Source: an uncultured Bacteriovoracaceae bacterium (GTDB taxonomy: Bacteria; Bdellovibrionota; UBA2428). Taken from it: a stretch of 64,000 nt of DNA. Where the stretch lies: contig CAZSSP010000009.1 in the NCBI GenBank assembly GCA_964609695.1, positions 1,522-65,521 on the forward strand. The letters run 5' to 3'. Made by a program: the position numbers and the translations under genes. The notes under the pieces are model-generated. The model was not told the DNA's origin, made no database searches, and was given only the letters and a program-made list of their open reading frames with translations. This document shows, piece by piece, positions 1-64,000 of the stretch (position 1 is its first letter; every line of letters starts with the position of its first letter).

Positions 1-7
1 GAAAAGT

Positions 8-487
8 ATGATTAAAACTCAACCAGTTAAAAAACTATTATCTTCAGATTTTGGATTGATTATGGATGCTATTAGGCGTCTGGAAGAAGGCACTTGCTGC
101 TTATTAGATGACGATAAAATTGCAGCAATAGATATATTTCAACGGTTAAAGCTGGCTCTAAAGGATCATGTAAGTTTCGAAGAGAGCAATCTTCCTGCCG
201 TTGTAGAATATTTGAAACAAAAGGGACAAGACGCAGGCGGACTATCCACTCAGATGCACGAAGAACACCAACACATAATGGGTTTGCTTGATGCAGCTGA
301 ACACGAACTTTTTGAAGCACATCCAATACCTTTTCGATCAGTTATTAAATCTGTTAAAAGCGCGCTACGTGATCACCTACAAATAGAAGAGGATGTGCCT
401 TATGAAATTTGGCGAAGTGATTTTGGTGAAGCGGCGCTCAAACGTATGGCAAAAAGAGCAGAGGATGGCTTTCTCGGTCTTGATTAG
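8..487 (+). CDS. hemerythrin-like (HHE cation-binding) domain protein
   Basis: 159-aa ORF with spaced His/Glu clusters (HVSFEE, HEEHQH, LRDHLQIEED), as in hemerythrin-type di-iron four-helix domains. Called by eye only. Confidence 0.4.
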   Translation: MIKTQPVKKLLSSDFGLIMDAIRRLEEGTCCLLDDDKIAAIDIFQRLKLALKDHVSFEESNLPAVVEYLKQKGQDAGGLSTQMHEEHQHIMGLLDAAEHELFEAHPIPFRSVIKSVKSALRDHLQIEEDVPYEIWRSDFGEAALKRMAKRAEDGFLGLD

Positions 488-551
488 GAATCAAGTAGTT
501 TGACTTTTTTTCCCAAGGGAACTTGGCGCAAGTGCTTAAGGTTTTAAAAAT

Positions 552-755
552 ATGAATTTTCGTTCTTTTAGAAGATTGTTTTTTATCGTAATTGCTGCGA
601 TTGTTCGAAAGCTTTCTTCAGCACACGACCCAGTTGTCGAAGATTATAATTCGAGTCTTAGCCGAGCTACTGATCGTTGGGAGACAGATGGCGGCGCAAT
701 TGAACAAACAGAGACAATAGAGATCGCTCAAAAAAGATGCCGAAGTATCACCTAA
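552..755 (+). CDS. small hypothetical protein with an N-terminal hydrophobic segment and a W-E-x-D-G-G motif
   Basis: 67-aa ORF in an otherwise empty gap. It has an N-terminal hydrophobic stretch (LFFIVIAAIV). RWETDGGAI resembles the WExEGG motif recurrent in small bacterial proteins. Confidence 0.35.
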   Translation: MNFRSFRRLFFIVIAAIVRKLSSAHDPVVEDYNSSLSRATDRWETDGGAIEQTETIEIAQKRCRSIT

Positions 756-759
756 AACA

Positions 760-1353
760 TCATATTTTTTCTTTAGATTTTAATCCGCTCGCATAATTGC
801 GAGACAATGCGCTAACGGGATAGGTGACTTTTTTCCCGCGAACTTTTGCAAATGGAGTCAGTTTGTGTGGACGATGCGAAGATACGTTGAAAATGTCCTC
901 GACAGGTAGTCCTTGAGCTAAAAGAGAATCTCCGACCAAGGAGCGATGACAGCGCCATGGCACAGCCTCAGCGCACATCATTACCAATCGCTTGCGTTTT
1001 GATCGTGCAATCAAACGTCGCAAACTCTTAGAAAATTCTGCGCTTTGCATGTAGTCTGCATAGCCCCGAAATGAAGAATTTCGCCAAGCTTTATTTACTG
1101 AATGCTTTCTTGCATGACGGAGACCGCCTAAGCCAGCCATATGTATATACTCAATGCCGTGACGAGCTAAAGATTTCTTCAAGCGCTGGCTGCCGAACTG
1201 AGGATTGTGATGAGACTTAGGGATGCTGCGGATATCCACCACCAGCTTAAGTTTATAAGAGTCTAGAATTTGAATAAATTCGGAAAGTTTTCGGTTGGAG
1301 TGACCCACTGTAAAAATACGCACCGGTGAGGTGGTGCTCTTTTGAAGTGACAC
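760..1353 (-). CDS. DUF488 family protein
   Basis: 197 aa. The N-terminal IFTVGHSNR...VVDIRSIPKS and following LGG block match the DUF488 pattern (TiGHs...lvDvR..P.S). Confidence 0.65.
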   Translation of the reverse strand: MSLQKSTTSPVRIFTVGHSNRKLSEFIQILDSYKLKLVVDIRSIPKSHHNPQFGSQRLKKSLARHGIEYIHMAGLGGLRHARKHSVNKAWRNSSFRGYADYMQSAEFSKSLRRLIARSKRKRLVMMCAEAVPWRCHRSLVGDSLLAQGLPVEDIFNVSSHRPHKLTPFAKVRGKKVTYPVSALSRNYASGLKSKEKI

Positions 1354-1422
1354 TCTTAAGCGCTATCATAAGTGGTACCTGCACACGAGTCTTAGTTTTG
1401 GTGAGGAGATTCAGGCTATACT

Positions 1423-2745
1423 CTAGGGATGTGGGTGGTATTCGTGAGGCACTTTAATACCTCGACGTGCAATCTTTTCAGTCATAATTGAATTTTCCAT
1501 GAGCAGGCTTGAAATAAGATAAGCAACGGAGCAACTTGTTAAAAGTGGAATGAGGCTTAGGGGTTGCAATGTAGCTTCAAATACAAAAACTGTTGACGTA
1601 AGCACTGCGCGAGAACAACCGGAAAATAGCGCTGCCATTCCTGCAAGTGCCATAACGTGAGGATCGATGCCTGAGTTGGGAAATAAATAAATGAGTATGT
1701 GTCCAACTACCAATCCCAAGAGGCCCCCGAATGTTAGCAAAGGCGCAAGAGTGCCTCCTGAAGTTCCACTTCCTAATGCAATCGCCCAAGAAACAAATTT
1801 CCAAATGCAAAGAGCAATTGCCGCACTTATTGTAAAGTTACCACTCAGGGCTGCTGTAATGTTTTCATACCCAACTCCTAAACTGCGGGGTTCAATAAGG
1901 CCAATAATTCCAACTGCGAGCCCTCCAATGGCAGGCCACCACATCCAGTGAATGGGTAATTTTTCAAAGAGATCTTCTACGGCATAAACTGATTTAGTTA
2001 CAAGAACAGACAAGAGACCCATTATAAATCCGAGAAAAATAATTGCAATAAATGCTTCCGATCGAATCATTTCAAAACTGGGCATCGGAAAAACGGGGGC
2101 CGCATCAAGGAGCAATGGCCTCAAGGTTCCCGCAGTCGCAGCCGCCATTGCTACTGGAATAAAAGATTTTGCTCGGAACTCAAACAACAAGAGTTCAACT
2201 GCGAGTAATACTGCTGATACAGGTGTGCTGAATATCGCCGTCATTCCCGCTGCTGCGCCAGCGGCCAAAAGAATTTTGCGTTCGGTTCCGCTGACTGGAA
2301 ATAGTTGGCCTAGCAAACTCCCAAGTGCACCGCCCGTGGCAATGATAGGTCCTTCTGCACCAAAGGGACCACCTGTTCCAATGGCAACTGCTGAAGACAA
2401 AGGCTTCAGCCAAGTCATTCTTCGTGGAATTCGGCTGTCATCAATTAAAATCTTTTCCATGGCTTCAGGTATTCCGTGTCCTCGTATTGCAACAGATCCG
2501 AAGCGCGCCATGATACCTACGACAAGGCCACCAATCACAGGAATGAATATGCTCCAAAATCCTAAAGTATGAGCCCAGGGAGAAGCTGGAGAAAATGAAA
2601 ATTGATGATGGTAAGCCGCATTTGTAACTAAGTTTATAAGTAACAAAAGACTTTTAGCGACGAGCACCGCCAATCCACCCAGAAGCATCGACAAGGCACA
2701 AATAAAAAGTAGTCGTCGACGTCTTTGAAGCTGATCGGTATGCAT
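1423..2745 (-). CDS. ClC-family voltage-gated chloride channel / H+-Cl- antiporter
   Basis: 440-aa polytopic membrane ORF with ClC signatures: GHGIPE, GGPFGAEGPIIATGG and GSGTSGGTLAPLL. Confidence 0.85.
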   Translation of the reverse strand: MHTDQLQRRRRLLFICALSMLLGGLAVLVAKSLLLLINLVTNAAYHHQFSFSPASPWAHTLGFWSIFIPVIGGLVVGIMARFGSVAIRGHGIPEAMEKILIDDSRIPRRMTWLKPLSSAVAIGTGGPFGAEGPIIATGGALGSLLGQLFPVSGTERKILLAAGAAAGMTAIFSTPVSAVLLAVELLLFEFRAKSFIPVAMAAATAGTLRPLLLDAAPVFPMPSFEMIRSEAFIAIIFLGFIMGLLSVLVTKSVYAVEDLFEKLPIHWMWWPAIGGLAVGIIGLIEPRSLGVGYENITAALSGNFTISAAIALCIWKFVSWAIALGSGTSGGTLAPLLTFGGLLGLVVGHILIYLFPNSGIDPHVMALAGMAALFSGCSRAVLTSTVFVFEATLQPLSLIPLLTSCSVAYLISSLLMENSIMTEKIARRGIKVPHEYHPHP

Positions 2746-2859
2746 TGAGTGTTTATATCTTTACGCTCTGCACCTTACAAAGTACGCAGTGTCGAAACGG
2801 CGCGTCATCGCCTATAGGAGGATTGGCGCCCTAAAATCATCGCTAAACTTGACGGTACT

Positions 2860-3249
2860 TCACGAGATATTAACCGGTTGGGCAACTGAAAGTACTTCGA
2901 GTGTGCATTGCTTAGCATTTGGAAAGGGCCACTCAATTCTTTGTCCAACTCGCAAGCCTATGAGGGCTGCGCCAACGGGTGACAATACTGAGATGCAATT
3001 TTCTTCTACGTTGCTTTCTTCAGGATAAGTCAATGTGATGCTTAATTCTTTGCCTGTTTCCAGATTTCGAAACTTTACGCGTGAATTCATAGCCACCACC
3101 TCTGGTGCGAGTTGATGGTCCTTTACAATTTGAGCACGATTGAGCTCATCTTCAAGCATATGGGTGATTTCTGAGTTATTGGAGTTAATCAAAGTGGAGA
3201 TCCTTTGAAAGTCACTTTGTTTAAGCACTAATGATTGAACGTTGTTCAT
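2860..3249 (-). CDS. rnk: GreA/GreB-family regulator of nucleoside diphosphate kinase (Rnk)
   Basis: VVAMNSRVKFRNL...VLSPVGAALIGLRVGQRIEW closely parallels E. coli Rnk (VVTMNSRVKFRNL...[20 protein letters not shown]). I start at the internal ATG 3249 (MNNVQ), which follows an AAAGGA RBS, not at the ORF-track start 3309. Confidence 0.8.
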   Translation of the reverse strand: MNNVQSLVLKQSDFQRISTLINSNNSEITHMLEDELNRAQIVKDHQLAPEVVAMNSRVKFRNLETGKELSITLTYPEESNVEENCISVLSPVGAALIGLRVGQRIEWPFPNAKQCTLEVLSVAQPVNIS

Positions 3250-3540
3250 GTAATTTTCCTTTCGATTAACAAGAAAATGGAAGTGTGTGTGATGTATTGA
3301 GCGGGGCACTAGCCCCGATAGGCTAGTTGTCCCGAATGGAAAGAATGATCATTTTTACCTTGCAGAGCATATCCTCAGTATATCACGCTTAGTATTTAAA
3401 CTGTATTCCTCGAAAATTAATACTTACTACAGGTTTTTCATCGAAATGATTGGGTTTTCACTTATCTTCGCGGCGCTGACACTAAAGTAGGAAGAATAAT
3501 AAATCGTTTTCAGTAGATATAGATTAGAATGTAAAAGAGC

Positions 3541-4563
3541 ATGTTCAATTTGCCACTTTTTCCTTCTTCAGGAATTGCAATAGATTTAGGGACAAGAAAT
3601 ATTCGAGTTTCTGATCAAAAACAAATTCTGATTAGACAGCTTTCGGTGGCGGCTCGTTCAAACGAGCAGAATTCGAAGCTAATTATGGGAGAAATTGCGG
3701 AAGATTTATTTGAGCGCGAACCAGGCCATTACAAGCTTATTTCGCCCCTTGGTGAAGGAGTTATCAGTGACTTTGATCATTGTAAATTGTTGCTGAAAGC
3801 CATATTTAAATCTTTAAATTTAGCCAGATTCAAAAGACATACAATTCTTATTTCTTCTCCTTTAGATATTACGCCGGTTGAATACAATGCATTTGCTGAA
3901 GTGGCTAAAAGTCTCGGATATGGAGAAGCAGAGCATATCCCCGAGCCGGTAGCCGCTGCCGTAGGGCTTATTCCTGATTTTATAAAAGAAAAGGGAGTGG
4001 TTTTAGTAGATGTGGGCGCAGGAATTACAGAGGCAGTGATTTTTTCCCTCGGTGGAATTGTTGCTAATTCTTCGCTAAGAATCGGTGGAGTTGATTTTGA
4101 AAAACAAATCATAGGATTTATTAGAAAATCTTTTGATTTCGAAATTGGTAGAAAAACAGCACTTAGATTATTAGACACTGTAGCCCAAGAACATCCTGAT
4201 TCCTATTTGCAGCCAATTGTAATTCACGGCACAGATACAATTCGCAGGCTCCCCTCTACCTTGAATTTAGAACTTCCACAGATTGAAACGTGTTTAGATA
4301 ACCTTTTTAATAGAATCGTTGGAAGTGTGCTCAACCTTCTCGAAAAGTCATCCCCTGATCTTTCCAGTTATCATGTTGATAATGGAATTTATCTTACAGG
4401 TGGCGCTTCGCAGTTTAAACGATTTCTAAGATTGTTGGAGAAGCGAACGGGATTAATGGCGAATCCTGATAGCCAGCCGCTTTGGGGCGTCTCTCGCGGT
4501 GAAATAGCATTACTGCAAAACCCTAAACTTAAAGCTTCAATTGTAAATCTATACAAAAAATAG
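3541..4563 (+). CDS. MreB/Mbl-like actin-fold ATPase (divergent paralogue, not next to mreCD)
   Basis: 340 aa. Phosphate-1-like GIAIDLGTRNIRV, VLVDVGAGITE and LTGGASQ motifs indicate the actin/Hsp70 fold in an MreB-like arrangement. Confidence 0.6.
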   Translation: MFNLPLFPSSGIAIDLGTRNIRVSDQKQILIRQLSVAARSNEQNSKLIMGEIAEDLFEREPGHYKLISPLGEGVISDFDHCKLLLKAIFKSLNLARFKRHTILISSPLDITPVEYNAFAEVAKSLGYGEAEHIPEPVAAAVGLIPDFIKEKGVVLVDVGAGITEAVIFSLGGIVANSSLRIGGVDFEKQIIGFIRKSFDFEIGRKTALRLLDTVAQEHPDSYLQPIVIHGTDTIRRLPSTLNLELPQIETCLDNLFNRIVGSVLNLLEKSSPDLSSYHVDNGIYLTGGASQFKRFLRLLEKRTGLMANPDSQPLWGVSRGEIALLQNPKLKASIVNLYKK

Positions 4564-4632
4564 TGACTTCAGTTTTGTAACAGGAGCCGCTCCATAATGG
4601 CTGAAAAACTTTAGCCAAAACTAGGATTTTTT

Positions 4633-5745
4633 TTAAGAGTCAAGTTGCCCAAAGTTTTCAAAAATTCTTGGTAAGAAATACTTTGCCCATACTGTAGCTC
4701 CAATTACAAAAGAGGCCGAAGCATAGGCTAAATGTTTTTCATAACTTTCGGGGATAAATACAGCTGCTATTCTTGTGAGTGCGGCAAGGCAGATGAAGAA
4801 TATTGCAGTTTTGATATATGGATTCTTTTCTTCAGCGCTGAGTCCATAGTTACCATGAGAAAGTATAACCCTAGATGCGACCATAAAGGTTAATAGGCTA
4901 AATCCGGTAATGTAAATTGTATGAAGCGCTTCAAGTCGGTATTGAGGCGTAATTGCCAGTGCCCACAATCCAATCAATGTACTCATCGTCGCAATTTTTA
5001 TACCGACACCAACTGCATTTTTTCGCTCATTCTTAGCAGTTATTTTCCAACCGAAAGCAACTAAACCAGTCGCTAACGCTGCCCTAAGATAAGGCGCCCA
5101 GAAATAACCGTAAACCTCATAGAGGACTAAAGACAATGTCATAAGCAAGCCAACCAAAAAGAAAATCCATTTGTTTCCGATTTTTGATTTTTGAGGGATA
5201 CCCAGAATTCTTGGAATCAAAAAGGTTCCAATTCCAAGAACAAGGCAAAGCATGAAGTTCTGGTAGAATAAGGCTGCACCTACTGTGGGTTGACCTGTGA
5301 GAACAAGTATCGACCCTAAGAATACAGAAAAAATTCCCCAGAAAAGCATTGGAAAAAAATTTGGAATTGGGACTTCTGTGCGAATAAATCTTCGAATGCC
5401 AAAGAAGAAAATGAAGATAGAGGTAACTAAGGTGCCTACAAAAAACATTTTTTCTGTAGAATCATAAACACCAACAGTAACAATCCATCCCATTAAAAGT
5501 GATGTACTAAGAAATTCGTAGCGATGAGCTGTTGGGGTTTGGGTCAATCGAGGAAGTGCCGTCATCAAGAACCCAATGGCATAGCTAAGCAGAAAAACGC
5601 CCATCATTAGATGCGCATGAAGACGGCCAGGATAGGGGAGACTGGGAATGAGCGCAGTTGCGATCCAAACTGAAACTCCGATAAGAGAAGCAAAGAGCCC
5701 AACAAAGAAAAATGGGCGGTAAGGATTAGCTAGATTTTTAGACAT
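4633..5745 (-). CDS. nnrS: NnrS family heme/copper membrane protein (NO stress associated)
   Basis: Polytopic membrane ORF carrying the NnrS signature HAHLMMGVFLLSYAIGFLMTALPR (compare HAHEMlFGF..a.i.GFLlTA). I start at ATG 5745 (MSKNLANPYRPFFF), which follows a GGAGAAGGA RBS. The ORF-track start at 5796 is less likely. Confidence 0.75.
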   Translation of the reverse strand: MSKNLANPYRPFFFVGLFASLIGVSVWIATALIPSLPYPGRLHAHLMMGVFLLSYAIGFLMTALPRLTQTPTAHRYEFLSTSLLMGWIVTVGVYDSTEKMFFVGTLVTSIFIFFFGIRRFIRTEVPIPNFFPMLFWGIFSVFLGSILVLTGQPTVGAALFYQNFMLCLVLGIGTFLIPRILGIPQKSKIGNKWIFFLVGLLMTLSLVLYEVYGYFWAPYLRAALATGLVAFGWKITAKNERKNAVGVGIKIATMSTLIGLWALAITPQYRLEALHTIYITGFSLLTFMVASRVILSHGNYGLSAEEKNPYIKTAIFFICLAALTRIAAVFIPESYEKHLAYASASFVIGATVWAKYFLPRIFENFGQLDS

Positions 5746-5803
5746 TTGAGTAATATTCCTTCTCCTAAGGAAGATCTCTACTGAGACTGGAGTCAATTAA
5801 ATA

Positions 5804-5819
5804 TTGTACATCTATACAA
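5804..5819. promoter_or_regulatory. imperfect palindrome upstream of nnrS; possible second Rrf2/NsrR operator
   Basis: TTGTACATCTATACAA has half-sites matching 6 of 8 positions. It lies about 60 nt upstream of the preferred nnrS start and shares an ACAT/AT-rich core with the 6378-6393 palindrome. Confidence 0.25.
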
Positions 5820-5873
5820 GAAGTAGCCTTCTTGAGGCGCTCACATTTAAAGTCTAGTAGCTTGTTCAAAAGT

Positions 5874-6314
5874 TTATTTAGCAAGTGGGAACTCACAAGG
5901 AGTAGAGTTTTTAACTAAACTTCTTGTTGGAACTAACTCGCTTAAAGTCGAGCTGGCAAATGCCTTCTCTACCAACTCCATAGCGTTATCAAGCCTCCTA
6001 TGAAGTGCGCAAAGATTCGTGCCATGCGATTTTAAACCTAAGGGACATTTGCGTATGCGCGGTAGAGGATCAACTGCTTGTACAACTTCAAGAATCGTTA
6101 GCTCTTCGGGTTTTTTAAACAACCGAAACCCGCCCTTAGCGCCTCTCAGACTCATGATAAGCTTTGCCTTCGTCAATTGCTGAAGAACTTTGGATAAATA
6201 ATCTGGTGGAACTTTCGAAAGTTTAGCAATTTCGGCGGTCGTCCATTGCCTCTCAATGTCTGAACAAAGTATGACCATAGCTCGCAGGGCATATTCGGTC
6301 GTTTGAGAAATCAC
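5874..6314 (-). CDS. nsrR: Rrf2-family transcriptional regulator, NsrR-like
   Basis: 146 aa. It has the N-terminal Rrf2 winged-helix TEYALRAMVIL...AEIAK and a C-terminal Cys pair (CPLG...NLCALH). It sits between nnrS and a divergent NO reductase. Confidence 0.75.
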   Translation of the reverse strand: MISQTTEYALRAMVILCSDIERQWTTAEIAKLSKVPPDYLSKVLQQLTKAKLIMSLRGAKGGFRLFKKPEELTILEVVQAVDPLPRIRKCPLGLKSHGTNLCALHRRLDNAMELVEKAFASSTLSELVPTRSLVKNSTPCEFPLAK

Positions 6315-6377
6315 ATCTTAATTTCTAACATGCTTCCACTCCTTTTCCCATTTGGCTAATTTCCTTTTACTCAATAC

Positions 6378-6393
6378 TGGACATATATGTCCA
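6378..6393. promoter_or_regulatory. perfect 16-bp palindrome TGGACATATATGTCCA; candidate NsrR operator over the norB promoter
   Basis: The sequence is its own reverse complement. It lies in the 107-bp nsrR/norB divergent region, immediately upstream of a TATAAT hexamer (6398-6403) and the TAGGAG RBS of norB. AT-rich inverted repeats of this kind are typical Rrf2/NsrR sites. Confidence 0.45.
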
Positions 6394-6421
6394 ATTATAT
6401 AATCTTAGGAGTTAGCTGTAA

Positions 6422-8725
6422 TTGAACTTCGAAAGGAAGAGCGTGGAACGTAGTTATAAAAAACTTTGGTATTCTTTAATATTTGTCATCTTGGCTTCAT
6501 TTTCGGTACTTGGATATTTTGGTAGGGAGATTTATCGTCAATCACCGCCCATACCAGCGTCTGTAGTGGACTCGTCGGGAAATATTCTTTTCACCGGAAC
6601 AGATATTCGAGAAGGCCAACAAGTCTGGCAATCCACAGGTGGACAAGAATTGGGTTCAATTTGGGGGCATGGTGCGTATGTGGCACCCGATTGGTCAGCA
6701 GATTGGTTACATAGAGAAGCTGTTGAGTTACTTACTATAAAGGCGCAAGAAAGATATCAGAAGAATCTCGATCAGTTGAGCGCACCTGAACAGGCATACC
6801 TCGAAGCGGAACTTCAAGGCGAAGTTCGTAAAAATACCTTTGATTCAGAAAAAAATATAATCAGCGTCTCCGCTGATAGGGCTCGATCAATGAGTGTCGT
6901 CGCCAAACATTATCAAGGACTCTTTATGAATGATCCCTCAAAGGCTGAATTGCGCGATGCTTATGCGATGCCAGAGTTTGTTGTTAAAGATCCAGAGCGA
7001 ATGAGAAAACTTAATGCCTTCTTCTTTTGGACCGCATGGGCTTGCGTCACTGAACGTCCCAATCAAAAAATTACTTACACAAACAATTGGCCTCCTGACA
7101 AGACTGTAGGAAATACTCCTCCGCCTTCGCTCCAAATCTGGACGGGTTTTAGTGTTATTCTCCTACTTTTTGGAATCGGACTTCTTGCTTTTTATTACGC
7201 TTCCCATAAAGACGAGGATGAAAAGGTTCCGCAGGCAGAGATTCCCAAAAGTGATCCCTTGCTAGCGCTCAATCCGACACCTTCTATGCGTGCTACCTTG
7301 AAATATTTTTGGGTGGTTATGGCACTCATACTCGTGCAAGTAATTTTAGGTGCTGTAACGGCACATTATGGAGTGGAGGGCACTGCCTTCTACGGATTTC
7401 CACTTGCTAAATATCTTCCCTATAGCGTCGTTCGCACGTGGCATTTGCAGCTTGGGATTTTCTGGATTGCAACTTCGTGGCTGGCCACGGGTCTTTTTAT
7501 TGGTCCTGCGGTTTCTGGATACGAGCCTAAGTATCAACGCCTCGGAGTAAATTGTTTATTTGTTGCGCTCTTAATAATTGTCGTGGGTTCAATGGCAGGC
7601 CAATGGTTTGCGATCATGCAACGATTGAGCTTCGATACAAATTTTTGGTTTGGACACCAAGGATTCGAGTATGTGGACTTAGGAAGGTTTTGGCAGATCT
7701 TTCTCGTGGTTGGACTTTTCTTATGGCTATTTTTAATGGTGAGATCTATAAAACCCGCGTTTAAAAATCCCAAGGAAAATAAAAATCTGCTTGCTCTATT
7801 TTTAATTTCTTGTGGAGCCATCGCGCTGTTTTATTCCGCTGGGCTCATGTGGGGAAAAAGCACCAATCTTGCAATTTCGGAATACTGGCGATGGTGGGTA
7901 GTTCATCTTTGGGTTGAAGGATTCTTTGAAGTATTCGCTACGGTCGTGATCGCCTTTCTCTTTGTGCGCATGGGCTTACTTCGTGCTTCAATTGCAACAG
8001 CTACCGTTTTATTTTCGACCACAATATTTTTATCGGGTGGAATTATAGGAACATTTCATCATTTGTATTTTACCGGTACTCCGACGGCGGTGATTGCACT
8101 TGGAGCGACCTTTAGTGGACTTGAAGTAGTGCCGCTTATTCTTATCGGTTTTGAGGCTTATCATAATCTTACCTTAAGTCGGGCGTCGGCCTGGCTTAAG
8201 GCTTACAAGTGGCCCATTTACTTTTTTGTTGCCGTGGCATTTTGGAATTTCGTAGGTGCCGGAATATTCGGATTTTTGATCAATCCCCCTATGGCCCTTT
8301 ATTATATGCAAGGACTCAACACAACTCCGGTCCATAGTCATGCCGCACTCTTTGGGGTTTACGGCATGCTTGGCATTGGGCTGATGCTTTTTGTTTTAAA
8401 AGGACTGGCTGCGAGAAATATTTGGAAAGACAAAACAATTCGCTTTGCTTTTTGGTCTCTCAATATTGGTTTGGCGCTAATGACGGTAATCAGCATACTT
8501 CCTGTAGGATTGTTTCAAACATGGGCGAGTGTAAATCACGGTTACTGGTATGCAAGGTCGGCTGAATTCCAACAACAGAGCATCTTGGATATTTTCAGAT
8601 GGCTCAGGGTATTAGGTGATACTGTTTTTACCGTAGGAGCACTTGCATTGGGTTATTTTGTACTTGGACTTAAAACCGGTGCTTCAGTTGAATCGCAAAG
8701 TGATATACCTCCAAGCACTGGGTAA
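6422..8725 (+). CDS. norB: quinol-dependent nitric oxide reductase (qNOR, NorB/NorZ type)
   Basis: 767 aa, the length of single-subunit qNOR (N-terminal extension plus a heme-copper-oxidase-like core). His ligand blocks WWVVHLWVEG, HHLYFTG and HSHAALFGVYG are present. The start is TTG, 10 nt after TAGGAG. Confidence 0.9.
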   Translation: MNFERKSVERSYKKLWYSLIFVILASFSVLGYFGREIYRQSPPIPASVVDSSGNILFTGTDIREGQQVWQSTGGQELGSIWGHGAYVAPDWSADWLHREAVELLTIKAQERYQKNLDQLSAPEQAYLEAELQGEVRKNTFDSEKNIISVSADRARSMSVVAKHYQGLFMNDPSKAELRDAYAMPEFVVKDPERMRKLNAFFFWTAWACVTERPNQKITYTNNWPPDKTVGNTPPPSLQIWTGFSVILLLFGIGLLAFYYASHKDEDEKVPQAEIPKSDPLLALNPTPSMRATLKYFWVVMALILVQVILGAVTAHYGVEGTAFYGFPLAKYLPYSVVRTWHLQLGIFWIATSWLATGLFIGPAVSGYEPKYQRLGVNCLFVALLIIVVGSMAGQWFAIMQRLSFDTNFWFGHQGFEYVDLGRFWQIFLVVGLFLWLFLMVRSIKPAFKNPKENKNLLALFLISCGAIALFYSAGLMWGKSTNLAISEYWRWWVVHLWVEGFFEVFATVVIAFLFVRMGLLRASIATATVLFSTTIFLSGGIIGTFHHLYFTGTPTAVIALGATFSGLEVVPLILIGFEAYHNLTLSRASAWLKAYKWPIYFFVAVAFWNFVGAGIFGFLINPPMALYYMQGLNTTPVHSHAALFGVYGMLGIGLMLFVLKGLAARNIWKDKTIRFAFWSLNIGLALMTVISILPVGLFQTWASVNHGYWYARSAEFQQQSILDIFRWLRVLGDTVFTVGALALGYFVLGLKTGASVESQSDIPPSTG

Positions 8726-8780
8726 GGTTAGGTGTTAGGACGTCTTTTATATTTAAGGAGTCGCGACAAAATTTAAATCA

Positions 8781-9743
8781 CTAATCGTTATTGTATTTAT
8801 TGATTTCAAATTTAAAAACACTTCCTTGGTCAAGATACCTAGTCTCGATGCTAGTTTTGTTTATCCAGTCCTGAAGTTGTTTTGAAGAGGGTATGTCTTT
8901 ACGAAGCTTGTATGCATTAATGGATGGTTTTGGAGTTTTTACTCTGATTGGCTCCTGGATCTTCATACTTGTTAGCTCTTGGAGGTTCTTTTGTATTTTC
9001 CTCTTCGCAAATTGAACTCGCTCTTTAAAAGAAGCCTTGGAAATTTTGAGTCTCTTAGCAGCAGCCCCAAGGCTCAATGGCTCATCGCTCATAATGTGAA
9101 TATCTAGGGCGGATCTTTGCTTGATGCTAAGACTACGCCAAGCAGCTTCAAGCTTCTCCCATAGCTCCGGCTTGATGCTATCAGGAATGTCTTTGCGTTT
9201 TTCAAAGTAGTGCGCCTTTGCGCTGCTAATGAGCCTTTCGACCTTGGGCTGCTCGGATTCAAACTCCTTGTAGGTCAGCTGGCGCTGGTCAAAAAGCTCC
9301 TCGATTGTTTCCCTGTCCCTGATACCTCGTGAGATCAAAAACGCCGTGAGTCGAAAAGTTGTGGAGTAAGAATCGAGCTGCCCGCTCTCAACAAGATCGC
9401 GGCAGATGCTCTCGCGCAAACTCTGCGAAGGACGCCTAATAATGTTGGCGGTAGGGTCGTCTTGAAGAAAAAGGTGGCACTTGCTAGTGAGTAGCTCGAC
9501 TCGTTCTGAGGGAAGGTCTCTAAAGAGTTTATCGAGCGAGCTTCTCTTTTTTGGTCCAAGTTCGGGATCGTAATTTCTGTACTGAGGAGCAAAAGCTCCC
9601 ACTGAAAAGCGCATGGATCTGGGGAGCATGGGCCTAGTCTCTGGGCTGAAGAAGCCCTCACGAGTGAGGTCGTCGGTCACCTTCTGAAGCTTTGCTTCAG
9701 TCCATGAGTGGGCGGCTTGTCGCCTTTGGTTGGCAGTTCTCAA
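8781..9743 (-). CDS. hypothetical island protein with a sigma-70 region-4-like / LuxR-like HTH near the C-terminus
   Basis: 320-aa ORF. LSIKQRSALDIHIMSDEPLSLGAAAKRLKISKASFKERVQFAKRKI resembles a sigma-70 r4 HTH. The 5' half is GC-rich. The start is uncertain: TTG at 9743, or an internal ATG about 39 codons in. Confidence 0.5.
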   Translation of the reverse strand: MRTANQRRQAAHSWTEAKLQKVTDDLTREGFFSPETRPMLPRSMRFSVGAFAPQYRNYDPELGPKKRSSLDKLFRDLPSERVELLTSKCHLFLQDDPTANIIRRPSQSLRESICRDLVESGQLDSYSTTFRLTAFLISRGIRDRETIEELFDQRQLTYKEFESEQPKVERLISSAKAHYFEKRKDIPDSIKPELWEKLEAAWRSLSIKQRSALDIHIMSDEPLSLGAAAKRLKISKASFKERVQFAKRKIQKNLQELTSMKIQEPIRVKTPKPSINAYKLRKDIPSSKQLQDWINKTSIETRYLDQGSVFKFEINKYNND

Positions 9744-9752
9744 GGGTGAGCC

Positions 9753-9761
9753 ATTATAACA
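9753..9761 (-). promoter_or_regulatory. extended -10 promoter element (TGtTATAAT) for the 8781-9743 gene
   Basis: The minus strand reads TGTTATAAT, 9 nt upstream of the TTG at 9743. No good -35 is present. Confidence 0.3.
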
Positions 9762-10086
9762 CTGCGCGACTAAAACTTGGAGAAAATACTAGGGGGCTAA
9801 GAGTACTTTTATTTCTATAAATATCGAGTAGTTATGGATATTGTACCTTAAAACACCCACCCGTTTGCGCTTTATAGTACCTAGATCACTCAATACTGGT
9901 CACCTCAAGCGCAATAGCTCGCTTATCCCACTGCTAGACATTTCAAGTCTACAATCAATCCATTTTCCCGCAACCACTTACCTGCTTTTCTGGTCGCTAG
10001 CTTGCGTCGTGTACCACAGCTTTGAAATGTTTTTACCGCTAAATCCAAACATAAAAACAAGAAAGAAAAGAAGGAGAATTAGATAA

Positions 10087-11628
10087 ATGCAGAACACAAA
10101 TCAGAAACAAGAAATAACAATGGCCGATGCCCACGGGGCAGCAACAATCGTGGGGGCGCTCATGATTGGAGTCTTTTGGAATGAGTATGGAGGAACCATC
10201 TCATACATCTACAGAACTTACTTTTACCTCATTTGGCTCGTGATCATAATGTCCGTGGGACTACTTGGAATGCTTGCTTATGACACATGGAAAAGAAGAA
10301 ATCCCGAGAAATGGATGCGCAATGTTTTACTAAAAATATGCGAAAAAAATTACGAAAAAGAGGGAGCAATTTACATTGGAAACACATTACAAGGTCAAAG
10401 GCCCATCTACTTAACGCCTGAACAACGCAAAGGACACGTTCAAATTATAGGATCAACTGGAAGGGGAAAAACTAAATCGGTTATCGTGCCGTGGTTTGCT
10501 CGCGATTTGAGACAAGGCTTGTCGCCAATACTTATCGATGGAAAGGGGGACTACTCAATTGTTTCAGAAATTCTAAAATGGGGAAACTTCACTGATAGAA
10601 GAATACATGTCTTCAACCCTGATGGTTATGGCTGCACGATAAATCCTCTTGAAGGCGGAAATCCGCATGAAGTGGCAGACAGACTTTTTGCATCGCTTGA
10701 GTTTGATTCTATGTATTTCAGAGAAGTGCAATACTCAGCGACTTTGAGTGCATTGGAATTAATGGAGGCAGCGGGAAATGTTCCAACCCTAAAGGATTTG
10801 CATGAAGCCTTATCAAACCCACAGCAATTCCTGGAAAGTTTAAACAAGTCCAAGCCACTTCCAAGCATCGCAATGCAGGAATTTATGAAGATTTCTCAGA
10901 TGAGAGTGAACGAAAGAGAAGAAAGGTTTTCTGGGATACTTTCTCAGCTTCGACCATTCACGACTGGGGTATTTAGAGGGATTACTAACTCAACTAAAAC
11001 AGAAGCAACTCATGTGAGTATCCAGGAAGTTATGAATCCAGATGGTATCGAGGGCAACACTCACGCTGCACTCATCGTACTGCTTCCTACTATGCAATAC
11101 CAAAAGACAGCCAAAGTTTTAGGTAAGCTCATACTGCAATCAATTGCTTGGGCATCTGCAAAACGCGATGCTGAAAAACCTATTGCAACCCTCTTTATTG
11201 ATGAATTCTCAGCATTTGTTTACGAGGGCTTTGAGCAGTTTTTAAACAAAGCTCGTAGCAAGGGAGTTGCCGTACATCTCTCGCACCAAAGCATGGGCGA
11301 TTTAGAATCAGTGTCGCCAAGTTTCGCTAAAACAGTAAATGTAAACACGAATACAAAGGTTTTACTTGGGCTAAATGATCCAGATACTGCTGACTACTTT
11401 GCAAGACACCTTGGAACTTTTACCACTACGAAAGAAACGGAACGCGCGAGTAAAGGAGTCATGGGAACAAATAAATCTGGCGAGATGTCGCTCAGAGAAG
11501 TTGAGCAATACAGGATTCATCCCAATAGGCTAAAGGCATTCTCGCACGGGCGCGGTGTTTTGAGTGTCATGGTTAGCGGAGTGCAACTTACAGAGGAGGT
11601 GCAATTTGAAGCAAACGGAGGCCTCTAA
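10087..11628 (+). CDS. type IV coupling protein (VirD4/TraD/TraG family ATPase)
   Basis: 513 aa. It has two N-terminal TM helices, Walker A IIGSTGRGKTKS and Walker B ATLFIDEFSAF, plus VHLSHQSMGDL and KVLLGLNDPDTA blocks typical of TraG-D_C/T4SS DNA-transfer ATPases. An AAGGAG RBS lies 10 nt upstream. Confidence 0.8.
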   Translation: MQNTNQKQEITMADAHGAATIVGALMIGVFWNEYGGTISYIYRTYFYLIWLVIIMSVGLLGMLAYDTWKRRNPEKWMRNVLLKICEKNYEKEGAIYIGNTLQGQRPIYLTPEQRKGHVQIIGSTGRGKTKSVIVPWFARDLRQGLSPILIDGKGDYSIVSEILKWGNFTDRRIHVFNPDGYGCTINPLEGGNPHEVADRLFASLEFDSMYFREVQYSATLSALELMEAAGNVPTLKDLHEALSNPQQFLESLNKSKPLPSIAMQEFMKISQMRVNEREERFSGILSQLRPFTTGVFRGITNSTKTEATHVSIQEVMNPDGIEGNTHAALIVLLPTMQYQKTAKVLGKLILQSIAWASAKRDAEKPIATLFIDEFSAFVYEGFEQFLNKARSKGVAVHLSHQSMGDLESVSPSFAKTVNVNTNTKVLLGLNDPDTADYFARHLGTFTTTKETERASKGVMGTNKSGEMSLREVEQYRIHPNRLKAFSHGRGVLSVMVSGVQLTEEVQFEANGGL

Positions 11629-12382
11629 AAAGATAGCTTCACTACATTTAACAGATAGGGATTTCGCCTTACTTCAATACCTTTACGACTACCGAATGAT
11701 GAGCATGGAACAAATAAGGAGATACATATTCACTGGTAATGCTTGGCCTACAATTACAAACCGAATTACGAAACTAGAACAAGGAGACTTCCTTGAAAGA
11801 ATAAGAGTTGCCAGCCTGACACATCCATTTCGCTTCACAAATGTTGGAACAGTTCTAAAAATCACCTCTTTAGGGATTGGAACGCTTGCAAATAAATTTG
11901 CATCACAAACATTTAGTGAAAGCGTACCGGATATACGGGTTCAGCAACTCCAGCATGATCTGCTACTGCTTGATGTAGTGGAAGGACTCAAAACTAGACA
12001 TCCGAAAAATGCTTTTGTGGAAGGAAGCCGCTACGTCAAAGGAATCGGCGACCAAACACGAGTACCTGACTTTGTGATGATCGATCCCAAAACAAAAGAA
12101 ACTACTGCCATCGAACTTGAACTCACTGCTAAATCCGAGCGTCGCTACCGCAGCATAATTCTCGACTACAGAATGTCGAAATCTTTTTCAAAAGTATTAT
12201 TTGTAACGGCTTCAGAGACTATAAAAAGAAAGATTATGACTGAAGTCATCGGCGAGAAAATACACGACTTTAAAATCCACAGCGCCGGAAAATTCTACTT
12301 TCTACTTGTGAGTGATATTTTTAGGCCTACTGATCCGACAGACTCATGTAAGTTATCTGATACACCATCACTTGCTGCTTAA
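11606..12382 (+). CDS. replication-relaxation family-like protein (PD-(D/E)xK-like motif)
   Basis: The N-terminal LTDRDFALLQYLYDYRMMSMEQIRRYIF is the typical winged-helix opening of the Replic_Relax family. The C-terminal VPDFVMID...AIELELTAKS looks like a PD...ExK nuclease motif. I start at TTG 11606, 6 nt after GAGGAGG. The ORF-track start at 11564 overlaps the upstream gene further. Confidence 0.65.
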   Translation: MKQTEASKKIASLHLTDRDFALLQYLYDYRMMSMEQIRRYIFTGNAWPTITNRITKLEQGDFLERIRVASLTHPFRFTNVGTVLKITSLGIGTLANKFASQTFSESVPDIRVQQLQHDLLLLDVVEGLKTRHPKNAFVEGSRYVKGIGDQTRVPDFVMIDPKTKETTAIELELTAKSERRYRSIILDYRMSKSFSKVLFVTASETIKRKIMTEVIGEKIHDFKIHSAGKFYFLLVSDIFRPTDPTDSCKLSDTPSLAA

Positions 12383-12417
12383 AACTTACCTATTAACTCA
12401 AAACTAAACCCAAACTG

Positions 12418-12635
12418 AATGTTTGGCCCGCCCGCAAATGCACACACATATAAGTTATTTCAAATACTAGGAAAAACACCTTGCTGTTAACCCCTACACC
12501 CCACCGATCCGACCTGACCTCTCACCCTCTACGATGTTGAGAGGTCAGGTCGGATCGGCAGGATTACGGGGGCAAGGTGTGTGGAATTGAAGATTATTTT
12601 TTGTGGATAAGGAGCGGGCGGAGGACGGGAACATT
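12418..12635. repeat. 218-bp concentric imperfect palindrome with a perfect 21-bp inverted-repeat core
   Basis: Core arms are CCGATCCGACCTGACCTCTCA (12504-12524) and its exact complement (12538-12558), separated by a 13-nt loop. Middle arms are ACACCTTGC (12476-12484) and GCAAGGTGT (12572-12580). Outer arms are AATGTT...CCGCCCGC (12418-12435) and GCGGGCGG...AACATT (12614-12635). The region is intergenic and GC-rich. Confidence 0.9.
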
Positions 12636-12658
12636 TAGAACAATCGAAAGGAATATGA

Positions 12659-12844
12659 ATGAATAAGAAACGTCGTTGGGAATGCACGGCGGCTAATACG
12701 GAATACAGCGCAATAGATAACGAGGAAATGAAAGCACGACTTGAAGAACTGTGGATGATCTTGTTAAATGTGAGGAGCCAGCAAATTTTTCGCCAGAGTA
12801 CCTCGGTTCATGTCCTGTCTGACCACGAAAGGAAGACAGCATGA
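12659..12844 (+). CDS. small hypothetical protein, translationally coupled to the recombinase
   Basis: 61-aa ORF after an AAAGGA RBS. Its TGA overlaps the recombinase ATG (ATGA at 12841-12844). No recognisable family. Confidence 0.4.
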   Translation: MNKKRRWECTAANTEYSAIDNEEMKARLEELWMILLNVRSQQIFRQSTSVHVLSDHERKTA

Positions 12845-14568
12845 AGAATAAAACATTTAAGATCGCAATTTACGTCCGCGTTAGTACCGAGGAACAAGCA
12901 GGTAATCCCGAAGGTTCAATAAAAAACCAAGAGCTACGACTTCGAGACTTTATAAAACTAAAAAACATGGTCGCACCTTTTGGTGAAGTGGCGCAGGTTT
13001 TCTCTGATCCGGGGAAATCAGCTAAGGATATGAATCGTCCGAGCTTCCAGAGGCTTATGCAAGCCATTGAGAAAAGAGAGGTGAATCTCATTCTTGTAAC
13101 AGAATTATCAAGACTCACGAGATCTATTAAAGACTTCTCACTGCTTCAGGAATTTCTAAAAAAGCATGAGTGTGAGTTTTTAAGTCTTCGAGAGAATTTT
13201 GATACTTCATCTGCCACAGGAGGAATGGTCCTCAACATTATGGCTACCATTGCCGAGTTTGAAAGACGTCAAACAGCAGAAAGGATCTCGAATTCTTTTC
13301 ATCAAAGGGCAAGGCGGGGGCTATATAATGGAGGTTCCGTCCCATTGGGTTACAAGATTGATCCAGATAAGCCAGGACATCTTGCGATTGTCCCTGAGGA
13401 AGCAGAGATTATAAAAATAATCTTTAAAAAGTTCTTAGAACTAGAAACCATGATGCACACAACAAGGTGGCTTAACGACACGGGGCTTACGCTTCCTAGG
13501 CGAGTCATCGGAGGTGGTGGGCCAAGAGCGAAAATCTTTCGCATCGATATGGTTCATCACATTTTAAACAACAAAACGTACATAGGCACTCGGGTCTTTA
13601 AAACTAAAGACGGAGTGGAAGAATCAAAAGCTGCGTGGGAACCCATCATTGATGACAGAACCTTTCGTCGGACTGTTGAACTTCTAAAAAAGAATCGCTT
13701 TAAGAAGAGGACTCACAAGAATCTTCGCTATCCGTTCACGCTATCAGGGCTACTTGGTTGCAAGATTTGCGGTGGAAAACTTTGCGGGAAATCAGCGCAT
13801 GGGAGAAATGGCAAGATTCCCTACTATGAACACAGCCACGCAAATAAGGTGAACTACTGCCTCAATGGAAAGGGCATCGTTTGCGAATTGCACCGGATAC
13901 AAGCAGCTAAAATAGAGCCTCTTGTCTGGCAGGATGTGAAAGCATTTCTAACTAATCAAAGGTTCACTGAAGATCTGATTACTTCTGCTAGAAAACTTAA
14001 CTCAGCAAACACGCAGGTAAGCGAGGTCGAAGTGGTAGAGAAGAAGATGAAAAGTCTTGATAACCAGATCGAGGTTTTGGCTGAAAGGATTGCTACTTTA
14101 CCGAAGAATATTGATCCTAAAGTGATCTACGAGCAGTTATCGAAATTTCAAACTTCTAAGGCTTCGCTTGAGCTGCAATATGATGAGGCTAGAGCAAATG
14201 CTGCACCTACTGACGATCCAATTGATTACGCTGATTTAAACCGCTTTACGGAAGGACTGCGGGGGCTGCTCGAAGAAGCTGAAACTAAACCTGAGATCCA
14301 AGCTGCCATTATCAAAAAAATCATTCACAAGATTGAAATCACGCCGCAAGGTTTTGATACGCACTACTTTATCGGACACAACAAATACAAAAGGGCCTCT
14401 GGGGTTAATCCCCCAGAGGCCCTTCTTTTTTTATTTCCACCAGTCGATGGTTCGACTTTATTGACAAATGGTGGACTCGATCGGGATCGAACCGACGACC
14501 CCCACAATGCCATTGTGGTGCTCTCCCAGCTGAGCTACGAGCCCTTAAACGGACTCAACAATTACTAG
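12841..14568 (+). CDS. large serine recombinase (resolvase domain + recombinase domain + zinc ribbon + coiled coil); 3' end questionable
   Basis: The N-terminal catalytic block is KIAIYVRVSTEEQ, with LILVTELSRLTRS and IAEFERRQTAERI. Further in are GGSVPLGYKID (recombinase domain), CKICGGKLCG...C (zinc ribbon) and a long coiled coil. The last roughly 60 codons lie over a terminator hairpin and the antisense of tRNA-Ala. Confidence 0.9.
   Translation: MKNKTFKIAIYVRVSTEEQAGNPEGSIKNQELRLRDFIKLKNMVAPFGEVAQVFSDPGKSAKDMNRPSFQRLMQAIEKREVNLILVTELSRLTRSIKDFSLLQEFLKKHECEFLSLRENFDTSSATGGMVLNIMATIAEFERRQTAERISNSFHQRARRGLYNGGSVPLGYKIDPDKPGHLAIVPEEAEIIKIIFKKFLELETMMHTTRWLNDTGLTLPRRVIGGGGPRAKIFRIDMVHHILNNKTYIGTRVFKTKDGVEESKAAWEPIIDDRTFRRTVELLKKNRFKKRTHKNLRYPFTLSGLLGCKICGGKLCGKSAHGRNGKIPYYEHSHANKVNYCLNGKGIVCELHRIQAAKIEPLVWQDVKAFLTNQRFTEDLITSARKLNSANTQVSEVEVVEKKMKSLDNQIEVLAERIATLPKNIDPKVIYEQLSKFQTSKASLELQYDEARANAAPTDDPIDYADLNRFTEGLRGLLEEAETKPEIQAAIIKKIIHKIEITPQGFDTHYFIGHNKYKRASGVNPPEALLFLFPPVDGSTLLTNGGLDRDRTDDPHNAIVVLSQLSYEPLNGLNNY
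14392..14432. terminator. bidirectional rho-independent terminator
   Basis: A 13-bp perfect stem, AGGGCCTCTGGGG (14392-14404) with CCCCAGAGGCCCT (14411-14423), closes a 6-nt loop. It is followed by TCTTTTTTT on the plus strand and TTTTGTATTTG on the minus strand. On the minus strand it lies just downstream of the tRNA-Ala 3' end. Confidence 0.75.
14469..14544 (-). tRNA. tRNA-Ala (anticodon GGC), CCA encoded
   Basis: The reverse complement GGGCTCGTAGCTCAGCTGGGAGAGCACCACAATGGCATTGTGGGGGTCGTCGGTTCGATCCCGATCGAGTCCACCA folds as a cloverleaf. It has a 7-bp acceptor stem with the G3:U70 Ala identity pair, the D-arm GCTC/GAGC, the anticodon loop AUGGCAU and the T-loop GGTTCGATCC. Confidence 0.92.
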
Positions 14569-14590
14569 TTAGAGATTGCAGTGAAGTCAA
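14561..14590 (-). promoter_or_regulatory. candidate sigma-70 promoter of tRNA-Ala
   Basis: The minus strand reads TTGACT (14590-14585), a 17-nt spacer, then TAGTAAT (14567-14561). This places a start site about 10 nt upstream of the tRNA 5' end. Confidence 0.35.
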
Positions 14591-14729
14591 AACTGCGACT
14601 AAAGTTTAGACACTTGCTCGCCAAAACTTGGAATTTTTAGCTGAAAAGCTCAAAAAGACCAAAAGTCGGCTAAAGCTATAAGTTATTGATATTAATAGAA
14701 TAAATGCAAGTAACCGGGTGCTGTTATTG

Positions 14730-14745
14730 TGGCACCTGCCTTGCA
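14730..14745 (+). promoter_or_regulatory. sigma-54 (RpoN) promoter, TGGCAC-N5-TTGCA
   Basis: TGGCACCTGCCTTGCA matches the -24/-12 consensus TGGCAC-N5-TTGCW exactly. It lies 28 nt upstream of ATG 14773, with a GAGGAAG RBS in between. Confidence 0.55.
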
Positions 14746-14772
14746 ACCTTGTTAATTGAGGAAGTTGAATTT

Positions 14773-14991
14773 ATGTCTGCTAACCGCGATCCGAATGCTG
14801 TTGTTCAATTCTACTTTGGAAATGCTGCTCGAGACCTTAGCCATCTCCTCCCCCCCGACGAGGCTACAGATCTTGAGCAGCTCCACCTCAAACTCGACGA
14901 ACTCGAAGTGATCGCAAACGAAATCGAAAACGCTCACGAGCACATCTCTTTTCTCTTCAGAGATATTTCCTATTTTATTAAAGGCAAATAA
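14773..14991 (+). CDS. small acidic hypothetical protein (72 aa)
   Basis: This is the in-frame ATG within ORF 14704-14991, preceded by GAGGAAG and the sigma-54 promoter. The predicted product is helical and acidic (DELEVIANEIENAHEH). The overlapping minus-strand ORF lacks comparable signals. Confidence 0.5.
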   Translation: MSANRDPNAVVQFYFGNAARDLSHLLPPDEATDLEQLHLKLDELEVIANEIENAHEHISFLFRDISYFIKGK

Positions 14992-14993
14992 TT

Positions 14994-15437
14994 CTAAAAA
15001 TTTTCCCAAACTTTTTGAACAATTCGATTTTCGCCACTGAGTTTTATTTTAATTCTACAAATTCTTTTAAAAGAAATTAGGGATTTCACTTCGGGATACT
15101 CTTCAAGATATTTTTCAAAATTCTCTGGCCATTCCACTAAATATAAAAAGGCTTGATCGGAATAATGTTCCAAAGAAAGTTTGGCCACGTCATCGAAATG
15201 ATCCATTCTATAACAATCAATATGCAAAATTTTTCCTTGAGGCAGAGTGTATTCCAACATTTTTAAAAAAGTTGGACTTTTAACCGCACCCGGTTCCACA
15301 CCCAAATGTTCTAGAAATTCTTGACTAAAAGTTGTTTTCCCAGCGCCCAATGGGCCTTCCAGAAAAATCAAATAAGGCATTTTTTCTTTTTTAAGATCAT
15401 CGGCTAATTCTGAAACTAATCCGCTAAAATATTTCAT
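14994..15437 (-). CDS. tsaE: tRNA threonylcarbamoyladenosine (t6A) biosynthesis ATPase TsaE
   Basis: 147 aa with the P-loop LEGPLGAGKTTF and the downstream SPTF...H.D.YR pattern typical of YjeE/TsaE. Confidence 0.85.
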   Translation of the reverse strand: MKYFSGLVSELADDLKKEKMPYLIFLEGPLGAGKTTFSQEFLEHLGVEPGAVKSPTFLKMLEYTLPQGKILHIDCYRMDHFDDVAKLSLEHYSDQAFLYLVEWPENFEKYLEEYPEVKSLISFKRICRIKIKLSGENRIVQKVWENF

Positions 15438-15445
15438 GTCTCAGG

Positions 15446-17029
15446 TTAATTTTGCCATAACTTTTCACGAGCTTCACACATGGCTTTTAAAATATCCCGG
15501 GCCAATGAACTTTGAGTGAGCTTTTTTAAAGCAATTTTCTGCGAACACAATCCCATCATAAGTATCGACAAAGCCTTTTGTGATTGAACTTCCATTTGCC
15601 TATTTAAGCCGCCCAAAAAACCGGCCAAGACATCGCCCGACCCCGCACTAGCCAATTTAGAATCCGCTAAATTAAAAATCCACTGACGCGAGTCTTCGTT
15701 TAAATCAGAAACTATTGGATAGGCCCCCTTAAGCAATAGGGCGCCCTTATACTTCTTAGACACAAGTAAACTCTTAAGTTTTTCAAAAACTTCAAAACGA
15801 GTTTCGGGATACTTTTCTCCAAGGGCCTCTAAAATTCTATGCGCCTCACCTGGATGAGGCGTAAAAATAAGGTCGGCTTCACAATGAGAAATTTCTTTTA
15901 AAAATGGAATCAATCCACCGGCATCCACCACAAGAAGTCCCTTATATCGAGACAACGCCTTCCAAAAATTTGGATTCCAATTCAAAGTCACATTTGGATT
16001 AAGGCCACAACCAAAAACTATAGAACTATAATCATCAAAAAAATTTTCATAATTTTGAATTTCCGAAAAACTTTTCAAAGTCCATTCTTGAAGTTCAGAG
16101 ATTGAATACTTGTCTTTATCTTCCTGAAGCACAGTCGCATATCCCGCCCCCGAACGCATTGCTGCTTCAGCAGCCAGCCTCAAAGCCCCACCATGGTGAA
16201 GTTCTCCCCCCACCAAGAGCACTCTGCCTCTAGAATTTTTATGTTGATCAGAAGATGCTTGGTAAAGCTTTACAGAATGCTCTTTAGTTAAAAGCTCCAA
16301 AGCATCACGGACGCTTGGAATATATGAGTATTTTTGACGAGTGAGAAGCTCGGAAACATCCTTACCCAAGGAAAACACTTTAAGTCTTCCACTGGCCGCC
16401 ACTCCATCGTCGTGTAGTTGCGAAAATTTAACGGAAGCCACTGAAAAAGTTTCGTGGGCTCTTAAAAATTTAAATTCATGAATACGTTTAGCGTTCTCAA
16501 GTAATCCAGAGGGCACATCAACAGCAATCACATAAGAGCGTGCAAAATGAGCTTCTTTAATAAAATTCAGTAACTTTATAGTTGAAGTTTCGGGAGCTCG
16601 ATCTTTTGCACCCACACCTAAGAGCGCATCAACAATAACAACTTTCTTTCCTGAATTTTTATATTTCTTTATCTCTTTAAAATCATTTTTTGAAAAATCT
16701 AAATAAATAAGCTCATTCTTTTTTTTTGATGCTTTTAATAATTCAAATTCTTTTTCATTGAGTGAAGAGGGATTCTCTCTATCTAAACAAAAAATAAATT
16801 TAGTTTTTGTAGTGCTATAACGAGCAACAGATAACCCATCGCCACCGTTATTTCCGCGCCCAATTAAAAAATAAACAGCATCGGGTTTTAACTGAGCGCA
16901 TACTTTATCGAGACGGGAGGCCATGCTTTGGCCCAAATTTTCCATCATCTCGAACTCGGAGACATTTTGAGCTTTATAATTTTTTTCGGCTTGAGATTGT
17001 AGTTCTGCGTTTAAGATTGGCAAAATCAT
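15446..17029 (-). CDS. nnr: bifunctional NAD(P)H-hydrate repair enzyme Nnr (epimerase + ADP-dependent dehydratase, YjeF)
   Basis: 527 aa. It has the N-terminal YjeF_N motif GRGNNGGDG and the C-terminal carbohydrate-kinase-like motifs HPGE and GSGDVLAG. Confidence 0.85.
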   Translation of the reverse strand: MILPILNAELQSQAEKNYKAQNVSEFEMMENLGQSMASRLDKVCAQLKPDAVYFLIGRGNNGGDGLSVARYSTTKTKFIFCLDRENPSSLNEKEFELLKASKKKNELIYLDFSKNDFKEIKKYKNSGKKVVIVDALLGVGAKDRAPETSTIKLLNFIKEAHFARSYVIAVDVPSGLLENAKRIHEFKFLRAHETFSVASVKFSQLHDDGVAASGRLKVFSLGKDVSELLTRQKYSYIPSVRDALELLTKEHSVKLYQASSDQHKNSRGRVLLVGGELHHGGALRLAAEAAMRSGAGYATVLQEDKDKYSISELQEWTLKSFSEIQNYENFFDDYSSIVFGCGLNPNVTLNWNPNFWKALSRYKGLLVVDAGGLIPFLKEISHCEADLIFTPHPGEAHRILEALGEKYPETRFEVFEKLKSLLVSKKYKGALLLKGAYPIVSDLNEDSRQWIFNLADSKLASAGSGDVLAGFLGGLNRQMEVQSQKALSILMMGLCSQKIALKKLTQSSLARDILKAMCEAREKLWQN

Positions 17030-18393
17030 ACAGTCAATGCCGTACGAATAACATCCTCGAGCTGATCAGCAAGGCTTTTAATAACCACTGGGTCTTCAGC
17101 TTCGAGCATGATTCTACAAAGCGGCTCAGTCCCGGAATAACGAATCAACAATCGACCACGATCTTTTAATTTTGATTCCACTTCAGTGATCAACTTTTGC
17201 ACTTCGGGAAGCGTGGTGAAATCTTTTTTTTGTTTAACTTTTACGTTACGTAAAATTTGAGGATAAGGCGTCATAATCTTCTTCAACTCGGAAAGTTTTT
17301 TCTGTTCTCTTCGCATCACAGCCAAAACGCCTAGAGCTGCCATGGTGCCATCACCCGTTGTCGAATAATCGCCGAATATTATATGGCCCGAGGGTTCTCC
17401 TCCGAAATTTGAGCCTGCACTTCGCATATGCTCAACCACAAGACGATCGCCCACAGGGCAACGAAGTACTTTAATACCCAAAGTTTTCATAACCTGATCT
17501 AAGCTGTAATTACTCATTTGAGTAACCACTACAGTATCGTTTTTGAGTGCTTTTCGTTTTTTCAAATCAGCTGCTAAAATTGTTAAAGCCTGATCGCCGT
17601 CAACCACTTCGCCTGTTTCATCTACAAAAACACAACGATCGCCATCTCCATCGAGTGCAATACCAATGTCGGCTCGATATTTAACAACAAGTTCTTGAAC
17701 TTGAGAAGGATAGAGCGCGCCTACTTCGTGATTGATATTAGTACCATCGGGTTTATTCCCAATTTGAATAACTTCAGCACCCAGCTCTTCAAAAACAATT
17801 GGAGAAAATTTATAAGCAGCACCGTGTGCTGTATCTAGAACAATACGAATGTTCCGCAAATCCATGTTGGCTGGAAAACTGGACTTCACATGAACCACAT
17901 AACGGCCCATAGCATCGTCGATTCTTTTAGCTCGCCCCAACTCACCTCCAATGGGGAGGGAGGATTCGGGGCTTTCATTTAAAACCATATTTTCAATTTT
18001 TTCTTCGATATCGTCATCAAGCTTAAAACCATCGTGACCAAATAGTTTTATGCCGTTGTACTCATATGAATTATGAGAAGCGCTCACCATAATTCCAGCA
18101 TCAGCGCGCATGCTTTGAGTTAAAAATGAAACCCCAGGAGTGGTCATCGGGCCCACGAGTAGAGCAAAAGCACCCTGACTGGTAACCCCAGCGGCTAGAG
18201 CTTGTTCAATCATATAGGAGCTCCTGCGAGTGTCTTTTCCAATCAAGATTACGCTAGATTTATCAACTCGCTGACCCTGTCCTTTGAAATGCTGGGCCAC
18301 TGCACGTCCAACTTTTAGGGCTAATTCAGCGGTCATAGGGTAACGATTGGCCACACCGCGAATACCGTCGGTGCCGAAGAGTTTCTTAGTCAT
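17026..18393 (-). CDS. glmM: phosphoglucosamine mutase
   Basis: 455 aa. It has the N-terminal KLFGTDGIRG, the active-site loop VSASHNSYEYNGIK, DGDGDR and GEPSGH. Confidence 0.95.
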   Translation of the reverse strand: MTKKLFGTDGIRGVANRYPMTAELALKVGRAVAQHFKGQGQRVDKSSVILIGKDTRRSSYMIEQALAAGVTSQGAFALLVGPMTTPGVSFLTQSMRADAGIMVSASHNSYEYNGIKLFGHDGFKLDDDIEEKIENMVLNESPESSLPIGGELGRAKRIDDAMGRYVVHVKSSFPANMDLRNIRIVLDTAHGAAYKFSPIVFEELGAEVIQIGNKPDGTNINHEVGALYPSQVQELVVKYRADIGIALDGDGDRCVFVDETGEVVDGDQALTILAADLKKRKALKNDTVVVTQMSNYSLDQVMKTLGIKVLRCPVGDRLVVEHMRSAGSNFGGEPSGHIIFGDYSTTGDGTMAALGVLAVMRREQKKLSELKKIMTPYPQILRNVKVKQKKDFTTLPEVQKLITEVESKLKDRGRLLIRYSGTEPLCRIMLEAEDPVVIKSLADQLEDVIRTALTV

Positions 18394-18436
18394 AGCCTAT
18401 AGTTATATCCACTAGCCTAGCCTTTGACAAAGCATT

Positions 18437-18513
18437 TACTGTGCGACGTTAAGAGTGGTCACATAAAAGGGACAGCCTATGGAGAGCCCACCCACTCTTT
18501 AGGTCGCACAGTA
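18437..18513. repeat. 77-nt hairpin (22-position stem, 20 paired) in the glmM upstream gap
   Basis: TACTGTGCGACGTTAAGAGTGG (18437-18458) pairs with CCACTCTTTAGGTCGCACAGTA (18492-18513), with 2 mismatches and a 33-nt loop. No T-run follows on either strand. Confidence 0.8.
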
Positions 18514-18518
18514 GAAAT

Positions 18519-18941
18519 TTAAGGTAAAACGCTCATTCTGAGGCCCTGCTCTAGGCGTTTGAGACTCAAATTTAGTTGCCCGCTTCGAGCAGACTCCAAA
18601 CATCCACTAACTTGAGTCAGCTTATCGGCTTTCTTCAAAGTATGGGTGTAGGTTCCAGCGGCACATCCTTGATCCGGGACAGGGTCTTTAGCCAGATTTC
18701 GAAGAGTAGCAATAGACTCGCTCACATATGGGTAAACTCGATAACTCAGCTCTGTACCATTAAATAGAACTTTATCGTTTTTAAGCACCAATCTATTAAG
18801 GGTTGCATACTTTAGTTTGTTTAAGGTTTTTACTTCAATCACTTCTTGAGTCTTTGATTTTTTCTTCTCAGGAGAAGCCTGCAGAGCTCCCACAATAATA
18901 AAATATAAAACTGCGATCCCACGAAGCTTTTTACTACTCAC
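18519..18941 (-). CDS. secreted hypothetical protein
   Basis: 140 aa with an N-terminal signal-like segment (GIAVLYFIIVGALQA). Its start overlaps the upstream gene by 8 nt. Confidence 0.5.
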   Translation of the reverse strand: MSSKKLRGIAVLYFIIVGALQASPEKKKSKTQEVIEVKTLNKLKYATLNRLVLKNDKVLFNGTELSYRVYPYVSESIATLRNLAKDPVPDQGCAAGTYTHTLKKADKLTQVSGCLESARSGQLNLSLKRLEQGLRMSVLP

Positions 18942-20901
18942 AATTTTTCACTCCCGACTTTTGACCACAACCTAAACTCTTTTGTATCTCAGGATTGGCC
19001 ATAAAAATTCTCGTCACTCTGTCTTCATCTTCAGGATGCACATCATTATGAACACTCATATCCGCTAAGTCCTTTGCAAAATCACTTTGTTCCGGAGTAC
19101 AACCGGCTTCTTTTGTTAACTTAAGAACTTGAGCAGAAAACTCACCTTGAAAATTTTCACATCCATTCATCACTGCAAAAGACGCGACTGTTTCAAAAGC
19201 CAATCGATTTTTTTTCTTGTCATCAGAAGTTTCTTTAATTTTCTGCGACATAACCTGCCCAGACATCCAATCTGAAAAAGCCTCCTGCATTTGGCTTGTG
19301 CCTTTATGATCTTTAGCTGGCACAAAGCCACACGCCCTATGATCAGCCCAATTCTTTTCGAGTGATGCAAACCTTTTTTTCAAATCCGCCAACGCAGCAG
19401 AATTGGGAACAGCACCTTCATTTTCCATGGCTTTAATCTTATCGGCAAATCTTTTTTTAATGGCGTCTACATCTCCCATGCGAGCATGCACTGACTCATC
19501 ACTCTCTAAGCATTTCACAACGCTAGCAAAGGGATTTTGAGTCAAGCCTACGACAGTAGCCACAGGAAGAAGTTTCGGTTCTTTCAAAGTATATCTGTAA
19601 TAATCTCGGGCAATCCCGTCTTCAACTGAACACAAATCTGTTTCTCTTTGAGCAGGCAGTTTAGGAGTGAACGGAATATAACCTTCCATTGCAGTAGCCC
19701 CAAAAAAGCCACCCCCCATAGATCCATCAGTTTTATGTTTTTCACCAACAGCTTCACTTAACGCAAAACTCGCAGTGCAAGGATCAATAGCATGACCCAA
19801 CTCATGGGCAATCACTGTCTGTATAGAAGCTGCAGGCATTTGTAAAAACTCAGGGCACACCGTAAAACTATGATCATAAGGAGCATAAAAAGCATTTGGC
19901 CCAGCTCCACATGGACCAAAACCTGAAAAGCTTGCACCTACCGGAGGCACATTCATTTTTACTTTACGAATTCTTTCAATCATCGATTTAATTTCAGCAC
20001 CATTTGTAGAATTCATACGAGACTCTAAAACTTTAACGATTCGATCTTGAGTTTCTTTAAATAAATTATAAGTTTTATCGAGTGAATCTTGAAATTGCTT
20101 TTGAAAAGCTAAAACCTTTTCTTTAGTACCCGCGACAGCTACTGTTGTTAAGAGTGACTGTTCATCAAAGGGCCCATCACTGGAATCTATCTCGGGGAAA
20201 TTCATATGAGGCTGACTTCCCATAGTTTCTTGATCCATTGTCAATGAAGCGACCCATGCATCAACAGTTTCAGGTTTTAAATGCTGGCCAGATTTAACTT
20301 GAGCCTCTTCAATGTCTTTTCTAATACTTTTTGGATCAGAATAAATTCCATAGCCTGCTTCAATTTCCCTAGGCGGGAGATCCAACATAGCCTTAGAAAT
20401 CTTCACATAAGAAGCCTCTTCTTGATTAACCTCTAATAAGTCATAAAACTTTTTAGTTTTGGCTTTCATCTTTTCAGACGCGGCCTTTGCTTGTTCTTCA
20501 AAACTCATTGCTTCATTTTTTTTAGGATTTTTAGAGTTTTCAATTTTGTCTTTTAGGTTGGCCTTACAATATTGAAGAGTCTTTTTTAGCATTTTTAATG
20601 GATAATTTGGAAGCGATTCTCCATCAGAGTTTTTATAAAAACTTGTTGAATGCGAATTCTCCGCCAATCGACTACAAAGCGAAGAAAACTCGCATGAATG
20701 GGATTTATCCAAAAACGTACTTATAGATTTTTGAACTGAAGCCTTTGAGTTTAATTCATTAAGCGTAGCTTCCACTGACTTTAAATTAATTTCATCTTTC
20801 GTATGAGCCCTCTGGCGCCTAGGCTCAGCTTTAGTATCTGCGAAATTATTTGCAGCGAGCGCCAAGCTCAAAGTAAAAAATGATAAATTCTTAGTCATCA
20901 A
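18934..20901 (-). CDS. secreted putative zinc metalloprotease (HExxH)
   Basis: 655 aa with a signal peptide (LSFFTLSLALAANNFA), a single HExxH motif in VIAHELGHAIDPC, and multiple Cys residues. The family was not identified. Confidence 0.55.
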   Translation of the reverse strand: MMTKNLSFFTLSLALAANNFADTKAEPRRQRAHTKDEINLKSVEATLNELNSKASVQKSISTFLDKSHSCEFSSLCSRLAENSHSTSFYKNSDGESLPNYPLKMLKKTLQYCKANLKDKIENSKNPKKNEAMSFEEQAKAASEKMKAKTKKFYDLLEVNQEEASYVKISKAMLDLPPREIEAGYGIYSDPKSIRKDIEEAQVKSGQHLKPETVDAWVASLTMDQETMGSQPHMNFPEIDSSDGPFDEQSLLTTVAVAGTKEKVLAFQKQFQDSLDKTYNLFKETQDRIVKVLESRMNSTNGAEIKSMIERIRKVKMNVPPVGASFSGFGPCGAGPNAFYAPYDHSFTVCPEFLQMPAASIQTVIAHELGHAIDPCTASFALSEAVGEKHKTDGSMGGGFFGATAMEGYIPFTPKLPAQRETDLCSVEDGIARDYYRYTLKEPKLLPVATVVGLTQNPFASVVKCLESDESVHARMGDVDAIKKRFADKIKAMENEGAVPNSAALADLKKRFASLEKNWADHRACGFVPAKDHKGTSQMQEAFSDWMSGQVMSQKIKETSDDKKKNRLAFETVASFAVMNGCENFQGEFSAQVLKLTKEAGCTPEQSDFAKDLADMSVHNDVHPEDEDRVTRIFMANPEIQKSLGCGQKSGVKNCE

Positions 20902-20904
20902 AAT

Positions 20905-21726
20905 TTAATAACCTGTATGAACTTCTCCAGCTCTATCTCTAATAGTTTGAGAGGCATCTTTTAAATTTTGTGTTGTGTCTTTAAGGTTGCGAGTGGCATC
21001 GCTTAAATTTTGCTTATTTTCTCTAATCGCATCAGCGCTTTCATCAAGCACTCTATTCACTCTACGAGTTGTACTTACAATGGAGGCACGAGTTGTTTCA
21101 CCCGTTTTTTTAATCTCATTAGTCGTTTTCTTTGTGATGTAATAAATAGCCGCAACTACAGCTACAGTGATCACAATTGCCGCAACAACCCCCGAACTAA
21201 TAGCGTGCGCTTGGGGAATGATTGAATTAAGCATTTCATTAATAAATCTATTTAAACCTGAAACTTTTTCACTGGCATCAATCCCTTTAGATTCAATCGT
21301 AAAGAATGCTTCTAAGTTTTTTATATCAGCATTGGGGTCGCCACTCGGAGTGTAGACGGCTATTTTGTCGTTAAATTCCAATAAAAACTTTCCGTTTCCT
21401 GAAGAGCTCACTCGAGCTTGATGCGATCCATCTTCAGCCACAACAATAAACGCCAAATCATCAGCCGCCAATCGCACGCCACTTCTTTGAGCATTAATCA
21501 TTAATGGCTTCAGCCCGATCCAATCGCTATCTGAAAAAACATTTTCACTTTGAAACAAGGGCGTACCCTTAAGTTCCACATCTACGAGATTAGAATTAAA
21601 TTGATCGACCGCAACTTCTACAGTGTTGGCATAAGCTCGGACGATGGGCTTTTGATTAGCCCCGAAACTTAGAGAAGTCATAAACGCGGTAGACGTCAAA
21701 AAAGCGACGCTTCGTTTAAATAACAT
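20905..21726 (-). CDS. hypothetical bitopic membrane protein with a repeat-containing C-terminal tail
   Basis: It has a signal-like N-terminus (from ATG 21726, MLFKRSVAFLTS...), one TM helix (VVAAIVITVAVVAAIYYI) and a tail with reiterated NLxDxxxNLKD units. It ends 3 nt before the next gene. Confidence 0.5.
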   Translation of the reverse strand: MLFKRSVAFLTSTAFMTSLSFGANQKPIVRAYANTVEVAVDQFNSNLVDVELKGTPLFQSENVFSDSDWIGLKPLMINAQRSGVRLAADDLAFIVVAEDGSHQARVSSSGNGKFLLEFNDKIAVYTPSGDPNADIKNLEAFFTIESKGIDASEKVSGLNRFINEMLNSIIPQAHAISSGVVAAIVITVAVVAAIYYITKKTTNEIKKTGETTRASIVSTTRRVNRVLDESADAIRENKQNLSDATRNLKDTTQNLKDASQTIRDRAGEVHTGY

Positions 21727-21825
21727 ACGTTCCCCCACCTATTTCCATTTTAAACATTAACTTTTTCTATGCAATGAATAATTAAGATCTTAACACAATC
21801 TTAATTTGGCAGTAGCCCAGAGAGA

Positions 21826-22779
21826 CTATTGTATGCGAACCAAGACCTGGTCTGTGCTCCGCTGAAGCATTTTTACCTGCGGAGGAAGCTGCCAAAGCAG
21901 CTTTTGCTTAAATCGGCCCTTTTTAGAATCGGGAATTTCAACCCAAGCCTGAACGGCTTGAGAAGCCATCTTACTCATCACTCCGTCTGGTCCCTCGATA
22001 ACAAAATTCACGCTTGAGGGCTGAAGGACAGCATTAACAGACTTAGGATTAACTTCTTGTGCCGATTTGCCAGACCCCACTTTTAAGTGCACAGGAATTC
22101 CTGAAATTTCTTTTCTTTGCATGGGTCCATCCATATTTATAGAAACCATGACGGAATCAAAATTTTCAGAAACTTTAACACCAAAATATTCACTCAAATT
22201 CAATTTAACTCGAATTTCTTTATCAGAACTCGTGGGGTCAATTCGAATATCTTCTGTAGAAATAGATTCAATAAACTTAACAGTTTTCTTAGGTCCTTCG
22301 ATTTCAATTGTGCTGGGATTCACAGACACGCTTCGAACTTTAAACCCCTCGGGCATGCTTCCTTGAATAGAGGCTCTGACAGGCACACGTTTCTTAGCGG
22401 ATTGATCAAGACTAATTAGAAAAGTTTTAGGATTCACAGAAAGCACTTCTAATCCGAGTGGAACTTCAAGCATGTCTTCACTAAAATTAATTTCGCTTCC
22501 GCCCAAACGGGTTTGAGTGAGGTCTACTGGAATGTGCAAATCCTTTTCTTCCATTTCTTTTAAGAAAGCACGAGGCCCCCTAATTCTAAAACTCACCTCA
22601 GAGGGAACATTATTGGCAAAAATAGTTCCTTCTCTAAATTTAAAATCTAAAATAACATCTTTTGTAATTTCACTTCGCTTGCCACCAATAACGGCAATCC
22701 AAAGAAAAATAGCAAAAATCAAGGAAATCCCTCGAAGCATCCACAAATCCCGCTTCATTCTTTGAAGACGTCTAGACAT
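21826..22779 (-). CDS. cdaR: YbbR-domain protein, CdaR-like regulator of diadenylate cyclase
   Basis: 317 aa with an N-terminal TM helix followed by repeated beta-rich YbbR-like modules. Its start overlaps the cdaA stop, the canonical cdaA-cdaR arrangement. Confidence 0.65.
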   Translation of the reverse strand: MSRRLQRMKRDLWMLRGISLIFAIFLWIAVIGGKRSEITKDVILDFKFREGTIFANNVPSEVSFRIRGPRAFLKEMEEKDLHIPVDLTQTRLGGSEINFSEDMLEVPLGLEVLSVNPKTFLISLDQSAKKRVPVRASIQGSMPEGFKVRSVSVNPSTIEIEGPKKTVKFIESISTEDIRIDPTSSDKEIRVKLNLSEYFGVKVSENFDSVMVSINMDGPMQRKEISGIPVHLKVGSGKSAQEVNPKSVNAVLQPSSVNFVIEGPDGVMSKMASQAVQAWVEIPDSKKGRFKQKLLWQLPPQVKMLQRSTDQVLVRIQ

Positions 22780-23615
22780 TAGCTTTTCGCCTCCTCAGAC
22801 GCCGCACGGTCGGCACGCAATCCAACAGCCCTATCTTCTGCAGAAATCTCAAAAGCTTTCAACAATCGCTTTTGAAGTTCCTCAGCGCTCATATTCTTCT
22901 TTAAGTTTCCGTGTTCGACTAAAGATATTTCTCCACGCTCTTCACTAATCACGACCACAAGTGCGTCGGTTTCTTTACTCAAACCTACTGCCGCTCGATG
23001 GCGAGTTCCTAAACTTTTTTCAAGTCCCGCCTCTAAAGTCACAGGGACAAAGCAACCTGCAGCCGTAATTCGGCCATCTTCAATCAGCACGGCACCATCA
23101 TGCAAAGGAGAGTTTGATTGAAAAATAGAATATAAAAGCTCAGCAGAGACATCAGCGTTGAGGCGAGTGGCTCCCTCAGAATAATTTTTTAAACCGTGTT
23201 GCCGTTCTATAGCTATCAAAGCTCCCACACGATTTGCGGCCAAACTTTGTGCGGCTCTGCAAATTTCTTCAATGTCATGAAGCAAGCGACTCTTGGCTGC
23301 AGAACCCGACAAAAATGGATTTTTACCAATATTAGCCAACGCTCGACGAATTTCGTCTTGAAACAATATGACCACAATCAAAAACATGTAATCAAAAAAT
23401 TGCTTTAAAAAGTAATTAAAAACATAGAGGCGCATTCGATCGCTCAAAATATACATGAGCGATAAAACACCCAATCCAGTGAGTATTTGAACCGAACGCG
23501 TTCCACGAATTAAAAGCAACAATCGATATACAATAAAGTAAACGAGCAATACATCGAGCAGATCTTGCCACCTCAGTTGAAAAAAAAGCTGTGGTAAGAA
23601 TCCGCCGTTCATCAC
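22779..23615 (-). CDS. cdaA: membrane-bound diadenylate cyclase CdaA (DAC domain)
   Basis: 278 aa with three N-terminal TM helices. The DAC motifs are present: GALIAIE, HDGAVLI and LGTRHRAAVGLSKETDALVVVISEERG. Confidence 0.9.
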   Translation of the reverse strand: MMNGGFLPQLFFQLRWQDLLDVLLVYFIVYRLLLLIRGTRSVQILTGLGVLSLMYILSDRMRLYVFNYFLKQFFDYMFLIVVILFQDEIRRALANIGKNPFLSGSAAKSRLLHDIEEICRAAQSLAANRVGALIAIERQHGLKNYSEGATRLNADVSAELLYSIFQSNSPLHDGAVLIEDGRITAAGCFVPVTLEAGLEKSLGTRHRAAVGLSKETDALVVVISEERGEISLVEHGNLKKNMSAEELQKRLLKAFEISAEDRAVGLRADRAASEEAKS

Positions 23616-23626
23616 ATATTACCGTC

Positions 23627-25552
23627 TTAAACTTTCACGGCTTTGCCCATAGGGAGAACTCCACCCGAAGACACTTCAGATTTTTCGCTGCCGTCTTTGG
23701 ATTCGCTCGCCTTAGAGCCCGAAGTTGATAAAATCTCTTTTGTAACTTTTTTACCTGCAAATACTGCATCGATATCTTGAGCATCAATGGTTTCATACTC
23801 AAGCAAAGCATCCGCCATGGCATGCAATTTCTCAATATTATCACTAAGAACTTTTTTTGCTTTAGTGTGATTGCGCTCAACAATTTCACGAATTTCTTGA
23901 TCGATAAGCTGCCCAGTTTCAGGACTATAAGTATTATGAGAAACCAGTTCACGCCCTAAAAACACATTGTCGTTTTTGGATCCAAAATTTAAAGGCCCAA
24001 GGCGCTCACTCATTCCCCACTCAGTCACCATCTTACGAGCTAAGTCTGTAGCTCTTTCAATGTCGTTACTAGCACCAGTAGTAAAATGCTTGAAAATAAT
24101 TTCTTCTGCGCAACGACCACCCATCATATAAGCAATAAGGGCTTCTGCTTTTTCCTTAGTTAAAGTGTAACGATCTTCCGTTGGTAAACTCATCGTGACT
24201 CCTAGAGCAGGACCTCTGGGAATAATAGTCACTTTATGAACAGGATCATTTCCAGCCACCAAACGGCCCACCATAGCGTGTCCCGCTTCATGATAAGCTG
24301 TGTGCTTTTTCTCCTCATCGCTAATGACCATACTCTTACGAGCCGATCCCATTGAAACTTTATCTTGAGCTTCTGCAAAATCAATTTTTTGAACTTTATC
24401 AGAATCTCTTCGAGCTGCATGAATAGCTGATTCATTAACTAAGTTTTCCAAATCAGCTCCCGAATAACCAGGAGTTCCACGAGCCACTACTTCTAAATCC
24501 ACAGATTCATCGATAGGAGTCCTTTTTGTATGAACTTTGAGAATCTCAAGTCGTCCTTTGAGATCAGGTTTGGACACCATCACTCTTCTATCAAAACGAC
24601 CAGGTCTCAAGAGAGCGGGATCGAGAACGTCTGGACGATTTGTAGCGGCTATAATGATAATTCCTTCGGTTCCTTCAAAACCATCCATTTCCACCAAAAG
24701 TTGATTGAGCGTTTGTTCACGTTCATCGTGACCACCACCCAATCCTGCTCCACGATGTCGACCAACGGCATCGATTTCATCGATAAACACCAAACAAGGT
24801 GCGGCCTTACGAGCGTTTTCAAAGAGCGATCTCACCCGGCTAGCACCCACACCCACAAACATTTCAACGAAGTCAGAACCTGAAATCGAAAAAAACGGAA
24901 CAGAAGCCTCGCCTGCTACGGCTTTGGCTAATAAAGTTTTTCCAGTTCCAGGAGGACCAATTAAAAGAACACCTTTAGGAATACGACCACCGAGTCGAGT
25001 GAATTTTTTTGGACTCTTTAAAAATTCTACAACTTCTTTGAGATCGTCTTTAGCCTCGTCACAACCCGCCACATCTTTAAATCGAATTTTACTTTGATTC
25101 TCATTAAAAAGTTTTGCACGACTTTGGCCGAAACTTAAAGCTTTATTAGATCCTGACTGAAGCTGGCGCATGAAAAGATAAAAAATAAAAAGAATCGCCA
25201 AAATAGGTAACCACGACAAAAGCGCCGATTGCCAAAAACTAGCTTTAGCTTCGGGTTCATAATTTGGAATTATACCTTTTTCATTCAGTAATTTTAGATA
25301 AACTTCTGAACGAGTATCGCCAAAGGTTTGAAAATTTCCGCCTTTATTAAAATCAGCAATAAACTTTCCGCGAATTTCGCTATTTCCTTGAAAAGTCACT
25401 TCGGCCACTTTGCCTTCTTTGACTCTCGATATAAATTCGCTAAACGAAATGGAGTTAGGTGCCACTAAATTCTGTTGGCTCTTACTCACCACCCAAAGGA
25501 TTACAAAAATCGCCATTACCCAAATCAAAACAAAACGAAAATTCGATTTCAT
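23627..25552 (-). CDS. ftsH: ATP-dependent zinc metalloprotease FtsH
   Basis: 641 aa with Walker A GPPGTGKT, Walker B VFIDEIDA, the SRH block [20 protein letters not shown] and the HEAGH zinc site. Confidence 0.97.
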
Positions 25553-25564
25553 CCTATTAGGATA

Positions 25565-26974
25565 TCATGGGCTTAACTTAGGACTCAAACGCTCCTCAAA
25601 GAAAGAGTCTAAGGCAACACAGCGCCCCACCCCTTGATAAGCGTATTTTTCGAATGGACAAAGACCAATTATGGCAATTTTCTCTCGAAGATTTTCAGCA
25701 GAAACCAACAAAGGCCATTCACGATGAAAGGGCCGTGGAATTTTGGCAGCTTCAAAATATCTACGTAATTCCGTAACTTCGCTTGATGCAGGTTTTCGAA
25801 TAACAAAAGAAGAAGGCAATTTATCCCAAATTAAGAAAGTTTCCGAAGAAGACGGCATCATTCCAGAAACTTTAAAATTAAGCATGATACTAAAATCGTA
25901 ACTTGTAAATTTCTTGACATCATTAAAATTTAAAAAGCTCCAAGCCATCGATTGCCCTAAAAACACTCTTTGCTGAATTGTCATCGGAATAGGCTGTCGC
26001 CAGGCTTGACCAAAAATATTTTCACGAGAAAAAACAAAGTGATCTGATCGCAACAGAAAAACACCTTTTTCATGCACAAGTTCTTCGCGATTGAGCAAGG
26101 CTTCAACCAAATTAGGAAGAGGAAAAACATCAAGAACTTTCATCCAATGGCGAATCGCCCTTCGCAACAAAGTGCGAGGCCAAGCTTCAAAAAGTGACAA
26201 AGGAAATTGTTCACCCACATTGGCCAGTTGAGATTCCAACCATTGCTCCCATTCTGTTTCTTCTTGGTTCAACCTAAAAGCTAATCGAGCCATATTGGCA
26301 ATCGATCCATGTCTCAGATTTTCCAACATTGGAAAGACTTCATTTCTTACGCGATTACGAAGATATTGTCCTCGCTGATTGCTGGGGTCTTCAACCCAGG
26401 CCACGGTGTTCCTACGCGCGTATTCAAAAATTTCGGCACGTGTGGCAAAGAGCAATGGTTTTTTCCATAAGCCTTCAATAGGCTTCATTCCTCGAAGCCC
26501 TTGAACTCCGCTCCCTGAAATCACCCTCATCAAAATTGTCTCAGCATTGTCGTCGGCATGATGAGCCGTCACGATAGTTTTAAATCCAATATTGTTTAAC
26601 AGAACCTCTAACTCGACTCTTCGCTCTTCGCGAAGTTCATCTTGAGAAAGTCCGTGATCCACCTTGAGCTTCACGCTGTGAAATGGAATATTAAGACGGG
26701 CGGCCAGAACTTCAACCCATAGCGCTTCGCGCTCAGAAGCTTCGCCCCTCTGACAATGATCAACATGAACAATAGCCAAATCAAGATTTAAAATTCTCTG
26801 AGCTCGACTCATTAAGTGAGCTAAGACAGAAGAATCCACACCGCCTGAGACCGCTAATAAAATTTTCTCGCTGCTTTCAAATAGCTGATTGTCTCGCGCA
26901 AATTTCACAAATCTTTGCAGAAGAGCATCCTGCTCCATTTGCGCAACATTGTCTGTAATTTCAATCAGCGACAT
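25565..26974 (-). CDS. tilS: tRNA(Ile)-lysidine synthase
   Basis: 469 aa with the PP-loop LAVSGGVDSSVL and the TAHHADDNAET block. It sits immediately upstream of ftsH, as in many bacteria. Confidence 0.85.
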   Translation of the reverse strand: MSLIEITDNVAQMEQDALLQRFVKFARDNQLFESSEKILLAVSGGVDSSVLAHLMSRAQRILNLDLAIVHVDHCQRGEASEREALWVEVLAARLNIPFHSVKLKVDHGLSQDELREERRVELEVLLNNIGFKTIVTAHHADDNAETILMRVISGSGVQGLRGMKPIEGLWKKPLLFATRAEIFEYARRNTVAWVEDPSNQRGQYLRNRVRNEVFPMLENLRHGSIANMARLAFRLNQEETEWEQWLESQLANVGEQFPLSLFEAWPRTLLRRAIRHWMKVLDVFPLPNLVEALLNREELVHEKGVFLLRSDHFVFSRENIFGQAWRQPIPMTIQQRVFLGQSMAWSFLNFNDVKKFTSYDFSIMLNFKVSGMMPSSSETFLIWDKLPSSFVIRKPASSEVTELRRYFEAAKIPRPFHREWPLLVSAENLREKIAIIGLCPFEKYAYQGVGRCVALDSFFEERLSPKLSP

Positions 26975-27848
26975 CTTGTGAATCTTCTACATCATCCTGC
27001 TCATCGGCATCAACGTTTTCTTCATCGACCGATTCTGCATCTTCTCCATTAGGTTCGCGAAGGTCTTCATCGCCAGCTTCTTCGGAAGTGTCTTCATTTC
27101 CAGGAGTTTTTCGTCCATTCTTAGTATTTGGAGCACTTTTCTTCCGCCCAGGAATAGCCTCAATAGGATTATCAACAACGGCAGAAGCAGCAGAGGGCCC
27201 CCTCCAATCCAGCACACGAGGTCGCTCTTGAATTCTTGGGGCCGCTAAAGCTTTGTTTCCAGACGAAGGTCGACGCACAATTGAAGGAGAATTTACAATT
27301 GGATTTCTGGCGATTCCATCCTGCGCATTAGCGGGCATTCGTTCAATTTTTTCTACAGTTTTATTTTCAGAACCTTCAAAAATAAATGCTAAAACAATAA
27401 CTGCAAAAACAATTCCTATTCCATACCGCCAATTTTTCTGAAAATATTCTCCAAATTTTAAAGATATCGAAGACTTTTTTTCATTCGTATCATTAGAGAG
27501 GTTTTCATAATTGATCTTGGTAGAGCTTGTAGTTGAAATAGGATCGCCGCTGGGCTTTTGAACTAAATCTCCCGCTTCGAGCGATTCTTCGAAAATTCTA
27601 GTGACTTCCTCACGCTCTTCCTCGCTCTTTTCGGAGCTCACAATATTATCTTGCTGAATTTCTACAGGCTTAGGCGACAAACCCAAAACCTGGGCCACGG
27701 TCATATAATTAAACTCTTCACGTTCTAAAAGCTCTTCGGTTAATGCAAAGTCTTGCGCTGTCCAATAGGCCTTTTGAAGTCCCATGCGAATTTCAGGCTC
27801 TTCAAAAGGTCCTTCAAATCGACGATTTTTGAGAATATACCAACGCAC
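26961..27848 (-). CDS. GYF_2 (DUF4339)-like domain protein with a TM segment and an acidic tail
   Basis: The N-terminal WYILKNRRFEGPFEEPEI resembles GYF-type domains. There is a mid-protein TM helix (IGIVFAVIVLAFIF) and a very acidic C-terminus. The start is GTG. Confidence 0.45.
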   Translation of the reverse strand: MRWYILKNRRFEGPFEEPEIRMGLQKAYWTAQDFALTEELLEREEFNYMTVAQVLGLSPKPVEIQQDNIVSSEKSEEEREEVTRIFEESLEAGDLVQKPSGDPISTTSSTKINYENLSNDTNEKKSSISLKFGEYFQKNWRYGIGIVFAVIVLAFIFEGSENKTVEKIERMPANAQDGIARNPIVNSPSIVRRPSSGNKALAAPRIQERPRVLDWRGPSAASAVVDNPIEAIPGRKKSAPNTKNGRKTPGNEDTSEEAGDEDLREPNGEDAESVDEENVDADEQDDVEDSQDVAD

Positions 27849-27931
27849 CCTAGTATTGTAGCTTTGCTTATAGTCTTAGAGTGAACAAATATTTGATTCT
27901 TAGAATAACTTTAACGTCAAAAGACTGACCT

Positions 27932-29647
27932 TTAATGAGTGGCTGCCATAGCGCGGAAAATATCAAGACAATCACGGCCTGGAGCAACCCTAGGACGACC
28001 TATTGGGTCTGCCTCTTCAGGACGAATAATATGATCTGATTTTTTAGGAGCTCCATCATTGTCCGCTACTTGAACTTTTGGCTTAGAATCAGGAGCACTC
28101 TTTGTTTCAGCGCCCATAGCATCGCCACCGGTTTGAGATTTAGGACCAGCCGATGCAGTTTCTGGATTACGGATTGGAAGCAGCGGAGGAGTATAAGGTC
28201 TTTCAGCTCTAGCTGGAGCAGAAGACGCAAGTTCAGGCAAAGAATGCACACCACCATTTAGTCCACTCGGAATAGTATTAAATTCAGGCATTCTCGGTGC
28301 CTCAAAGTTTGAAGTCACTGGGGCTCTAAAAGAAGTTTGAGCTGGAATTGGAGCGGCCACAACACTGGCTGGCATCCTAGATCCCGCTGCAGTTATAGAA
28401 GTGTGAGGTGAATTTAGCGACGCACTTGATGGAGTCGTACCAAGATCGCTTACGGCCACTGGTGAAACTGCTGAAGCCGAAGAAGATACCGTATTAGAAG
28501 CTGCTGAAGAATTTGGAGAAACAGCTTGCGATGAAGTCGTCACACTCGAAGGGCGACGAAGCGGAGAAGACCGTAAGTTTCGATCGACTAATGTTGCCGC
28601 CAACGCAATTCCACCCACTCCCACAGCCGAATTTACAACACCCGTATCTGGAGGAGCCATGACGGCATTGTCTTGGCTAATTACTGGCGAATTCAATGCG
28701 ATACTTTGCGTAGGAATTGAATTTCCACTTGGTGAATTTAAATCAATTTTTTTATTTCCACCGCTTTCACTTTTAGAAACAGATGCGATTTCAGTGGCAT
28801 CGTCTTTAGAAACTGGTCGACCATTTAAAGCCTCTTCATCGGAACCATCGGAAGCGACAAAAGAGGATCCCTCAGAAGCCGCAGAAGCGTCATCAATTTC
28901 AGAGTTTGATTTAGATCCCTCGGCGACTAATGTACGTCCAGTTTGCGCATCAATTCTGGAGGAGTTAGCTATTCTTAGTAAATCCGCATTAATCTTAGAC
29001 TCGCCAACGATAACTGCCGTCGATAGACCTTTTGATTTTGCAAGATCAACAAATTGTGATTCGGATGGAGAAGGTAATCCCCAAGCCAAAGAGACATTGT
29101 GTTTTATTGAAGCTTTTGTGGCACTATCTCGGTCGGGATTTGCATCAATAATTTTAAACAAATTTTTTGAAAATTCTTCAATTTTAATTCTACCAGAGGA
29201 AAAATTTTCAATTTGCTCTTTAATTTGCTCTTCTTCAATCTTGCTAAACGGGTCTTTATTCACTGGATCCACAATAGTTTTTAAACTTTCCAAAGTGTCG
29301 GGTGAACCCAACAAAAGTCTCCAAATAAAACTATCTGATCTTCGGACATTTGAAATATTAGTAGAAGCTGAACTATTTGAAGCTTTAAAAGCTCGAGCAG
29401 AATCTAAGGCGTAAAGGGATTGAGATGACAAAGCTATAGAGAGGCTTAGAAGCTTTACAGAATTTAGGCAGTTTCGCAAAAATGCGAAATTTCCCATTCC
29501 TAAATTGTGTGTATTCTCAGGCGCCTTATTCATCAATTTCAAGGGTTTAAAACTTTTACGCTTTAAAAAACCCCATCCCCCTACGTGTATTATTGCAGCT
29601 TTCGTTCCAAAATTGAAAAAATAATTTAATTCAATAAAATCATACAC
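27932..29647 (-). CDS. Ser/Pro/Ala-rich secreted hypothetical protein
   Basis: 571-aa ORF. An internal signal-like segment (LLSLSIALSSQSLYA) suggests a later true start. The C-terminal half is low-complexity and S/P/A-rich. A 251-aa antisense ORF is probably a by-product of this composition. Confidence 0.5.
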   Translation of the reverse strand: MYDFIELNYFFNFGTKAAIIHVGGWGFLKRKSFKPLKLMNKAPENTHNLGMGNFAFLRNCLNSVKLLSLSIALSSQSLYALDSARAFKASNSSASTNISNVRRSDSFIWRLLLGSPDTLESLKTIVDPVNKDPFSKIEEEQIKEQIENFSSGRIKIEEFSKNLFKIIDANPDRDSATKASIKHNVSLAWGLPSPSESQFVDLAKSKGLSTAVIVGESKINADLLRIANSSRIDAQTGRTLVAEGSKSNSEIDDASAASEGSSFVASDGSDEEALNGRPVSKDDATEIASVSKSESGGNKKIDLNSPSGNSIPTQSIALNSPVISQDNAVMAPPDTGVVNSAVGVGGIALAATLVDRNLRSSPLRRPSSVTTSSQAVSPNSSAASNTVSSSASAVSPVAVSDLGTTPSSASLNSPHTSITAAGSRMPASVVAAPIPAQTSFRAPVTSNFEAPRMPEFNTIPSGLNGGVHSLPELASSAPARAERPYTPPLLPIRNPETASAGPKSQTGGDAMGAETKSAPDSKPKVQVADNDGAPKKSDHIIRPEEADPIGRPRVAPGRDCLDIFRAMAATH

Positions 29648-29696
29648 TTAATTAATATTAACACTTTCATTATCCAGCACTGTCAAAAAGCCATGT

Positions 29697-29892
29697 TTTG
29701 ATTGTGCGCTAAGAAACGGGCCTGGAAATCTATGACTACCTTTAAATTCAATGACTAGAGCCTCTTGGGGTGAGCGACGGGGCAACGCCCCGAGCTTCAG
29801 GGGTCGCCCAAGCCGCTCTAGTCATTGAATTTAAAGGTAGTCATAAATTTTAGACGTAATAATCCAGGCCCGTTTCTTAGCGCACAATCAAA
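29697..29892. repeat. 196-bp nested palindrome (perfect 30-bp outer and 31-bp inner inverted repeats around a GC-rich hairpin core)
   Basis: Outer arms 29697-29726 and 29863-29892 are exact complements, as are inner arms 29731-29761 and 29815-29845. The core 29762-29814 self-pairs (CTTGGG/CCCAAG, GCGAC/GTCGC, CGGGGC/GCCCCG). The right outer arm contains the stop codon and last 4 codons of the decarboxylase gene. Confidence 0.95.
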
Positions 29893-31301
29893 TTTTGAAG
29901 GGATTGGAGGAGATCGTCGACATGGCGTTTTTCCATAAGTCTTTGGCCTGCCACAAATCTAAGAGTGTAGCGCCCCTCAACTCTTGTATGACTTAAATAA
30001 AATTTTCCAGTGGCATTGAGCGCTTTAATGAACTTTTCATTTTTTTCATCAAGCGCTTCGGGGCTTAATTTTTCATCGTGCCATCTAAAACAAACTAAAT
30101 TTAAAGTGGTGGGACAAACAATTTTCCATGACTGATTTTGAGTGATCAATGTTTTTTCGAAATACTGCGCAAATTGAATATGAGTTCTTATGTGCTCTCG
30201 AATATTTTCAAGTCCCATAGATCGCATCACAAACCAAAGTTTCAAAGCTCTAAAGCGGCGTCCTAAAGCTAATCCCCAATCACGATAGTTCTTCACTTTT
30301 TGAGAACTTTGAGCTTTTAAATATTCAGGCAAAATTTCAAGACTTCTCACTAAAATAGAAGGGTCTTTAACAAAATAAGCAGAGCAATCAAAATGAGTAA
30401 AAAACCATTTATGAGGATTAATCACCATACTGTCCACGGCTTCTACTCCACTTAAATAATGGCGCAATTCCGGAAGTATAAAAGCTGATCCCGCATACGC
30501 AGCATCGACATGAAGCCAAATTTTTTCTTCTTGAGCGATTTGAGCAATTTTAGAAAGATCATCAAAAGCCGTAGTGCTCGTGGTGCCTAATGCCGCCACA
30601 ATGGCTGTAGGCTTCATTCCGTTTCGCTTGTCGTCAGCAATCTGCTTTTTTAAAAGCAAAGTGTTCATCGATAAATCCGACAGAGTGGGAATTTTTATAA
30701 AGTTTTCACGACCAAAGCCCAAAACTTTAGCCGCTTTTTCCACAGAAGAATGGGCCTCTTGAGATGCGTAAATTCTCATAGAGGACTGATCATAAAATCC
30801 TTTATCATTCACACAAAATTCAGAAGCTTTTTCACGTGCACTCAGTAATGCCAACAAAGTGGATGTCGAAGCGGTATCTTGAATCACGCCTGACCAATTT
30901 TTGGGTAAAGACCAGAGATCTCGAAGCCAATCCATCATTCTTTCTTCTAATTCAGTGGCCGCAGGCGAAGTCTCCCAACTCATGCACTGAAGAGACAAAG
31001 CGCTCACTAAAATTTCAGCCAACAAGCTTGGATAACTCGAATTCGATGGAAAAAATGCAAAAAACCCCGGATGCTGCCAATGAGTCACACCAGGAATAAT
31101 CATTTGTTCAAAATCTTTAAAAATTTTTGAAAAGTCTTCGCTCGATTCTGGAGCGTTTTGAGGGAGTTTGTTTAAAAGCGATCCGGCTTCCATCGTGGAT
31201 TTCACAGGATAAGACTCAATGTTCCTGTAATAATCAGCAATCCAATCGACTATCTTGTGTGCCTCTTTTTGAAACTCATCAATATTCATGGGCTCGTTCA
31301 T
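29877..31301 (-). CDS. PLP-dependent aromatic-L-amino-acid/tyrosine decarboxylase family enzyme (group II decarboxylase)
   Basis: 474 aa with HWQHPGFFAFFP, SGVIQDTASTSTL, WLHVDAAYAGSAF and the PLP-lysine motif NPHKW. Confidence 0.85.
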   Translation of the reverse strand: MNEPMNIDEFQKEAHKIVDWIADYYRNIESYPVKSTMEAGSLLNKLPQNAPESSEDFSKIFKDFEQMIIPGVTHWQHPGFFAFFPSNSSYPSLLAEILVSALSLQCMSWETSPAATELEERMMDWLRDLWSLPKNWSGVIQDTASTSTLLALLSAREKASEFCVNDKGFYDQSSMRIYASQEAHSSVEKAAKVLGFGRENFIKIPTLSDLSMNTLLLKKQIADDKRNGMKPTAIVAALGTTSTTAFDDLSKIAQIAQEEKIWLHVDAAYAGSAFILPELRHYLSGVEAVDSMVINPHKWFFTHFDCSAYFVKDPSILVRSLEILPEYLKAQSSQKVKNYRDWGLALGRRFRALKLWFVMRSMGLENIREHIRTHIQFAQYFEKTLITQNQSWKIVCPTTLNLVCFRWHDEKLSPEALDEKNEKFIKALNATGKFYLSHTRVEGRYTLRFVAGQRLMEKRHVDDLLQSLQNLIVR

Positions 31302-31888
31302 TAGTACAAGTTTTCAATTTTATCGCGACCCAATCGACGAGCTTTTTCGACTTCTTTCATTCGACTTTGCATAAGCTTTTCTTCCGATCGTTCTTTGGCT
31401 CTTTCAGCGTTAGCTTGTTCCACTATTTTATAAGAATCTTTAAAAAGTTTATCGGCAATTTTGCTCAAGTGATCGTGAAGCAAAGGGTTGGCACTATCTA
31501 AGGCATCTTTAGATTTTGCTCCCGGTTTTTTTTCAGCGTTAAAAACTTGCTCAAATTTACAAAGCTGACCTTTGATAAGACGATCGACCGGACTTTCCTC
31601 AAAATAAGCAGGCTTTATGTCGAGTAAATGTTGTGAGAGTTCAGAAATAGCAAAAAGATCGGAGACACCCTTGGCATCCGCGCCTCTTTGACTAGCCATT
31701 ATCGTAATACTGCTTTCAAAAAAATCTCTGAAACGCTTGGCTTCCGCAAATGCATTGTCGCAGCCACCAGGAAAAGCCATCGAGGAAAGCGGCTTATAAA
31801 CATTTTCATCAATCTCACTGGCGGAAAAGAGCGGCAGCCCTAACGCTAAGCAACAGAGCAATAATGACTTCAATAGGTGCTTCTTCAT
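31301..31888 (-). CDS. secreted hypothetical protein, translationally coupled to the decarboxylase
   Basis: 195 aa with a signal peptide (LLLCCLALGLPLFSA). Its stop overlaps the decarboxylase ATG by 1 nt (TAATG). Confidence 0.5.
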   Translation of the reverse strand: MKKHLLKSLLLCCLALGLPLFSASEIDENVYKPLSSMAFPGGCDNAFAEAKRFRDFFESSITIMASQRGADAKGVSDLFAISELSQHLLDIKPAYFEESPVDRLIKGQLCKFEQVFNAEKKPGAKSKDALDSANPLLHDHLSKIADKLFKDSYKIVEQANAERAKERSEEKLMQSRMKEVEKARRLGRDKIENLY

Positions 31889-31944
31889 AACAATAGCTTA
31901 GCTCGGAGATTGACTTTTATCTATTTCGGAATTTCGATACAAAC

Positions 31945-33939
31945 ATGGCAAAGAAAAATCCCATCAAGAGTTCACTCATCTTCTTAAGTATCACCGCTGC
32001 TATAGTGGCCCTTTCTTTTTACGTTATTGCTCCTAAGCAGAAGGAAAGAGAGGACAAAAAGGAAAAAGCCTCATTGCTCTTTGGTGCCCTTAATCGCGAT
32101 GACGTTGTGGGCATGGAAATCACGCGCGATGGCAAAACTCACAATATTTCTCGCAGCGCCCAAAACAAGGATCAATGGTATCTAAACACAGCTAATAAAA
32201 ACATAGAAGCCGATAGCGAATCTATCACTGGTATTATTTCTGCCATGCTCTCTGCAAAACGTGAAGAAAGTGTTGAGGGGAGCGATCTCGCCTTAGTGGG
32301 TTTAGACAACCCCAAAGTTAAATTTAAAATCATGGGAGTTAAAGAAACATCTAAAACACTCCTCATTGGAAACGACACCCCTGTGAATTATTTTGTATAT
32401 GCCAAATGGGAAGATCAGCCTGAAATCTTTCTCACCACTCGATCCATTAAATTTGGTTTAGAAAAAGAAGAAAAAGATCTTCGAAATAAAGTTATATTCA
32501 ATTGGAAGCTCAGCGAACTTAAAGAAATTCGCTTTGAGAGTTTTAATCGACGAGACATTGGCAAAGAAAAATTTGCAATTCAAAAAGGAGAAAATGGAAA
32601 ATGGGTCACTCAAGGTAGCGACAATTATCCTATAGAAGAAAGAGACCTCAATGTCTGGTTAGAAGCTCTCGATAAAGTTCGAGCTGATGATTTTCCCTCT
32701 GAAAACTCAAAAGAGCGAAGCAAGTTTGGCTTCAATCAACCTGTGGCCACAGTAGAATTAGTCAATCTCAAGGGAGAAAAGCAATTTTGGACTTTTGCCT
32801 CTCTCCAAAAGAAAAACGGAAAAGAAGTGGCTTGGGATAATTATATTGCCGAAAAAAATCAAGAAAGCACCTTTCACGTTGCCGACAGTGCACGCGATGC
32901 CTTTAAAATTAGTTTATTTCAATTGCGCGATAAAAACTTAGGACAAGGTATCGTTAAAACAGAAGTCAACTCTCTCATTATTTCCCAAAAGGATAAAAGC
33001 ATTATCTTAGAAAAACAAAGTGACGCTAAATGGAAAGGACGCTTCAATGCCGCGGGCTTATTAGAAGGCCCTGCCCATGAAAAAGCTATTTCCGATGCCA
33101 TAGATGCACTCATTGGACTTCATGCGACTAAGTTCAACGATAAATCCAACGTAGTCGCCCTAGGCCTCAACGCTCCACAAAGAGTGGTCACTCTTAAAGA
33201 CAAAGCAGGGCAAGTTATAGCTGAATATCGTTTTGGTAAAAAATTATCAGCCGATGAAATCGCCGTTCTAAAATCTGGCCTCAATTCTCCCGCCAATGTT
33301 TTACTAGATATAGAAAAACTCTTTCCTTTAAAGGCAGAAGCCTTTATAAACGCCGTTTCCGATAGCTCTCATGGCGTTGCAGGAAATAGTGCAAGTCCAG
33401 AGCTTGTTGGTCAAAAAGGAGTTGCCGTGAAACTTGAAGCCACTGTTAAAAATAAAAGCGAACTTAAAAAATTACCTGCAGCCATCACCAAGGCTGGATT
33501 TTCTTATTTTGCGGAATTCACCCTCAATGGTGGCCGAAAATTAAAAGTAGAATTTGCGGCCGACAAAGCGCCCTACACTGTGAGCAATTTTATACATTTA
33601 GCACGAAACGGATTCTACAATGGCTTAAAATTTCATAGAGTTATTCCCGGCTTCGTAGCACAAGGTGGAGACCCCGTAGGTAATGGAAGCGGAGGTCCAG
33701 GTTGGATGTTTGATTACGAAGACAACGATCTTAAACACGTGCCTGGAGTGATTGCCATGGCTCATGCCGCTAGCAAAGACACTAACGGTTCACAATTTTA
33801 TTTCGTATTTGAAGCTCAACCACACCTCGATCGTCTCCACACAGTTTTTGGAAAAATCACTGAAGGCCTAGATATTTTCAAAGGCATCAAACAAGGAGAT
33901 GTCATGGAGAAAGTCGAAGTATTCGAAAAAGCGCTCTAG
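31945..33939 (+). CDS. fusion protein: N-terminal DUF4340-like region + C-terminal cyclophilin-type peptidyl-prolyl isomerase
   Basis: 664 aa with an N-terminal TM anchor. The C-terminal roughly 170 aa carry cyclophilin motifs (FHRVIPGFVAQGGDP, GSQFYFV). The DUF4340 call for the N-terminal 470 aa is tentative. Confidence 0.75.
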   Translation: MAKKNPIKSSLIFLSITAAIVALSFYVIAPKQKEREDKKEKASLLFGALNRDDVVGMEITRDGKTHNISRSAQNKDQWYLNTANKNIEADSESITGIISAMLSAKREESVEGSDLALVGLDNPKVKFKIMGVKETSKTLLIGNDTPVNYFVYAKWEDQPEIFLTTRSIKFGLEKEEKDLRNKVIFNWKLSELKEIRFESFNRRDIGKEKFAIQKGENGKWVTQGSDNYPIEERDLNVWLEALDKVRADDFPSENSKERSKFGFNQPVATVELVNLKGEKQFWTFASLQKKNGKEVAWDNYIAEKNQESTFHVADSARDAFKISLFQLRDKNLGQGIVKTEVNSLIISQKDKSIILEKQSDAKWKGRFNAAGLLEGPAHEKAISDAIDALIGLHATKFNDKSNVVALGLNAPQRVVTLKDKAGQVIAEYRFGKKLSADEIAVLKSGLNSPANVLLDIEKLFPLKAEAFINAVSDSSHGVAGNSASPELVGQKGVAVKLEATVKNKSELKKLPAAITKAGFSYFAEFTLNGGRKLKVEFAADKAPYTVSNFIHLARNGFYNGLKFHRVIPGFVAQGGDPVGNGSGGPGWMFDYEDNDLKHVPGVIAMAHAASKDTNGSQFYFVFEAQPHLDRLHTVFGKITEGLDIFKGIKQGDVMEKVEVFEKAL

Positions 33940-34501
33940 AGAAATTGGCCCACTTCGTATAGCTTCGCCCTTTATGGAATGGGCCGTAAGAGCACTTTAT
34001 CTTTTTGCTTTATCAATATTAAGTATTGCATACGCTTTAGCGTGGTTTCAGATTCCAATAGCAGCTCATTTTAATTGGCCGTCTTCCTTTGTATTCCACT
34101 TGGCCACAGCGGGAATTAGCGTATTAATTTCTTTTTTTGCCAATCTTAGCGTCCTTTTCTATTTCATTGGCACAGGCGTTTGGATGAAAGACCGAGCTAA
34201 GGAAATTTTGAAACAAGATCGAAGCAAAGCTCAGCAAATTTGGGCCATTTACGAAAAAAGTAACAAACTCAAAGCAAAAGCTTTTCCTTTTGCAACTTTT
34301 TCAATTTTTTTTGGAATTTTAACTTTCGTTATGGGCGGGGCTTTTCAGGTAGGTGCTGTACCCTCATGGCTTCACCCCACTCTCGCCACTCTACTTTGCT
34401 TAACAGGTTGGATTGGAATCAAATTTGTTTTTGGCGCTATGCGCGAAAACTTGGAAAACCTTAATAAGTGTTCCGAACTACTTGATGATAAACTAGACTA
34501 A
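33899..34501 (+). CDS. hypothetical integral membrane protein
   Basis: 200 aa with about 4 TM helices. A strong AAGGAG lies 5 nt upstream of ATG 33899, and the ORF overlaps the upstream gene by 41 nt. Confidence 0.5.
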   Translation: MSWRKSKYSKKRSREIGPLRIASPFMEWAVRALYLFALSILSIAYALAWFQIPIAAHFNWPSSFVFHLATAGISVLISFFANLSVLFYFIGTGVWMKDRAKEILKQDRSKAQQIWAIYEKSNKLKAKAFPFATFSIFFGILTFVMGGAFQVGAVPSWLHPTLATLLCLTGWIGIKFVFGAMRENLENLNKCSELLDDKLD

Positions 34502-34561
34502 ATTCCAGACGTAACCTATATTCCGTTTGCGAAATAAATTCTTCAAGGAGATAAACTAGTT

Positions 34562-34792
34562 ATGGCTGATAAATCTCAAAAACAAGCTGAGAATACACAA
34601 GGTTCTTGGTACGTAGACGTTAACTGTATCGATTGCGACGTTTGCCGCGAAACTGCACCTAATAATTTCACTCAGCAAGCTGACAAAGGTTACAGCTATG
34701 TTTTTAAGCAGCCAGAAAGCCCTGAAGAAACTGCTCAATGCCAAGAAGCTATGGAATCTTGCCCTGTTGAAGCCATTGGCAACGACGGCTAA
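34562..34792 (+). CDS. small ferredoxin (single Fe-S cluster type)
   Basis: 76 aa with CIDCDVC...C(P)VEAI cysteine spacing and an AAGGAG RBS. Confidence 0.8.
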   Translation: MADKSQKQAENTQGSWYVDVNCIDCDVCRETAPNNFTQQADKGYSYVFKQPESPEETAQCQEAMESCPVEAIGNDG

Positions 34793-34825
34793 TCCCATTT
34801 TTTAAAATTTTTACGTGAGCCAAAA

Positions 34826-35494
34826 ATGAATTCCACAAAATGGATTGTATTGAGCGACTTTGATGGAACGCTCACAACTAAAGATGTTGGCAACGAACTC
34901 TGCAAACGTTTTATTCCTCAACTTTTTGATAGAGTGAATGAACAATATTTTCTTGGAAATTTAAATCTCAGAGCCGAACAAAAAATTCTCTGGGAGGACT
35001 TTCCAGCCAATAAAGAAGTTTTTCAAAAGACCGCTCAAGAAGTGGGCATCTTTCGAAAAGGTGTGAATGAATTTTTAGAAAAATGTTTGCTCCATAAAAT
35101 TCCAGTTTTTGTGGCGAGCTGCGGAATGGACGCTTACATTGAAGCCGTTTTAGAAAAACAGGCTAGCCCTAAAGCGCGACAAGCCATTCACGCCATTGAA
35201 TGCAACCGAACTGAATTTTCCAATGAACGACTCATAAAAATTCACACTCCAGTGAAAGATGAAAAATCGGCTTACCCTCTTCACAAAGGGGAGTGGGCTG
35301 GTGAACTTAAAAAGAAATTTCCAGGTACAAAAATTCTAGGCATTGGAGATGGCAGCAGTGATTTTTCAATGCTGGGTTATGTCGACAAAATCTACGCCAC
35401 TCGAAAATTGGCGGATAAATGTGTCGAAAAAAACGTATCTTTTGAGCGATTTGAGGACTTTAGCGGTTTAATTAACTGCGAAATATTTCAATAG
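34826..35494 (+). CDS. HAD-superfamily (subfamily IB, MtnX/PSP-like) phosphatase
   Basis: It has HAD motif I LSDFDGTLT, motif II ASCG and motif IV GIGDGSSD. Confidence 0.7.
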   Translation: MNSTKWIVLSDFDGTLTTKDVGNELCKRFIPQLFDRVNEQYFLGNLNLRAEQKILWEDFPANKEVFQKTAQEVGIFRKGVNEFLEKCLLHKIPVFVASCGMDAYIEAVLEKQASPKARQAIHAIECNRTEFSNERLIKIHTPVKDEKSAYPLHKGEWAGELKKKFPGTKILGIGDGSSDFSMLGYVDKIYATRKLADKCVEKNVSFERFEDFSGLINCEIFQ

Positions 35495-35544
35495 AGCCAA
35501 AGACCCATTCTAGCTTTTATCTATAGGGGGCTTAAACTAAGACT

Positions 35545-36261
35545 ATGACCGAAGAATCCGTATTAACCCACCAACCTTTTGGTTATCGAAAAAAGCCTGC
35601 TCGAGTTTATTTAGCGGCGGCTTATCTTTTGATCGCTCCTTTCGTGAATTTAGTTTTGGGAATTCGAAACACTGGTGAAGTGAATTGGTACAAAGTAGGA
35701 ACTTGGTTTCAATACCTTTTAATTCTCCACCCTAGAACTTGGGCTTTGTTAATCATCACTCTCACAGCAGGTGGGCTCCTCCTTCTTGTTAGAAAAGCCT
35801 CTTGGGTCTTCACTCTAGCTTCTTTAGGACTCGTTATTTTATACAATCTGATCGTATTTCACGATGTTCCTTTGCTCGCAGTAGCACTACTAGCTTTTGT
35901 AGCCTTCACTCCATTCAAAAAGCCCTATCTCAACCCTTCCCTACGATGGTGGGAACACCCGCCTCGCTTTGTTGTCGATCTCTATGCTGCCATACCAGAA
36001 ATTCAGGCTCAATTAAAAATCTTCGATGTTTCTGAAGGCGGTATGTTGGCCGCTTTTGAGGGATCTTTTGTCCCTTCAGTCGGTGCCACTTTTTATCTTG
36101 AATTTAACAATGGCCCCAAAGTCATGGGTAAAGTTGTTCGCAAACAAGAAGACAAATATTTAGGAATACATTTTGAATCTGTTGATCGAAAAAAACGACG
36201 AGAACTTAGAGACTTTATCAAAGGACTAGAACGACGAGGCGAAGCTAAGGCAAAAAGGTAG
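35545..36261 (+). CDS. membrane protein with a C-terminal PilZ-like domain
   Basis: The N-terminal half has about 4 TM helices. The C-terminal half has HPPRF...IFDVSEGGMLA, which matches the DxSxxG half of the PilZ c-di-GMP motif. The RxxxR half is degenerate. Confidence 0.55.
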   Translation: MTEESVLTHQPFGYRKKPARVYLAAAYLLIAPFVNLVLGIRNTGEVNWYKVGTWFQYLLILHPRTWALLIITLTAGGLLLLVRKASWVFTLASLGLVILYNLIVFHDVPLLAVALLAFVAFTPFKKPYLNPSLRWWEHPPRFVVDLYAAIPEIQAQLKIFDVSEGGMLAAFEGSFVPSVGATFYLEFNNGPKVMGKVVRKQEDKYLGIHFESVDRKKRRELRDFIKGLERRGEAKAKR

Positions 36262-36267
36262 AAAATT

Positions 36268-37980
36268 TTGAAAGAGAAATTGTATTCAAAGAAATTTAAA
36301 AAATATTTTTTTTTAATTCTTTGTTTGGGACTTTCTGATCTAAGCCTTGCTCAAAACAATAACTATTATAAACTCGATCAAATTCCCTCGACCATCCGCA
36401 AAGCCGTAGCTCCTTCAGCCATTTTAAAAAGCAATAGTTTAAATGTCACTCTAGATCGCAAAACTAGCGGACAAATAAAACTCTTAGCTCAACTTGAAAG
36501 TTTCGGTGACTTTAAAATCTACGAGGAGTCCGTCCACTTTGAAAGTTTACCCGACGAAGCTTTAGGTGGAAGCTCTTGGAAAGTCACGGTTCTCAGCAAG
36601 CCTGAAAGATTGGATTTTTTAGACCCGATTAGTAAAAAAATTAAACACGGATATCAAGGACAAGCTGCGTTTGAACTTTTACTCGAAATTCCTCAAAGCA
36701 TTAACGGTGTTCTTCCAAGCAATCATAGCATCCCACTCATTGTTTCTTTCCAAGCTTGCTCCACGGAACTTTGTTTATTGCCAGCACGAGTTCTCATACC
36801 TGTTGGAACTCAAATTACCCAAAGCCCAACGACAAAACCACCCGCCAGTTTAAGTGCGAGACTCAGCCAAATGCTAAAAGATTCACTCAACGGTGGAAAA
36901 TGGTCGCTCAGTGTAATTTTAATTTTATTTCTAGCCGGAGTTATCACCAGCCTCACTCCTTGCGTGTATCCACTCTATCCAATCACCTTAGGAATTTTTT
37001 CACGCTGGACTAAAGCTAGCCACGTTTCTCCATTTTGGCTCGCTAATTCTTACTCACTTGGACTGACATTGAGCTATGCCTTATTTGGTTTGGTCACTGT
37101 GGCTACGGGCACACTTTTTGGTTCCCTCACACAAAGACCCGAATATCTCATTGCCATGGGAATTTTATTTTTAGTGGCTGCTGTAATGTTTTCTGGAGTC
37201 ATTCAACTTCAGGCTCCGCTGGCTCTTCAAAATTTTATAGCGAAATTTAGCTTCATCAAAGAAGGTCAGCCATCCTCTAAATTGGCCTATATAGCTCAAT
37301 CGTTTTTCATGGGACTCACTCTTGGTATCCTAGCAGCTCCATGCGTTGGCCCGGTCCTTGTGGCCCTTCTGGGCTGGTTGAGCACCAGCTTTGTTCATGG
37401 ACATAAAGATTATCTCCATGGATTTCTTTTATTGAGTCTTTTTGGAATAGGAATGAGCACTCCTTTTATGATTATGGGGCATTTTGTTCTAAAAATGCAC
37501 AAGAAAGTTCAACTAGGCCCCTACACCTCCATTATAAAAAATATTGGAACTCTATTGTTTGTTGTGGCTTCTCTGGCCTTTCTCATTCCTGGCGTTCGAC
37601 TTCTAAAGCCAACTGAAAGCGTCATCGCTTTAAATTATGAAGTTTTCTCCTATGAAAATCGTCCTAAAAATTCCTGGAAAGTTTTAGATTTTCGAGCTGA
37701 TTGGTGCACGGCTTGTTTACAATTGGAGCGTGAAACTTTTTCTGACTCAAAAGTTAGTGAATTATTTAAAAATAAACAATGGGCCTATGTCCAAATTGAT
37801 TTGAGCACTCCCAATCCCGATAAAGAAAAAATCACTCGATCCCTAAATGTACTGAGCCTTCCCTCTGTTCTCTTCGAAGCGCCAGATGGAAAGATTTGCG
37901 CCTCTCACACTCTAAATGAATTCGAAGACCCTAACGCTTTTGTACTTCGCTTAGAAAAAGCAAAATCCGACTGCAGATAG
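36268..37980 (+). CDS. dsbD: thiol:disulfide interchange protein DsbD-like (CcdA-type membrane core + C-terminal thioredoxin domain)
   Basis: 570 aa. The membrane core has the TPCVYPLYP and AAPCVGPVL cysteine motifs, and the C-terminal thioredoxin fold has WCTAC. The start is TTG. Confidence 0.8.
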   Translation: MKEKLYSKKFKKYFFLILCLGLSDLSLAQNNNYYKLDQIPSTIRKAVAPSAILKSNSLNVTLDRKTSGQIKLLAQLESFGDFKIYEESVHFESLPDEALGGSSWKVTVLSKPERLDFLDPISKKIKHGYQGQAAFELLLEIPQSINGVLPSNHSIPLIVSFQACSTELCLLPARVLIPVGTQITQSPTTKPPASLSARLSQMLKDSLNGGKWSLSVILILFLAGVITSLTPCVYPLYPITLGIFSRWTKASHVSPFWLANSYSLGLTLSYALFGLVTVATGTLFGSLTQRPEYLIAMGILFLVAAVMFSGVIQLQAPLALQNFIAKFSFIKEGQPSSKLAYIAQSFFMGLTLGILAAPCVGPVLVALLGWLSTSFVHGHKDYLHGFLLLSLFGIGMSTPFMIMGHFVLKMHKKVQLGPYTSIIKNIGTLLFVVASLAFLIPGVRLLKPTESVIALNYEVFSYENRPKNSWKVLDFRADWCTACLQLERETFSDSKVSELFKNKQWAYVQIDLSTPNPDKEKITRSLNVLSLPSVLFEAPDGKICASHTLNEFEDPNAFVLRLEKAKSDCR

Positions 37981-38034
37981 AGATTGCCTCCATTATTCAT
38001 TTTCACCCTGATTTTTCAATTGTGCGTGAAGAAA

Positions 38035-38637
38035 TTAGAGGACGCTGTCTAAATGAAAAAGCAACATTAGAGATTTGAGATATTCAGTGGCAAAAACCTG
38101 CCAACCCGTAAGGCTCTCCCACCATAAATCATCAGGAAAATTTGGACTCTCCACACAAGCAAAATACAATTCAACTTTACGCTCAGGCCAACGAGCCAAT
38201 TCCTTTTGAAGCAAACGATACAGACGAGGCATATGATAACTTGATGTCACCAACATGACTGAATCGTAATCATTCTTAACTATGAGGCTTTTAATTTCTT
38301 TAACATTCTCAATAGTGGAACGAGCCAAATTTCCTAAAAAAATATTCTTTCGATAATTAGGAGGAAGCGTTTCCACACCGTTACTGCTGAAAATACTTTC
38401 TAAGCTTGAGCCAGGACTCACTCCCGAAATCAACAAATGATGAGCCGAACCTTCAACGAAAAGATCTACCGCTCGCTTGATGCGACCTTGCCCACCCGTG
38501 ACCACAGCCAGTAAGTCAACAGCCTTATTTGGCAATCTATCATGAGCAAAGGAAGGCAAAGCTTTCGAAAAGCGCCACATATCCCACCCTAAAAATGCAA
38601 TCAAAATAAATAGCGCCGTTGAAAGTAAATATCGCAT
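38035..38637 (-). CDS. DUF218 (YdcF/ElyC/SanA-like) domain protein
   Basis: 200 aa with an N-terminal TM helix. The LLAVVTGGQGRI...LISG...TSSYHMPR pattern is typical of DUF218. Confidence 0.7.
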   Translation of the reverse strand: MRYLLSTALFILIAFLGWDMWRFSKALPSFAHDRLPNKAVDLLAVVTGGQGRIKRAVDLFVEGSAHHLLISGVSPGSSLESIFSSNGVETLPPNYRKNIFLGNLARSTIENVKEIKSLIVKNDYDSVMLVTSSYHMPRLYRLLQKELARWPERKVELYFACVESPNFPDDLWWESLTGWQVFATEYLKSLMLLFHLDSVL

Positions 38638-38646
38638 CTAGGCCTT

Positions 38647-39279
38647 TTACTTTTTAGCAATGGCCTCAATCTCAACCAAAGCACCCTTAGGCAATGCCGA
38701 CACTTCCACAGTAGAACGCGCGGGAAATTTCTTTGAAGCTTTTGAAAAATGCGCCTCATAAACTTCATTCATAATTGGAAATTGAGAAAGATCTTTCATA
38801 AACACAGTCGTCTTCACTACATCAGCCAAACTAAGATCAGCAGCCTCAAGTACAGCCGCTAAATTTTTGAGGACTTGCTCTGTTTGACCTTTAACATCGC
38901 TTGCAGCAAATTCCATAGTTTGAGGATTGAGCGGTATTTGGCCGGAGCAAAACACCCATTCACCAGTGTCTACCGCCTGGGAATAGGGACCAATGGCTTT
39001 TGGAGCCGAAGAAGTTTGAATGATATTCTTTTCCATAGATCGAGTCTCCTTCTTAGAAGTACCGTTAACGGGTTTTAACGAAACTTCTGATTGAATTTGA
39101 AATTTATAACTTTCAAAAAAATTTACGACACTTTCCTTAAAAAAATCTTTAGGAATTTGAACCGCTGAAAGCGTTTTATTAACCTTATCTTCGGCAGACA
39201 AATAAGCTTCAGCTCCTATACTGACAGCTTTCTTTAAAAGGTCATTAAAGACCTTTTTCTTGTCGTCACTATCGTTCAT
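38647..39279 (-). CDS. ridA: RidA/YjgF family deaminase with an N-terminal extension of about 85 aa
   Basis: The C-terminal 125 aa have APKAIGPYSQAV...GQIP...ARSTVEVSALPKGALVEIE. The N-terminal extension is of unknown family. The start overlaps the upstream gene (ATGA). Confidence 0.8.
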   Translation of the reverse strand: MNDSDDKKKVFNDLLKKAVSIGAEAYLSAEDKVNKTLSAVQIPKDFFKESVVNFFESYKFQIQSEVSLKPVNGTSKKETRSMEKNIIQTSSAPKAIGPYSQAVDTGEWVFCSGQIPLNPQTMEFAASDVKGQTEQVLKNLAAVLEAADLSLADVVKTTVFMKDLSQFPIMNEVYEAHFSKASKKFPARSTVEVSALPKGALVEIEAIAKK

Positions 39280-39722
39280 TTTTTTCTCCGACGAGTTTCT
39301 TCATAAAAATCTTTAACAGCCCCAGGCAAACTTTTTTGAACTAGGCCCTTAAGAATAAATCCGGGTACTGTAAAATTAAAATCAACTTCAAGCTTGTAAA
39401 TGACTTCTGTTTTACTATTTCCAAGCGACTTCAAAAGCCAACGGCCGTTATTTTTTTTAAAAAGCGATCCAGAATGCAACGACCACTCCACTTGAGCTTG
39501 TTTATTTTCAGCATCCTTGGTGTGTTTGACTGATATCACGTAATCAATACGCTTAACCATTTCAAGTTCCATACCTACAATGAGAGCATCCCCTTCTCGA
39601 GAATTAATCCGAGAGCTTTTAACTCCACTGGCGAATCTGGGATAAGACTCGAAATCCAAAATGGTATTATAGAGATCCTCTAAAGACACATCGAGGACTT
39701 CACGGTGTTCAGCTTCAGCCAT
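39276..39722 (-). CDS. SRPBCC-superfamily (START/RatA/polyketide cyclase-like) protein
   Basis: The size and pattern (YPRF...W.L.......T.V.Y.L..DF) fit SRPBCC proteins. I start at ATG 39722 after AAGGAG, not at the ORF-track start 39767. Confidence 0.65.
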   Translation of the reverse strand: MAEAEHREVLDVSLEDLYNTILDFESYPRFASGVKSSRINSREGDALIVGMELEMVKRIDYVISVKHTKDAENKQAQVEWSLHSGSLFKKNNGRWLLKSLGNSKTEVIYKLEVDFNFTVPGFILKGLVQKSLPGAVKDFYEETRRRKK

Positions 39723-40371
39723 TTTTGCTCCTTTTACCTGAAACATGATAGTGGAAATAAAGCTCATTGCCGACCCTCTTAAGACTTTTAAGTCTTAAGG
39801 GAAGCCATTTTTTTAAGCCGACTCCATCAATCAATGTTGGATTTGCGCTTCCGCCTATTAACCAAGGCGTTAAAGTCACATAAAGTTCATTTAAACAATT
39901 GGCTTCTGCAAATGAAGCCATGAGATCGCCTCCGCCCTCTACCAATACATTATTCAAATTGCATTGGGCCAATACTTTAAGCAGCTTAGGTATTTCGACT
40001 TTAGACTCCCCCGCAATCACCACAAAAGCTCGATCCTTAGACGATTCCAAGGCGTTTCTATATCCTTTTTGAGTGGTAAACACATATCGAATGACTTTGT
40101 TGTCATTCCAAAAAGGAATATTTTTTGGAAGTTTCCCCGATGATGTTACAACAGCATTAACGAGCTCTGAAAACGAAGACTTGCCTTTAGTTTTTTTTGC
40201 TGGCTTCTTCATTGTTTCAAGAGTCTTAGAGCCGACTATGACAACATCGGCACGATTTCTTATTTTTTGCATCATTCTTCGATCATAAGGGGTTCCTAAA
40301 GATCGAGAAGGAAAACTTCGATCAGCAATTTTTCCATCAAGAGAAATAGCTAAATTTGAAAAAATTATCAA
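39715..40371 (-). CDS. RibD C-terminal domain / dihydrofolate-reductase-like reductase
   Basis: 218 aa. MIIFSNLAISLDGKIA, VIVGSKT and VEGGG...L.DEL-type blocks match RibD_C. Confidence 0.7.
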   Translation of the reverse strand: MIIFSNLAISLDGKIADRSFPSRSLGTPYDRRMMQKIRNRADVVIVGSKTLETMKKPAKKTKGKSSFSELVNAVVTSSGKLPKNIPFWNDNKVIRYVFTTQKGYRNALESSKDRAFVVIAGESKVEIPKLLKVLAQCNLNNVLVEGGGDLMASFAEANCLNELYVTLTPWLIGGSANPTLIDGVGLKKWLPLRLKSLKRVGNELYFHYHVSGKRSKNG

Positions 40372-41837
40372 AAAACGCCTCCGCTACGTTTAAGTCCCAT
40401 TTCAATCGCTTTTTCTGTATTGAAACCAAACCTAAACGAAACTCCACTCACGTCGCGGCCCAACCAGCGAGCCGATCGAGAGACCATATAAGAATCCATA
40501 ATCACTTTAAGCGCCTTTTTATGACTCGGTAGTTCCAAACGACAATGCTCTGTACCTGCATCAATCAGTTTAGCTCCAGCTATAATCAAATCGGAGCCAT
40601 AGTCAGCGCCATCTTCATCCTTTTTTCTAAGCGAGGCTTGGCAAATACTTTTCTCAAGACTGTCTTTTGACCAATCTAAGCCCATCACATCATTATTATA
40701 AGGTGCTGCTAAAGTTAGCTCTTCCCATGTAATGCTTCCCGTATTTAAACTGGACTTCACAGCTCCCCTATTCACAATCGCCACATCACCCTTACTCGCA
40801 TAAAGATAACTTTGCGCCAACCATAGTGCTAATTTATCTGGGCTCATCTCTTGAGAAACATTAGCGACAACCTCGCGAGCTTTGGGAGAATATTTAGCAT
40901 ATAAGGAATTAATTTTAGTTTGAGTTTCAGAGTCTTCCTCGACAGAAGAATTCAATGCGATGAGATCTACAGATTTAGTTTGAAGAATTTTTCCACTCGC
41001 ATCAGCTCCTATGACTAATTTTGTAACCGTCTCACCAAAAGCTGCAGAGTCATAAAGAGGCGCGCAGAAATTTGCGAATTGCGCTTTGTGATCGTCTCCA
41101 GAAAGAAAGGCTAAGTTTTTATTTGGAATATTTTCACACGCACTTGTCGCAAAAATTTGATCTTGGCTCCAAGGCAAATGATTGATCCACAACAAGGGAG
41201 CTTTAGCGGCTAAACGTTTCCATTCTGCCCAATTGGAAGATGTTGGATTTCCTGTAAATTTAAAAGCATTTTTCTTGGCCGCAGCATCATCCCAAAATGG
41301 CGTGCGCGTCCAAGAGAGCAACCAAAATTCTAATCCAGATTTTGCACCCTTAAAAAGCACATGATTATTCCAAGCTTGCGAAGAAAGGCCTTTGACGTTT
41401 TCATTAAACCAAGTCACTCCCGACTCTTTAACTAATTTGTTGAGCTCCTGGCCTCCTCTATAAAGTTCATTGTTTCCTAATGCCGAATAATCCAATCCAA
41501 TTTCATGGAGTAATTGAACACAAGCAATGTCTTTTGTGGCCTTGCATGCAGAACTTCCTTTTTCAACTAAATCTCCGCTCGCAACAACCACAATATCTGT
41601 TCGACCGCCCGCCGCAGCTCTTTCCTTTTTAATAATAGTAGCTATTTTTGCTAATCCGCCCAATGCGTCTTTAGAGGGCAAAAGGTGACTATGAAAATCA
41701 CTAAAGTGAAGCAGTACGACCTGTGGATCGCCTTTTCTTAGACTTGTTCCTCCAGATTTTCCTAATTCTGTACTACTGCATGAAATAAAAAATATAAAAA
41801 GAAGTCCAATATAGTGTCGCCAAAGCATAGTAAACAC
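40368..41837 (-). CDS. lipoprotein, metallophosphoesterase / 5'-nucleotidase family
   Basis: It has a lipobox (FIFFISC), the calcineurin-like motifs LLHFSDFHSH, SGD and GNNE, and a C-terminal 5'-nucleotidase-like half. Confidence 0.7.
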   Translation of the reverse strand: MFTMLWRHYIGLLFIFFISCSSTELGKSGGTSLRKGDPQVVLLHFSDFHSHLLPSKDALGGLAKIATIIKKERAAAGGRTDIVVVASGDLVEKGSSACKATKDIACVQLLHEIGLDYSALGNNELYRGGQELNKLVKESGVTWFNENVKGLSSQAWNNHVLFKGAKSGLEFWLLSWTRTPFWDDAAAKKNAFKFTGNPTSSNWAEWKRLAAKAPLLWINHLPWSQDQIFATSACENIPNKNLAFLSGDDHKAQFANFCAPLYDSAAFGETVTKLVIGADASGKILQTKSVDLIALNSSVEEDSETQTKINSLYAKYSPKAREVVANVSQEMSPDKLALWLAQSYLYASKGDVAIVNRGAVKSSLNTGSITWEELTLAAPYNNDVMGLDWSKDSLEKSICQASLRKKDEDGADYGSDLIIAGAKLIDAGTEHCRLELPSHKKALKVIMDSYMVSRSARWLGRDVSGVSFRFGFNTEKAIEMGLKRSGGVF

Positions 41838-41855
41838 CCTATCATAAAAGTGGGC

Positions 41856-42407
41856 ATGAAAAACCTCCCCAACGCACTCACTCTTTTACGCATCGCGATT
41901 CTTCCTTTTTTCGCTTTAGCTATTATTAATAATTATCATTTCACATCTGTAGGCTTCCTCATTATTGCCGGAATCACAGATTACCTTGATGGTTATTTAG
42001 CTCGATCCCAAAAACAAGAAAGTAATTTTGGCAAACTCATGGACCCTGTAGCCGATAAACTTGTGCTCTGTATTTCATTAATATTCTTAGTGTCCAATCC
42101 CTTTTTTAATTTTAGCCCTTGGCTTGCGAGTCTTCTATTAGCGCGTGAATTTCTCATAACAGGTATTAGAGCGCTTATTGCTGCTCATGGTTTTATTATG
42201 GGCGCACAATGGCTCGGCAAATTAAAAACAACATTTCAATTTTTAGGATTAGGATTTTTATTCTTTGGAGCTGGGCTCAACAACAACCCAGGAGAATGGC
42301 TCATGAGTAGCGGAGTCTTTATGATTTGGCTCTCTGCACTTTTGAGTTACATAAGCCTTTTCCTTTATTCGAAAAAGGCTTACTTTTTATTATCTACTGA
42401 AAGTTAA
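41856..42407 (+). CDS. pgsA: CDP-diacylglycerol--glycerol-3-phosphate 3-phosphatidyltransferase
   Basis: It carries the CDP-alcohol phosphatidyltransferase motif DGYLAR...GKLMDPVADK. The start is ATG 41856 (MKNLPNALTLLRI). Confidence 0.85.
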   Translation: MKNLPNALTLLRIAILPFFALAIINNYHFTSVGFLIIAGITDYLDGYLARSQKQESNFGKLMDPVADKLVLCISLIFLVSNPFFNFSPWLASLLLAREFLITGIRALIAAHGFIMGAQWLGKLKTTFQFLGLGFLFFGAGLNNNPGEWLMSSGVFMIWLSALLSYISLFLYSKKAYFLLSTES

Positions 42408-44083
42408 TTCGCATTCGGAACCTCTTGTGCTTGCAGAAAATTAGCCGTAGTTTGTGAGGGTTTGATTTGTTTATAAGCATTATCACCCCAACAATAAACT
42501 TTTAGAGTTGTATCCTCAGCTGCACCTTGAGAGGGTTGAAAATAAGCTTTACCGCAAACAGTAGCTCCACCACCAGTAATATCTGAAAAGACTAGGTAAC
42601 CCTCCTGATTATTCGCATTTTTAGTATCTACAATTTGATCTGCCGTAAGATATTTTGCCGCTGGAGTGCAAGAAGTGCCCGTTTGAGTGCAGCGTCCGTT
42701 TTGGGATTGATCATTATAACCCCAGCAAAATGCCGCTCGGGTATTTCTATCTAAAGAACAACTACTATGCTTTGTAGAAGCTATTTTTTTAATAAAAGGG
42801 CGAGCAGAATATCCAGACGTTTGAACACCTGTGGGGTCTGGACTCAAAACAGGCTTATCAGCACGCGGCATATCGATCATTCCTGTCGATATGGTCGAAC
42901 CCGTAGCACCCAAGTCAGCACGTCCCCAACAAAAGATTTTTCTATCTTCCATCAATGCACATGAGTTGCTATCTGATGCAGCAACACTCCAAGCTTTATA
43001 ACTTGACGAAGTTGTAGAATTTGTTGGCATAGAAACTTGCTTAGGCCAAGGAGTATACGAAGTTCCTGCACCACTCGTGTTTAAGCCAGTCATATTATAT
43101 TCATTATGACCCCAACAAAATAACCCGAGACTGTCAGCATCTTCAATCGCGCACACATGCACGTTACCAACCGCAAGATGAATGGCACGTAAAGTTCTCG
43201 TAGTACCATTAATCAAACGAGCCGAGGCTACATAATATGGAAAATTTGAATCTGTGGTTTTGTGATTGGCATTAGTATCAGTTGTTTGGCCATCTTTTAG
43301 CCCAAGTCCAAGAGTCCTATTGGCATTATAACCCCAACACATGACTCTTTTGTCAGTCATAATGGCGCAAGCAGAAGCACCACCTGCATCAACATAAGCC
43401 ACATTCGAAAGCACTGGCACAGGAATATTTTGGTTGGCATTCGTACCATTACCAATAGCGCCAAACGCACCTCGACCCCAACAATAGACTTGGTTTCTAT
43501 TAGTCAAAACACAAGTGTTAAAATCGCCCGCAGTTATATGTATATATTTTATAGGATTAGAACTAGAACTCGCAGGTTCGCTTGTTTGAACAACCGTTCT
43601 ATCATCCACTCTCACAATTGTAGATGTAGGAGCAGAATCAGTGCCCAATAAATAAGGATAGGTCGTTGAATAAGTTCCCCAACAATTAATAGACAATTGA
43701 TCATTTGAAATCGCGCACACGTGTTGCTCGCCCACGGCTACACTTGAAAGATAATCATTTCGAAAAGCCAAGGGATCAACCACCGCTCCACCACCAGAGC
43801 CACCACCGCCTGAACCACCACCCGAATTATTATTGGTGTTTGAATTACCACCAGGCCCAACAGCATTATCATTACTATTATTTATATTATTGCTATTTCC
43901 CGAATTGCTATTTCCTGAATTGTTATTTCCAGTAGTCGATCCACCACCATTAGAACCTAGCGAAGAACCGCTGCCCCCTGAAGAGCCCCTAGTCCCAGTA
44001 CTCGCACCACCAGTGCAGCTCTGAAGAAGTATTAATGATAAATATAAAAATGCCAAATACATCACGTTCTTCATAACTTTCAT
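42404..44083 (-). CDS. RCC1-repeat (beta-propeller) lipoprotein with a Gly/Ser/Asn low-complexity linker
   Basis: It has a lipobox LLQSC and a linker of about 90 aa rich in G/S/N. Reiterated units of about 50 aa follow, with CWG(x)N...G and C(A/S)(L/I) patterns typical of RCC1 blades. The start at 44083 (or 44074) is chosen for the signal peptide. Confidence 0.75.
   Translation of the reverse strand: MKVMKNVMYLAFLYLSLILLQSCTGGASTGTRGSSGGSGSSLGSNGGGSTTGNNNSGNSNSGNSNNINNSNDNAVGPGGNSNTNNNSGGGSGGGGSGGGAVVDPLAFRNDYLSSVAVGEQHVCAISNDQLSINCWGTYSTTYPYLLGTDSAPTSTIVRVDDRTVVQTSEPASSSSNPIKYIHITAGDFNTCVLTNRNQVYCWGRGAFGAIGNGTNANQNIPVPVLSNVAYVDAGGASACAIMTDKRVMCWGYNANRTLGLGLKDGQTTDTNANHKTTDSNFPYYVASARLINGTTRTLRAIHLAVGNVHVCAIEDADSLGLFCWGHNEYNMTGLNTSGAGTSYTPWPKQVSMPTNSTTSSSYKAWSVAASDSNSCALMEDRKIFCWGRADLGATGSTISTGMIDMPRADKPVLSPDPTGVQTSGYSARPFIKKIASTKHSSCSLDRNTRAAFCWGYNDQSQNGRCTQTGTSCTPAAKYLTADQIVDTKNANNQEGYLVFSDITGGGATVCGKAYFQPSQGAAEDTTLKVYCWGDNAYKQIKPSQTTANFLQAQEVPNAN
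43889..43933. repeat. three tandem 15-bp units inside the RCC1 linker
   Basis: ATTGCTATTTCCCGA, ATTGCTATTTCCTGA and ATTGTTATTTCCAGT are consecutive. They encode the SGNSN reiterations on the minus strand. Confidence 0.85.
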
Positions 44084-44204
44084 TGTAAGAGCCTTTACAT
44101 TTCGAGGGTTTGAAGTTTGCAATAAATCTTCTTTAAGATTCTATAAAGCCAATCGCCGTATAATCTTGAAAGCTTAAATCACATCACATAGTTTGGAAAA
44201 ACTG

Positions 44205-45455
44205 ATGAAAGCGTCCTCTAAAAAACTTTGTCTTATTCTTGTCACAATTTTAAGTTATTCTTTGCAGGCCGCCCTGAATGAACCCAATTTGCCCGATCCC
44301 AGCTTTCAAAATCCCTTCATCTCAACCGTACATGGAGCTGTTATGGCCTATGCGGGAAGAATCAGAAACCTACAAAGCAAATATCAAAATTATCAAAGCC
44401 TTCCTTCAAAGCACTTTGAAATTGGCAGCACAAAAGTGCTTCTCTTTAATCAAAAGACTAAGGCCGATTTAGTCATTGCATTGCCTGGAATTGCCACAAA
44501 GAATTTTTCCCCAATGATGAGTCGCCCCTTGGATTACTTTTCTAACCGAGGGTATCACACGGCCGTAATCAACAATTCCTGGAGCCACACTTATTTAATT
44601 CAAAAGCCCGACCATTGGCCGGGCGATATTGAAGCTGAAGCTGAAGTGATACTCGACCTCATCCCTGAAATTATAAAAAAAATTGGAGCTCAAAACGTTA
44701 AGCATATTCACCTTTATGGTGAATCTTATGGTGGCTTTTTAAGTTCCGTTGTTAAAGGCCTCGATAAAAATAATTTAATCGATGGAAAAATCCTGATGGT
44801 TGGCCCTCCTATTAATTTTAAGAGTGCCGCCAATAATCTCGATCAACTCATCGTTAGAGCTCAAAATTTGCCCGAAACTAAACCAGGAAACTTAGAACTT
44901 TTGGGTATTATGTTTGGATTTTTATGGGAAAATCTTCAAGGTAAAACTCCTAAAGTGAATGAAGATCAAATGCTACAAGTGGTTTCGATAGATGTTTTCT
45001 TAAAACACTTAAAACAAACTCTGAAAGATCTAAAAAATATTGGTGGCCCGAATCTTCCTGATTCGATAAATCTCACAGACCCACGCTATTTTTCCTATAT
45101 AGATTCTGTTTCCAAAAACTTTAGAGTTAAAAACCCTCAAAGTTTTTCTCTTTTTTATTGGCTGAATAAACTGCAAAGCAAAAACGTCGACTTTCAAGTG
45201 ATTAGCGCACAAGATGATTTTCTAAATATCGGAGAAGTTTGGAATTTAGCAAACTCGCAAAATTCAATTTCGATCTTAAGCTGGGGTGGCCATTTAGGAT
45301 TTACTGGATTCAAATGGTGGGAAGAAATTCTAGATAAAAAATTTGGCAGCAGACTTCCTGGTTCAGAGCCTCCAGCCTGCATTGGTTTTGAAGCTCCCAC
45401 ATGGAATGACCCGAAAATGTCTAAAACTTTTCGGGCCCACGACTTTAGTTTTTAA
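44205..45455 (+). CDS. secreted alpha/beta hydrolase (putative esterase/lipase)
   Basis: It has a signal peptide (LCLILVTILSYSLQA) and the nucleophile elbow GESYGG. The family is otherwise unassigned. Confidence 0.55.
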   Translation: MKASSKKLCLILVTILSYSLQAALNEPNLPDPSFQNPFISTVHGAVMAYAGRIRNLQSKYQNYQSLPSKHFEIGSTKVLLFNQKTKADLVIALPGIATKNFSPMMSRPLDYFSNRGYHTAVINNSWSHTYLIQKPDHWPGDIEAEAEVILDLIPEIIKKIGAQNVKHIHLYGESYGGFLSSVVKGLDKNNLIDGKILMVGPPINFKSAANNLDQLIVRAQNLPETKPGNLELLGIMFGFLWENLQGKTPKVNEDQMLQVVSIDVFLKHLKQTLKDLKNIGGPNLPDSINLTDPRYFSYIDSVSKNFRVKNPQSFSLFYWLNKLQSKNVDFQVISAQDDFLNIGEVWNLANSQNSISILSWGGHLGFTGFKWWEEILDKKFGSRLPGSEPPACIGFEAPTWNDPKMSKTFRAHDFSF

Positions 45456-45481
45456 ACGAGATCCATTTTATTCGTCTGAAA

Positions 45482-46801
45482 CTACGCACTTCCGTAGCTA
45501 TGAAGACCACTCAAAACTAAGTTGACTCCTAAAAACGCAAAGACCATCACAATAAATCCAATAATGCTAATAAAAGACAATGTGTTGGGCTTCCAGTTTA
45601 TCAATAATTTTCCATGCAAATAGATAAGATAAACTAACCAAGTGATTAAAGCCCAAGTTTCCTTAGGATCCCAACCCCAACTTCTACCCCAGGCATAATA
45701 AGCCCATACGGCCCCCGTAATTAAAAGCAGAGTTTGAAAAGGAAAAGCAAAAAGCACAGTCTTATAACTTAATTCATGCAAACGATCTGCGCTCGGTAAT
45801 TTATCCATAATGCTTTTATGAAAATGCTCAAGAGCTAAAAAGACAAATGCAAAAAACAAAGAAGTGAAGATTAGCATCACTAAATATGGATTCGAATATA
45901 AGCTGAGGTCGGGATGACTTCGCTTCATATAAAACAACCATCCCAAAAGACCCGCCATAGAAAGAGTACCCGTCCAAAATAAAGTTTTATCAAGTTTTTG
46001 CATTTGGTTATATTGTGATTTTTTACGACGAAACATAATAATCATCGCCGCAAAAAACGATAAAAAGCTCACCCAAAAAAAATACTCGGCGCCAGGTACA
46101 GCCACCATACGAGTTACCACAGGCCCACCTTCGTATTCTCTATAGGTGTCTTTAGTTTCACTTTGAGTACCATCGGCTAAGGTTTTTGTAATGGTTTTAT
46201 CTAAAAAGAATTTTCCATCTTTAAAAACATGTCCCCTTCCAGCCGTGCCTAAATTTACAAGAAACATCAAACAAAGAACGGCTGCAATTTTTGTAACCGA
46301 AACTTTATTTCTAAATAAATGCAAAAATGACAAGCAAGCCCCATAGGTGAAAGCTGCATAAGCTATCATTCCAAAACAAACGTGGATCTTCAACCAATTG
46401 CTTTGAAGCGCAGGAATTAGAGGCTCTACAGTTTTATTCGGAGTCATCACAGCCATTCCCATTAACAAAAAAACTAAAGGCATCACAATGACACCCGTTA
46501 ACGGCACTCGCCAAAGCCACTGACCCAATAATTGAAATAAAGAGGCACCCCAGGCAAAAAACACCAAGGACTCATAAAGATTTGTCCACGGGGGTCTATC
46601 AATTCCCCCAATATACCATCGACCCAATAGACCCAACGTGTGAGCTAAAAAGGCTGCCGCAGCTAGTGTTTGGGCCGTGTTTCGCCAAAATCCATTTGAT
46701 TTTTTTACAATCATGGCCGCAAAAAAACAGAATGCCGCAATTAAATATATAAAAGCAGAATAATTTAATGCACTGACAGTATAAGAAAAAATATTATCCA
46801 T
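45482..46801 (-). CDS. ccsA: cytochrome c biogenesis protein CcsA/ResC (System II heme handling)
   Basis: Polytopic ORF with the Trp-rich WWD-type motif WGRSWGWDPKETWALITW and flanking conserved His residues. Confidence 0.85.
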   Translation of the reverse strand: MDNIFSYTVSALNYSAFIYLIAAFCFFAAMIVKKSNGFWRNTAQTLAAAAFLAHTLGLLGRWYIGGIDRPPWTNLYESLVFFAWGASLFQLLGQWLWRVPLTGVIVMPLVFLLMGMAVMTPNKTVEPLIPALQSNWLKIHVCFGMIAYAAFTYGACLSFLHLFRNKVSVTKIAAVLCLMFLVNLGTAGRGHVFKDGKFFLDKTITKTLADGTQSETKDTYREYEGGPVVTRMVAVPGAEYFFWVSFLSFFAAMIIMFRRKKSQYNQMQKLDKTLFWTGTLSMAGLLGWLFYMKRSHPDLSLYSNPYLVMLIFTSLFFAFVFLALEHFHKSIMDKLPSADRLHELSYKTVLFAFPFQTLLLITGAVWAYYAWGRSWGWDPKETWALITWLVYLIYLHGKLLINWKPNTLSFISIIGFIVMVFAFLGVNLVLSGLHSYGSA

Positions 46802-48224
46802 TGGCTCGTCCTTTAGTTGCTAATCTCAATCGAGTCGCAAGTTTTTTTAAATCATTTTCAAATGTGAGTGGAAGTCTATGAATAGTTCCACTTAATAAAA
46901 TTTCACCATTATCAAATCGTAAATGATAGCGTTTGTGCTGAACAAACAAGGCATAAAAAGTGCCTATGAGCATCCCCAAGCAACCTAACCAATAAATCGG
47001 AGCTCCAGGATCGTGAGCAATTTGTAATCCCGAAAAATGTTTTTCATCGAGACTTTCTAAAACTGCAGCCCAAGGAGACTTTCGATTTTCAAAATCAAAA
47101 TTTGGATAATTTTTAAGAATCCAAAATTCTTCACCCGAAGGCTGACCGTTTTTTAATTCTTGAATCTGAACACCGGGCCCGAAACCTTGGACATCATTCA
47201 AAGCTCTCAATACAACATACTGAACACCAAAGCTGTCGAGTTTCTGAACTTTTCCAACACCTGTTTTTTGAAAGGCTTGTTTTGAATAAGAGCCTGTTTT
47301 TTCGACGAAGCGCAATTCAATATTAAAATCTCCCATAGAACCATAACTCGCTTGATAAAAAGTAAAATCTCCATAGGAAAGAGGGTCATTCACTGTAATC
47401 ACTTTTGAAGCCAAGACACTTCCATTTTGGCGATCGAGAATATTTAATTTCGTTCTAAAATCTTTGGGTCGACCAGGGAAATCCTTATAAAAATCTACAT
47501 GAAAATATTCAGCCTCAATTCTAAAAGGCATTAAACGCTCATTAGGCGCAGTTCCTGGAATACTTGGAAGCCCACTCGCATTTCCTTCTTTAAATAGTAA
47601 AAAGGTGTCCACCGCAGAGCCCTCAGGAATATTAGCTCCGCCTTCAAAACCTTTAAGACCAGAATAAATGGCTCCGGCAAAAACCAGCAGGAGAGAGCTG
47701 TGAACGAGATAATTAGCCACACGTGACCAGCGACCACTTTGCCAAGAGATTTGAAATGAATTCGCTGAAGATTCTAATTCCTCAAATTTAACCCAAGGAG
47801 ATTTAATTTGAGCTTCTAAAATTTTTTTAGCTTCTGAGGCCTTCAAACTAGAGTTCCAAGAATGAAAAAACTTGGGATCGCGCGCTAAAAAAGTGCTTTT
47901 ACTTAAAGCCACAGCCTTGGCGTTTGCCGCTTTCCACATTTGCGGCCAACGTTCTACAGAACACGCTATTAGATTTATGGCTAACAAGGCTATAAGCCCA
48001 ACATACCAAAACGAATGATAAGCTGTGAAAAGCTGGGTCCACTTAGCAAAACGCCAAAATTCGTAATCATATTGAATGGCGGGATCGATGTTAGAAATGT
48101 TTTGCTGCAAAACAATGGTTCCGGGGATAGAAAGAAGTAATAACGCAACAAAGACCACAAGCGTTAGCTTTACAGAGGCTAGTTTTAGCCAAATCTGATC
48201 TACACACTCCCAAAAGAAGCCCAT
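46794..48224 (-). CDS. ccsB: cytochrome c biogenesis protein ResB/Ccs1
   Basis: 476 aa with N-terminal TM helices, a large soluble loop and a C-terminal TM helix. It overlaps ccsA by 8 nt, the canonical System II pair. Confidence 0.8.
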   Translation of the reverse strand: MGFFWECVDQIWLKLASVKLTLVVFVALLLLSIPGTIVLQQNISNIDPAIQYDYEFWRFAKWTQLFTAYHSFWYVGLIALLAINLIACSVERWPQMWKAANAKAVALSKSTFLARDPKFFHSWNSSLKASEAKKILEAQIKSPWVKFEELESSANSFQISWQSGRWSRVANYLVHSSLLLVFAGAIYSGLKGFEGGANIPEGSAVDTFLLFKEGNASGLPSIPGTAPNERLMPFRIEAEYFHVDFYKDFPGRPKDFRTKLNILDRQNGSVLASKVITVNDPLSYGDFTFYQASYGSMGDFNIELRFVEKTGSYSKQAFQKTGVGKVQKLDSFGVQYVVLRALNDVQGFGPGVQIQELKNGQPSGEEFWILKNYPNFDFENRKSPWAAVLESLDEKHFSGLQIAHDPGAPIYWLGCLGMLIGTFYALFVQHKRYHLRFDNGEILLSGTIHRLPLTFENDLKKLATRLRLATKGRANG

Positions 48225-48297
48225 GCCAGCTTTCTCTCACCGGTCAACGCGCCGGTCAATGAAGGAATCCTATTCTCAGACTAAAATCATTAGCGCT

Positions 48298-48696
48298 ATG
48301 AGAAAATCAATCAGTCTCTCAATATTTCTTAGTACACTGTTTTTTATGGCCGCAAATAAAGTGGAGGCTTCTGCCAAAAAAGATAAAGCTCCCAAAGCCG
48401 GAGTTGAAAAATTTGAAGAATATTTAATTCGTTTTAACGAAGAGCTCAAAAGCGAAGAACGCCAACAAATTTATAAGAAATATAATTTTATCGAAAAAAG
48501 AGAAGTTAAAACTAGTTTTGGAATTTTTTATGTGATTGGAGTTCCCGCTGGTAAAAATCGAAGTTACTGGGAAGGACAAATGAAAAACGAAAGCAAGGTG
48601 AAATACATTGAACCTCAGATCATGTATAAAGCTTTTGGAAATAAAAATCCGAATCAAATTTCTACCGAATCAACGAATAGTAAAGCTGGAAAATAA
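48298..48696 (+). CDS. secreted hypothetical protein (possibly a peptidase-propeptide/inhibitor I9-like fold)
   Basis: A signal peptide starts at ATG 48298 (MRKSISLSIFLSTLFFMAANKVEA). YLIRFNEELK...VKYIEPQ resembles subtilase propeptides, but only weakly. Confidence 0.4.
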   Translation: MRKSISLSIFLSTLFFMAANKVEASAKKDKAPKAGVEKFEEYLIRFNEELKSEERQQIYKKYNFIEKREVKTSFGIFYVIGVPAGKNRSYWEGQMKNESKVKYIEPQIMYKAFGNKNPNQISTESTNSKAGK

Positions 48697-49398
48697 AACG
48701 TCTACCACTCGACCGTTTTTTAGGTGATAATTCATTTCAGTCATAATTTCTGATTTGAGCAGTTGCTTACCTTTTAAACCCAATAGTTGATCGCGCTCGT
48801 ATTTTGCCAGTATGGAAATCATCAAAGATCTCATTTCTGTTTCCCGTCCACGCAGCTCTTCTTTGGCTTTGTAATTATCAACTTCAAACTCAAAACTAAT
48901 AAGAGCGACATTCTGCTGTTGCCCCTCGACCTTTAATCCCGCTGAAATGGAATCCAAAGGAAAATAGTGAAAGCCTCTTCTAATCGCGATGTTATTGACT
49001 TGAATGCTCGCCAAACCTCTTTTGGGACCAGGCTCCTGAAGATCATGACCTTCAGCTAATTGGCCATCTTGTCGATCTCGAATATCTTTTGGAATTAAGG
49101 ACCCTGAAAATGCAGGCTCGGCAGCAGCTTCTCCACCATGCCCACCTTTTTTCTCTCCGCCCTCTGCAACTTCATCTTCTTCTTCGCTATGAGCGGGCTT
49201 TAAATGAGGAGCTATCCACATATTAAAGCTGAGATAAGACCACAAAGCTGAAAAACAAATGAAAAGCAATGAAAGTGTTCTCACTAATAAAACTTCTCGA
49301 GTAGGACGAAGTAAAAATCCGGCGAAGCCTTTGGCTGATCCAAAAAATTCTTTGGTTTGAACTACAAAAAGTTTGAGTCTCTCAACAAAAAGTCTCAA
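48670..49398 (-). CDS. fliL: FliL-like flagellar basal-body-associated protein
   Basis: It has a single N-terminal TM helix, an acidic/Gly linker and a C-terminal FliL-like block (LISFEFEVDN...MRSLMISILA...LLKSEIMTEMN...VVDVLFSSFTI). A sigma-28-type promoter lies upstream. The start is TTG. Confidence 0.5.
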   Translation of the reverse strand: MRLFVERLKLFVVQTKEFFGSAKGFAGFLLRPTREVLLVRTLSLLFICFSALWSYLSFNMWIAPHLKPAHSEEEDEVAEGGEKKGGHGGEAAAEPAFSGSLIPKDIRDRQDGQLAEGHDLQEPGPKRGLASIQVNNIAIRRGFHYFPLDSISAGLKVEGQQQNVALISFEFEVDNYKAKEELRGRETEMRSLMISILAKYERDQLLGLKGKQLLKSEIMTEMNYHLKNGRVVDVLFSSFTIR

Positions 49399-49448
49399 CT
49401 TCTCTTTATATAATTTGAGCTTTTCCAGCCTAAGCCTCCCAGAGCCTC

Positions 49449-49476
49449 TTATCGGCTAAAGGCAGGAATTATTTTA
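49449..49476 (-). promoter_or_regulatory. sigma-28 (FliA)-type promoter, TAAA-N16-GCCGATAA
   Basis: The minus strand reads CTAAAATAATTCCTGCCTTTAGCCGATAAG. The -10 element GCCGATAA (49456-49449) matches the FliA consensus exactly. TAAA lies 16 nt upstream. The element is about 50 nt upstream of the FliL-like start. Confidence 0.5.
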
Positions 49477-49652
49477 GGATTTCGGAGCACCCCATCCTGA
49501 AACAGCATAAGCACATGATTTTATTGAATAAACATTTAAAAAATCATTGTGCGCGATGAAACGGTCCTGGGAGGGGTCAAGCTCCTTTAATGGCGCAGAA
49601 TTCTCGCTTCCTCTCCTAAAGTTCAATGTCTAGAACTCCGAATAGTTATTGA

Positions 49653-50648
49653 ATGAAAACACCTCCTCTAGCCACGACATGGAGAGACCCTAATGGAGAG
49701 TATCTTCCTGTGTCTCTTGAAAGCATTTCTACAGGCGCGCTTCACGACGTCGATGTATTCACTCGGGTTGGAGATCAATTTTTTATTATAAAACCTAAAA
49801 ATTCTAATTTTGATTTAGAACTCGTTAAAAAACTACGCGATACAACTCCCTTTCTCTACATAAAAACTTTGGACAGAGAAAAATATTTTAATAAATTTGA
49901 AGAAAACATTGGGAAAGTATTTCGCAATTCTAAAATTGATTTGAAACAAAAAGGAGCTCTACTCACAGATTGGACCGTTGAGCTTATAGACAGACTCTAC
50001 AAAGATCCAGGACATCCCGTAGCGATGCAACAAGCTAAAGTTGCCGCTGATTACTATGTTCGATACATTTCGGATCACTCACAAGCCTTCCTTGAACTTG
50101 TTGAACTTAGAAATCACGATGAATACACTTATGCTCACTCTGTAGGAGTGGCCGCTTACAGCATCGCTTTAGCGATACAATTTGGATATAAAGATAAAGA
50201 ATTGAGCGCCATTGGTTTAGCCGGCCTTCTTCACGACATCGGCAAATGTATGATTGACCCCAATATTATCAACAAAAAGGGTCCCCTCAACAGTGCTGAG
50301 TGGAACCAAATGAAAAAACATCCTGAGTTTGGCGCAGAAATTCTTCGTCGACACAAAGGTCTCGACCCCATCATTGCACTAGGTGCCGAATCTCACCATG
50401 AAACTCCCTCGGGAACAGGATACCCCAAAGGGGTTTTATCCTCTCAACTTGATCCCAAGATTTCATTCATTTCGATTGCTGATACTTTTTCAGCGCTCAC
50501 TACGGCTCGAAGTTACTCACAAGCTAGAGACACAGTCAGTGCGTTGAAACTTATTAAAGAAAGCGTTCCCACAAAATTCGACAACAACACTTTTAAAAAC
50601 TTTGTTGTCTTATTTTTGGATGAACAATCACAAAAGAAAATCGCATAA
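49653..50648 (+). CDS. HD-GYP domain c-di-GMP phosphodiesterase-type protein
   Basis: It has the HD-GYP motifs HSVGVA, LLHDIGK and ESHHETPSGTGYPKG. The N-terminal 150 aa are unassigned. Confidence 0.85.
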   Translation: MKTPPLATTWRDPNGEYLPVSLESISTGALHDVDVFTRVGDQFFIIKPKNSNFDLELVKKLRDTTPFLYIKTLDREKYFNKFEENIGKVFRNSKIDLKQKGALLTDWTVELIDRLYKDPGHPVAMQQAKVAADYYVRYISDHSQAFLELVELRNHDEYTYAHSVGVAAYSIALAIQFGYKDKELSAIGLAGLLHDIGKCMIDPNIINKKGPLNSAEWNQMKKHPEFGAEILRRHKGLDPIIALGAESHHETPSGTGYPKGVLSSQLDPKISFISIADTFSALTTARSYSQARDTVSALKLIKESVPTKFDNNTFKNFVVLFLDEQSQKKIA

Positions 50649-50654
50649 AAAAAT

Positions 50655-50700
50655 ACCCAGACCATTTTTTTCTGGGGAAGAAAAAAACGGCCTGGGTTTG
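50655..50700. terminator. terminator region between convergent HD-GYP and hsp20 genes
   Basis: CCCAGA (50656-50661) pairs with TCTGGG (50671-50676), followed on the minus strand by TATTTTTTT. Alternatively CCCAGACC pairs with GGCCTGGG (50689-50696), followed on the plus strand by TTTG. The stems are short. Confidence 0.45.
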
Positions 50701-50721
50701 AAATTTCTCAGAAAAAACTAA

Positions 50722-51162
50722 TTAGGCAATTTCATATTGGCGTGCTTTGGTCTTCTCAGATTTAGGCACTGTCACTTTTAACACTCCATTGTCATAGCGA
50801 CATTGAATGGCATCTGAATTGACGGTGTCTCCCAATCTAAAGGCTCTAGAAAAGCGACCGAAAATTCTCTCGGAAACATAATGATTCGCATCCTTTTGCT
50901 CTGTTTCAGACTTGCGCTCACCAGAGATCACAAGCAAGCCATCCTTGAATTCCACTTTAATGTCTTCTTTGCGAGTTCCGGGTATGTCTAACTCCAAAGA
51001 ATAACGATCTTTTTCTTCATGAATATCGCAATTCGGAGAAAAAGCAGTCAATTCAGTGGCATTTCTTGTTGGGTTTAAAGATAGAAAATCGTCTAAAACC
51101 CTATCAAAACTTGTACCTCTAAAGTTGGCCCATGGTTTGAAAAAATCTAGTTCATGTCTCAT
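50722..51162 (-). CDS. Hsp20/alpha-crystallin small heat-shock protein
   Basis: 146 aa with the alpha-crystallin domain pattern: DIHEEKDRYSLELDIPG..KEDIKVEFKDGLLVISGER...ERIFGRFSRAFRL...GVLKVTVPK. Confidence 0.9.
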   Translation of the reverse strand: MRHELDFFKPWANFRGTSFDRVLDDFLSLNPTRNATELTAFSPNCDIHEEKDRYSLELDIPGTRKEDIKVEFKDGLLVISGERKSETEQKDANHYVSERIFGRFSRAFRLGDTVNSDAIQCRYDNGVLKVTVPKSEKTKARQYEIA

Positions 51163-51202
51163 ATATCAATCTCCTTATAAATGTTTAAGTCCCCATATTG
51201 AG

Positions 51203-51231
51203 AGTGTGGGATTGATATTTTCAGAGTCAAG
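51203..51231 (-). promoter_or_regulatory. possible sigma-32-type heat-shock promoter of hsp20
   Basis: The minus strand reads CTCTTGAC, a 15-nt spacer, then CCCACACT, against the consensus CTTGAA-N13-15-CCCCATNT. The match is partial. Confidence 0.3.
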
Positions 51232-51261
51232 AGCCCCCTACTTTAGCGTAGGAAAGCTAAA

Positions 51262-52363
51262 TTATTGAGGATGCTCTGCATGCATCATAAGATAGGCTTC
51301 TATAAAGGGCTGAATATCTCCATCTAAGACCTTATCCACGCTGCTACTCTCATATTTTGTGCGCACATCTTTAATTAATTGATAAGGCTGCAAAACATAA
51401 TTTCGAATTTGAGAACCCCAAGCAATATCCTTTTTTTCTGAATTCACTTTATCGAGTTCCGCTTGGCGCTTTTGCATTTCAAGTTCATAGAGTTTGGCTT
51501 TTAACATTTTCATAGCCCGTTCACGGTTTTGGATTTGTGAACGCTCCGCCTGACATTGCACCACAATTCCAGAGGGATTGTGTGTAATTCTCACGGCAGA
51601 ATCTGTTTTATTCACGTGTTGTCCACCGGCCCCACCCGCGCGATAGGTGTCTATTCTCAAATCTTCTGTCTTAATATCGATTTTAATATCTTCTTCCACT
51701 GAAGGGTAAACATAGACACTGGCAAAACTTGTGTGGCGGCGAGCATTGGCATCAAAAGGAGAAATTCTCACCAATCGATGCACTCCAGATTCAGCCTTTA
51801 GAAATCCGTAAGCAAAAAGTCCTCGAACTTCGTAAGTCACCGATCGAAAACCTGCGCCATCCCCATCCGTAAAATCGACCATCTCGCAATCAAAACCCCT
51901 CTGAGTTGCATAGCGAGTGTACATACGCGCTAAAATTCCAGTCCAATCACAAGCCTCAGTTCCACCCGCTCCGGAATGAATTTCAATAAAGGCATCGGCT
52001 TTATCTTGTTCGCCCGATAACATTTTATTGAGCTCAAGCTTACGCAAGGATTCATCTAAAAAAACTAAACCTTCATCAATTTCTTTTTGAGTGGAAGAAT
52101 CAATTTCACCGCTTTCTTGAGAGAGTTCATATAAAACTGAAACATCTTCATAACGGCGTTGTGATTCTAAAAATGGATTTATTGTCGCTTCATGAGCGGC
52201 TTTTTCTTTTAATATATTTTTAGCTTTTAAAGTGTTGTCCCAGAATCCTGATTCGGCTTCTAGGTGTGAAATCTCTTCTATACGACGTTGCTTGCCTTCA
52301 ACGTCAAAGAGACCTCCTCAAGAGATCAAGTCTGCTTCCGATGTCTTGTAATTTTTCTTTCAT
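51262..52363 (-). CDS. prfB: peptide chain release factor 2, expressed through a programmed +1 frameshift
   Basis: The downstream frame carries the RF2 motifs SPF and SGAGGQHVNKTDSAVRITH. The upstream frame runs from ATG 52363 (MKEKLQDIGSRLDLLRRSL) to an in-frame TGA at the CTT TGA C shift site. After the +1 shift the reading continues DVEGKQRRIEEISHLEAESGFWDN... Confidence 0.9.
52303..52319 (-). other. prfB +1 frameshift cassette: internal SD-like AGGAGG + TCT CTT TGA C
   Basis: The minus strand reads GAGGAGG TCT CTT TGA C. The element order and spacing match E. coli prfB (AGGGGG TAT CTT TGA C). Confidence 0.85.
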
Positions 52364-52880
52364 AGCCCTTTTTGTATATCACAGGGCTTAGCTTTTGTAA
52401 CAAAAGCTCTTGGACCTCCATCATTCTTTGACTTTTCTTTTTAGAAACATCGACATGGTCCATACCGATCAGATGAAGAATAGAGTGTAACCACACCCTC
52501 GCAAATTCTTCCCGAAAAGCACATCGATAACGCTTAGCATTTCTCTCCACATTGGATAGGGAAATAATCATATCCCCCAAGTATCCTTTTTCTTGCCCCT
52601 CTGGAGATTCCATAGCTGGAAAACTTAAAACATCAGTGCTTCTATTAAGTTGACGAAACTGTCTTTGATAAGCCCGCATAGAATCTTCAGTACAAACTAA
52701 TATTCCAAAATGAGTGAAGGAATATCCTAAAATCTTTTCAGCCGATTTCCATTCTTCAAGACGACAAAAATACAAGTGAAGAATTTTCAAACATCGTTGA
52801 AGCTCAATGATCTTTAAAGGCAAAGCTTTAATTATCGATGTGTTTTCAAATTCCCAATAGCACTTTAATGAACTTTTCAT
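52326..52880 (-). CDS. ybeY: rRNA maturation endoribonuclease YbeY
   Basis: It has STDVLSFP and the zinc motif HSILHLIGMDH. Its start overlaps the stop of the upstream HD gene (ATGA). The N-terminus is somewhat longer than in typical YbeY. Confidence 0.85.
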   Translation of the reverse strand: MKSSLKCYWEFENTSIIKALPLKIIELQRCLKILHLYFCRLEEWKSAEKILGYSFTHFGILVCTEDSMRAYQRQFRQLNRSTDVLSFPAMESPEGQEKGYLGDMIISLSNVERNAKRYRCAFREEFARVWLHSILHLIGMDHVDVSKKKSQRMMEVQELLLQKLSPVIYKKGYERKITRHRKQT

Positions 52881-55243
52881 TTGATTGATTTAAGGTGTTT
52901 AGACGAGGCGTTTGTTTGCGGCAAGGATTTTTCCTGATCGGGGTATTCAATTCGCTGGTGATGAATGCTGAGTAAAATTCGCACAAAAGCTCGACTCACA
53001 AGATGAAGTGATTGAAGCGTGATTTCTGCATCCTCCAACAAACCCTCATCAAGTGCTTTACTCACAATTTTGACCACCATCGCCTCAATTCGAGCTGGAG
53101 TCGGATCAACCAAAGATCTCGTAGCTGCTTCACATGAATCAGCGAGCGCCATAATAACAGCTTCCTTGGATTTTGGATTGGGTCCAGGATATCTAAAATC
53201 ATCTTCATTAATTTCCTCAGGCTTCATGTCTGAATCTGGCTGAGCCGCCATTTGAAGTGCTTTATTATAGAAAAAACCCACCAATGTTCGACCATGATGT
53301 TGCTCAATAAATTCTGTAATAGCCCTTCCCAATCCGTATCGATTGGCTAAATTCACGCCTTCTTTTACATGAGAAATAATGATCTTCGCAGATAAATGAG
53401 GTTTGGTTTGATCATGAGGATTATATCCTGAAGTTTGATTCTCAACGAAGTAATCGGGTCGCACCATTTTACCAATGTCATGATAATAAGCTCCCACCCG
53501 AGCCAATAAAGGATTGGCACCAATGGCTTCGCAAGCCGCTTCTGCAAGAGTTCCAACAATTATGGAATGATGATAAGTTCCGGGAGCTTTCAAAACTAAA
53601 TCTCGCAAGAGAGGATTGTCCATTCTTGAAAGTTCAATAAGTTTTAACTCAGTCGTATAATCTAAAAAAGATTCAAAGAGCGGCGTGATCATTAACGTAA
53701 ACGACGAAGAGAGTAAGCCCCCTAAGAAACCTCCACAAAATCCCCAAAAAAGATTTCGCAAAGTGCTCGCATTCCAAACGTTAATGAATTTTACAATATC
53801 GGCATCCGCAGGAAGGCTTCCCCCCCACGAGAGAAGTAAAAGAACTGAGCAAATTCCAGCCAAAAAGGCTGTAGCAAAACCCGCCCGATATAATTCTGCA
53901 CGAGATTTGCAACTTTGAAGAAAGACCGTACCCCCCAAACAAACTGTTAACGAATAAAAACCATATAAAAAAGCTTTATCCAATAAGACTGCAGAGCCTA
54001 ATGAAAATAGAAATGAAAAAATCAACGAATGATAAGGCGTCAGCAAAAGTCTAATAATTAGAGCCGAAGTCGCCACAGGAATCATAAACAAAAAGAAAGG
54101 AGTTGGGATGCTTCTGAAACTATCGGCCAAGATTTCCATCTGAAAAATCACAGTTAATTTAAAGAACGCTAAAGACACAATTAAAAGTACACCCGCAATC
54201 AGAATATCCTTATGCTTAGATAAAAAATCTGGAGAATATCTTCTCAGAAAGACAACAAAAGTTCCCAAAGCAAAAGACGCCAAGAGAGATTGCCAAAAAA
54301 GTTTGAGCCATTGGAAATCTGTATCTTGTCGCGACCTCAACGCTGTTAAAAGTTCTTCTGTATCTTTTGTGATGGTTTCGCCTTCGCGAACAACGACCTC
54401 ACCTCGATAAAGTTTTTTTAGTAAAGGCCGCATTTTTTCAACAACGATTTTTCTTTTAGCTTCAGTTTCTTTGAGATTGATAGAACTATTGGCCTTTATC
54501 AATCGCGCATGAAGGCCCGCGAGCAACACACGATTCGCGAAATTCATTCCCAGCCAGCGAGAAGCTAACTTGTCGGGATCTCGAATAGACGATTGTACAA
54601 AATCTAATGTGACAAATTGTTTAGATATCTCTTCACTTTTGATAAAAGTGTTTTTACGAGTTTCCACATTAAAAACATCAGCACCATTTTCCAAAAGTGC
54701 TATGTCTTCCACTATTTTCATATTGATAAAGGGAGCCATCGATTGCAGTAATGAGCGCTCAAAGTTGGCATCAAAACGCACTCCGAGCAACCATTTTAGA
54801 TCGCTCTCATTGAGCTTGACGTAGTTTTGGAGTGTTTGAGCAAAACTCAAAACTCTGAGATTTTTTTTCTTATCTGGTATCGCTCGACTCTCTCGTACGG
54901 CTAATCGCCAAAGTTGATTGAGCTCCATCAAAGATTTTGGATTAAAATCTAAAACGACAGGAACATGGTTGATGACTTTCTCACGTTCCCGAAGAGTGGA
55001 AGCTCGATCTATAATTTCCACTGTTTTTGGCACGCGCACATTGAAGGCAGCCACCTCACCCTCATGCCAAGTGGGCAGAGATTGAAATCGCGTGGTTCTT
55101 GTGACCATTAGAAGCAAAAGAAAAACGAGCACAAAGACAAAAGAAAAATCACCTAAATTTTGAGCAAAGGGAGACTCAACAAAAGATCTCCAAAGTCGCT
55201 CCACCGGATGAGTGATAAGCTTAGGCCATGATTCCTTTTTCAC
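52877..55243 (-). CDS. pgpH: 7TM receptor with intracellular HD hydrolase domain (YqfF/PgpH-like, candidate c-di-AMP phosphodiesterase)
   Basis: 788 aa: an N-terminal TM helix plus extracytoplasmic domain, a 7-TM block, and a C-terminal HD domain (HHSIIVG, AYYHDIGK, EQHHG). It sits immediately upstream of ybeY, as yqfF does in Firmicutes. Confidence 0.75.
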   Translation of the reverse strand: MKKESWPKLITHPVERLWRSFVESPFAQNLGDFSFVFVLVFLLLLMVTRTTRFQSLPTWHEGEVAAFNVRVPKTVEIIDRASTLREREKVINHVPVVLDFNPKSLMELNQLWRLAVRESRAIPDKKKNLRVLSFAQTLQNYVKLNESDLKWLLGVRFDANFERSLLQSMAPFINMKIVEDIALLENGADVFNVETRKNTFIKSEEISKQFVTLDFVQSSIRDPDKLASRWLGMNFANRVLLAGLHARLIKANSSINLKETEAKRKIVVEKMRPLLKKLYRGEVVVREGETITKDTEELLTALRSRQDTDFQWLKLFWQSLLASFALGTFVVFLRRYSPDFLSKHKDILIAGVLLIVSLAFFKLTVIFQMEILADSFRSIPTPFFLFMIPVATSALIIRLLLTPYHSLIFSFLFSLGSAVLLDKAFLYGFYSLTVCLGGTVFLQSCKSRAELYRAGFATAFLAGICSVLLLLSWGGSLPADADIVKFINVWNASTLRNLFWGFCGGFLGGLLSSSFTLMITPLFESFLDYTTELKLIELSRMDNPLLRDLVLKAPGTYHHSIIVGTLAEAACEAIGANPLLARVGAYYHDIGKMVRPDYFVENQTSGYNPHDQTKPHLSAKIIISHVKEGVNLANRYGLGRAITEFIEQHHGRTLVGFFYNKALQMAAQPDSDMKPEEINEDDFRYPGPNPKSKEAVIMALADSCEAATRSLVDPTPARIEAMVVKIVSKALDEGLLEDAEITLQSLHLVSRAFVRILLSIHHQRIEYPDQEKSLPQTNASSKHLKSIK

Positions 55244-55310
55244 AGCTATCTTATCGGCTTATTTAAAGTTAACAGTAGGAGCCTAGACTTGGCGCATTAT
55301 CTCAATGAAA

Positions 55311-56423
55311 TTAAAGCCACAAACAGGCGTCGCCATATGAGAAAAATCTATAGTTTTTACTTTGTGCAAATTCATAAGATTCCTTGACCAGTTTCCAAGA
55401 CCCCGCAAAGCACGAAAGCAAAACTAATAAAGAGGATGCGGGTAAGTGAAAATTGGTAAAAAGTGCATCACAATAACGAAACTCAAAGCCGGGTTTAATA
55501 AAAATCTGCGTGCGTCCCAAATAATCTTGCGTGTCTAAATCCAAATTAAAAGATTCTGCCTTGGACTCCCCCAAAATGGGTAGCGATTCTAAGAGTCGTA
55601 GAGCGGTGGTGCCCACGCATAAAACAGCCGCTCGATTGTCTTTATTTTGAAAATTCTTTTTCAGCAGATCATAAGCCTGAGAAGCTATCGAAAAGGACTC
55701 CGAATGCAAATGGTTTTGATCGAGCACACTTTGCCTGAGGGGTTCAAAAGTTCCCAAGCCCACATGCAAACAAGTGTCTACAAATTGAACCCCCTCTTGT
55801 TCAAGCTTTCTACACAATTCTTCGGTAAAATGAAGAGAGGCTGTTGGAGCCGCGGCCGATTTGGCTTCACTCATGCCCCGTGCCCATACGCTTTGATAGC
55901 GAGCAGAATCCACTTCTGAAATTCGAGTTTTTATATAGGGAGGTAGAGGCATTTCACCATGCCGCTCTAAAAATTTAATAAGCTCTTCTCGATCACAATT
56001 AAATGAAACCGTATCGGAATCTAGAACACTAATTTGCAAAGAAGGTAGCCCCTCTATGTGAAGGCTCTCAGGAAATTTCATTCGAGCACTTCTTTTGATG
56101 AGAGCTTTCCAAACTCGATTTTTGAATTCTTCAATTAGCACAATTTCATGCACTGAACCTGAAGCTCTACGCGCATAAAAGCGGGCCGGAAAAACTCGAC
56201 TTCGATTTCGAACCCACAACGAATTCTTTAAAAATCGATTATCTTTCTGAAGAATTTCGGGAAGATCTCGAACCAATGCTTCCTCCCTTTGTGGAAGCCC
56301 CCCCATGGGATGGCGTCGAACAATGAGAAGTTTAGCAGAATCCCGAGGCTCTATCGGACGTTGTGCAATGAGCCTCTCGTCTAAATCAAAGTGGTAGTCT
56401 TCAACTTTTGAACCCAAATCCAT
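55311..56423 (-). CDS. queA: S-adenosylmethionine:tRNA ribosyltransferase-isomerase
   Basis: It has YHFDLDERLIAQRPIEPRDSAKLL, GEMPLPPYI, AAPTASLHFT and VGLGTF. I start at ATG 56423 (MDLGSK...), not the ORF-track start 56468. Confidence 0.9.
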   Translation of the reverse strand: MDLGSKVEDYHFDLDERLIAQRPIEPRDSAKLLIVRRHPMGGLPQREEALVRDLPEILQKDNRFLKNSLWVRNRSRVFPARFYARRASGSVHEIVLIEEFKNRVWKALIKRSARMKFPESLHIEGLPSLQISVLDSDTVSFNCDREELIKFLERHGEMPLPPYIKTRISEVDSARYQSVWARGMSEAKSAAAPTASLHFTEELCRKLEQEGVQFVDTCLHVGLGTFEPLRQSVLDQNHLHSESFSIASQAYDLLKKNFQNKDNRAAVLCVGTTALRLLESLPILGESKAESFNLDLDTQDYLGRTQIFIKPGFEFRYCDALFTNFHLPASSLLVLLSCFAGSWKLVKESYEFAQSKNYRFFSYGDACLWL

Positions 56424-56597
56424 ACACTGCAAAGCTTTAAACCCCAAGTTTTTAACACGCAAGGCCAAAAGTCTTTAAAGCCAGAAGAATTCACTAAGAA
56501 GTTTTTGACTTATTTAAGACTTTTCTCTTTAAAGGAGTCTGGAGACGTTGAGCCTTTTTATGTCTCCAAGCAACCTGAAGAAAGGCCTGTTCTTAAT

Positions 56598-58277
56598 ATG
56601 AAAAAAATTCTACTTTTAACGTTAACTCTCTTTTCCTTTGCCTGCACCAAAAAGCAAGTTCGCAGCCAAGCTGGAGGTACTTTAAAAATTGGGGTCTCCC
56701 AAGAATTTGAAATTCTCAATCCAGTCATTTCTCAAATGGCAACGAGTAGCTACATTTTTACAATGGCTACTGGTGCCCTCACTACAATTGGTGAAGATTG
56801 GAAATGGCGCTGTGTTCTTTGCACCGAATTGCCCACTTTCGAAAATAAAATGGTTAAAAAACTTCCCGGCGGGAAACTCCTCGTCAATTGGGAAATTCTA
56901 CCTAACGCTCAATGGGGCGATGGCACTCCCCTCACTGGAAACGATGTGAAGTTTTCATGGATGGTTGGACAACACCCTAACGTTTCTGTTGGACAACGAG
57001 ACACTTACTCTCGAGTGATTGCTCTAGAGGTTGACAAAGACAACCCTAAAAAGTTTTCAATGACATTCAAAGAATCTCGTTACGACTATTATCAATTGGG
57101 AACTTTTTACATTTTGCCTAAACATCTTGAAGAACCCATTTTTGAAAAAACCAAAAACCAAGCTGGATCCTACGAAAAGCAAACTCTTTACAACACCGAT
57201 CCCGGCAACCCAGGACTCTATTTTGGACCCTACCTTGTGAAAGAAATCAAATTAGGTAGCCACATTGTTCTGGTGAAAAATCCCAAATATTTTGGTGAAG
57301 CTCCTAAAATTAATCAAATTGTCGTCAAATACGTTGCCAACACTCAAGCGCTTGAAGCGAACCTACTCTCTGGTGAAATCGACATGATTTCAGAGATGGG
57401 ATTATTCTTTGACCAACTTTTGGGTCTTGAGAAGAAATTCCGCGACAATACAGAATTAGGCTCTAAATATCGCATCAGCCTCAAACAAGGCACTATTTAT
57501 GAACACATCACTTTTAACTTTAAGGACCCTATCGTTAAAGATAAAAGAGTTCGTCAAGCACTTGCTTACGGTCTCGATAGAGAAAAAATGGTTAAAGCTC
57601 TCTTCGATGGTCGCCAAGAAGTTGCGCTTCACAACATTCACCCACTCGACCCCTATTACACTGACAATGTGAAAAGATATTCTTACGACCTCAATAAAGC
57701 TCAACAGCTTCTCGAAGAAGCTGGCTGGAAAGTAAACCCATCCGATGGAATGAGATACAAAGATAAAAAGCCTTTAGAGCTCACTCTCATGACCACAGCA
57801 CAAAATCAGCTACGCGAGAGAATTCAAGTTTATGTTCAAGCTGAATGGAAAAAATTGGGCGTTGAAGTGAAAATTAAAAACGAACCCGCTCGAGTCTTTT
57901 TTGGTGAAACAGTTCGTAAAGGAACTTTCCCCAATTTAGCGATGTTTGCATGGGTTTCTAGCCCCGACAATCCTCCACAAAGCACTATGCACTCAAAAGA
58001 AATTCCAACTGCTAAAAATGGTTACTCAGGCCAAAACTCTGGTGGCTACGTGAACGCTGAAGCGGATGCTTTGCTCGATAAAATTCCTCTTGAGTTTAAT
58101 TTCGACAAAAGAAAACTCATGGTTCAACGCTTGCAAGAAATTTATGCTGAAGAGCTCCCTGCACTTCCGCTTAACCTTCGAGCAGATTTTGCTATCGTTC
58201 CATCAAAAATGACTGGATACGAAACCACAGGCCACCAATTCTACTCAACTCAATATGCATGGAGATGGAACTACTAA
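56598..58277 (+). CDS. ABC transporter substrate-binding lipoprotein, family 5 (peptide/nickel type)
   Basis: A lipoprotein signal starts at ATG 56598 (MKKILLLTLTLFSFAC). The length of about 560 aa and the pattern (W.DG.P.T..DV.FS...) fit SBP_bac_5. Confidence 0.85.
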   Translation: MKKILLLTLTLFSFACTKKQVRSQAGGTLKIGVSQEFEILNPVISQMATSSYIFTMATGALTTIGEDWKWRCVLCTELPTFENKMVKKLPGGKLLVNWEILPNAQWGDGTPLTGNDVKFSWMVGQHPNVSVGQRDTYSRVIALEVDKDNPKKFSMTFKESRYDYYQLGTFYILPKHLEEPIFEKTKNQAGSYEKQTLYNTDPGNPGLYFGPYLVKEIKLGSHIVLVKNPKYFGEAPKINQIVVKYVANTQALEANLLSGEIDMISEMGLFFDQLLGLEKKFRDNTELGSKYRISLKQGTIYEHITFNFKDPIVKDKRVRQALAYGLDREKMVKALFDGRQEVALHNIHPLDPYYTDNVKRYSYDLNKAQQLLEEAGWKVNPSDGMRYKDKKPLELTLMTTAQNQLRERIQVYVQAEWKKLGVEVKIKNEPARVFFGETVRKGTFPNLAMFAWVSSPDNPPQSTMHSKEIPTAKNGYSGQNSGGYVNAEADALLDKIPLEFNFDKRKLMVQRLQEIYAEELPALPLNLRADFAIVPSKMTGYETTGHQFYSTQYAWRWNY

Positions 58278-58303
58278 GCATTAGCTCTTAGTAATTTATT
58301 AAA

Positions 58304-59278
58304 ATGAGTTCTTTTATTATTAGGCGAATCTTACAAACGGTGGTGATGCTTTTCATCACCACTTTTGTAACCTATGTCATGATGGGTCTCATGCCTGGAG
58401 ACCCCCTCGACATTGCGTGCAATGCCAACCCCCATTGCAGCCCCGAAAACATCGCTCAAATGAAAAAGAATCTGGGTCTCGATAAACCCATCACAGAGCG
58501 ATACTTCGTTTGGCTTAAGGCCTTCGTTCAAGGCGATATGGGTTATTCCAGAACCTACAGAAAACCTGTGACTGAAATTTTAGGTCCACGCCTTTGGAAC
58601 AGCATGGTTTTAGGAACTCTAGCTTGTTTACTCTCACTTTTAATTGCATTACCGCTTGGAGTTATTGCCGGCAGTCGCTCGCAATCGTGGCTTGATTATT
58701 TAGTGAACTTTTTTTGTTTTCTAGGCATTTCTACGCCCAGTTTTTGGCTGGCGCTCATGTTTATATATATTTTCAGCGTTCATTTAGGTTGGTTTCCCGC
58801 GGGTGGTTCTCAAAGCATTGACCTCCCCCCGGATGCTAGCCAATGGGAAATTTTATCCGACCGAATCACCCACTTAGTATTGCCCGTGAGCGCTCTAGCC
58901 CTTTTAACTGTAGCCTCTTGGTTGCGACAAACTCGCTCTGCAGTTCTACAAGAGTTGAGCCAAGATTATATTCGTACCGCGCGAGCAAAAGGACTCACCT
59001 GGGGTCGTAGCATATGGGTGCATGCCGTTCGCAATGCACTACTCCCTGTGGTCACAGTAGTCGCCTTAGGTTTTTCAATTATATTTTCTGGTGCTGTAAT
59101 AACTGAAACCGTATTTTCATTTAATGGAGTTGGAAAACTCATGTATGACTCCATCCTTGGAAACGATTTTAACGTGGCCATGTGTGCTTTTGTTATTAGT
59201 TGCGTGGCCGTTTTACTTTGCAATTTAGCGGCCGATCTCATTTACGCTTTTCTTGATCCGAGGATCAAAGTTCAATGA
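58304..59278 (+). CDS. ABC transporter permease (DppB/OppB-like)
   Basis: The N-terminal IIRRILQTVVMLF and the EAA-loop region YIRTARAKGL are typical of BPD_transp_1 peptide permeases. Confidence 0.9.
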   Translation: MSSFIIRRILQTVVMLFITTFVTYVMMGLMPGDPLDIACNANPHCSPENIAQMKKNLGLDKPITERYFVWLKAFVQGDMGYSRTYRKPVTEILGPRLWNSMVLGTLACLLSLLIALPLGVIAGSRSQSWLDYLVNFFCFLGISTPSFWLALMFIYIFSVHLGWFPAGGSQSIDLPPDASQWEILSDRITHLVLPVSALALLTVASWLRQTRSAVLQELSQDYIRTARAKGLTWGRSIWVHAVRNALLPVVTVVALGFSIIFSGAVITETVFSFNGVGKLMYDSILGNDFNVAMCAFVISCVAVLLCNLAADLIYAFLDPRIKVQ

Positions 59279-60156
59279 ATTTTCTAAAGCGTCTTTCCAC
59301 TCACAAAGCTGCACTCATTGGATTTATTTTAATTTTATTTTTTGCCTTCATTGCGACCTTTGCTCAGCAAATATGCAACTTGTTGCACATCGACCCCTAT
59401 TCACAAGAAATCTTAGCTAGATACTCTCCCCCCGATTCTGCCCATCCACTTGGAACAGATGAAGTGGGCCGTGATTTTCTGGCACGTATAATTTTCGGCA
59501 CTCGCGTTTCTCTAGGAGTGGCTATACTCTCCTCTCTCGGTGCTTTAATTGTAGGTATTTTTGTTGGAGCTCTTGCAGGTTACTACGGCGGATTTCTCGA
59601 CACCTTACTCATGCGATTCACTGATGGACTTTTGGCATTACCCATACTGCCTGTAATGATATTGCTCGCGGCTGTAGATTTTGAAAAAATCCCTATCGTC
59701 AAAGACATCGTCAGCTCTAATGACGGCGGTTTCGTGAAAATGCTTTTAATCTTTATATTATTCTCTTGGATGACAGTTGCGCGTTTAGTGAGAGCACAAA
59801 CTCTAAAGCTACGAGAATTAGAATTTGTAGTGGCCGCGAAGTCGCTGGGCTTAAGAGATTGGAGAATAATACTTTTTCATATACTCCCCTCTATTCTCCC
59901 TGCGGTAGTTGTCGACATCACGCTCAACGTGGGCCAAACAATATTGTTTGAATCTGCACTAAGCTTCTTGGGTCTTGGAATACAACCTCCACTAGCTTCA
60001 TGGGGAAGTATGCTTAACAACGGCCTTGAGGCCTTAAGCATGTCTCCTGCAATGGTCTTTTATCCTGGATTTATGATTCTTATAATTGTTGTGAGCTTCA
60101 ATTTCTTAGGAGATGGAATGGGCTATGCCCTCGATCCCCAATCTCATAAACGATAA
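59275..60156 (+). CDS. ABC transporter permease (DppC/OppC-like)
   Basis: It has HPLGTDEVGRDFLARIIFG (the OppC N-terminal motif) and EFVVAAKSLG (EAA loop). It overlaps the upstream permease by 4 nt. Confidence 0.9.
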   Translation: MNFLKRLSTHKAALIGFILILFFAFIATFAQQICNLLHIDPYSQEILARYSPPDSAHPLGTDEVGRDFLARIIFGTRVSLGVAILSSLGALIVGIFVGALAGYYGGFLDTLLMRFTDGLLALPILPVMILLAAVDFEKIPIVKDIVSSNDGGFVKMLLIFILFSWMTVARLVRAQTLKLRELEFVVAAKSLGLRDWRIILFHILPSILPAVVVDITLNVGQTILFESALSFLGLGIQPPLASWGSMLNNGLEALSMSPAMVFYPGFMILIIVVSFNFLGDGMGYALDPQSHKR

Positions 60157-60160
60157 AAAT

Positions 60161-62632
60161 TTAAATTCCATTATTACTGTAACCATAGATAGTCACATTA
60201 CGAATGGCTTTTGAGTCATTTGACTGAACGTAAGTGCACGTGCTCAATGTCCCATGCCCTTGATAAGCTCCTAGATTTGGCGAATAAATACAGGCTTCAC
60301 TGGATTCGCACAAGCCATCATCATCGCCTATAGAATCGCCCACGATTTCACGAGCGTTTCTAAGAAAATAGCCCTGACAACGTTCGTTGAGATTACAAAC
60401 TCCATCTTCATTTCCATTTCCGTCTCCTAAAACTTCATAGAAATCACCTTGGGTAAACCAAGTTGGGTATGTTCCAAACGTATTATAAGTAAAAGGATTC
60501 GTAGTTCCATACTGATTTCCCGAGACTTCATCAGGACAAAGGCCTCCCGCAGTAAAACTGTTTAAGCCCTGAGCTGAAGGAACGATACTATTTGCAGAAG
60601 TACCGCTAAAGGATTTATTTAATATTGCAGAAGAGTCATGCTTGAAACGGATATCTACAAGCTGACATAAATCTGAAGATCCACACTGCCCATAAGTTGC
60701 AGCACTAAACAGAGTTCCATTTTTTAACCAATATTGAAATGATGTACTCGGAATCCATTGGGTAATGGTGGATCCAAAACTAACTCCACCTATTTCACCA
60801 ACAAACACATTAGAATTACTAAAACTTGTATCAATTCGAAATGTAGCATCTGATAACCCATTAGTTTTAAAATTGGTAGATCCATCAGTTCCCGACTGAG
60901 TACAATTTGGAGAATAGGTTTCTAAAGTCTGCGTGCACTTTTGAGTGTTAATACTACCCAACATAAATAATCCCGATAAGTGTAATGAATAACCAGAATT
61001 CATATACTGAAGGCCATAATCAGCATTATAAATTCCGGTATTGATATAGGAATTTGTAGTGCTACCGCCTACGTTATGTGTTGAAAGACCCGTCCCCACA
61101 TTAGAAATAAATACATTGGAAAATATATTTAAAGAAGATGATGAAGTGTCTATTCCAGAAATTGTTGCGAAATATCCATTGTTTTTTGTGTTAATAAGAG
61201 TCACATTATTAAAAATATTATAATAGCCCCCGCATCCATAATTTGTATCGATACCAGGTGCACAAACCAAGCTTATGGCTTCGGAATTTATAGAAACAAA
61301 GTACTCCTGTATAGTATTCCCCGAAAATCCATGACCCATAACACTCCAAGCAGAAGATGTATTTGAAACGCTTTCAATTGACTTAATTTTATTTTTAGAA
61401 AAAGCCCGAGGGCGAAATCCAATCGAGCCATTATTGAAAGTTTTAATCCTACCCATGGTAGAGTTGCCCACCACATCCATCTGAACGCCCACTCCAGCAT
61501 TGTTGTATGACAATACATTATTTAAGGTTAAATAATTTCCCTCTATTGTTATTGCGCCCGTCGAAGAATTATTAGTAGATCCTGAAACTTCTAAAGTCCC
61601 AATCGTATTATATTTTGTTTCATTATTTAAACTTAAAGAATCGGTGGCGCGATCATGCTCTAAAAATACCCCTCGCGCACAATTCACAGTGCTTAAAGCA
61701 ATTAAATCAGGATCACTTCCTGTATATCTTCCCAATTGTGAATTTTTTATAGCTTTAAAATGCATGCCGGCTGTTGTTGCCGATCTTACTGAAGCATCCA
61801 TTACAGTTAAAAACTTTTGATTGATAAAATCTAAACCATAGCTAGCTTTTGTAGAAGGACTCGCGGTATTTAATGTTCCAACTTCTATCCAATTAAAATT
61901 GTATCCAGAACTATAAAAAAAGGGGCCTGCATAATTTCCAGACCAGTTGAGAGTTATATTCTTAGGCATTGTGATTAACAAACGACTCTGATCGATGGAG
62001 AATCCTCCTGTTATCATGGAAGAAGAAATGACTAAAACCGTTCCCTGGGCATAACCCGAAAGACTTTGAACACTACTACCCATGTTTGCGGATAATGTTG
62101 CAATAGGATTTGAATACCAAACACTTTCTAATGAATTTATTTCTGCCGTAGGTGCATCGGGATCATAGTAACCAGAAATCACAACTCGATTAGCTTTAAA
62201 GGTTGATGAATTAAAATCAATCAAATCGCGCAATCCTTTGCCTGACTTTAAACCCGTCATATTAAAATAAACTCGCTGTGATCTCTCCTCACACGACCAA
62301 TTAAAAACTCCCAGAGCATCTTCTGCCGTTAAACCCGAACAAGAAGTGACTTCTTTAGGAAGCGCATAGCTCATTTTTTCTGCTAAGTGAGTACAAAGTG
62401 AAGGAGTGGCTTCAGAGCCCGTACAATCTTGTGAATAATCTGACGTCAAAGCCCAATATCCCCACAACAAAGGTGAATTGGTCGGAGCGCTTACAGCCGT
62501 TACTGGAGAATAAATTTTAGGTTCTTTTGGTGGAACAGGTTTGGGTCCACTAACAACAACAATACCAATGTTACAATTTGCCAAAATGACTAAGGAAATA
62601 AAACCTAGATAATTCCAGATTACGTTCCTCAT
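60161..62632 (-). CDS. large lipoprotein of unknown function, possibly with right-handed beta-helix repeats; Cys-rich C-terminus
   Basis: 823 aa with the lipobox LVILANC. There are many short G/N/S/T-rich reiterated segments (NNxG.G, I.N-type turns) and a Cys-rich tail with D-G-x-C motifs. The fold call is tentative. Confidence 0.4.
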   Translation of the reverse strand: MRNVIWNYLGFISLVILANCNIGIVVVSGPKPVPPKEPKIYSPVTAVSAPTNSPLLWGYWALTSDYSQDCTGSEATPSLCTHLAEKMSYALPKEVTSCSGLTAEDALGVFNWSCEERSQRVYFNMTGLKSGKGLRDLIDFNSSTFKANRVVISGYYDPDAPTAEINSLESVWYSNPIATLSANMGSSVQSLSGYAQGTVLVISSSMITGGFSIDQSRLLITMPKNITLNWSGNYAGPFFYSSGYNFNWIEVGTLNTASPSTKASYGLDFINQKFLTVMDASVRSATTAGMHFKAIKNSQLGRYTGSDPDLIALSTVNCARGVFLEHDRATDSLSLNNETKYNTIGTLEVSGSTNNSSTGAITIEGNYLTLNNVLSYNNAGVGVQMDVVGNSTMGRIKTFNNGSIGFRPRAFSKNKIKSIESVSNTSSAWSVMGHGFSGNTIQEYFVSINSEAISLVCAPGIDTNYGCGGYYNIFNNVTLINTKNNGYFATISGIDTSSSSLNIFSNVFISNVGTGLSTHNVGGSTTNSYINTGIYNADYGLQYMNSGYSLHLSGLFMLGSINTQKCTQTLETYSPNCTQSGTDGSTNFKTNGLSDATFRIDTSFSNSNVFVGEIGGVSFGSTITQWIPSTSFQYWLKNGTLFSAATYGQCGSSDLCQLVDIRFKHDSSAILNKSFSGTSANSIVPSAQGLNSFTAGGLCPDEVSGNQYGTTNPFTYNTFGTYPTWFTQGDFYEVLGDGNGNEDGVCNLNERCQGYFLRNAREIVGDSIGDDDGLCESSEACIYSPNLGAYQGHGTLSTCTYVQSNDSKAIRNVTIYGYSNNGI

Positions 62633-62828
62633 AGCTATAATTATATTCTAGAGCTAAGCCGGAACCGACTTAATATTTGATGATACTTTGGTTAAGTTAA
62701 GATGAATGATTTACTCAGAATACCCTCATACGTAAAAAATAAAGACACCCTTTAACTAAAGCTTAACATAAGAGACCTATACCTAGCCCTGCTTTGAATT
62801 TAGAATGAGTATAAGGAGTTAAGTTTTT

Positions 62829-64000
62829 TTGCAGTTTTCAAAACACAAATATTTTCTGCTTCTTTTATTAATTTCAAGTTATTCTGCATTTTCTGAAATT
62901 ACTGAAGTTGAATTTATCAAAGGTTTAAAATTAATTAGAATTAGCATTCAAGAAGCTCCTGGTATGGGTGACCAAGCCATTGCTTTTGATGTTGCCAAAA
63001 GACTTCGAGAACTTGGTTTTACTGGAAATTTAGAGTTTATTTACGAGGAAAGAGCACAAAATAAAATTTCCTCTTTATTGGGTACCCCCATAGTTTCAAA
63101 TCAAATTACAGAATTTCCAAATGAAAAATATAGATTCATTCCAACGGAATACTTCAACGATCATAGAACTAAATTTGAAAAAGCGGATCTTGCGATTAGC
63201 CCTTCATTTATAAGTGAAGGACTTGGTAGGACTAATTACACCGTTGAAAATGCCGCTAAAATAAATCCAATCTACTTGAATTCAAATACATTAATAATTC
63301 TTCAACCTACTGGTTTTTACGATTCACAAATTGCCAATGGAAACCAGCTAATAACTGTTCCTAACTCTAAAAATTTACCAATAAAATCTAAAGACGTTAT
63401 TGATTCTCCCCATATTTTAGTAGCCGAGGATCCACGTTCTAATTTTTTAAACAGTCTTTTAGATTCGAGAAATAAAATCGATTTTGGGGTTGGCTATGGA
63501 TTAGGTCTTTATGATGGACCTATTAAAGTCTATCGATATTTATTGGGGATGAAGCTCACTGAAAACAAAAGGAGAGATCTGAGCAAGCCACTTGTATTTG
63601 CACTTATTTCAAAATTTAACAACGAAGAAAAAGAAAAGCTTTTTTCTTTAATAGCTTCAAATCCTATTTTGAAAGACAAGGTTGGAGTCGTCGATTCTGG
63701 GAGTCCAAATGCCAGTTCTATCATAGATAGAAATCATTTAGATGGAAAAATATCCCTAAGCTTCCTAGGAAACGTTCCTAAAGAAATTTTTGAAAGTCTA
63801 ATGAAACAATCCCCTTTTCCTCCAACCGTTGCTGGCGCCAATAGCATTAGCTTAATGCAAAACTTAGGACGTCCATATTTAGTAAGTACATTTTACAATT
63901 ATACGGATGATCGACGTTCAATTGATAGAGATGCGAGACTAAAATTCATGAAAGCATCTACTGCATTATCCAGGTTAAACGAACCCCATGAAGAATCAGC
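62829..64000 (+). CDS. hypothetical secreted protein, 3'-truncated by the window end (absent from the supplied ORF track)
   Basis: An open frame runs from TTG 62829, 10 nt after AAGGAG, to the window end, about 390 codons. It has a signal-like N-terminus (YFLLLLLISSYSAFS). I confirmed the frame at ATG 62964. No family was recognised. Confidence 0.5.
   Translation, partial: MQFSKHKYFLLLLLISSYSAFSEITEVEFIKGLKLIRISIQEAPGMGDQAIAFDVAKRLRELGFTGNLEFIYEERAQNKISSLLGTPIVSNQITEFPNEKYRFIPTEYFNDHRTKFEKADLAISPSFISEGLGRTNYTVENAAKINPIYLNSNTLIILQPTGFYDSQIANGNQLITVPNSKNLPIKSKDVIDSPHILVAEDPRSNFLNSLLDSRNKIDFGVGYGLGLYDGPIKVYRYLLGMKLTENKRRDLSKPLVFALISKFNNEEKEKLFSLIASNPILKDKVGVVDSGSPNASSIIDRNHLDGKISLSFLGNVPKEIFESLMKQSPFPPTVAGANSISLMQNLGRPYLVSTFYNYTDDRRSIDRDARLKFMKASTALSRLNEPHEES

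What the first reader, a model, noticed from the sequence alone, without database searches (positions are those of the whole stretch)
8726..14468. Compact serine-recombinase island (IME-like) wedged between norB and tRNA-Ala
Five ORFs lie between the norB stop (8725) and the tRNA-Ala(GGC) 3' end (14469). They are unrelated to the flanking genes:
- an HTH protein (8781-9743);
- a VirD4/TraD-type coupling ATPase with two TM helices, Walker A GSTGRGKT and Walker B LFIDEF;
- a replication-relaxation-like protein;
- a 61-aa ORF;
- a large serine recombinase.

There are no mating-pore genes, no canonical MOB relaxase and no phage structural genes. That is the architecture expected of an integrative mobilizable element that borrows a conjugative apparatus in trans. 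The composition visibly differs from the flanks: I counted 34/60 G+C in 9601-9660 against 17/60 in 15001-15060. tRNA-flanking islands normally carry tyrosine integrases, so a serine-recombinase element here is atypical, and this exact gene set is not one I recognise.
Basis: partly seen in the sequence, partly recalled or inferred. Interest (0 to 1): 0.7.

Follow-up and report, generated by a model that had tools for sequence, protein, structure and literature searches.

The report
Serine-integrase mobilizable island targeting tRNA ends
The flagged 5.7 kb is the integration and mobilization module of a roughly 15 kb mobile island (which also carries norB) whose serine integrase inserts at the CCA ends of many different tRNA and tmRNA genes, a target long thought reserved for tyrosine integrases.

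Summary
The reading as an integrative mobilizable element holds, with four corrections.

1. The 272-aa protein is a divergent Replic_Relax/MOBC relaxase. The set VirD4 coupling protein + MOBC + serine integrase is already known as streptococcal IME_Class_8.
2. The integrase ORF does not stop before the tRNA. It reads antisense through the whole tRNA-Ala. In 51 of 53 related Bdellovibrionota loci the ORF enters a tRNA or tmRNA 3' end in the same frame (17 anticodons plus tmRNA). The ORF tail encodes a DNA-constrained GTTCG motif that mirrors the tRNA T-loop.
3. Near-identical modules sit at tRNA-Ala, tRNA-Phe and tmRNA, so the element is mobile.
4. norB is not a host flank. The hemerythrin–NnrS–Rrf2–NorB block travels with the module into distant hosts and to a tmRNA site. 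The island is about 15 kb and its left end lies off the window.

Precedent: Dehalococcoides ssrA islands, whose integrase DsiB also overlaps its att site. I rate this a new variant of a known kind.

The parts
1..8810 (.). Cargo region that travels with the module: hemerythrin 8-487(+), DUF488 760-1353(-), ClC channel 1423-2745(-), GreA/Rnk-like 2860-3309(-), MreB-like 3541-4563(+), NnrS 4633-5796(-), Rrf2 5874-6314(-), NorB 6422-8725(+). The left end of the island is not in the window; it is expected about 650 nt left of position 1.
   Evidence: Pfam. Collinear at 92-94% nt with L095, where it lies at a tmRNA gene. 84-95% aa identity to L093, whose host genes are 38-64% identical. G+C and tetranucleotide usage lie outside all host windows.
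8808..8815 (.). Sharp left boundary of the conserved integration/mobilization module, at codon K311 of the 320-aa ORF. It could be an internal att-like junction from tandem accretion or a module breakpoint; this is unresolved.
   Evidence: The window, L089, L093 and L094/L090 all lose similarity exactly after K311 and have four unrelated left neighbours.
8781..9743 (-). 320-aa protein with a C-terminal sigma-70 region-4-like helix-turn-helix; putative regulator or relaxosome accessory protein.
   Evidence: Conserved, in the same position and orientation, in L010, L012, L018, L044, L047, L085, L089, L093 and L094. Sigma70_r4 hit in 4 of 8 relatives, best E 5.5e-5.
10087..11628 (+). VirD4/TraG-type type IV coupling protein (513 aa).
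   Evidence: Pfam TraG-D_C 1.7e-15, TrwB_AAD_bind 2.4e-12, T4SS-DNA_transf 4.7e-9. Walker A at 10450-10473, Walker B at 11191-11208, TM segment aa 46-64.
11564..12382 (+). Replic_Relax / MOBC-type relaxase candidate: N-terminal winged helix plus a PD-(D/E)XK-like nuclease core. Public gene calls for relatives start at the position equivalent to 11606.
   Evidence: 13 of 20 relatives hit PF13814. NCBI names for relatives read 'replication-relaxation family protein'. Invariant H131, D132, P168, D169, E184, E186, K190. AF2 model pLDDT 83. Weak Foldseek hits to MarR-type wHTH and to the PD-(D/E)XK nucleases Can2, MunI and PA-N.
12476..12580 (.). Long imperfect hairpin with a conserved loop; candidate oriT (inferred).
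   Evidence: DNA fold -37.6 kcal/mol, z = -8.0. Present at the same position in 10 elements of three subfamilies. 11 of 23 pairs carry compensatory changes.
12659..12844 (+). 61-aa ORF that overlaps the recombinase start (ATGA); candidate recombination directionality or accessory factor (inferred).
   Evidence: A 50-100 aa ORF ends at the recombinase start in 71 of 86 loci, with a shared W.C...RLAE.WE.L..SQ motif. No Pfam hit.
12841..14568 (+). Large serine recombinase (575-aa ORF). Catalytic Ser15 is at 12883-12885. The element-encoded part ends at about 14468; the last 33 codons are the antisense of tRNA-Ala.
   Evidence: Pfam Resolvase, Recombinase and Zn_ribbon_recom. Invariant R13 and S15. 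Same frame into a tRNA or tmRNA in 51 of 53 loci.
14391..14424 (.). G+C-rich bidirectional terminator hairpin inside the recombinase ORF tail. On the minus strand it sits 45 nt after the tRNA 3' end and probably terminates tRNA transcription.
   Evidence: A tRNA-sense terminator-like hairpin lies within 160 nt in 37 of 53 loci, against 0.38 expected per 160 nt in the ORF interior with the same lenient criteria.
14445..14468 (+). Element-side att arm (P arm), CGATGGTTCGACTTTATTGACAAA, embedded in codons D-G-S-T-L-L-T-N. GTTCG at 14450-14454 mirrors the T-loop CGAAC at 14488-14492.
   Evidence: Position-specific conservation includes synonymous third positions (T in 43 of 44, G in 41 of 44). The PWM scores 27 here and stays within shuffle noise elsewhere in the window. 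The arm is identical in L093, L094 and L095; L001 differs at one base.
14466..14472 (.). Interval that must contain the recombination crossover: AAA|TGGT, i.e. the CCA end and the discriminator base of the tRNA.
   Evidence: Near-identical elements at different tDNAs diverge only after TGGTGG. L004 diverges from the window at 14471. The dyad centre of GTTCG/CGAAC falls at 14471. Short repeat AAAT in L010/L018.
14469..14544 (-). tRNA-Ala(GGC), the integration target, intact and with an encoded CCA.
   Evidence: ARAGORN. Rfam tRNA 58.1 bits.

Best explanation
Window 8811-14468 is the tDNA-proximal integration and mobilization module of an integrative mobilizable element of about 15 kb. Its cargo (window 1-8810) includes a nitric-oxide detoxification cluster: hemerythrin, NnrS, Rrf2 and the quinol NO reductase NorB.

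Shown:
- A large serine recombinase family, so far seen almost only in Bdellovibrionota, always sits convergent with a tRNA or tmRNA gene.
- Its ORF carries no stop codon of its own.
- Its last element-encoded codons (G-S-x-x-L-T-N) are also a DNA-constrained att arm: GTTCG-N6-TTGACAAA.
- This arm abuts the CCA end, so the arm and the tRNA 3' half (T-loop CGAAC) form a dyad of about 45 bp centred on the CCA/discriminator.
- The same element occurs at tRNA-Ala, tRNA-Phe and tmRNA.

Inferred:
- The recombinase uses the universally conserved acceptor/T-arm geometry of tRNAs as one half of its chromosomal site. It crosses over within AAA|TGGT and leaves the tRNA intact.
- The island supplies a new terminator for the tRNA from inside the recombinase ORF tail.
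- After excision as a circle, the MOBC-type relaxase would nick at the conserved hairpin 12476-12580. The island's own VirD4-type coupling protein would then deliver the strand to a type IV secretion system supplied by another element.
- The small ORF coupled to the recombinase may set directionality.
- The recombinase C-terminus changes with integration state. It has 32 tRNA-antisense residues here and a predicted 21 different residues across a P|P' junction. Whether this matters functionally is unknown.
For: - Domain architecture.
- tDNA adjacency: 53 loci with 17 anticodons plus tmRNA, against 0 of 10 Firmicute outgroup recombinases.
- Frame: 51 of 53 loci in the same frame across 38 distinct ORF lengths.
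- DNA-level constraint on GTTCG, including synonymous sites.
- The P-arm PWM has a single strong hit in the window.
- Same element at different targets: L010, L018 and L044 at tRNA-Ala, tRNA-Leu and tRNA-Phe (92% and 81% nt identity over about 7 kb). The window and L093 at tRNA-Ala, L094 at tRNA-Phe, L001 and L095 at tmRNA (85-92% nt).
- Conspecific contigs (TsaE 99-100% identical) carry a DnaN gene (L004) or a different 4.1-kb recombinase element (L009) at this tRNA-Ala.
- Cargo co-transfer.
- Composition.
- Candidate oriT with compensatory changes.
- Literature: PF13814 = MobC, and IME_Class_8 = VirD4 + MobC + serine integrase (PMC5357655). Dehalococcoides DsiB overlaps its att site and ssrA (PMC3146451).
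Against: - No excised circle or empty site for this exact island was seen.
- The island's left end is outside the window.
- The crossover dinucleotide could not be fixed. attL/attR comparisons in the window's own subfamily give no consistent shared dinucleotide.
- The sequence right of the 8811 boundary is not DNA-conserved like the P arm, so the 5.7-kb module may not be able to excise on its own.
- The window's 272-aa protein does not reach PF13814 by itself, and the Foldseek nuclease hits are weak (E >= 4e-3).
- No helper type IV secretion system was looked for or found.
- The window and L093 could share the insertion at tRNA-Ala through one old event plus transfer of the whole region.
- L004's tRNA 3' part carries three unexplained substitutions.
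- The terminator enrichment rests on lenient criteria (37 of 53 loci against a background of 0.38 per 160 nt).
Confidence: 0.78

Rival explanations
1. One reading: a self-contained 5.7-kb element inserted between two host genes, norB and tRNA-Ala, with norB belonging to the host.
For: There is a sharp, reproducible left boundary at codon K311 (8811) with four unrelated left neighbours. The 26 nt left of it resemble a decayed P arm (TTTATTGAtttCAAAT against TTTATTGACAAAT), as expected if the module inserted next to an older element. The module has the most deviant composition.
Against: The norB block is 84-95% identical to that of a host whose GlmM is 64% identical. It lies at a tmRNA gene in L095, directly fused to a truncated copy of the same recombinase. 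It is itself compositionally foreign. No norB/tRNA-Ala empty junction exists in the conspecific contigs L004 and L009. The element side of the 8811 boundary lacks DNA-level conservation.
Confidence: 0.15
2. This copy is a fixed, no longer mobile remnant. The genes are intact, but the island can no longer excise, and the read-through of the tRNA by the recombinase ORF is a by-product with no function.
For: L095 shows that such islands decay in place: HTH320 through recombinase residue 73 are deleted. No tDNA-like repeat or second P arm exists in window 1-20000. McMurdie et al. also considered the overlapping tail non-functional.
Against: All five ORFs are intact. The catalytic motif is present. 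The P arm is identical to that of three other copies at three different tDNAs and differs at one base from a fourth. Frame maintenance across 38 linker lengths argues for selection on translation up to the att arm.
Confidence: 0.2
3. The crossover lies inside the tRNA (T-loop), and the island carries its own copy of the tRNA 3' end, as in tyrosine-integrase islands and as inferred for Dehalococcoides ssrA islands.
For: L009 and L095 carry tDNA-3'-like fragments of 26-32 nt at their left ends. L004 differs from the window at three positions within the last 16 nt of the tRNA. The Dehalococcoides insertion point was placed in the T-loop, with a 20-bp repeat.
Against: Elements with identical P arms sit next to tRNA-Ala (two hosts), tRNA-Phe and tmRNA. 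Each target keeps its own different acceptor and T-stem 3' strand, and ARAGORN calls each as an intact gene. An element-borne 3' end would make hybrid tRNAs.
Confidence: 0.1
4. It is a degenerate prophage, phage satellite or integrated plasmid rather than a conjugatively mobilized element.
For: Large serine recombinases are common in prophages. No transfer has been shown.
Against: No capsid, terminase, tail or replication genes were found among the long ORFs of window 1-14568. A coupling protein plus a MOBC relaxase form a conjugation-specific pair. There is no tblastn hit for the relaxase in 72,556 plasmids.
Confidence: 0.03

Closest known systems
Dehalococcoides ssrA-specific genomic islands with the CcrB-like serine recombinase DsiB (McMurdie et al. 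2011, PMC3146451)
   Same: A large serine recombinase at the tDNA-proximal end of an integrative, presumed mobilizable island. The target is the 3' end of a tRNA-like gene (tmRNA; relatives L001 and L095 use tmRNA). The recombinase ORF overlaps the att site, has no stop of its own and reads into ssrA or the neighbouring island. Tandem accretion and integrase-less neighbours occur, and the cargo is metabolic genes.
   Different: Here the family uses at least 17 ordinary tRNA species as well as tmRNA, and one element lineage uses several of them. There is no second small serine recombinase (DsiA), ParB or Mom. The module carries its own MOBC relaxase and VirD4 coupling protein. The insertion is at the CCA end rather than mid T-loop. 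The phylum differs (Bdellovibrionota against Chloroflexota). Sequence relatedness to DsiB was not tested.
IME_Class_8 of streptococci (Coluzzi et al. 2017, PMC5357655)
   Same: The same compact order: VirD4-type coupling protein, PF13814/MobC relaxase, small ORF, serine integrase at the element end facing outward.
   Different: Those two elements lie in Firmicutes, in intergenic sites of undetermined specificity. No tRNA targeting or att-in-ORF arrangement was reported. Homology of the individual proteins was not tested.
   Same: A mobilizable element that brings both its relaxase (restriction-endonuclease-like MOBC) and its own VirD4-like coupling protein, and borrows only the mating pore.
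   Different: CloDF13 is a plasmid without an integrase. The window's relaxase is very divergent: it has no direct PF13814 hit and no tblastn hit in PLSDB.
Tyrosine-integrase tRNA/tmRNA genomic islands (Islander/TIGER; PMC4383910)
   Same: Integration at the 3' side of tDNAs, an integrase next to the tDNA, tandem arrays, displaced tDNA-like fragments in some relatives (L009, L095), and the target gene kept functional.
   Different: The recombinase family and chemistry are unrelated. There is no long identity block in the window copy. [quoted passage not shown]
SSV1-type archaeal integration and integration-dependent immunity of mycobacteriophages (from my own knowledge)
   Same: The attP site lies inside a gene, so that integration changes the gene product.
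   Different: Those systems use tyrosine integrases. In SSV1 the integrase gene is split. Here only the extreme C-terminal tail of a serine integrase changes, and no functional consequence is shown.

Membership tests
Integrative mobilizable element (IME) | Encodes its own integrase | tested here: met
   Resolvase + Recombinase + Zn_ribbon_recom, intact 575-aa ORF with catalytic Ser15.
Integrative mobilizable element (IME) | Carries a relaxase and/or an oriT | tested here: inconclusive
   The relaxase assignment is by family transitivity to PF13814/MOBC. The oriT is only a conserved hairpin with compensatory changes. There is no functional test.
Integrative mobilizable element (IME) | Lacks mating-pore genes (VirB4 etc.) | tested here: met
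   Every ORF of 90 aa or more in window 1-4700, and all the genes named in 4633-14568, were scanned against Pfam. None is a T4SS component other than the coupling protein.
Integrative mobilizable element (IME) | Found at different sites or absent from relatives (mobility) | tested here: met
   The same module lies at tRNA-Ala, tRNA-Phe and tmRNA. Conspecific L004 and L009 lack it.
Integrative mobilizable element (IME) | Excises as a circle and is mobilized by a helper | not testable with these tools
   Only P|P'-type junctions in metagenomic contigs (L091, L092) were seen. These could be circles or tandem arrays.
Large serine recombinase (serine integrase) | N-terminal catalytic resolvase domain with the nucleophilic serine, followed by recombinase and zinc-ribbon domains | tested here: met
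   Pfam E-values 2.6e-32, 2.3e-14 and 1.2e-6. YVRVSTEEQ with invariant R13 and S15 in 18 sequences.
Large serine recombinase (serine integrase) | Short (about 40-50 bp) att sites with imperfect dyad symmetry around a 2-bp crossover | tested here: inconclusive
   The junction at the tRNA shows a dyad of about 45 bp, GTTCG(-19..-15) / CGAAC(+19..+23). The crossover dinucleotide is not resolved.
MOBC relaxase superfamily (Pfam PF13814 Replic_Relax) | Match to the PF13814 profile | tested here: not met
   The window protein has no PF13814 hit at E<=0.1. However, 13 of 20 aligned relatives hit (best E 4e-11), and PF13814 is precomputed for many homologues. I therefore file it as a divergent relative, not a profile member.
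MOBC relaxase superfamily (Pfam PF13814 Replic_Relax) | Restriction-endonuclease-like (PD-(D/E)XK) catalytic core | tested here: inconclusive
   Invariant H131-D132, P168-D169, E184-x-E186-x3-K190. Model pLDDT 83. Foldseek hits to Can2, MunI and PA-N only at E 4e-3 to 0.1.
VirD4/TraG type IV coupling protein | T4SS-DNA_transf / TrwB / TraG-D_C domains, Walker A and B, N-terminal membrane anchor | tested here: met
   One strong TM segment (aa 46-64) and one weaker one.
IME_Class_8 (Coluzzi 2017) | VirD4 CP, PF13814/MobC relaxase and serine integrase in compact co-oriented order | tested here: met
   Gene order 10087-14568. Definition taken from PMC5357655.
IME_Class_8 (Coluzzi 2017) | Protein-level relatedness to the streptococcal members | not tested
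Dehalococcoides-type ssrA island (DsiB) | The serine recombinase ORF overlaps the att site, with its stop codon outside the island | tested here: met
   Description in PMC3146451.
Dehalococcoides-type ssrA island (DsiB) | Six-gene integration module with DsiA, RecF-like, ParB, Mom and an embedded pseudo-tRNA | tested here: not met
   None of these lies among the five ORFs of the module.
Dehalococcoides-type ssrA island (DsiB) | 20-bp direct repeat of the tDNA 3' end at the far boundary | tested here: inconclusive
   There is none in window 1-20000. The expected far end lies outside the window. The relatives L009 and L095 do carry such fragments.
Tyrosine-integrase tDNA island | Tyrosine recombinase next to the tDNA | tested here: not met
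   No such ORF in 1-14568.

The most novel reading that the evidence does not exclude
A clade of large serine integrases has evolved to read the universal 3' half of tRNAs (the T-loop at a fixed distance from the CCA end) as one half of its chromosomal site. A single enzyme can therefore insert cleanly behind many different tRNA and tmRNA genes. Because its own att arm is the end of its reading frame, the enzyme's C-terminus differs between the integrated form (tRNA-antisense tail, with the stop often in the T-loop) and the excised form (read-through into the other element end, in some relatives into an HTH domain). That difference would act as a built-in sensor of integration state that biases directionality or stability.
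Probability: 0.3. Interest if true: 0.8.

Novelty: new variant of a known kind. Interest (0 to 1): 0.62.

Why it matters
- The standing rule of thumb says tRNA and tmRNA genes are targets of tyrosine integrases only (Islander paper). A whole clade of serine integrases that insert at tDNA ends overturns it, generalizing an isolated tmRNA case in Dehalococcoides.
- Island finders that pair tDNA fragments with tyrosine integrases will miss these elements. Annotation pipelines also drop the integrase gene because it overlaps the tRNA: it was not called in L093 or L094, and the window's protein is absent from a 15-billion-protein collection.
- Serine integrases are the preferred genome-engineering recombinases. 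One that takes a universally conserved RNA-gene feature as its landing pad without destroying the gene would make a broadly portable insertion tool. It would also be a good system for studying how half-site recognition and directionality work.
- The island moves a nitric-oxide reductase cluster between distantly related predatory-bacteria lineages.

Tried and rejected
- Exact-sequence look-ups of the window's recombinase, coupling protein, NorB and Rrf2 found nothing. Only TsaE was on record.
- Searches for a direct repeat or tRNA fragment found no second copy in window 1-20000. A gapless PWM of the P arm found only the one site.
- I tried to fix the crossover dinucleotide from attL/attR pairs. 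L010 and L018 suggest AAAT or GT, but the four left junctions of the window's own subfamily share no dinucleotide with the tRNA junction. I therefore give only a 7-bp interval.
- My early idea that GGAGTCGCGAC at 8755-8768 is a tRNA-like arm with a 13-bp deletion was dropped once the K311 boundary and L095 were found.
- My first test looked for a terminator on the recombinase strand and found one in only 11 of 53 loci. The hairpins are mostly oriented for the tRNA strand (37 of 53), and with lenient criteria the background is not negligible.
- Rfam microRNA-family and HPnc0260 hits at the two hairpins are below gathering score and meaningless.
- tblastn of the relaxase against PLSDB gave no hit. 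The recombinase gave only partial hits below 36% identity.
- The metagenome scan with the 320-aa protein gave only two loci.
- I considered a phage or satellite reading and rejected it for lack of any structural or replication gene.

Full report
**1. The observation**

- Pfam gives TraG-D_C, TrwB_AAD_bind and T4SS-DNA_transf for the 513-aa protein. It gives Resolvase, Recombinase and Zn_ribbon_recom for the last ORF.
- The segment has the highest G+C and the most deviant tetranucleotide usage of all same-size windows.

Two details were wrong. First, the recombinase ORF does not end before the tRNA. It runs through a strong hairpin (14391-14424) and antisense through the entire tRNA to a stop at 14566-14568. 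Second, the 272-aa and 320-aa proteins have no Pfam hit of their own.

**2. A family-wide link between the recombinase and tDNA ends**

Homologues of the recombinase number at least 1,401, and the named ones are Bdellovibrio or Pseudobdellovibrionaceae. They share a C-terminal motif G-S-x-x-L-T-N-G-G and then diverge into tails that read like antisense tRNA.

I fetched 80 genomic loci with a profile of the family.

- In 50 of them, plus L001, L002 and the window, the ORF's 3' end overlaps the 3' end of a convergent tRNA or tmRNA gene. The targets cover 17 anticodons (Ala, Arg x4, Val x3, Met, Leu x5, Gln, Phe, Pro) plus tmRNA.
- None of 10 Firmicute outgroup recombinases has a tRNA there.
- In 51 of 53 loci the third base of the Asn codon is the first base of the reverse-complemented CCA. 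This holds although the distance from start codon to tRNA takes 38 different values. The commonest overlap is 22 nt.
- In my reading of the junction sequences, a TGA inside the reverse-complemented T-loop supplies the stop at that modal overlap.

On the element side a motif lies at fixed distance from the tRNA end: GTTCG (-19..-15), T-A (-12, -11), TTGA (-8..-5), AAA (-3..-1). The GTTCG includes two synonymous third positions that are nearly invariant (T in 43 of 44, G in 41 of 44 non-redundant loci). The constraint is therefore on the DNA, not only on the Gly-Ser dipeptide. It is the mirror image of the T-loop CGAAC at +19..+23, and the dyad centre falls on the CCA/discriminator at window 14471. 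A PWM of this arm hits the window once (score 27) and is otherwise within shuffle noise.

**3. Mobility and where the crossover is**

Three elements 81-92% identical over about 7 kb sit at tRNA-Ala, tRNA-Leu(CAA) and tRNA-Phe (L010, L018, L044).

The window's own module occurs at:

| Locus | Target | Identity to the window or note |
|---|---|---|
| L093 | tRNA-Ala(GGC) of another host | 89% nt |
| L094 | tRNA-Phe(GAA) | 85% nt |
| L001 | tmRNA | recombinase 96% aa |
| L095 | tmRNA | deletion derivative |

The element-side arm is identical in the window, L093, L094 and L095, and L001 differs at one base. The sequences diverge only after TGGTGG, where each tDNA keeps its own acceptor and T-stem strand. 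That argues against an element-borne tRNA 3' end.

Contigs with 99-100% identical TsaE, which I take to be conspecific with the window, differ at this tRNA. L004 has a DnaN gene after the tRNA and loses similarity to the window at 14471. L009 has a different 4.1-kb element whose recombinase is 76% identical. L006 has the window's element.

These data put the crossover within 14466-14472. I could not resolve it further.

**4. The other genes**

- *The 272-aa protein.* It aligns with 19 neighbours of family recombinases, 13 of which hit PF13814 Replic_Relax (best E 4e-11). Database relatives at about 37% identity are named replication-relaxation family protein. Invariant residues form an H-D ... 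P-D ... E-x-E-x3-K pattern. An AlphaFold model (pLDDT 83) shows a winged helix followed by an alpha/beta core whose weak Foldseek matches are PD-(D/E)XK nucleases. PF13814 is the MOBC relaxase superfamily, and VirD4 coupling protein + MobC + serine integrase in this order is IME_Class_8 of streptococci (PMC5357655).
- *The 320-aa protein.* It is conserved in position and orientation, and relatives hit Sigma70_r4.
- *The hairpin.* Between relaxase and recombinase lies a hairpin of about 100 nt (z = -8). It is present in three subfamilies, has a conserved loop, and has compensatory changes in 11 of 23 pairs. It is a reasonable oriT candidate.
- *The small ORF.* A small ORF ending at the recombinase start occurs in 71 of 86 loci with a shared motif.
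- *The hairpin in the ORF tail.* It is oriented as a terminator for the tRNA strand in 37 of 53 loci. The background with my lenient criteria is 0.38 per 160 nt.

**5. The island is larger than flagged**

The conserved module ends sharply at codon K311 of the 320-aa ORF (window 8811) in four independent contexts. What lies to the left in the window is nevertheless not ordinary host DNA.

- Against L093, hemerythrin, NnrS, Rrf2 and NorB are 93, 94, 95 and 84% identical, like the module proteins (75-96%). The housekeeping genes beyond the tRNA are 64% (GlmM) and 38% (TsaE) identical.
- A NorB 98% identical led to L095. There, window 1-8716 is collinear at 92-94% nt identity and is joined directly to window 13060-14500. 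This is a deletion from HTH320 to recombinase residue 73. It is followed by a tmRNA gene and a right flank like that of L001.
- The left end of that island is a relic hairpin plus degenerate P arm, then TGGTGGAGGCGGTCC..TCGAACC, then a 100-aa HTH ORF also found at the left end of L009. By collinearity the corresponding end of the window's island lies about 650 nt left of position 1.
- Window 1-8810 is also compositionally outside all host windows.

So the flagged segment is the integration and mobilization module of an island of about 15 kb that carries an NO-detoxification cluster. Whether the 8811 boundary is an internal att-like junction from tandem accretion or a recombination breakpoint remains open.

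**6. Comparison with what is known**

[quoted passage not shown] Reviews of IMEs report serine integrases inside protein genes.

The exception I found is the Dehalococcoides ssrA islands. [quoted passage not shown]

The present family shares that peculiarity. It extends it to ordinary tRNAs, with one lineage using several targets. It inserts at the CCA end rather than mid T-loop. It couples the recombinase to a MOBC/VirD4 mobilization module instead of the DsiA/ParB/Mom module.

Three further literature searches found no description of tRNA-targeting serine integrases. The library is incomplete, so this is absence of evidence only.

**7. Verdict**

- The IME interpretation is right in kind but wrong on the relaxase, on the boundaries and on its claim that the gene set is unknown.
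- I rate it a new variant of a known kind, with interest about 0.6.

Noticed in passing
L093:11222-12949, L094:11109-12908; window 12841-14568: The recombinase ORFs are intact, but no gene is called there in the public gene tables, and the window's 575-aa product is not on record. Pipelines probably discard CDSs that overlap tRNA genes, so this integrase clade is systematically under-annotated.
   Followed up: partly
L004:5877-6370 (conspecific contig, TsaE 100% identical): tRNA-Ala is followed directly by a DnaN (sliding clamp) gene. Similarity to the window stops at 14471. This tRNA copy lacks an encoded CCA and has three substitutions in the acceptor/T-stem 3' strand that create two mispairs. 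It may be a scarred empty site left by recombination with a tRNA-like mimic.
   Followed up: partly
L009:1341-1490: The left end of a 4.1-kb sister element at the same tRNA-Ala holds two successive tDNA-3'-like fragments separated by a hairpin. One is tRNA-Ala-like and one is tmRNA-like, the latter identical to the left end of the norB island in L095. This suggests serial insertions at different tDNAs.
   Followed up: partly
L091:1042-3048, L092:5138-7348 (proteins P0015, P0019; also P0080, P0110, P0040): In some contigs the recombinase ORF reads across the att arm into a tDNA-like mimic and on, in frame, into a helix-turn-helix domain (668-765 aa products). No tRNA is present. These are attP-like or tandem junctions.
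   Followed up: partly
L095:12270-13724: A deletion derivative in which NorB is fused 11 nt upstream of a recombinase lacking residues 1-73 (no catalytic serine), next to tmRNA. It is an example of in-place decay of these islands.
   Followed up: yes
window 2860-4563 versus L093:4882-6504 and L095:7100-8122: The GreA/Rnk-like and MreB-like genes occupy different positions and orientations in the cargo of the three islands, and the GreA-like gene is absent from L095. The MreB-like protein is only 50% identical between the window and L093. It may be a partition-type actin rather than the cell-shape MreB.
   Followed up: no
window around 14000-14500: Cumulative GC skew peaks here: +0.045 over 1-14468 against -0.15 over 14545-28000. 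The switch coincides with the island/host boundary and with the change from mostly plus-strand to minus-strand genes.
   Followed up: no
window 14704-14991: A 95-aa ORF between the tRNA and tsaE is called and conserved (93-99%) in all conspecific contigs but has no Pfam family.
   Followed up: no
L089 (reverse complement) 275-6123: The left neighbour of a third copy of the module encodes HemN, a Crp/Fnr regulator, outer-membrane proteins and a thioredoxin-like protein, functions I judged from the translations alone. This looks again like an anaerobic/NO-related gene set, hinting at a recurrent cargo theme.
   Followed up: no
window 8785-8811: The 26 nt left of the K311 boundary (CGTTATTGTATTTATTGATTTCAAAT) resemble the P arm with small indels. 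AATCG motifs lie 17-23 nt from the boundary in three of the four left junctions. These may be relics of older elements or a weak half-site.
   Followed up: partly

Follow-up and report, generated by a model that had tools for sequence, protein, structure and literature searches.

The Correia elements (CREE/NEMIS) of Neisseria are 100-155 bp long, have terminal inverted repeats of ~26 bp and are present in many copies near genes. They form long hairpins in mRNA, their internal sub-types combine different arm variants, and they duplicate TA at the target. To our knowledge no parent insertion sequence (IS) has been named for them. In Coxiella burnetii, the fully palindromic MITEs QMITE1 and QMITE2 reach 1-50 bp into the 3' ends of functional genes and can contribute C-terminal residues as well as a stop codon (PMC5896051). 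In our study we analysed a palindromic repeat located at 29697-29892 of a 64,000-nucleotide stretch of DNA (the window) from an uncultured Bdellovibrionota-like genus. This repeat resembles QMITE1 and QMITE2 in being small, non-coding, dispersed and hairpin-forming and in overlapping a gene 3' end, but its sequence and its host are unrelated to theirs. Moreover, unlike the QMITEs, it is accompanied by a matching autonomous IS in the same genome, and no target duplication was seen. With the Correia elements it shares terminal repeats of ~26 nt, many copies near genes, long hairpins and combined arm variants. In contrast to them it is longer, with a unit of 188 bp, has variable flanking dinucleotides and a parent IS, and contains a nested second palindrome and a GC-rich core. 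Our literature search on MITEs in Bdellovibrio-like bacteria found nothing relevant. The 188-bp element very probably represents a genus-restricted, non-coding, fully palindromic MITE-type element in a family that has not been described before.

The copy at 29697-29892 consists of the 188-bp unit, running from ATTGTG to CACAAT, and a 4-bp palindromic extension (TTTG/CAAA) on each side. The nested palindrome reported by the first-pass annotation is real. Its 30-nt outer arms (29697-29726 and 29863-29892) are 100% complementary, and the inner arms (29726-29769 and 29807-29850), which are 44 nt long and 93% complementary, pair over 31 nt without interruption; the GC-rich centre and the one-sided spacer were found as well. 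The left terminal inverted repeat ATTGTGCGCTAAGAAACGGGCCTGGA (29701-29726, plus strand) matches the ends of an IS of ~1.28 kb, and its right counterpart (29863-29888, minus strand) carries the codons ATT GTG CGC and the TAA stop of a decarboxylase gene. Both inner arms are conserved across copies, the left one being AT-rich, on the plus strand and starting with AAATCTATGACTACCTTTAAATTCAATGACTAGAGC, the right one lying on the minus strand. Between them is the centre of the core hairpin (29770-29806), which is not fully symmetric and shows GGGGC-loop-GCCCC inside GCGA/TCGC. The spacer TAGACGTAATAA of 12-13 nt (29851-29862) bulges out of the hairpin and shows which way round the outer ring lies. 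A 211-nt stretch folded as RNA reached -135.8 kcal/mol compared to -51.8 +/- 4.5 kcal/mol for shuffled sequences (z = -18.75), with 0 of 200 shuffles as good. The coding capacity of the 188-196-bp unit is limited to a single chance ORF of 45 aa crossing it.

The first-pass annotation had also noticed no second copy in the window, which is right for full copies but overlooks a decayed half copy at 49546-49570. Here one terminal repeat with 2 mismatches is followed, over ~120 nt, by a remnant of the inner arm. An ORF of 331 aa with an HD-domain-like HDIGK motif is located directly downstream.

Outside the window the repeat is abundant. The genome (2.79 Mb, 90 contigs, 39.4% G+C) contains ~19 full copies of 188-196 bp at unrelated loci, which are 73-86% identical to the copy at 29697-29892, and paired or solo arms occur elsewhere, several of them at contig ends. 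It had been proposed that a single-copy element conserved with its gene would be an ordinary terminator; our genome search showed that the repeat is not single-copy. The terminal inverted repeat comprises 26 nt with the consensus ATTGTGCGC[T/G]AAGAAACGGGCCTGGA, from which other copies deviate by 0-3 mismatches. Of the 19 full copies, 14 have a gap of 162 nt between their terminal repeats and five one of 160-163 nt, and this constant spacing defines the unit as 188 bp. In pairwise comparisons the copies are 82% identical in the median and 95% at most. Therefore, the family is not young, and recent transposition is not supported.

Similar numbers were found in the sister species, the only other member of the genus (JAGNHS01, 'Proteobacteria bacterium Gw_Eff_bin_446'), which has ~22 copies. 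The 39 other relatives searched, including all 18 other genomes of the order, contained none, and among 185,579 species represented by one genome each, paired repeats occurred in the sister genome only. A scan of genome contigs gave single matches in ~30 unrelated high-GC genomes, which we rejected as chance 21-mers. In metagenome contigs the terminal repeat had no match, and a 22-mer of the core matched only two high-GC soil contigs, by chance.

The ends of the repeat led to its putative parent. A variant of the terminal inverted repeat, ATTGTGCGCGAGGAAACGGGCCTGGG, which marks the ends of an IS, is identical to it at 24 of 26 bases. It is present at six positions where contigs break, and at four of these it is followed by an open frame starting MCKGLIAMQSE... 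with two CxxC pairs. The same arrangement of IS end and transposase ORF exists in the sister species. A Logan contig of 1263 bp contains the IS almost whole, with an ORF of 378 aa and the right-hand repeat, and ends in ...CCCAGGCCCGTTTCCTCGCGCACAATTAAA, from which we derived an IS length of ~1.28 kb. Several copies of this IS are present in the same genome as the 188-bp element. The interior of the element has no sequence in common with the IS beyond the terminal repeat. We assign the element to the MITE type because of its dispersed copies and the terminal repeat common to a transposase-bearing IS. Of the features that characterize a MITE, we found a small non-coding unit with terminal inverted repeats, many dispersed copies and ends that match a transposase-encoding IS.

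The 378-aa protein has no Pfam domain, and NCBIfam gave only sub-threshold matches, to zinc-binding domains of IS1/IS1595/IS256 and to ISL3. The best scores were 17.1 bits for IS1_IS1595_Zn (cut-off 28) and 14 for transpos_IS1 (cut-off 100). The Pfam model DDE_Tnp_IS1 matched only 3 of 23 members (E = 0.13). Alignment of 23 homologues revealed invariant residues D136, D226, E284 and K290, and homologues were detected in 14 of 41 related genomes. An AlphaFold model of the protein (pLDDT 86.2, pTM 0.78) had its best structural match in the ISCth4 transposase (E = 4.1e-4); the RSV/ASV integrase cores and the transposase domain of Metnase were matched as well. Its predicted fold marks the protein as a transposase whose DDE/RNase-H-like core is preceded by an N-terminal zinc finger and a helix-turn-helix. 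The parent IS thus resembles elements of the IS1/IS1595/IS256 type, as it has a single ORF of ~380 aa with an N-terminal CxxC...CxxC zinc finger, a helix-turn-helix, a DDE core and a basic residue shortly after the E, as well as terminal inverted repeats of ~26-30 bp. The closest fold is that of ISCth4, which belongs to the IS256 family. It differs from this type in lacking a Pfam domain and in scoring far below the cut-offs of the NCBIfam IS models. Moreover, the duplications of 8-9 bp that are usual in these families were not seen.

Other non-autonomous units with the same ends are 55 bp (the two repeats only), 211 bp (with the right end of the IS), 440 bp and 550 bp long. The 440-bp (C20:28636-29075) and the 550-bp unit (C23:12397-12946) contain one small ORF each. 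One of the two ORFs encodes a lipoprotein-like signal peptide with a Cys, the other encodes a small secreted protein, and both units are mini-transposons with passenger genes. The 440-bp unit is common to the genome and the sister species. One site is occupied by the full IS in this genome (starts of contigs C13 and C34) and by the 188-bp element in the sister species (C44:3071-3267, L114), with identical boundaries. This pair suggests either that recombination through the repeats common to both exchanged them or that targeting is very specific.

In addition, we identified a second IS family. Its parent, located at C5:44574-45789, has the ends ACTGTGCGACGTTAAGAGTGG and is accompanied by miniatures of its own; the transposase that it encodes shares 50% identity with the first. 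One of these, 79 bp long and bounded by ACTGTGCGACGTTAAGAGTGG, is located in the window at 18436-18514. At C84:2846-3126 the inner arms and the GC-rich core of the 188-bp element are present without their own terminal repeats, within an element whose ends are those of the second family. Either the inner hairpin module can travel with both sets of ends, or one element inserted into the other and has since decayed.

The repeat at 29697-29892 overlaps the end of a gene for a PLP-dependent decarboxylase of the aromatic-amino-acid type (474 aa, 29877-31301, minus strand; PF00282, E = 4.9e-110). The start of this gene overlaps the stop of an ORF of 195 aa without a Pfam family (31301-31888), and the gene downstream of the element, at 27932-29647, encodes a Ser/Pro-rich protein without a family. 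The last five codons and the stop of the decarboxylase gene (29877-29894) overlap the repeat, and the TAA stop (29877-29879, minus strand) is derived from GCGCTAAG of the terminal repeat. The protein ends in ...LQNLIVR. Sequence and gene call confirmed that TTG ATT GTG CGC TAA, the L-I-V-R-stop codons named in the first-pass annotation, is located within the right outer arm. The orthologue in the sister species is 96% identical at the amino acid level, has the tail ...LQDLIVR and ends inside the element at the same place. Therefore, the insertion is older than the split of the two species. In two other genera the orthologues (48-49% identity) have unrelated tails, ...HVTEAWNKIEEISREVLV and ...DIREAWDEILSAAF before the stop.

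The best solved relative is the DOPA decarboxylase 7xin (476 aa), and its alignment extends to residue 472 of the 474 residues of the query and residue 469 of the chain, pairing ...vddllqslqnli (query) with ...vqrlwarlqdvi (chain) at the C-terminus. As the homology continues up to residue 472, the native helix is retained through LQNLI. The comparison with orthologues and solved homologues hence placed the end of the homology 2 residues before the stop codon. Judged from these alignments, the strictly new residues are Val473 and Arg474 together with the stop, the Leu-Ile codons already lying in the repeat and its 4-bp extension, and roughly 5-7 native C-terminal residues were replaced. The first-pass annotation had listed a MITE-like insertion that supplied a new C-terminus among its explanations, and this one is supported by the ~19 dispersed copies, the ends shared with an IS and a decarboxylase homology that stops 2 residues short.

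We inspected the flanks of all 57 repeat ends and found no consistent target-site duplication. The base before ATTGTG is T at 28, A at 17 and G at 10 of these ends, without a fixed TA, and the 8 nt outside ATTGTG have the weak consensus wwAwTTyn. In several copies the palindrome continues into the flanks in a copy-specific manner, over 13 nt at C8, 6 nt at C13, 5 nt at C36 and C73 and 4 nt at the copy described here. Besides, a C-rich motif (CCCCT and relatives, roughly AATCCCCTCCCGC) is located 7-13 nt outside the repeat at 14 of the 57 ends, compared to 0.8 expected. It also adjoins ends of the full IS, and examples of copies are C7:22757, C13:36040 and C8:29081. We considered that this motif, and with it ~12 codons of the gene, was brought along by the element and rejected this for the decarboxylase copy, where DLLQSLQNLI aligns with the native C-terminal helix. 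Since the C-rich stretch is native coding sequence there, a target preference seems more likely than a weak outer repeat.

Nearly all copies are located at sites common to both species. Among ~20 sites we found a single clean difference in presence, with L072:3833-4020 filled in the sister species and C1:210357 empty in this genome. The extra DNA of 215 bp at L072 comprises 24 nt of flank, the element and 1-3 nt. A deletion at C1:210357 is more likely than a new insertion in the sister species, because flanking DNA is part of the extra segment, only AA is repeated (a microhomology of 2 nt) and the filled copy has already decayed. The search for a further empty site gave none: in the sister species the C36 site has been rearranged around another palindrome, and C2:165442 and C48 lie on contig breaks. 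One copy has shrunk to 55 bp (two repeats only) in this genome compared to the sister species, and another to a single arm.

Comparison of 15 orthologous pairs of copies revealed that the interior of the element changes orientation in place. Eight pairs have the same orientation (86-98% identity), and in four the whole interior is inverted, with identities after flipping of 96-97%, 86% and 79%. In the remaining three, including the copy at 29697-29892, the core differs in orientation relative to the ring that bears the spacer. Thus 7 of the 15 copies differ between the species by a flip of the whole interior, of the core only or of the ring. Within the genome, 3 of 19 copies have a core whose orientation to the spacer is not that of the others. 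In whole flips the degenerate bases of the outer repeat keep their side, as at C2:43290. The break points are therefore inside the repeats, which argues against excision and reinsertion. As the arms are shorter than the usual final word length of assembly, the assembler should resolve the orientation of the flips.

An element that follows genes and folds this stably might be maintained for its RNA. The host could have selected it to terminate transcription, to stabilise mRNA 3' ends or to be cut by RNase III, with its dispersal being secondary, and the first-pass annotation had raised an elaborate bidirectional terminator or RNA-stability element. A gene 3' end lies within 20 nt of 11 of the 19 copies, and two copies, the one described here and C2:43290, overlap it. 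Nevertheless, about as many sides of the copies face gene starts as gene ends, and a terminator scan found nothing in the element. Neither strand has a U-tract behind the hairpin; on that of the gene, CAAAACATGGC follows. Orthologous copies diverge by 3.5% in the terminal repeats, 7.9% in the core and 10.7% in arms and spacer, compared to 21-27% at fourfold-degenerate sites of the flanking genes, which would fit selection for an RNA. However, other intergenic DNA at the same loci differs by only 4.8%, so the element is no better conserved than ordinary intergenic DNA, its ends excepted, and strong purifying selection on the whole element, which we had considered, is weakened. The low divergence of the terminal repeats compared to the 8-11% of the rest hints at a constraint beyond that of a dead transposon. 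Changes in the arms are often mirrored, as would be expected for an RNA stem: among the deviations of the terminal repeats from consensus, 10 occur on both arms as mirror images and 19 on one arm only. Where such a mirrored change is a singleton, confined to one copy, it indicates that the arms are homogenised in place. Selection at the RNA level should also bias wobble-compatible mismatches towards one strand; we looked for this and found no enrichment of G-U-compatible mismatches on the transcribed strand (11 vs 17). Finally, copies were flipped, shrunk to 55 bp or deleted between the two species. We therefore regard a host-selected RNA element as quite unlikely. The hairpin, predicted at -136 kcal/mol, may still have a side effect on the 3' end of the decarboxylase mRNA, possibly as a barrier to 3' exonucleases, as an RNase III target or by influencing read-through to the next gene.

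A structured ncRNA gene or a local inverted duplication of the gene end, both raised in the first-pass annotation, could account for the conserved, GC-rich core hairpin and for a left arm that is an exact inverted copy of the last codons. An Rfam scan of both strands of 29000-30600 gave no match at E <= 1 in the element, its only hit being a chance U6atac match outside, and no promoter-like site was found in or facing the element. The core exists in both orientations relative to its neighbours. Taken together, the missing U-tract, the lack of an Rfam match and the absence of a strand-specific wobble bias leave a dedicated terminator or RNA gene unsupported. The duplication fails since the same arms bound ~19 copies at loci without a decarboxylase; it is the gene end that derives from the repeat, rather than the repeat from the gene end. 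Both explanations are highly improbable. The same holds for a REP/REPIN-type element moved by a RAYT (Y1, IS200-like) transposase via single-strand hairpins, a route that would explain the absence of a target duplication. Like REP/REPIN-RAYT systems, the 188-bp element forms dispersed palindromes near gene ends without target duplications, its body is fully palindromic, and the genome encodes a Y1_Tnp-like protein. However, the Y1 gene (C1:223292-223543) is flanked by its own repeat of ~46 bp, found at >15 loci and without similarity to the element, the arms have no GTAG/CGTC head, and the element is bounded instead by ends that match a DDE-type IS. The Y1_Tnp (RAYT/IS200-like) gene with its inverted flanking repeats (C1:223001-223764 and >15 other loci) is a separate REP/REPIN-like system, whose ~46-bp repeats are dispersed in the genome, often as inverted pairs.

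The evidence favours an IS-related MITE that inserted at the gene end before the species split and was later inverted in place, and we hold this account as a whole with high confidence. The 26-nt terminal inverted repeats would be the recognition ends of the ~1.28-kb IS, whose transposase, as far as the sequences suggest, may have spread the 188-bp element in trans. The copy at the decarboxylase gene entered it at its last codons, before the two known species separated, so that the terminal repeat now encodes the final residues (Leu-Ile-)Val-Arg and contributes the stop codon TAA. Later the interior would have been inverted in place, by recombination or by template switching between the inverted arms, and at 29697-29892 the orientation of the outer ring to the core would thereby have changed relative to the copy of the sister species.

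A further reading, which we consider unlikely, is that of a new family of DDE transposons which make no target duplication, insert at chosen sites, namely C-rich or palindromic motifs beside stop codons, and maintain ~20 hairpins per genome at gene ends that flip at two levels. It is suggested by the IS and the MITE occupying the very same site in the two species. If true, ~20 invertible nested hairpins, flipping as a whole interior or as a core, could alter mRNA 3' ends or the expression of downstream genes.

The 188-bp element leaves the current understanding of bacterial MITEs unchanged. New in our study are the parent IS with its DDE-fold transposase, the pair of IS and MITE at the same site, the second family of an IS with miniatures and the reading of the decarboxylase tail. 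The repeat family is now tied to a parent IS whose transposase fits no curated family and is thus a concrete candidate for transposition assays. Moreover, the frequent in-place flips of the nested palindrome document how short inverted repeats recombine in nature. For the decarboxylase, the account explains an odd gene end: a mobile repeat supplies its C-terminal residues and its stop codon, an arrangement that is stable in two species.
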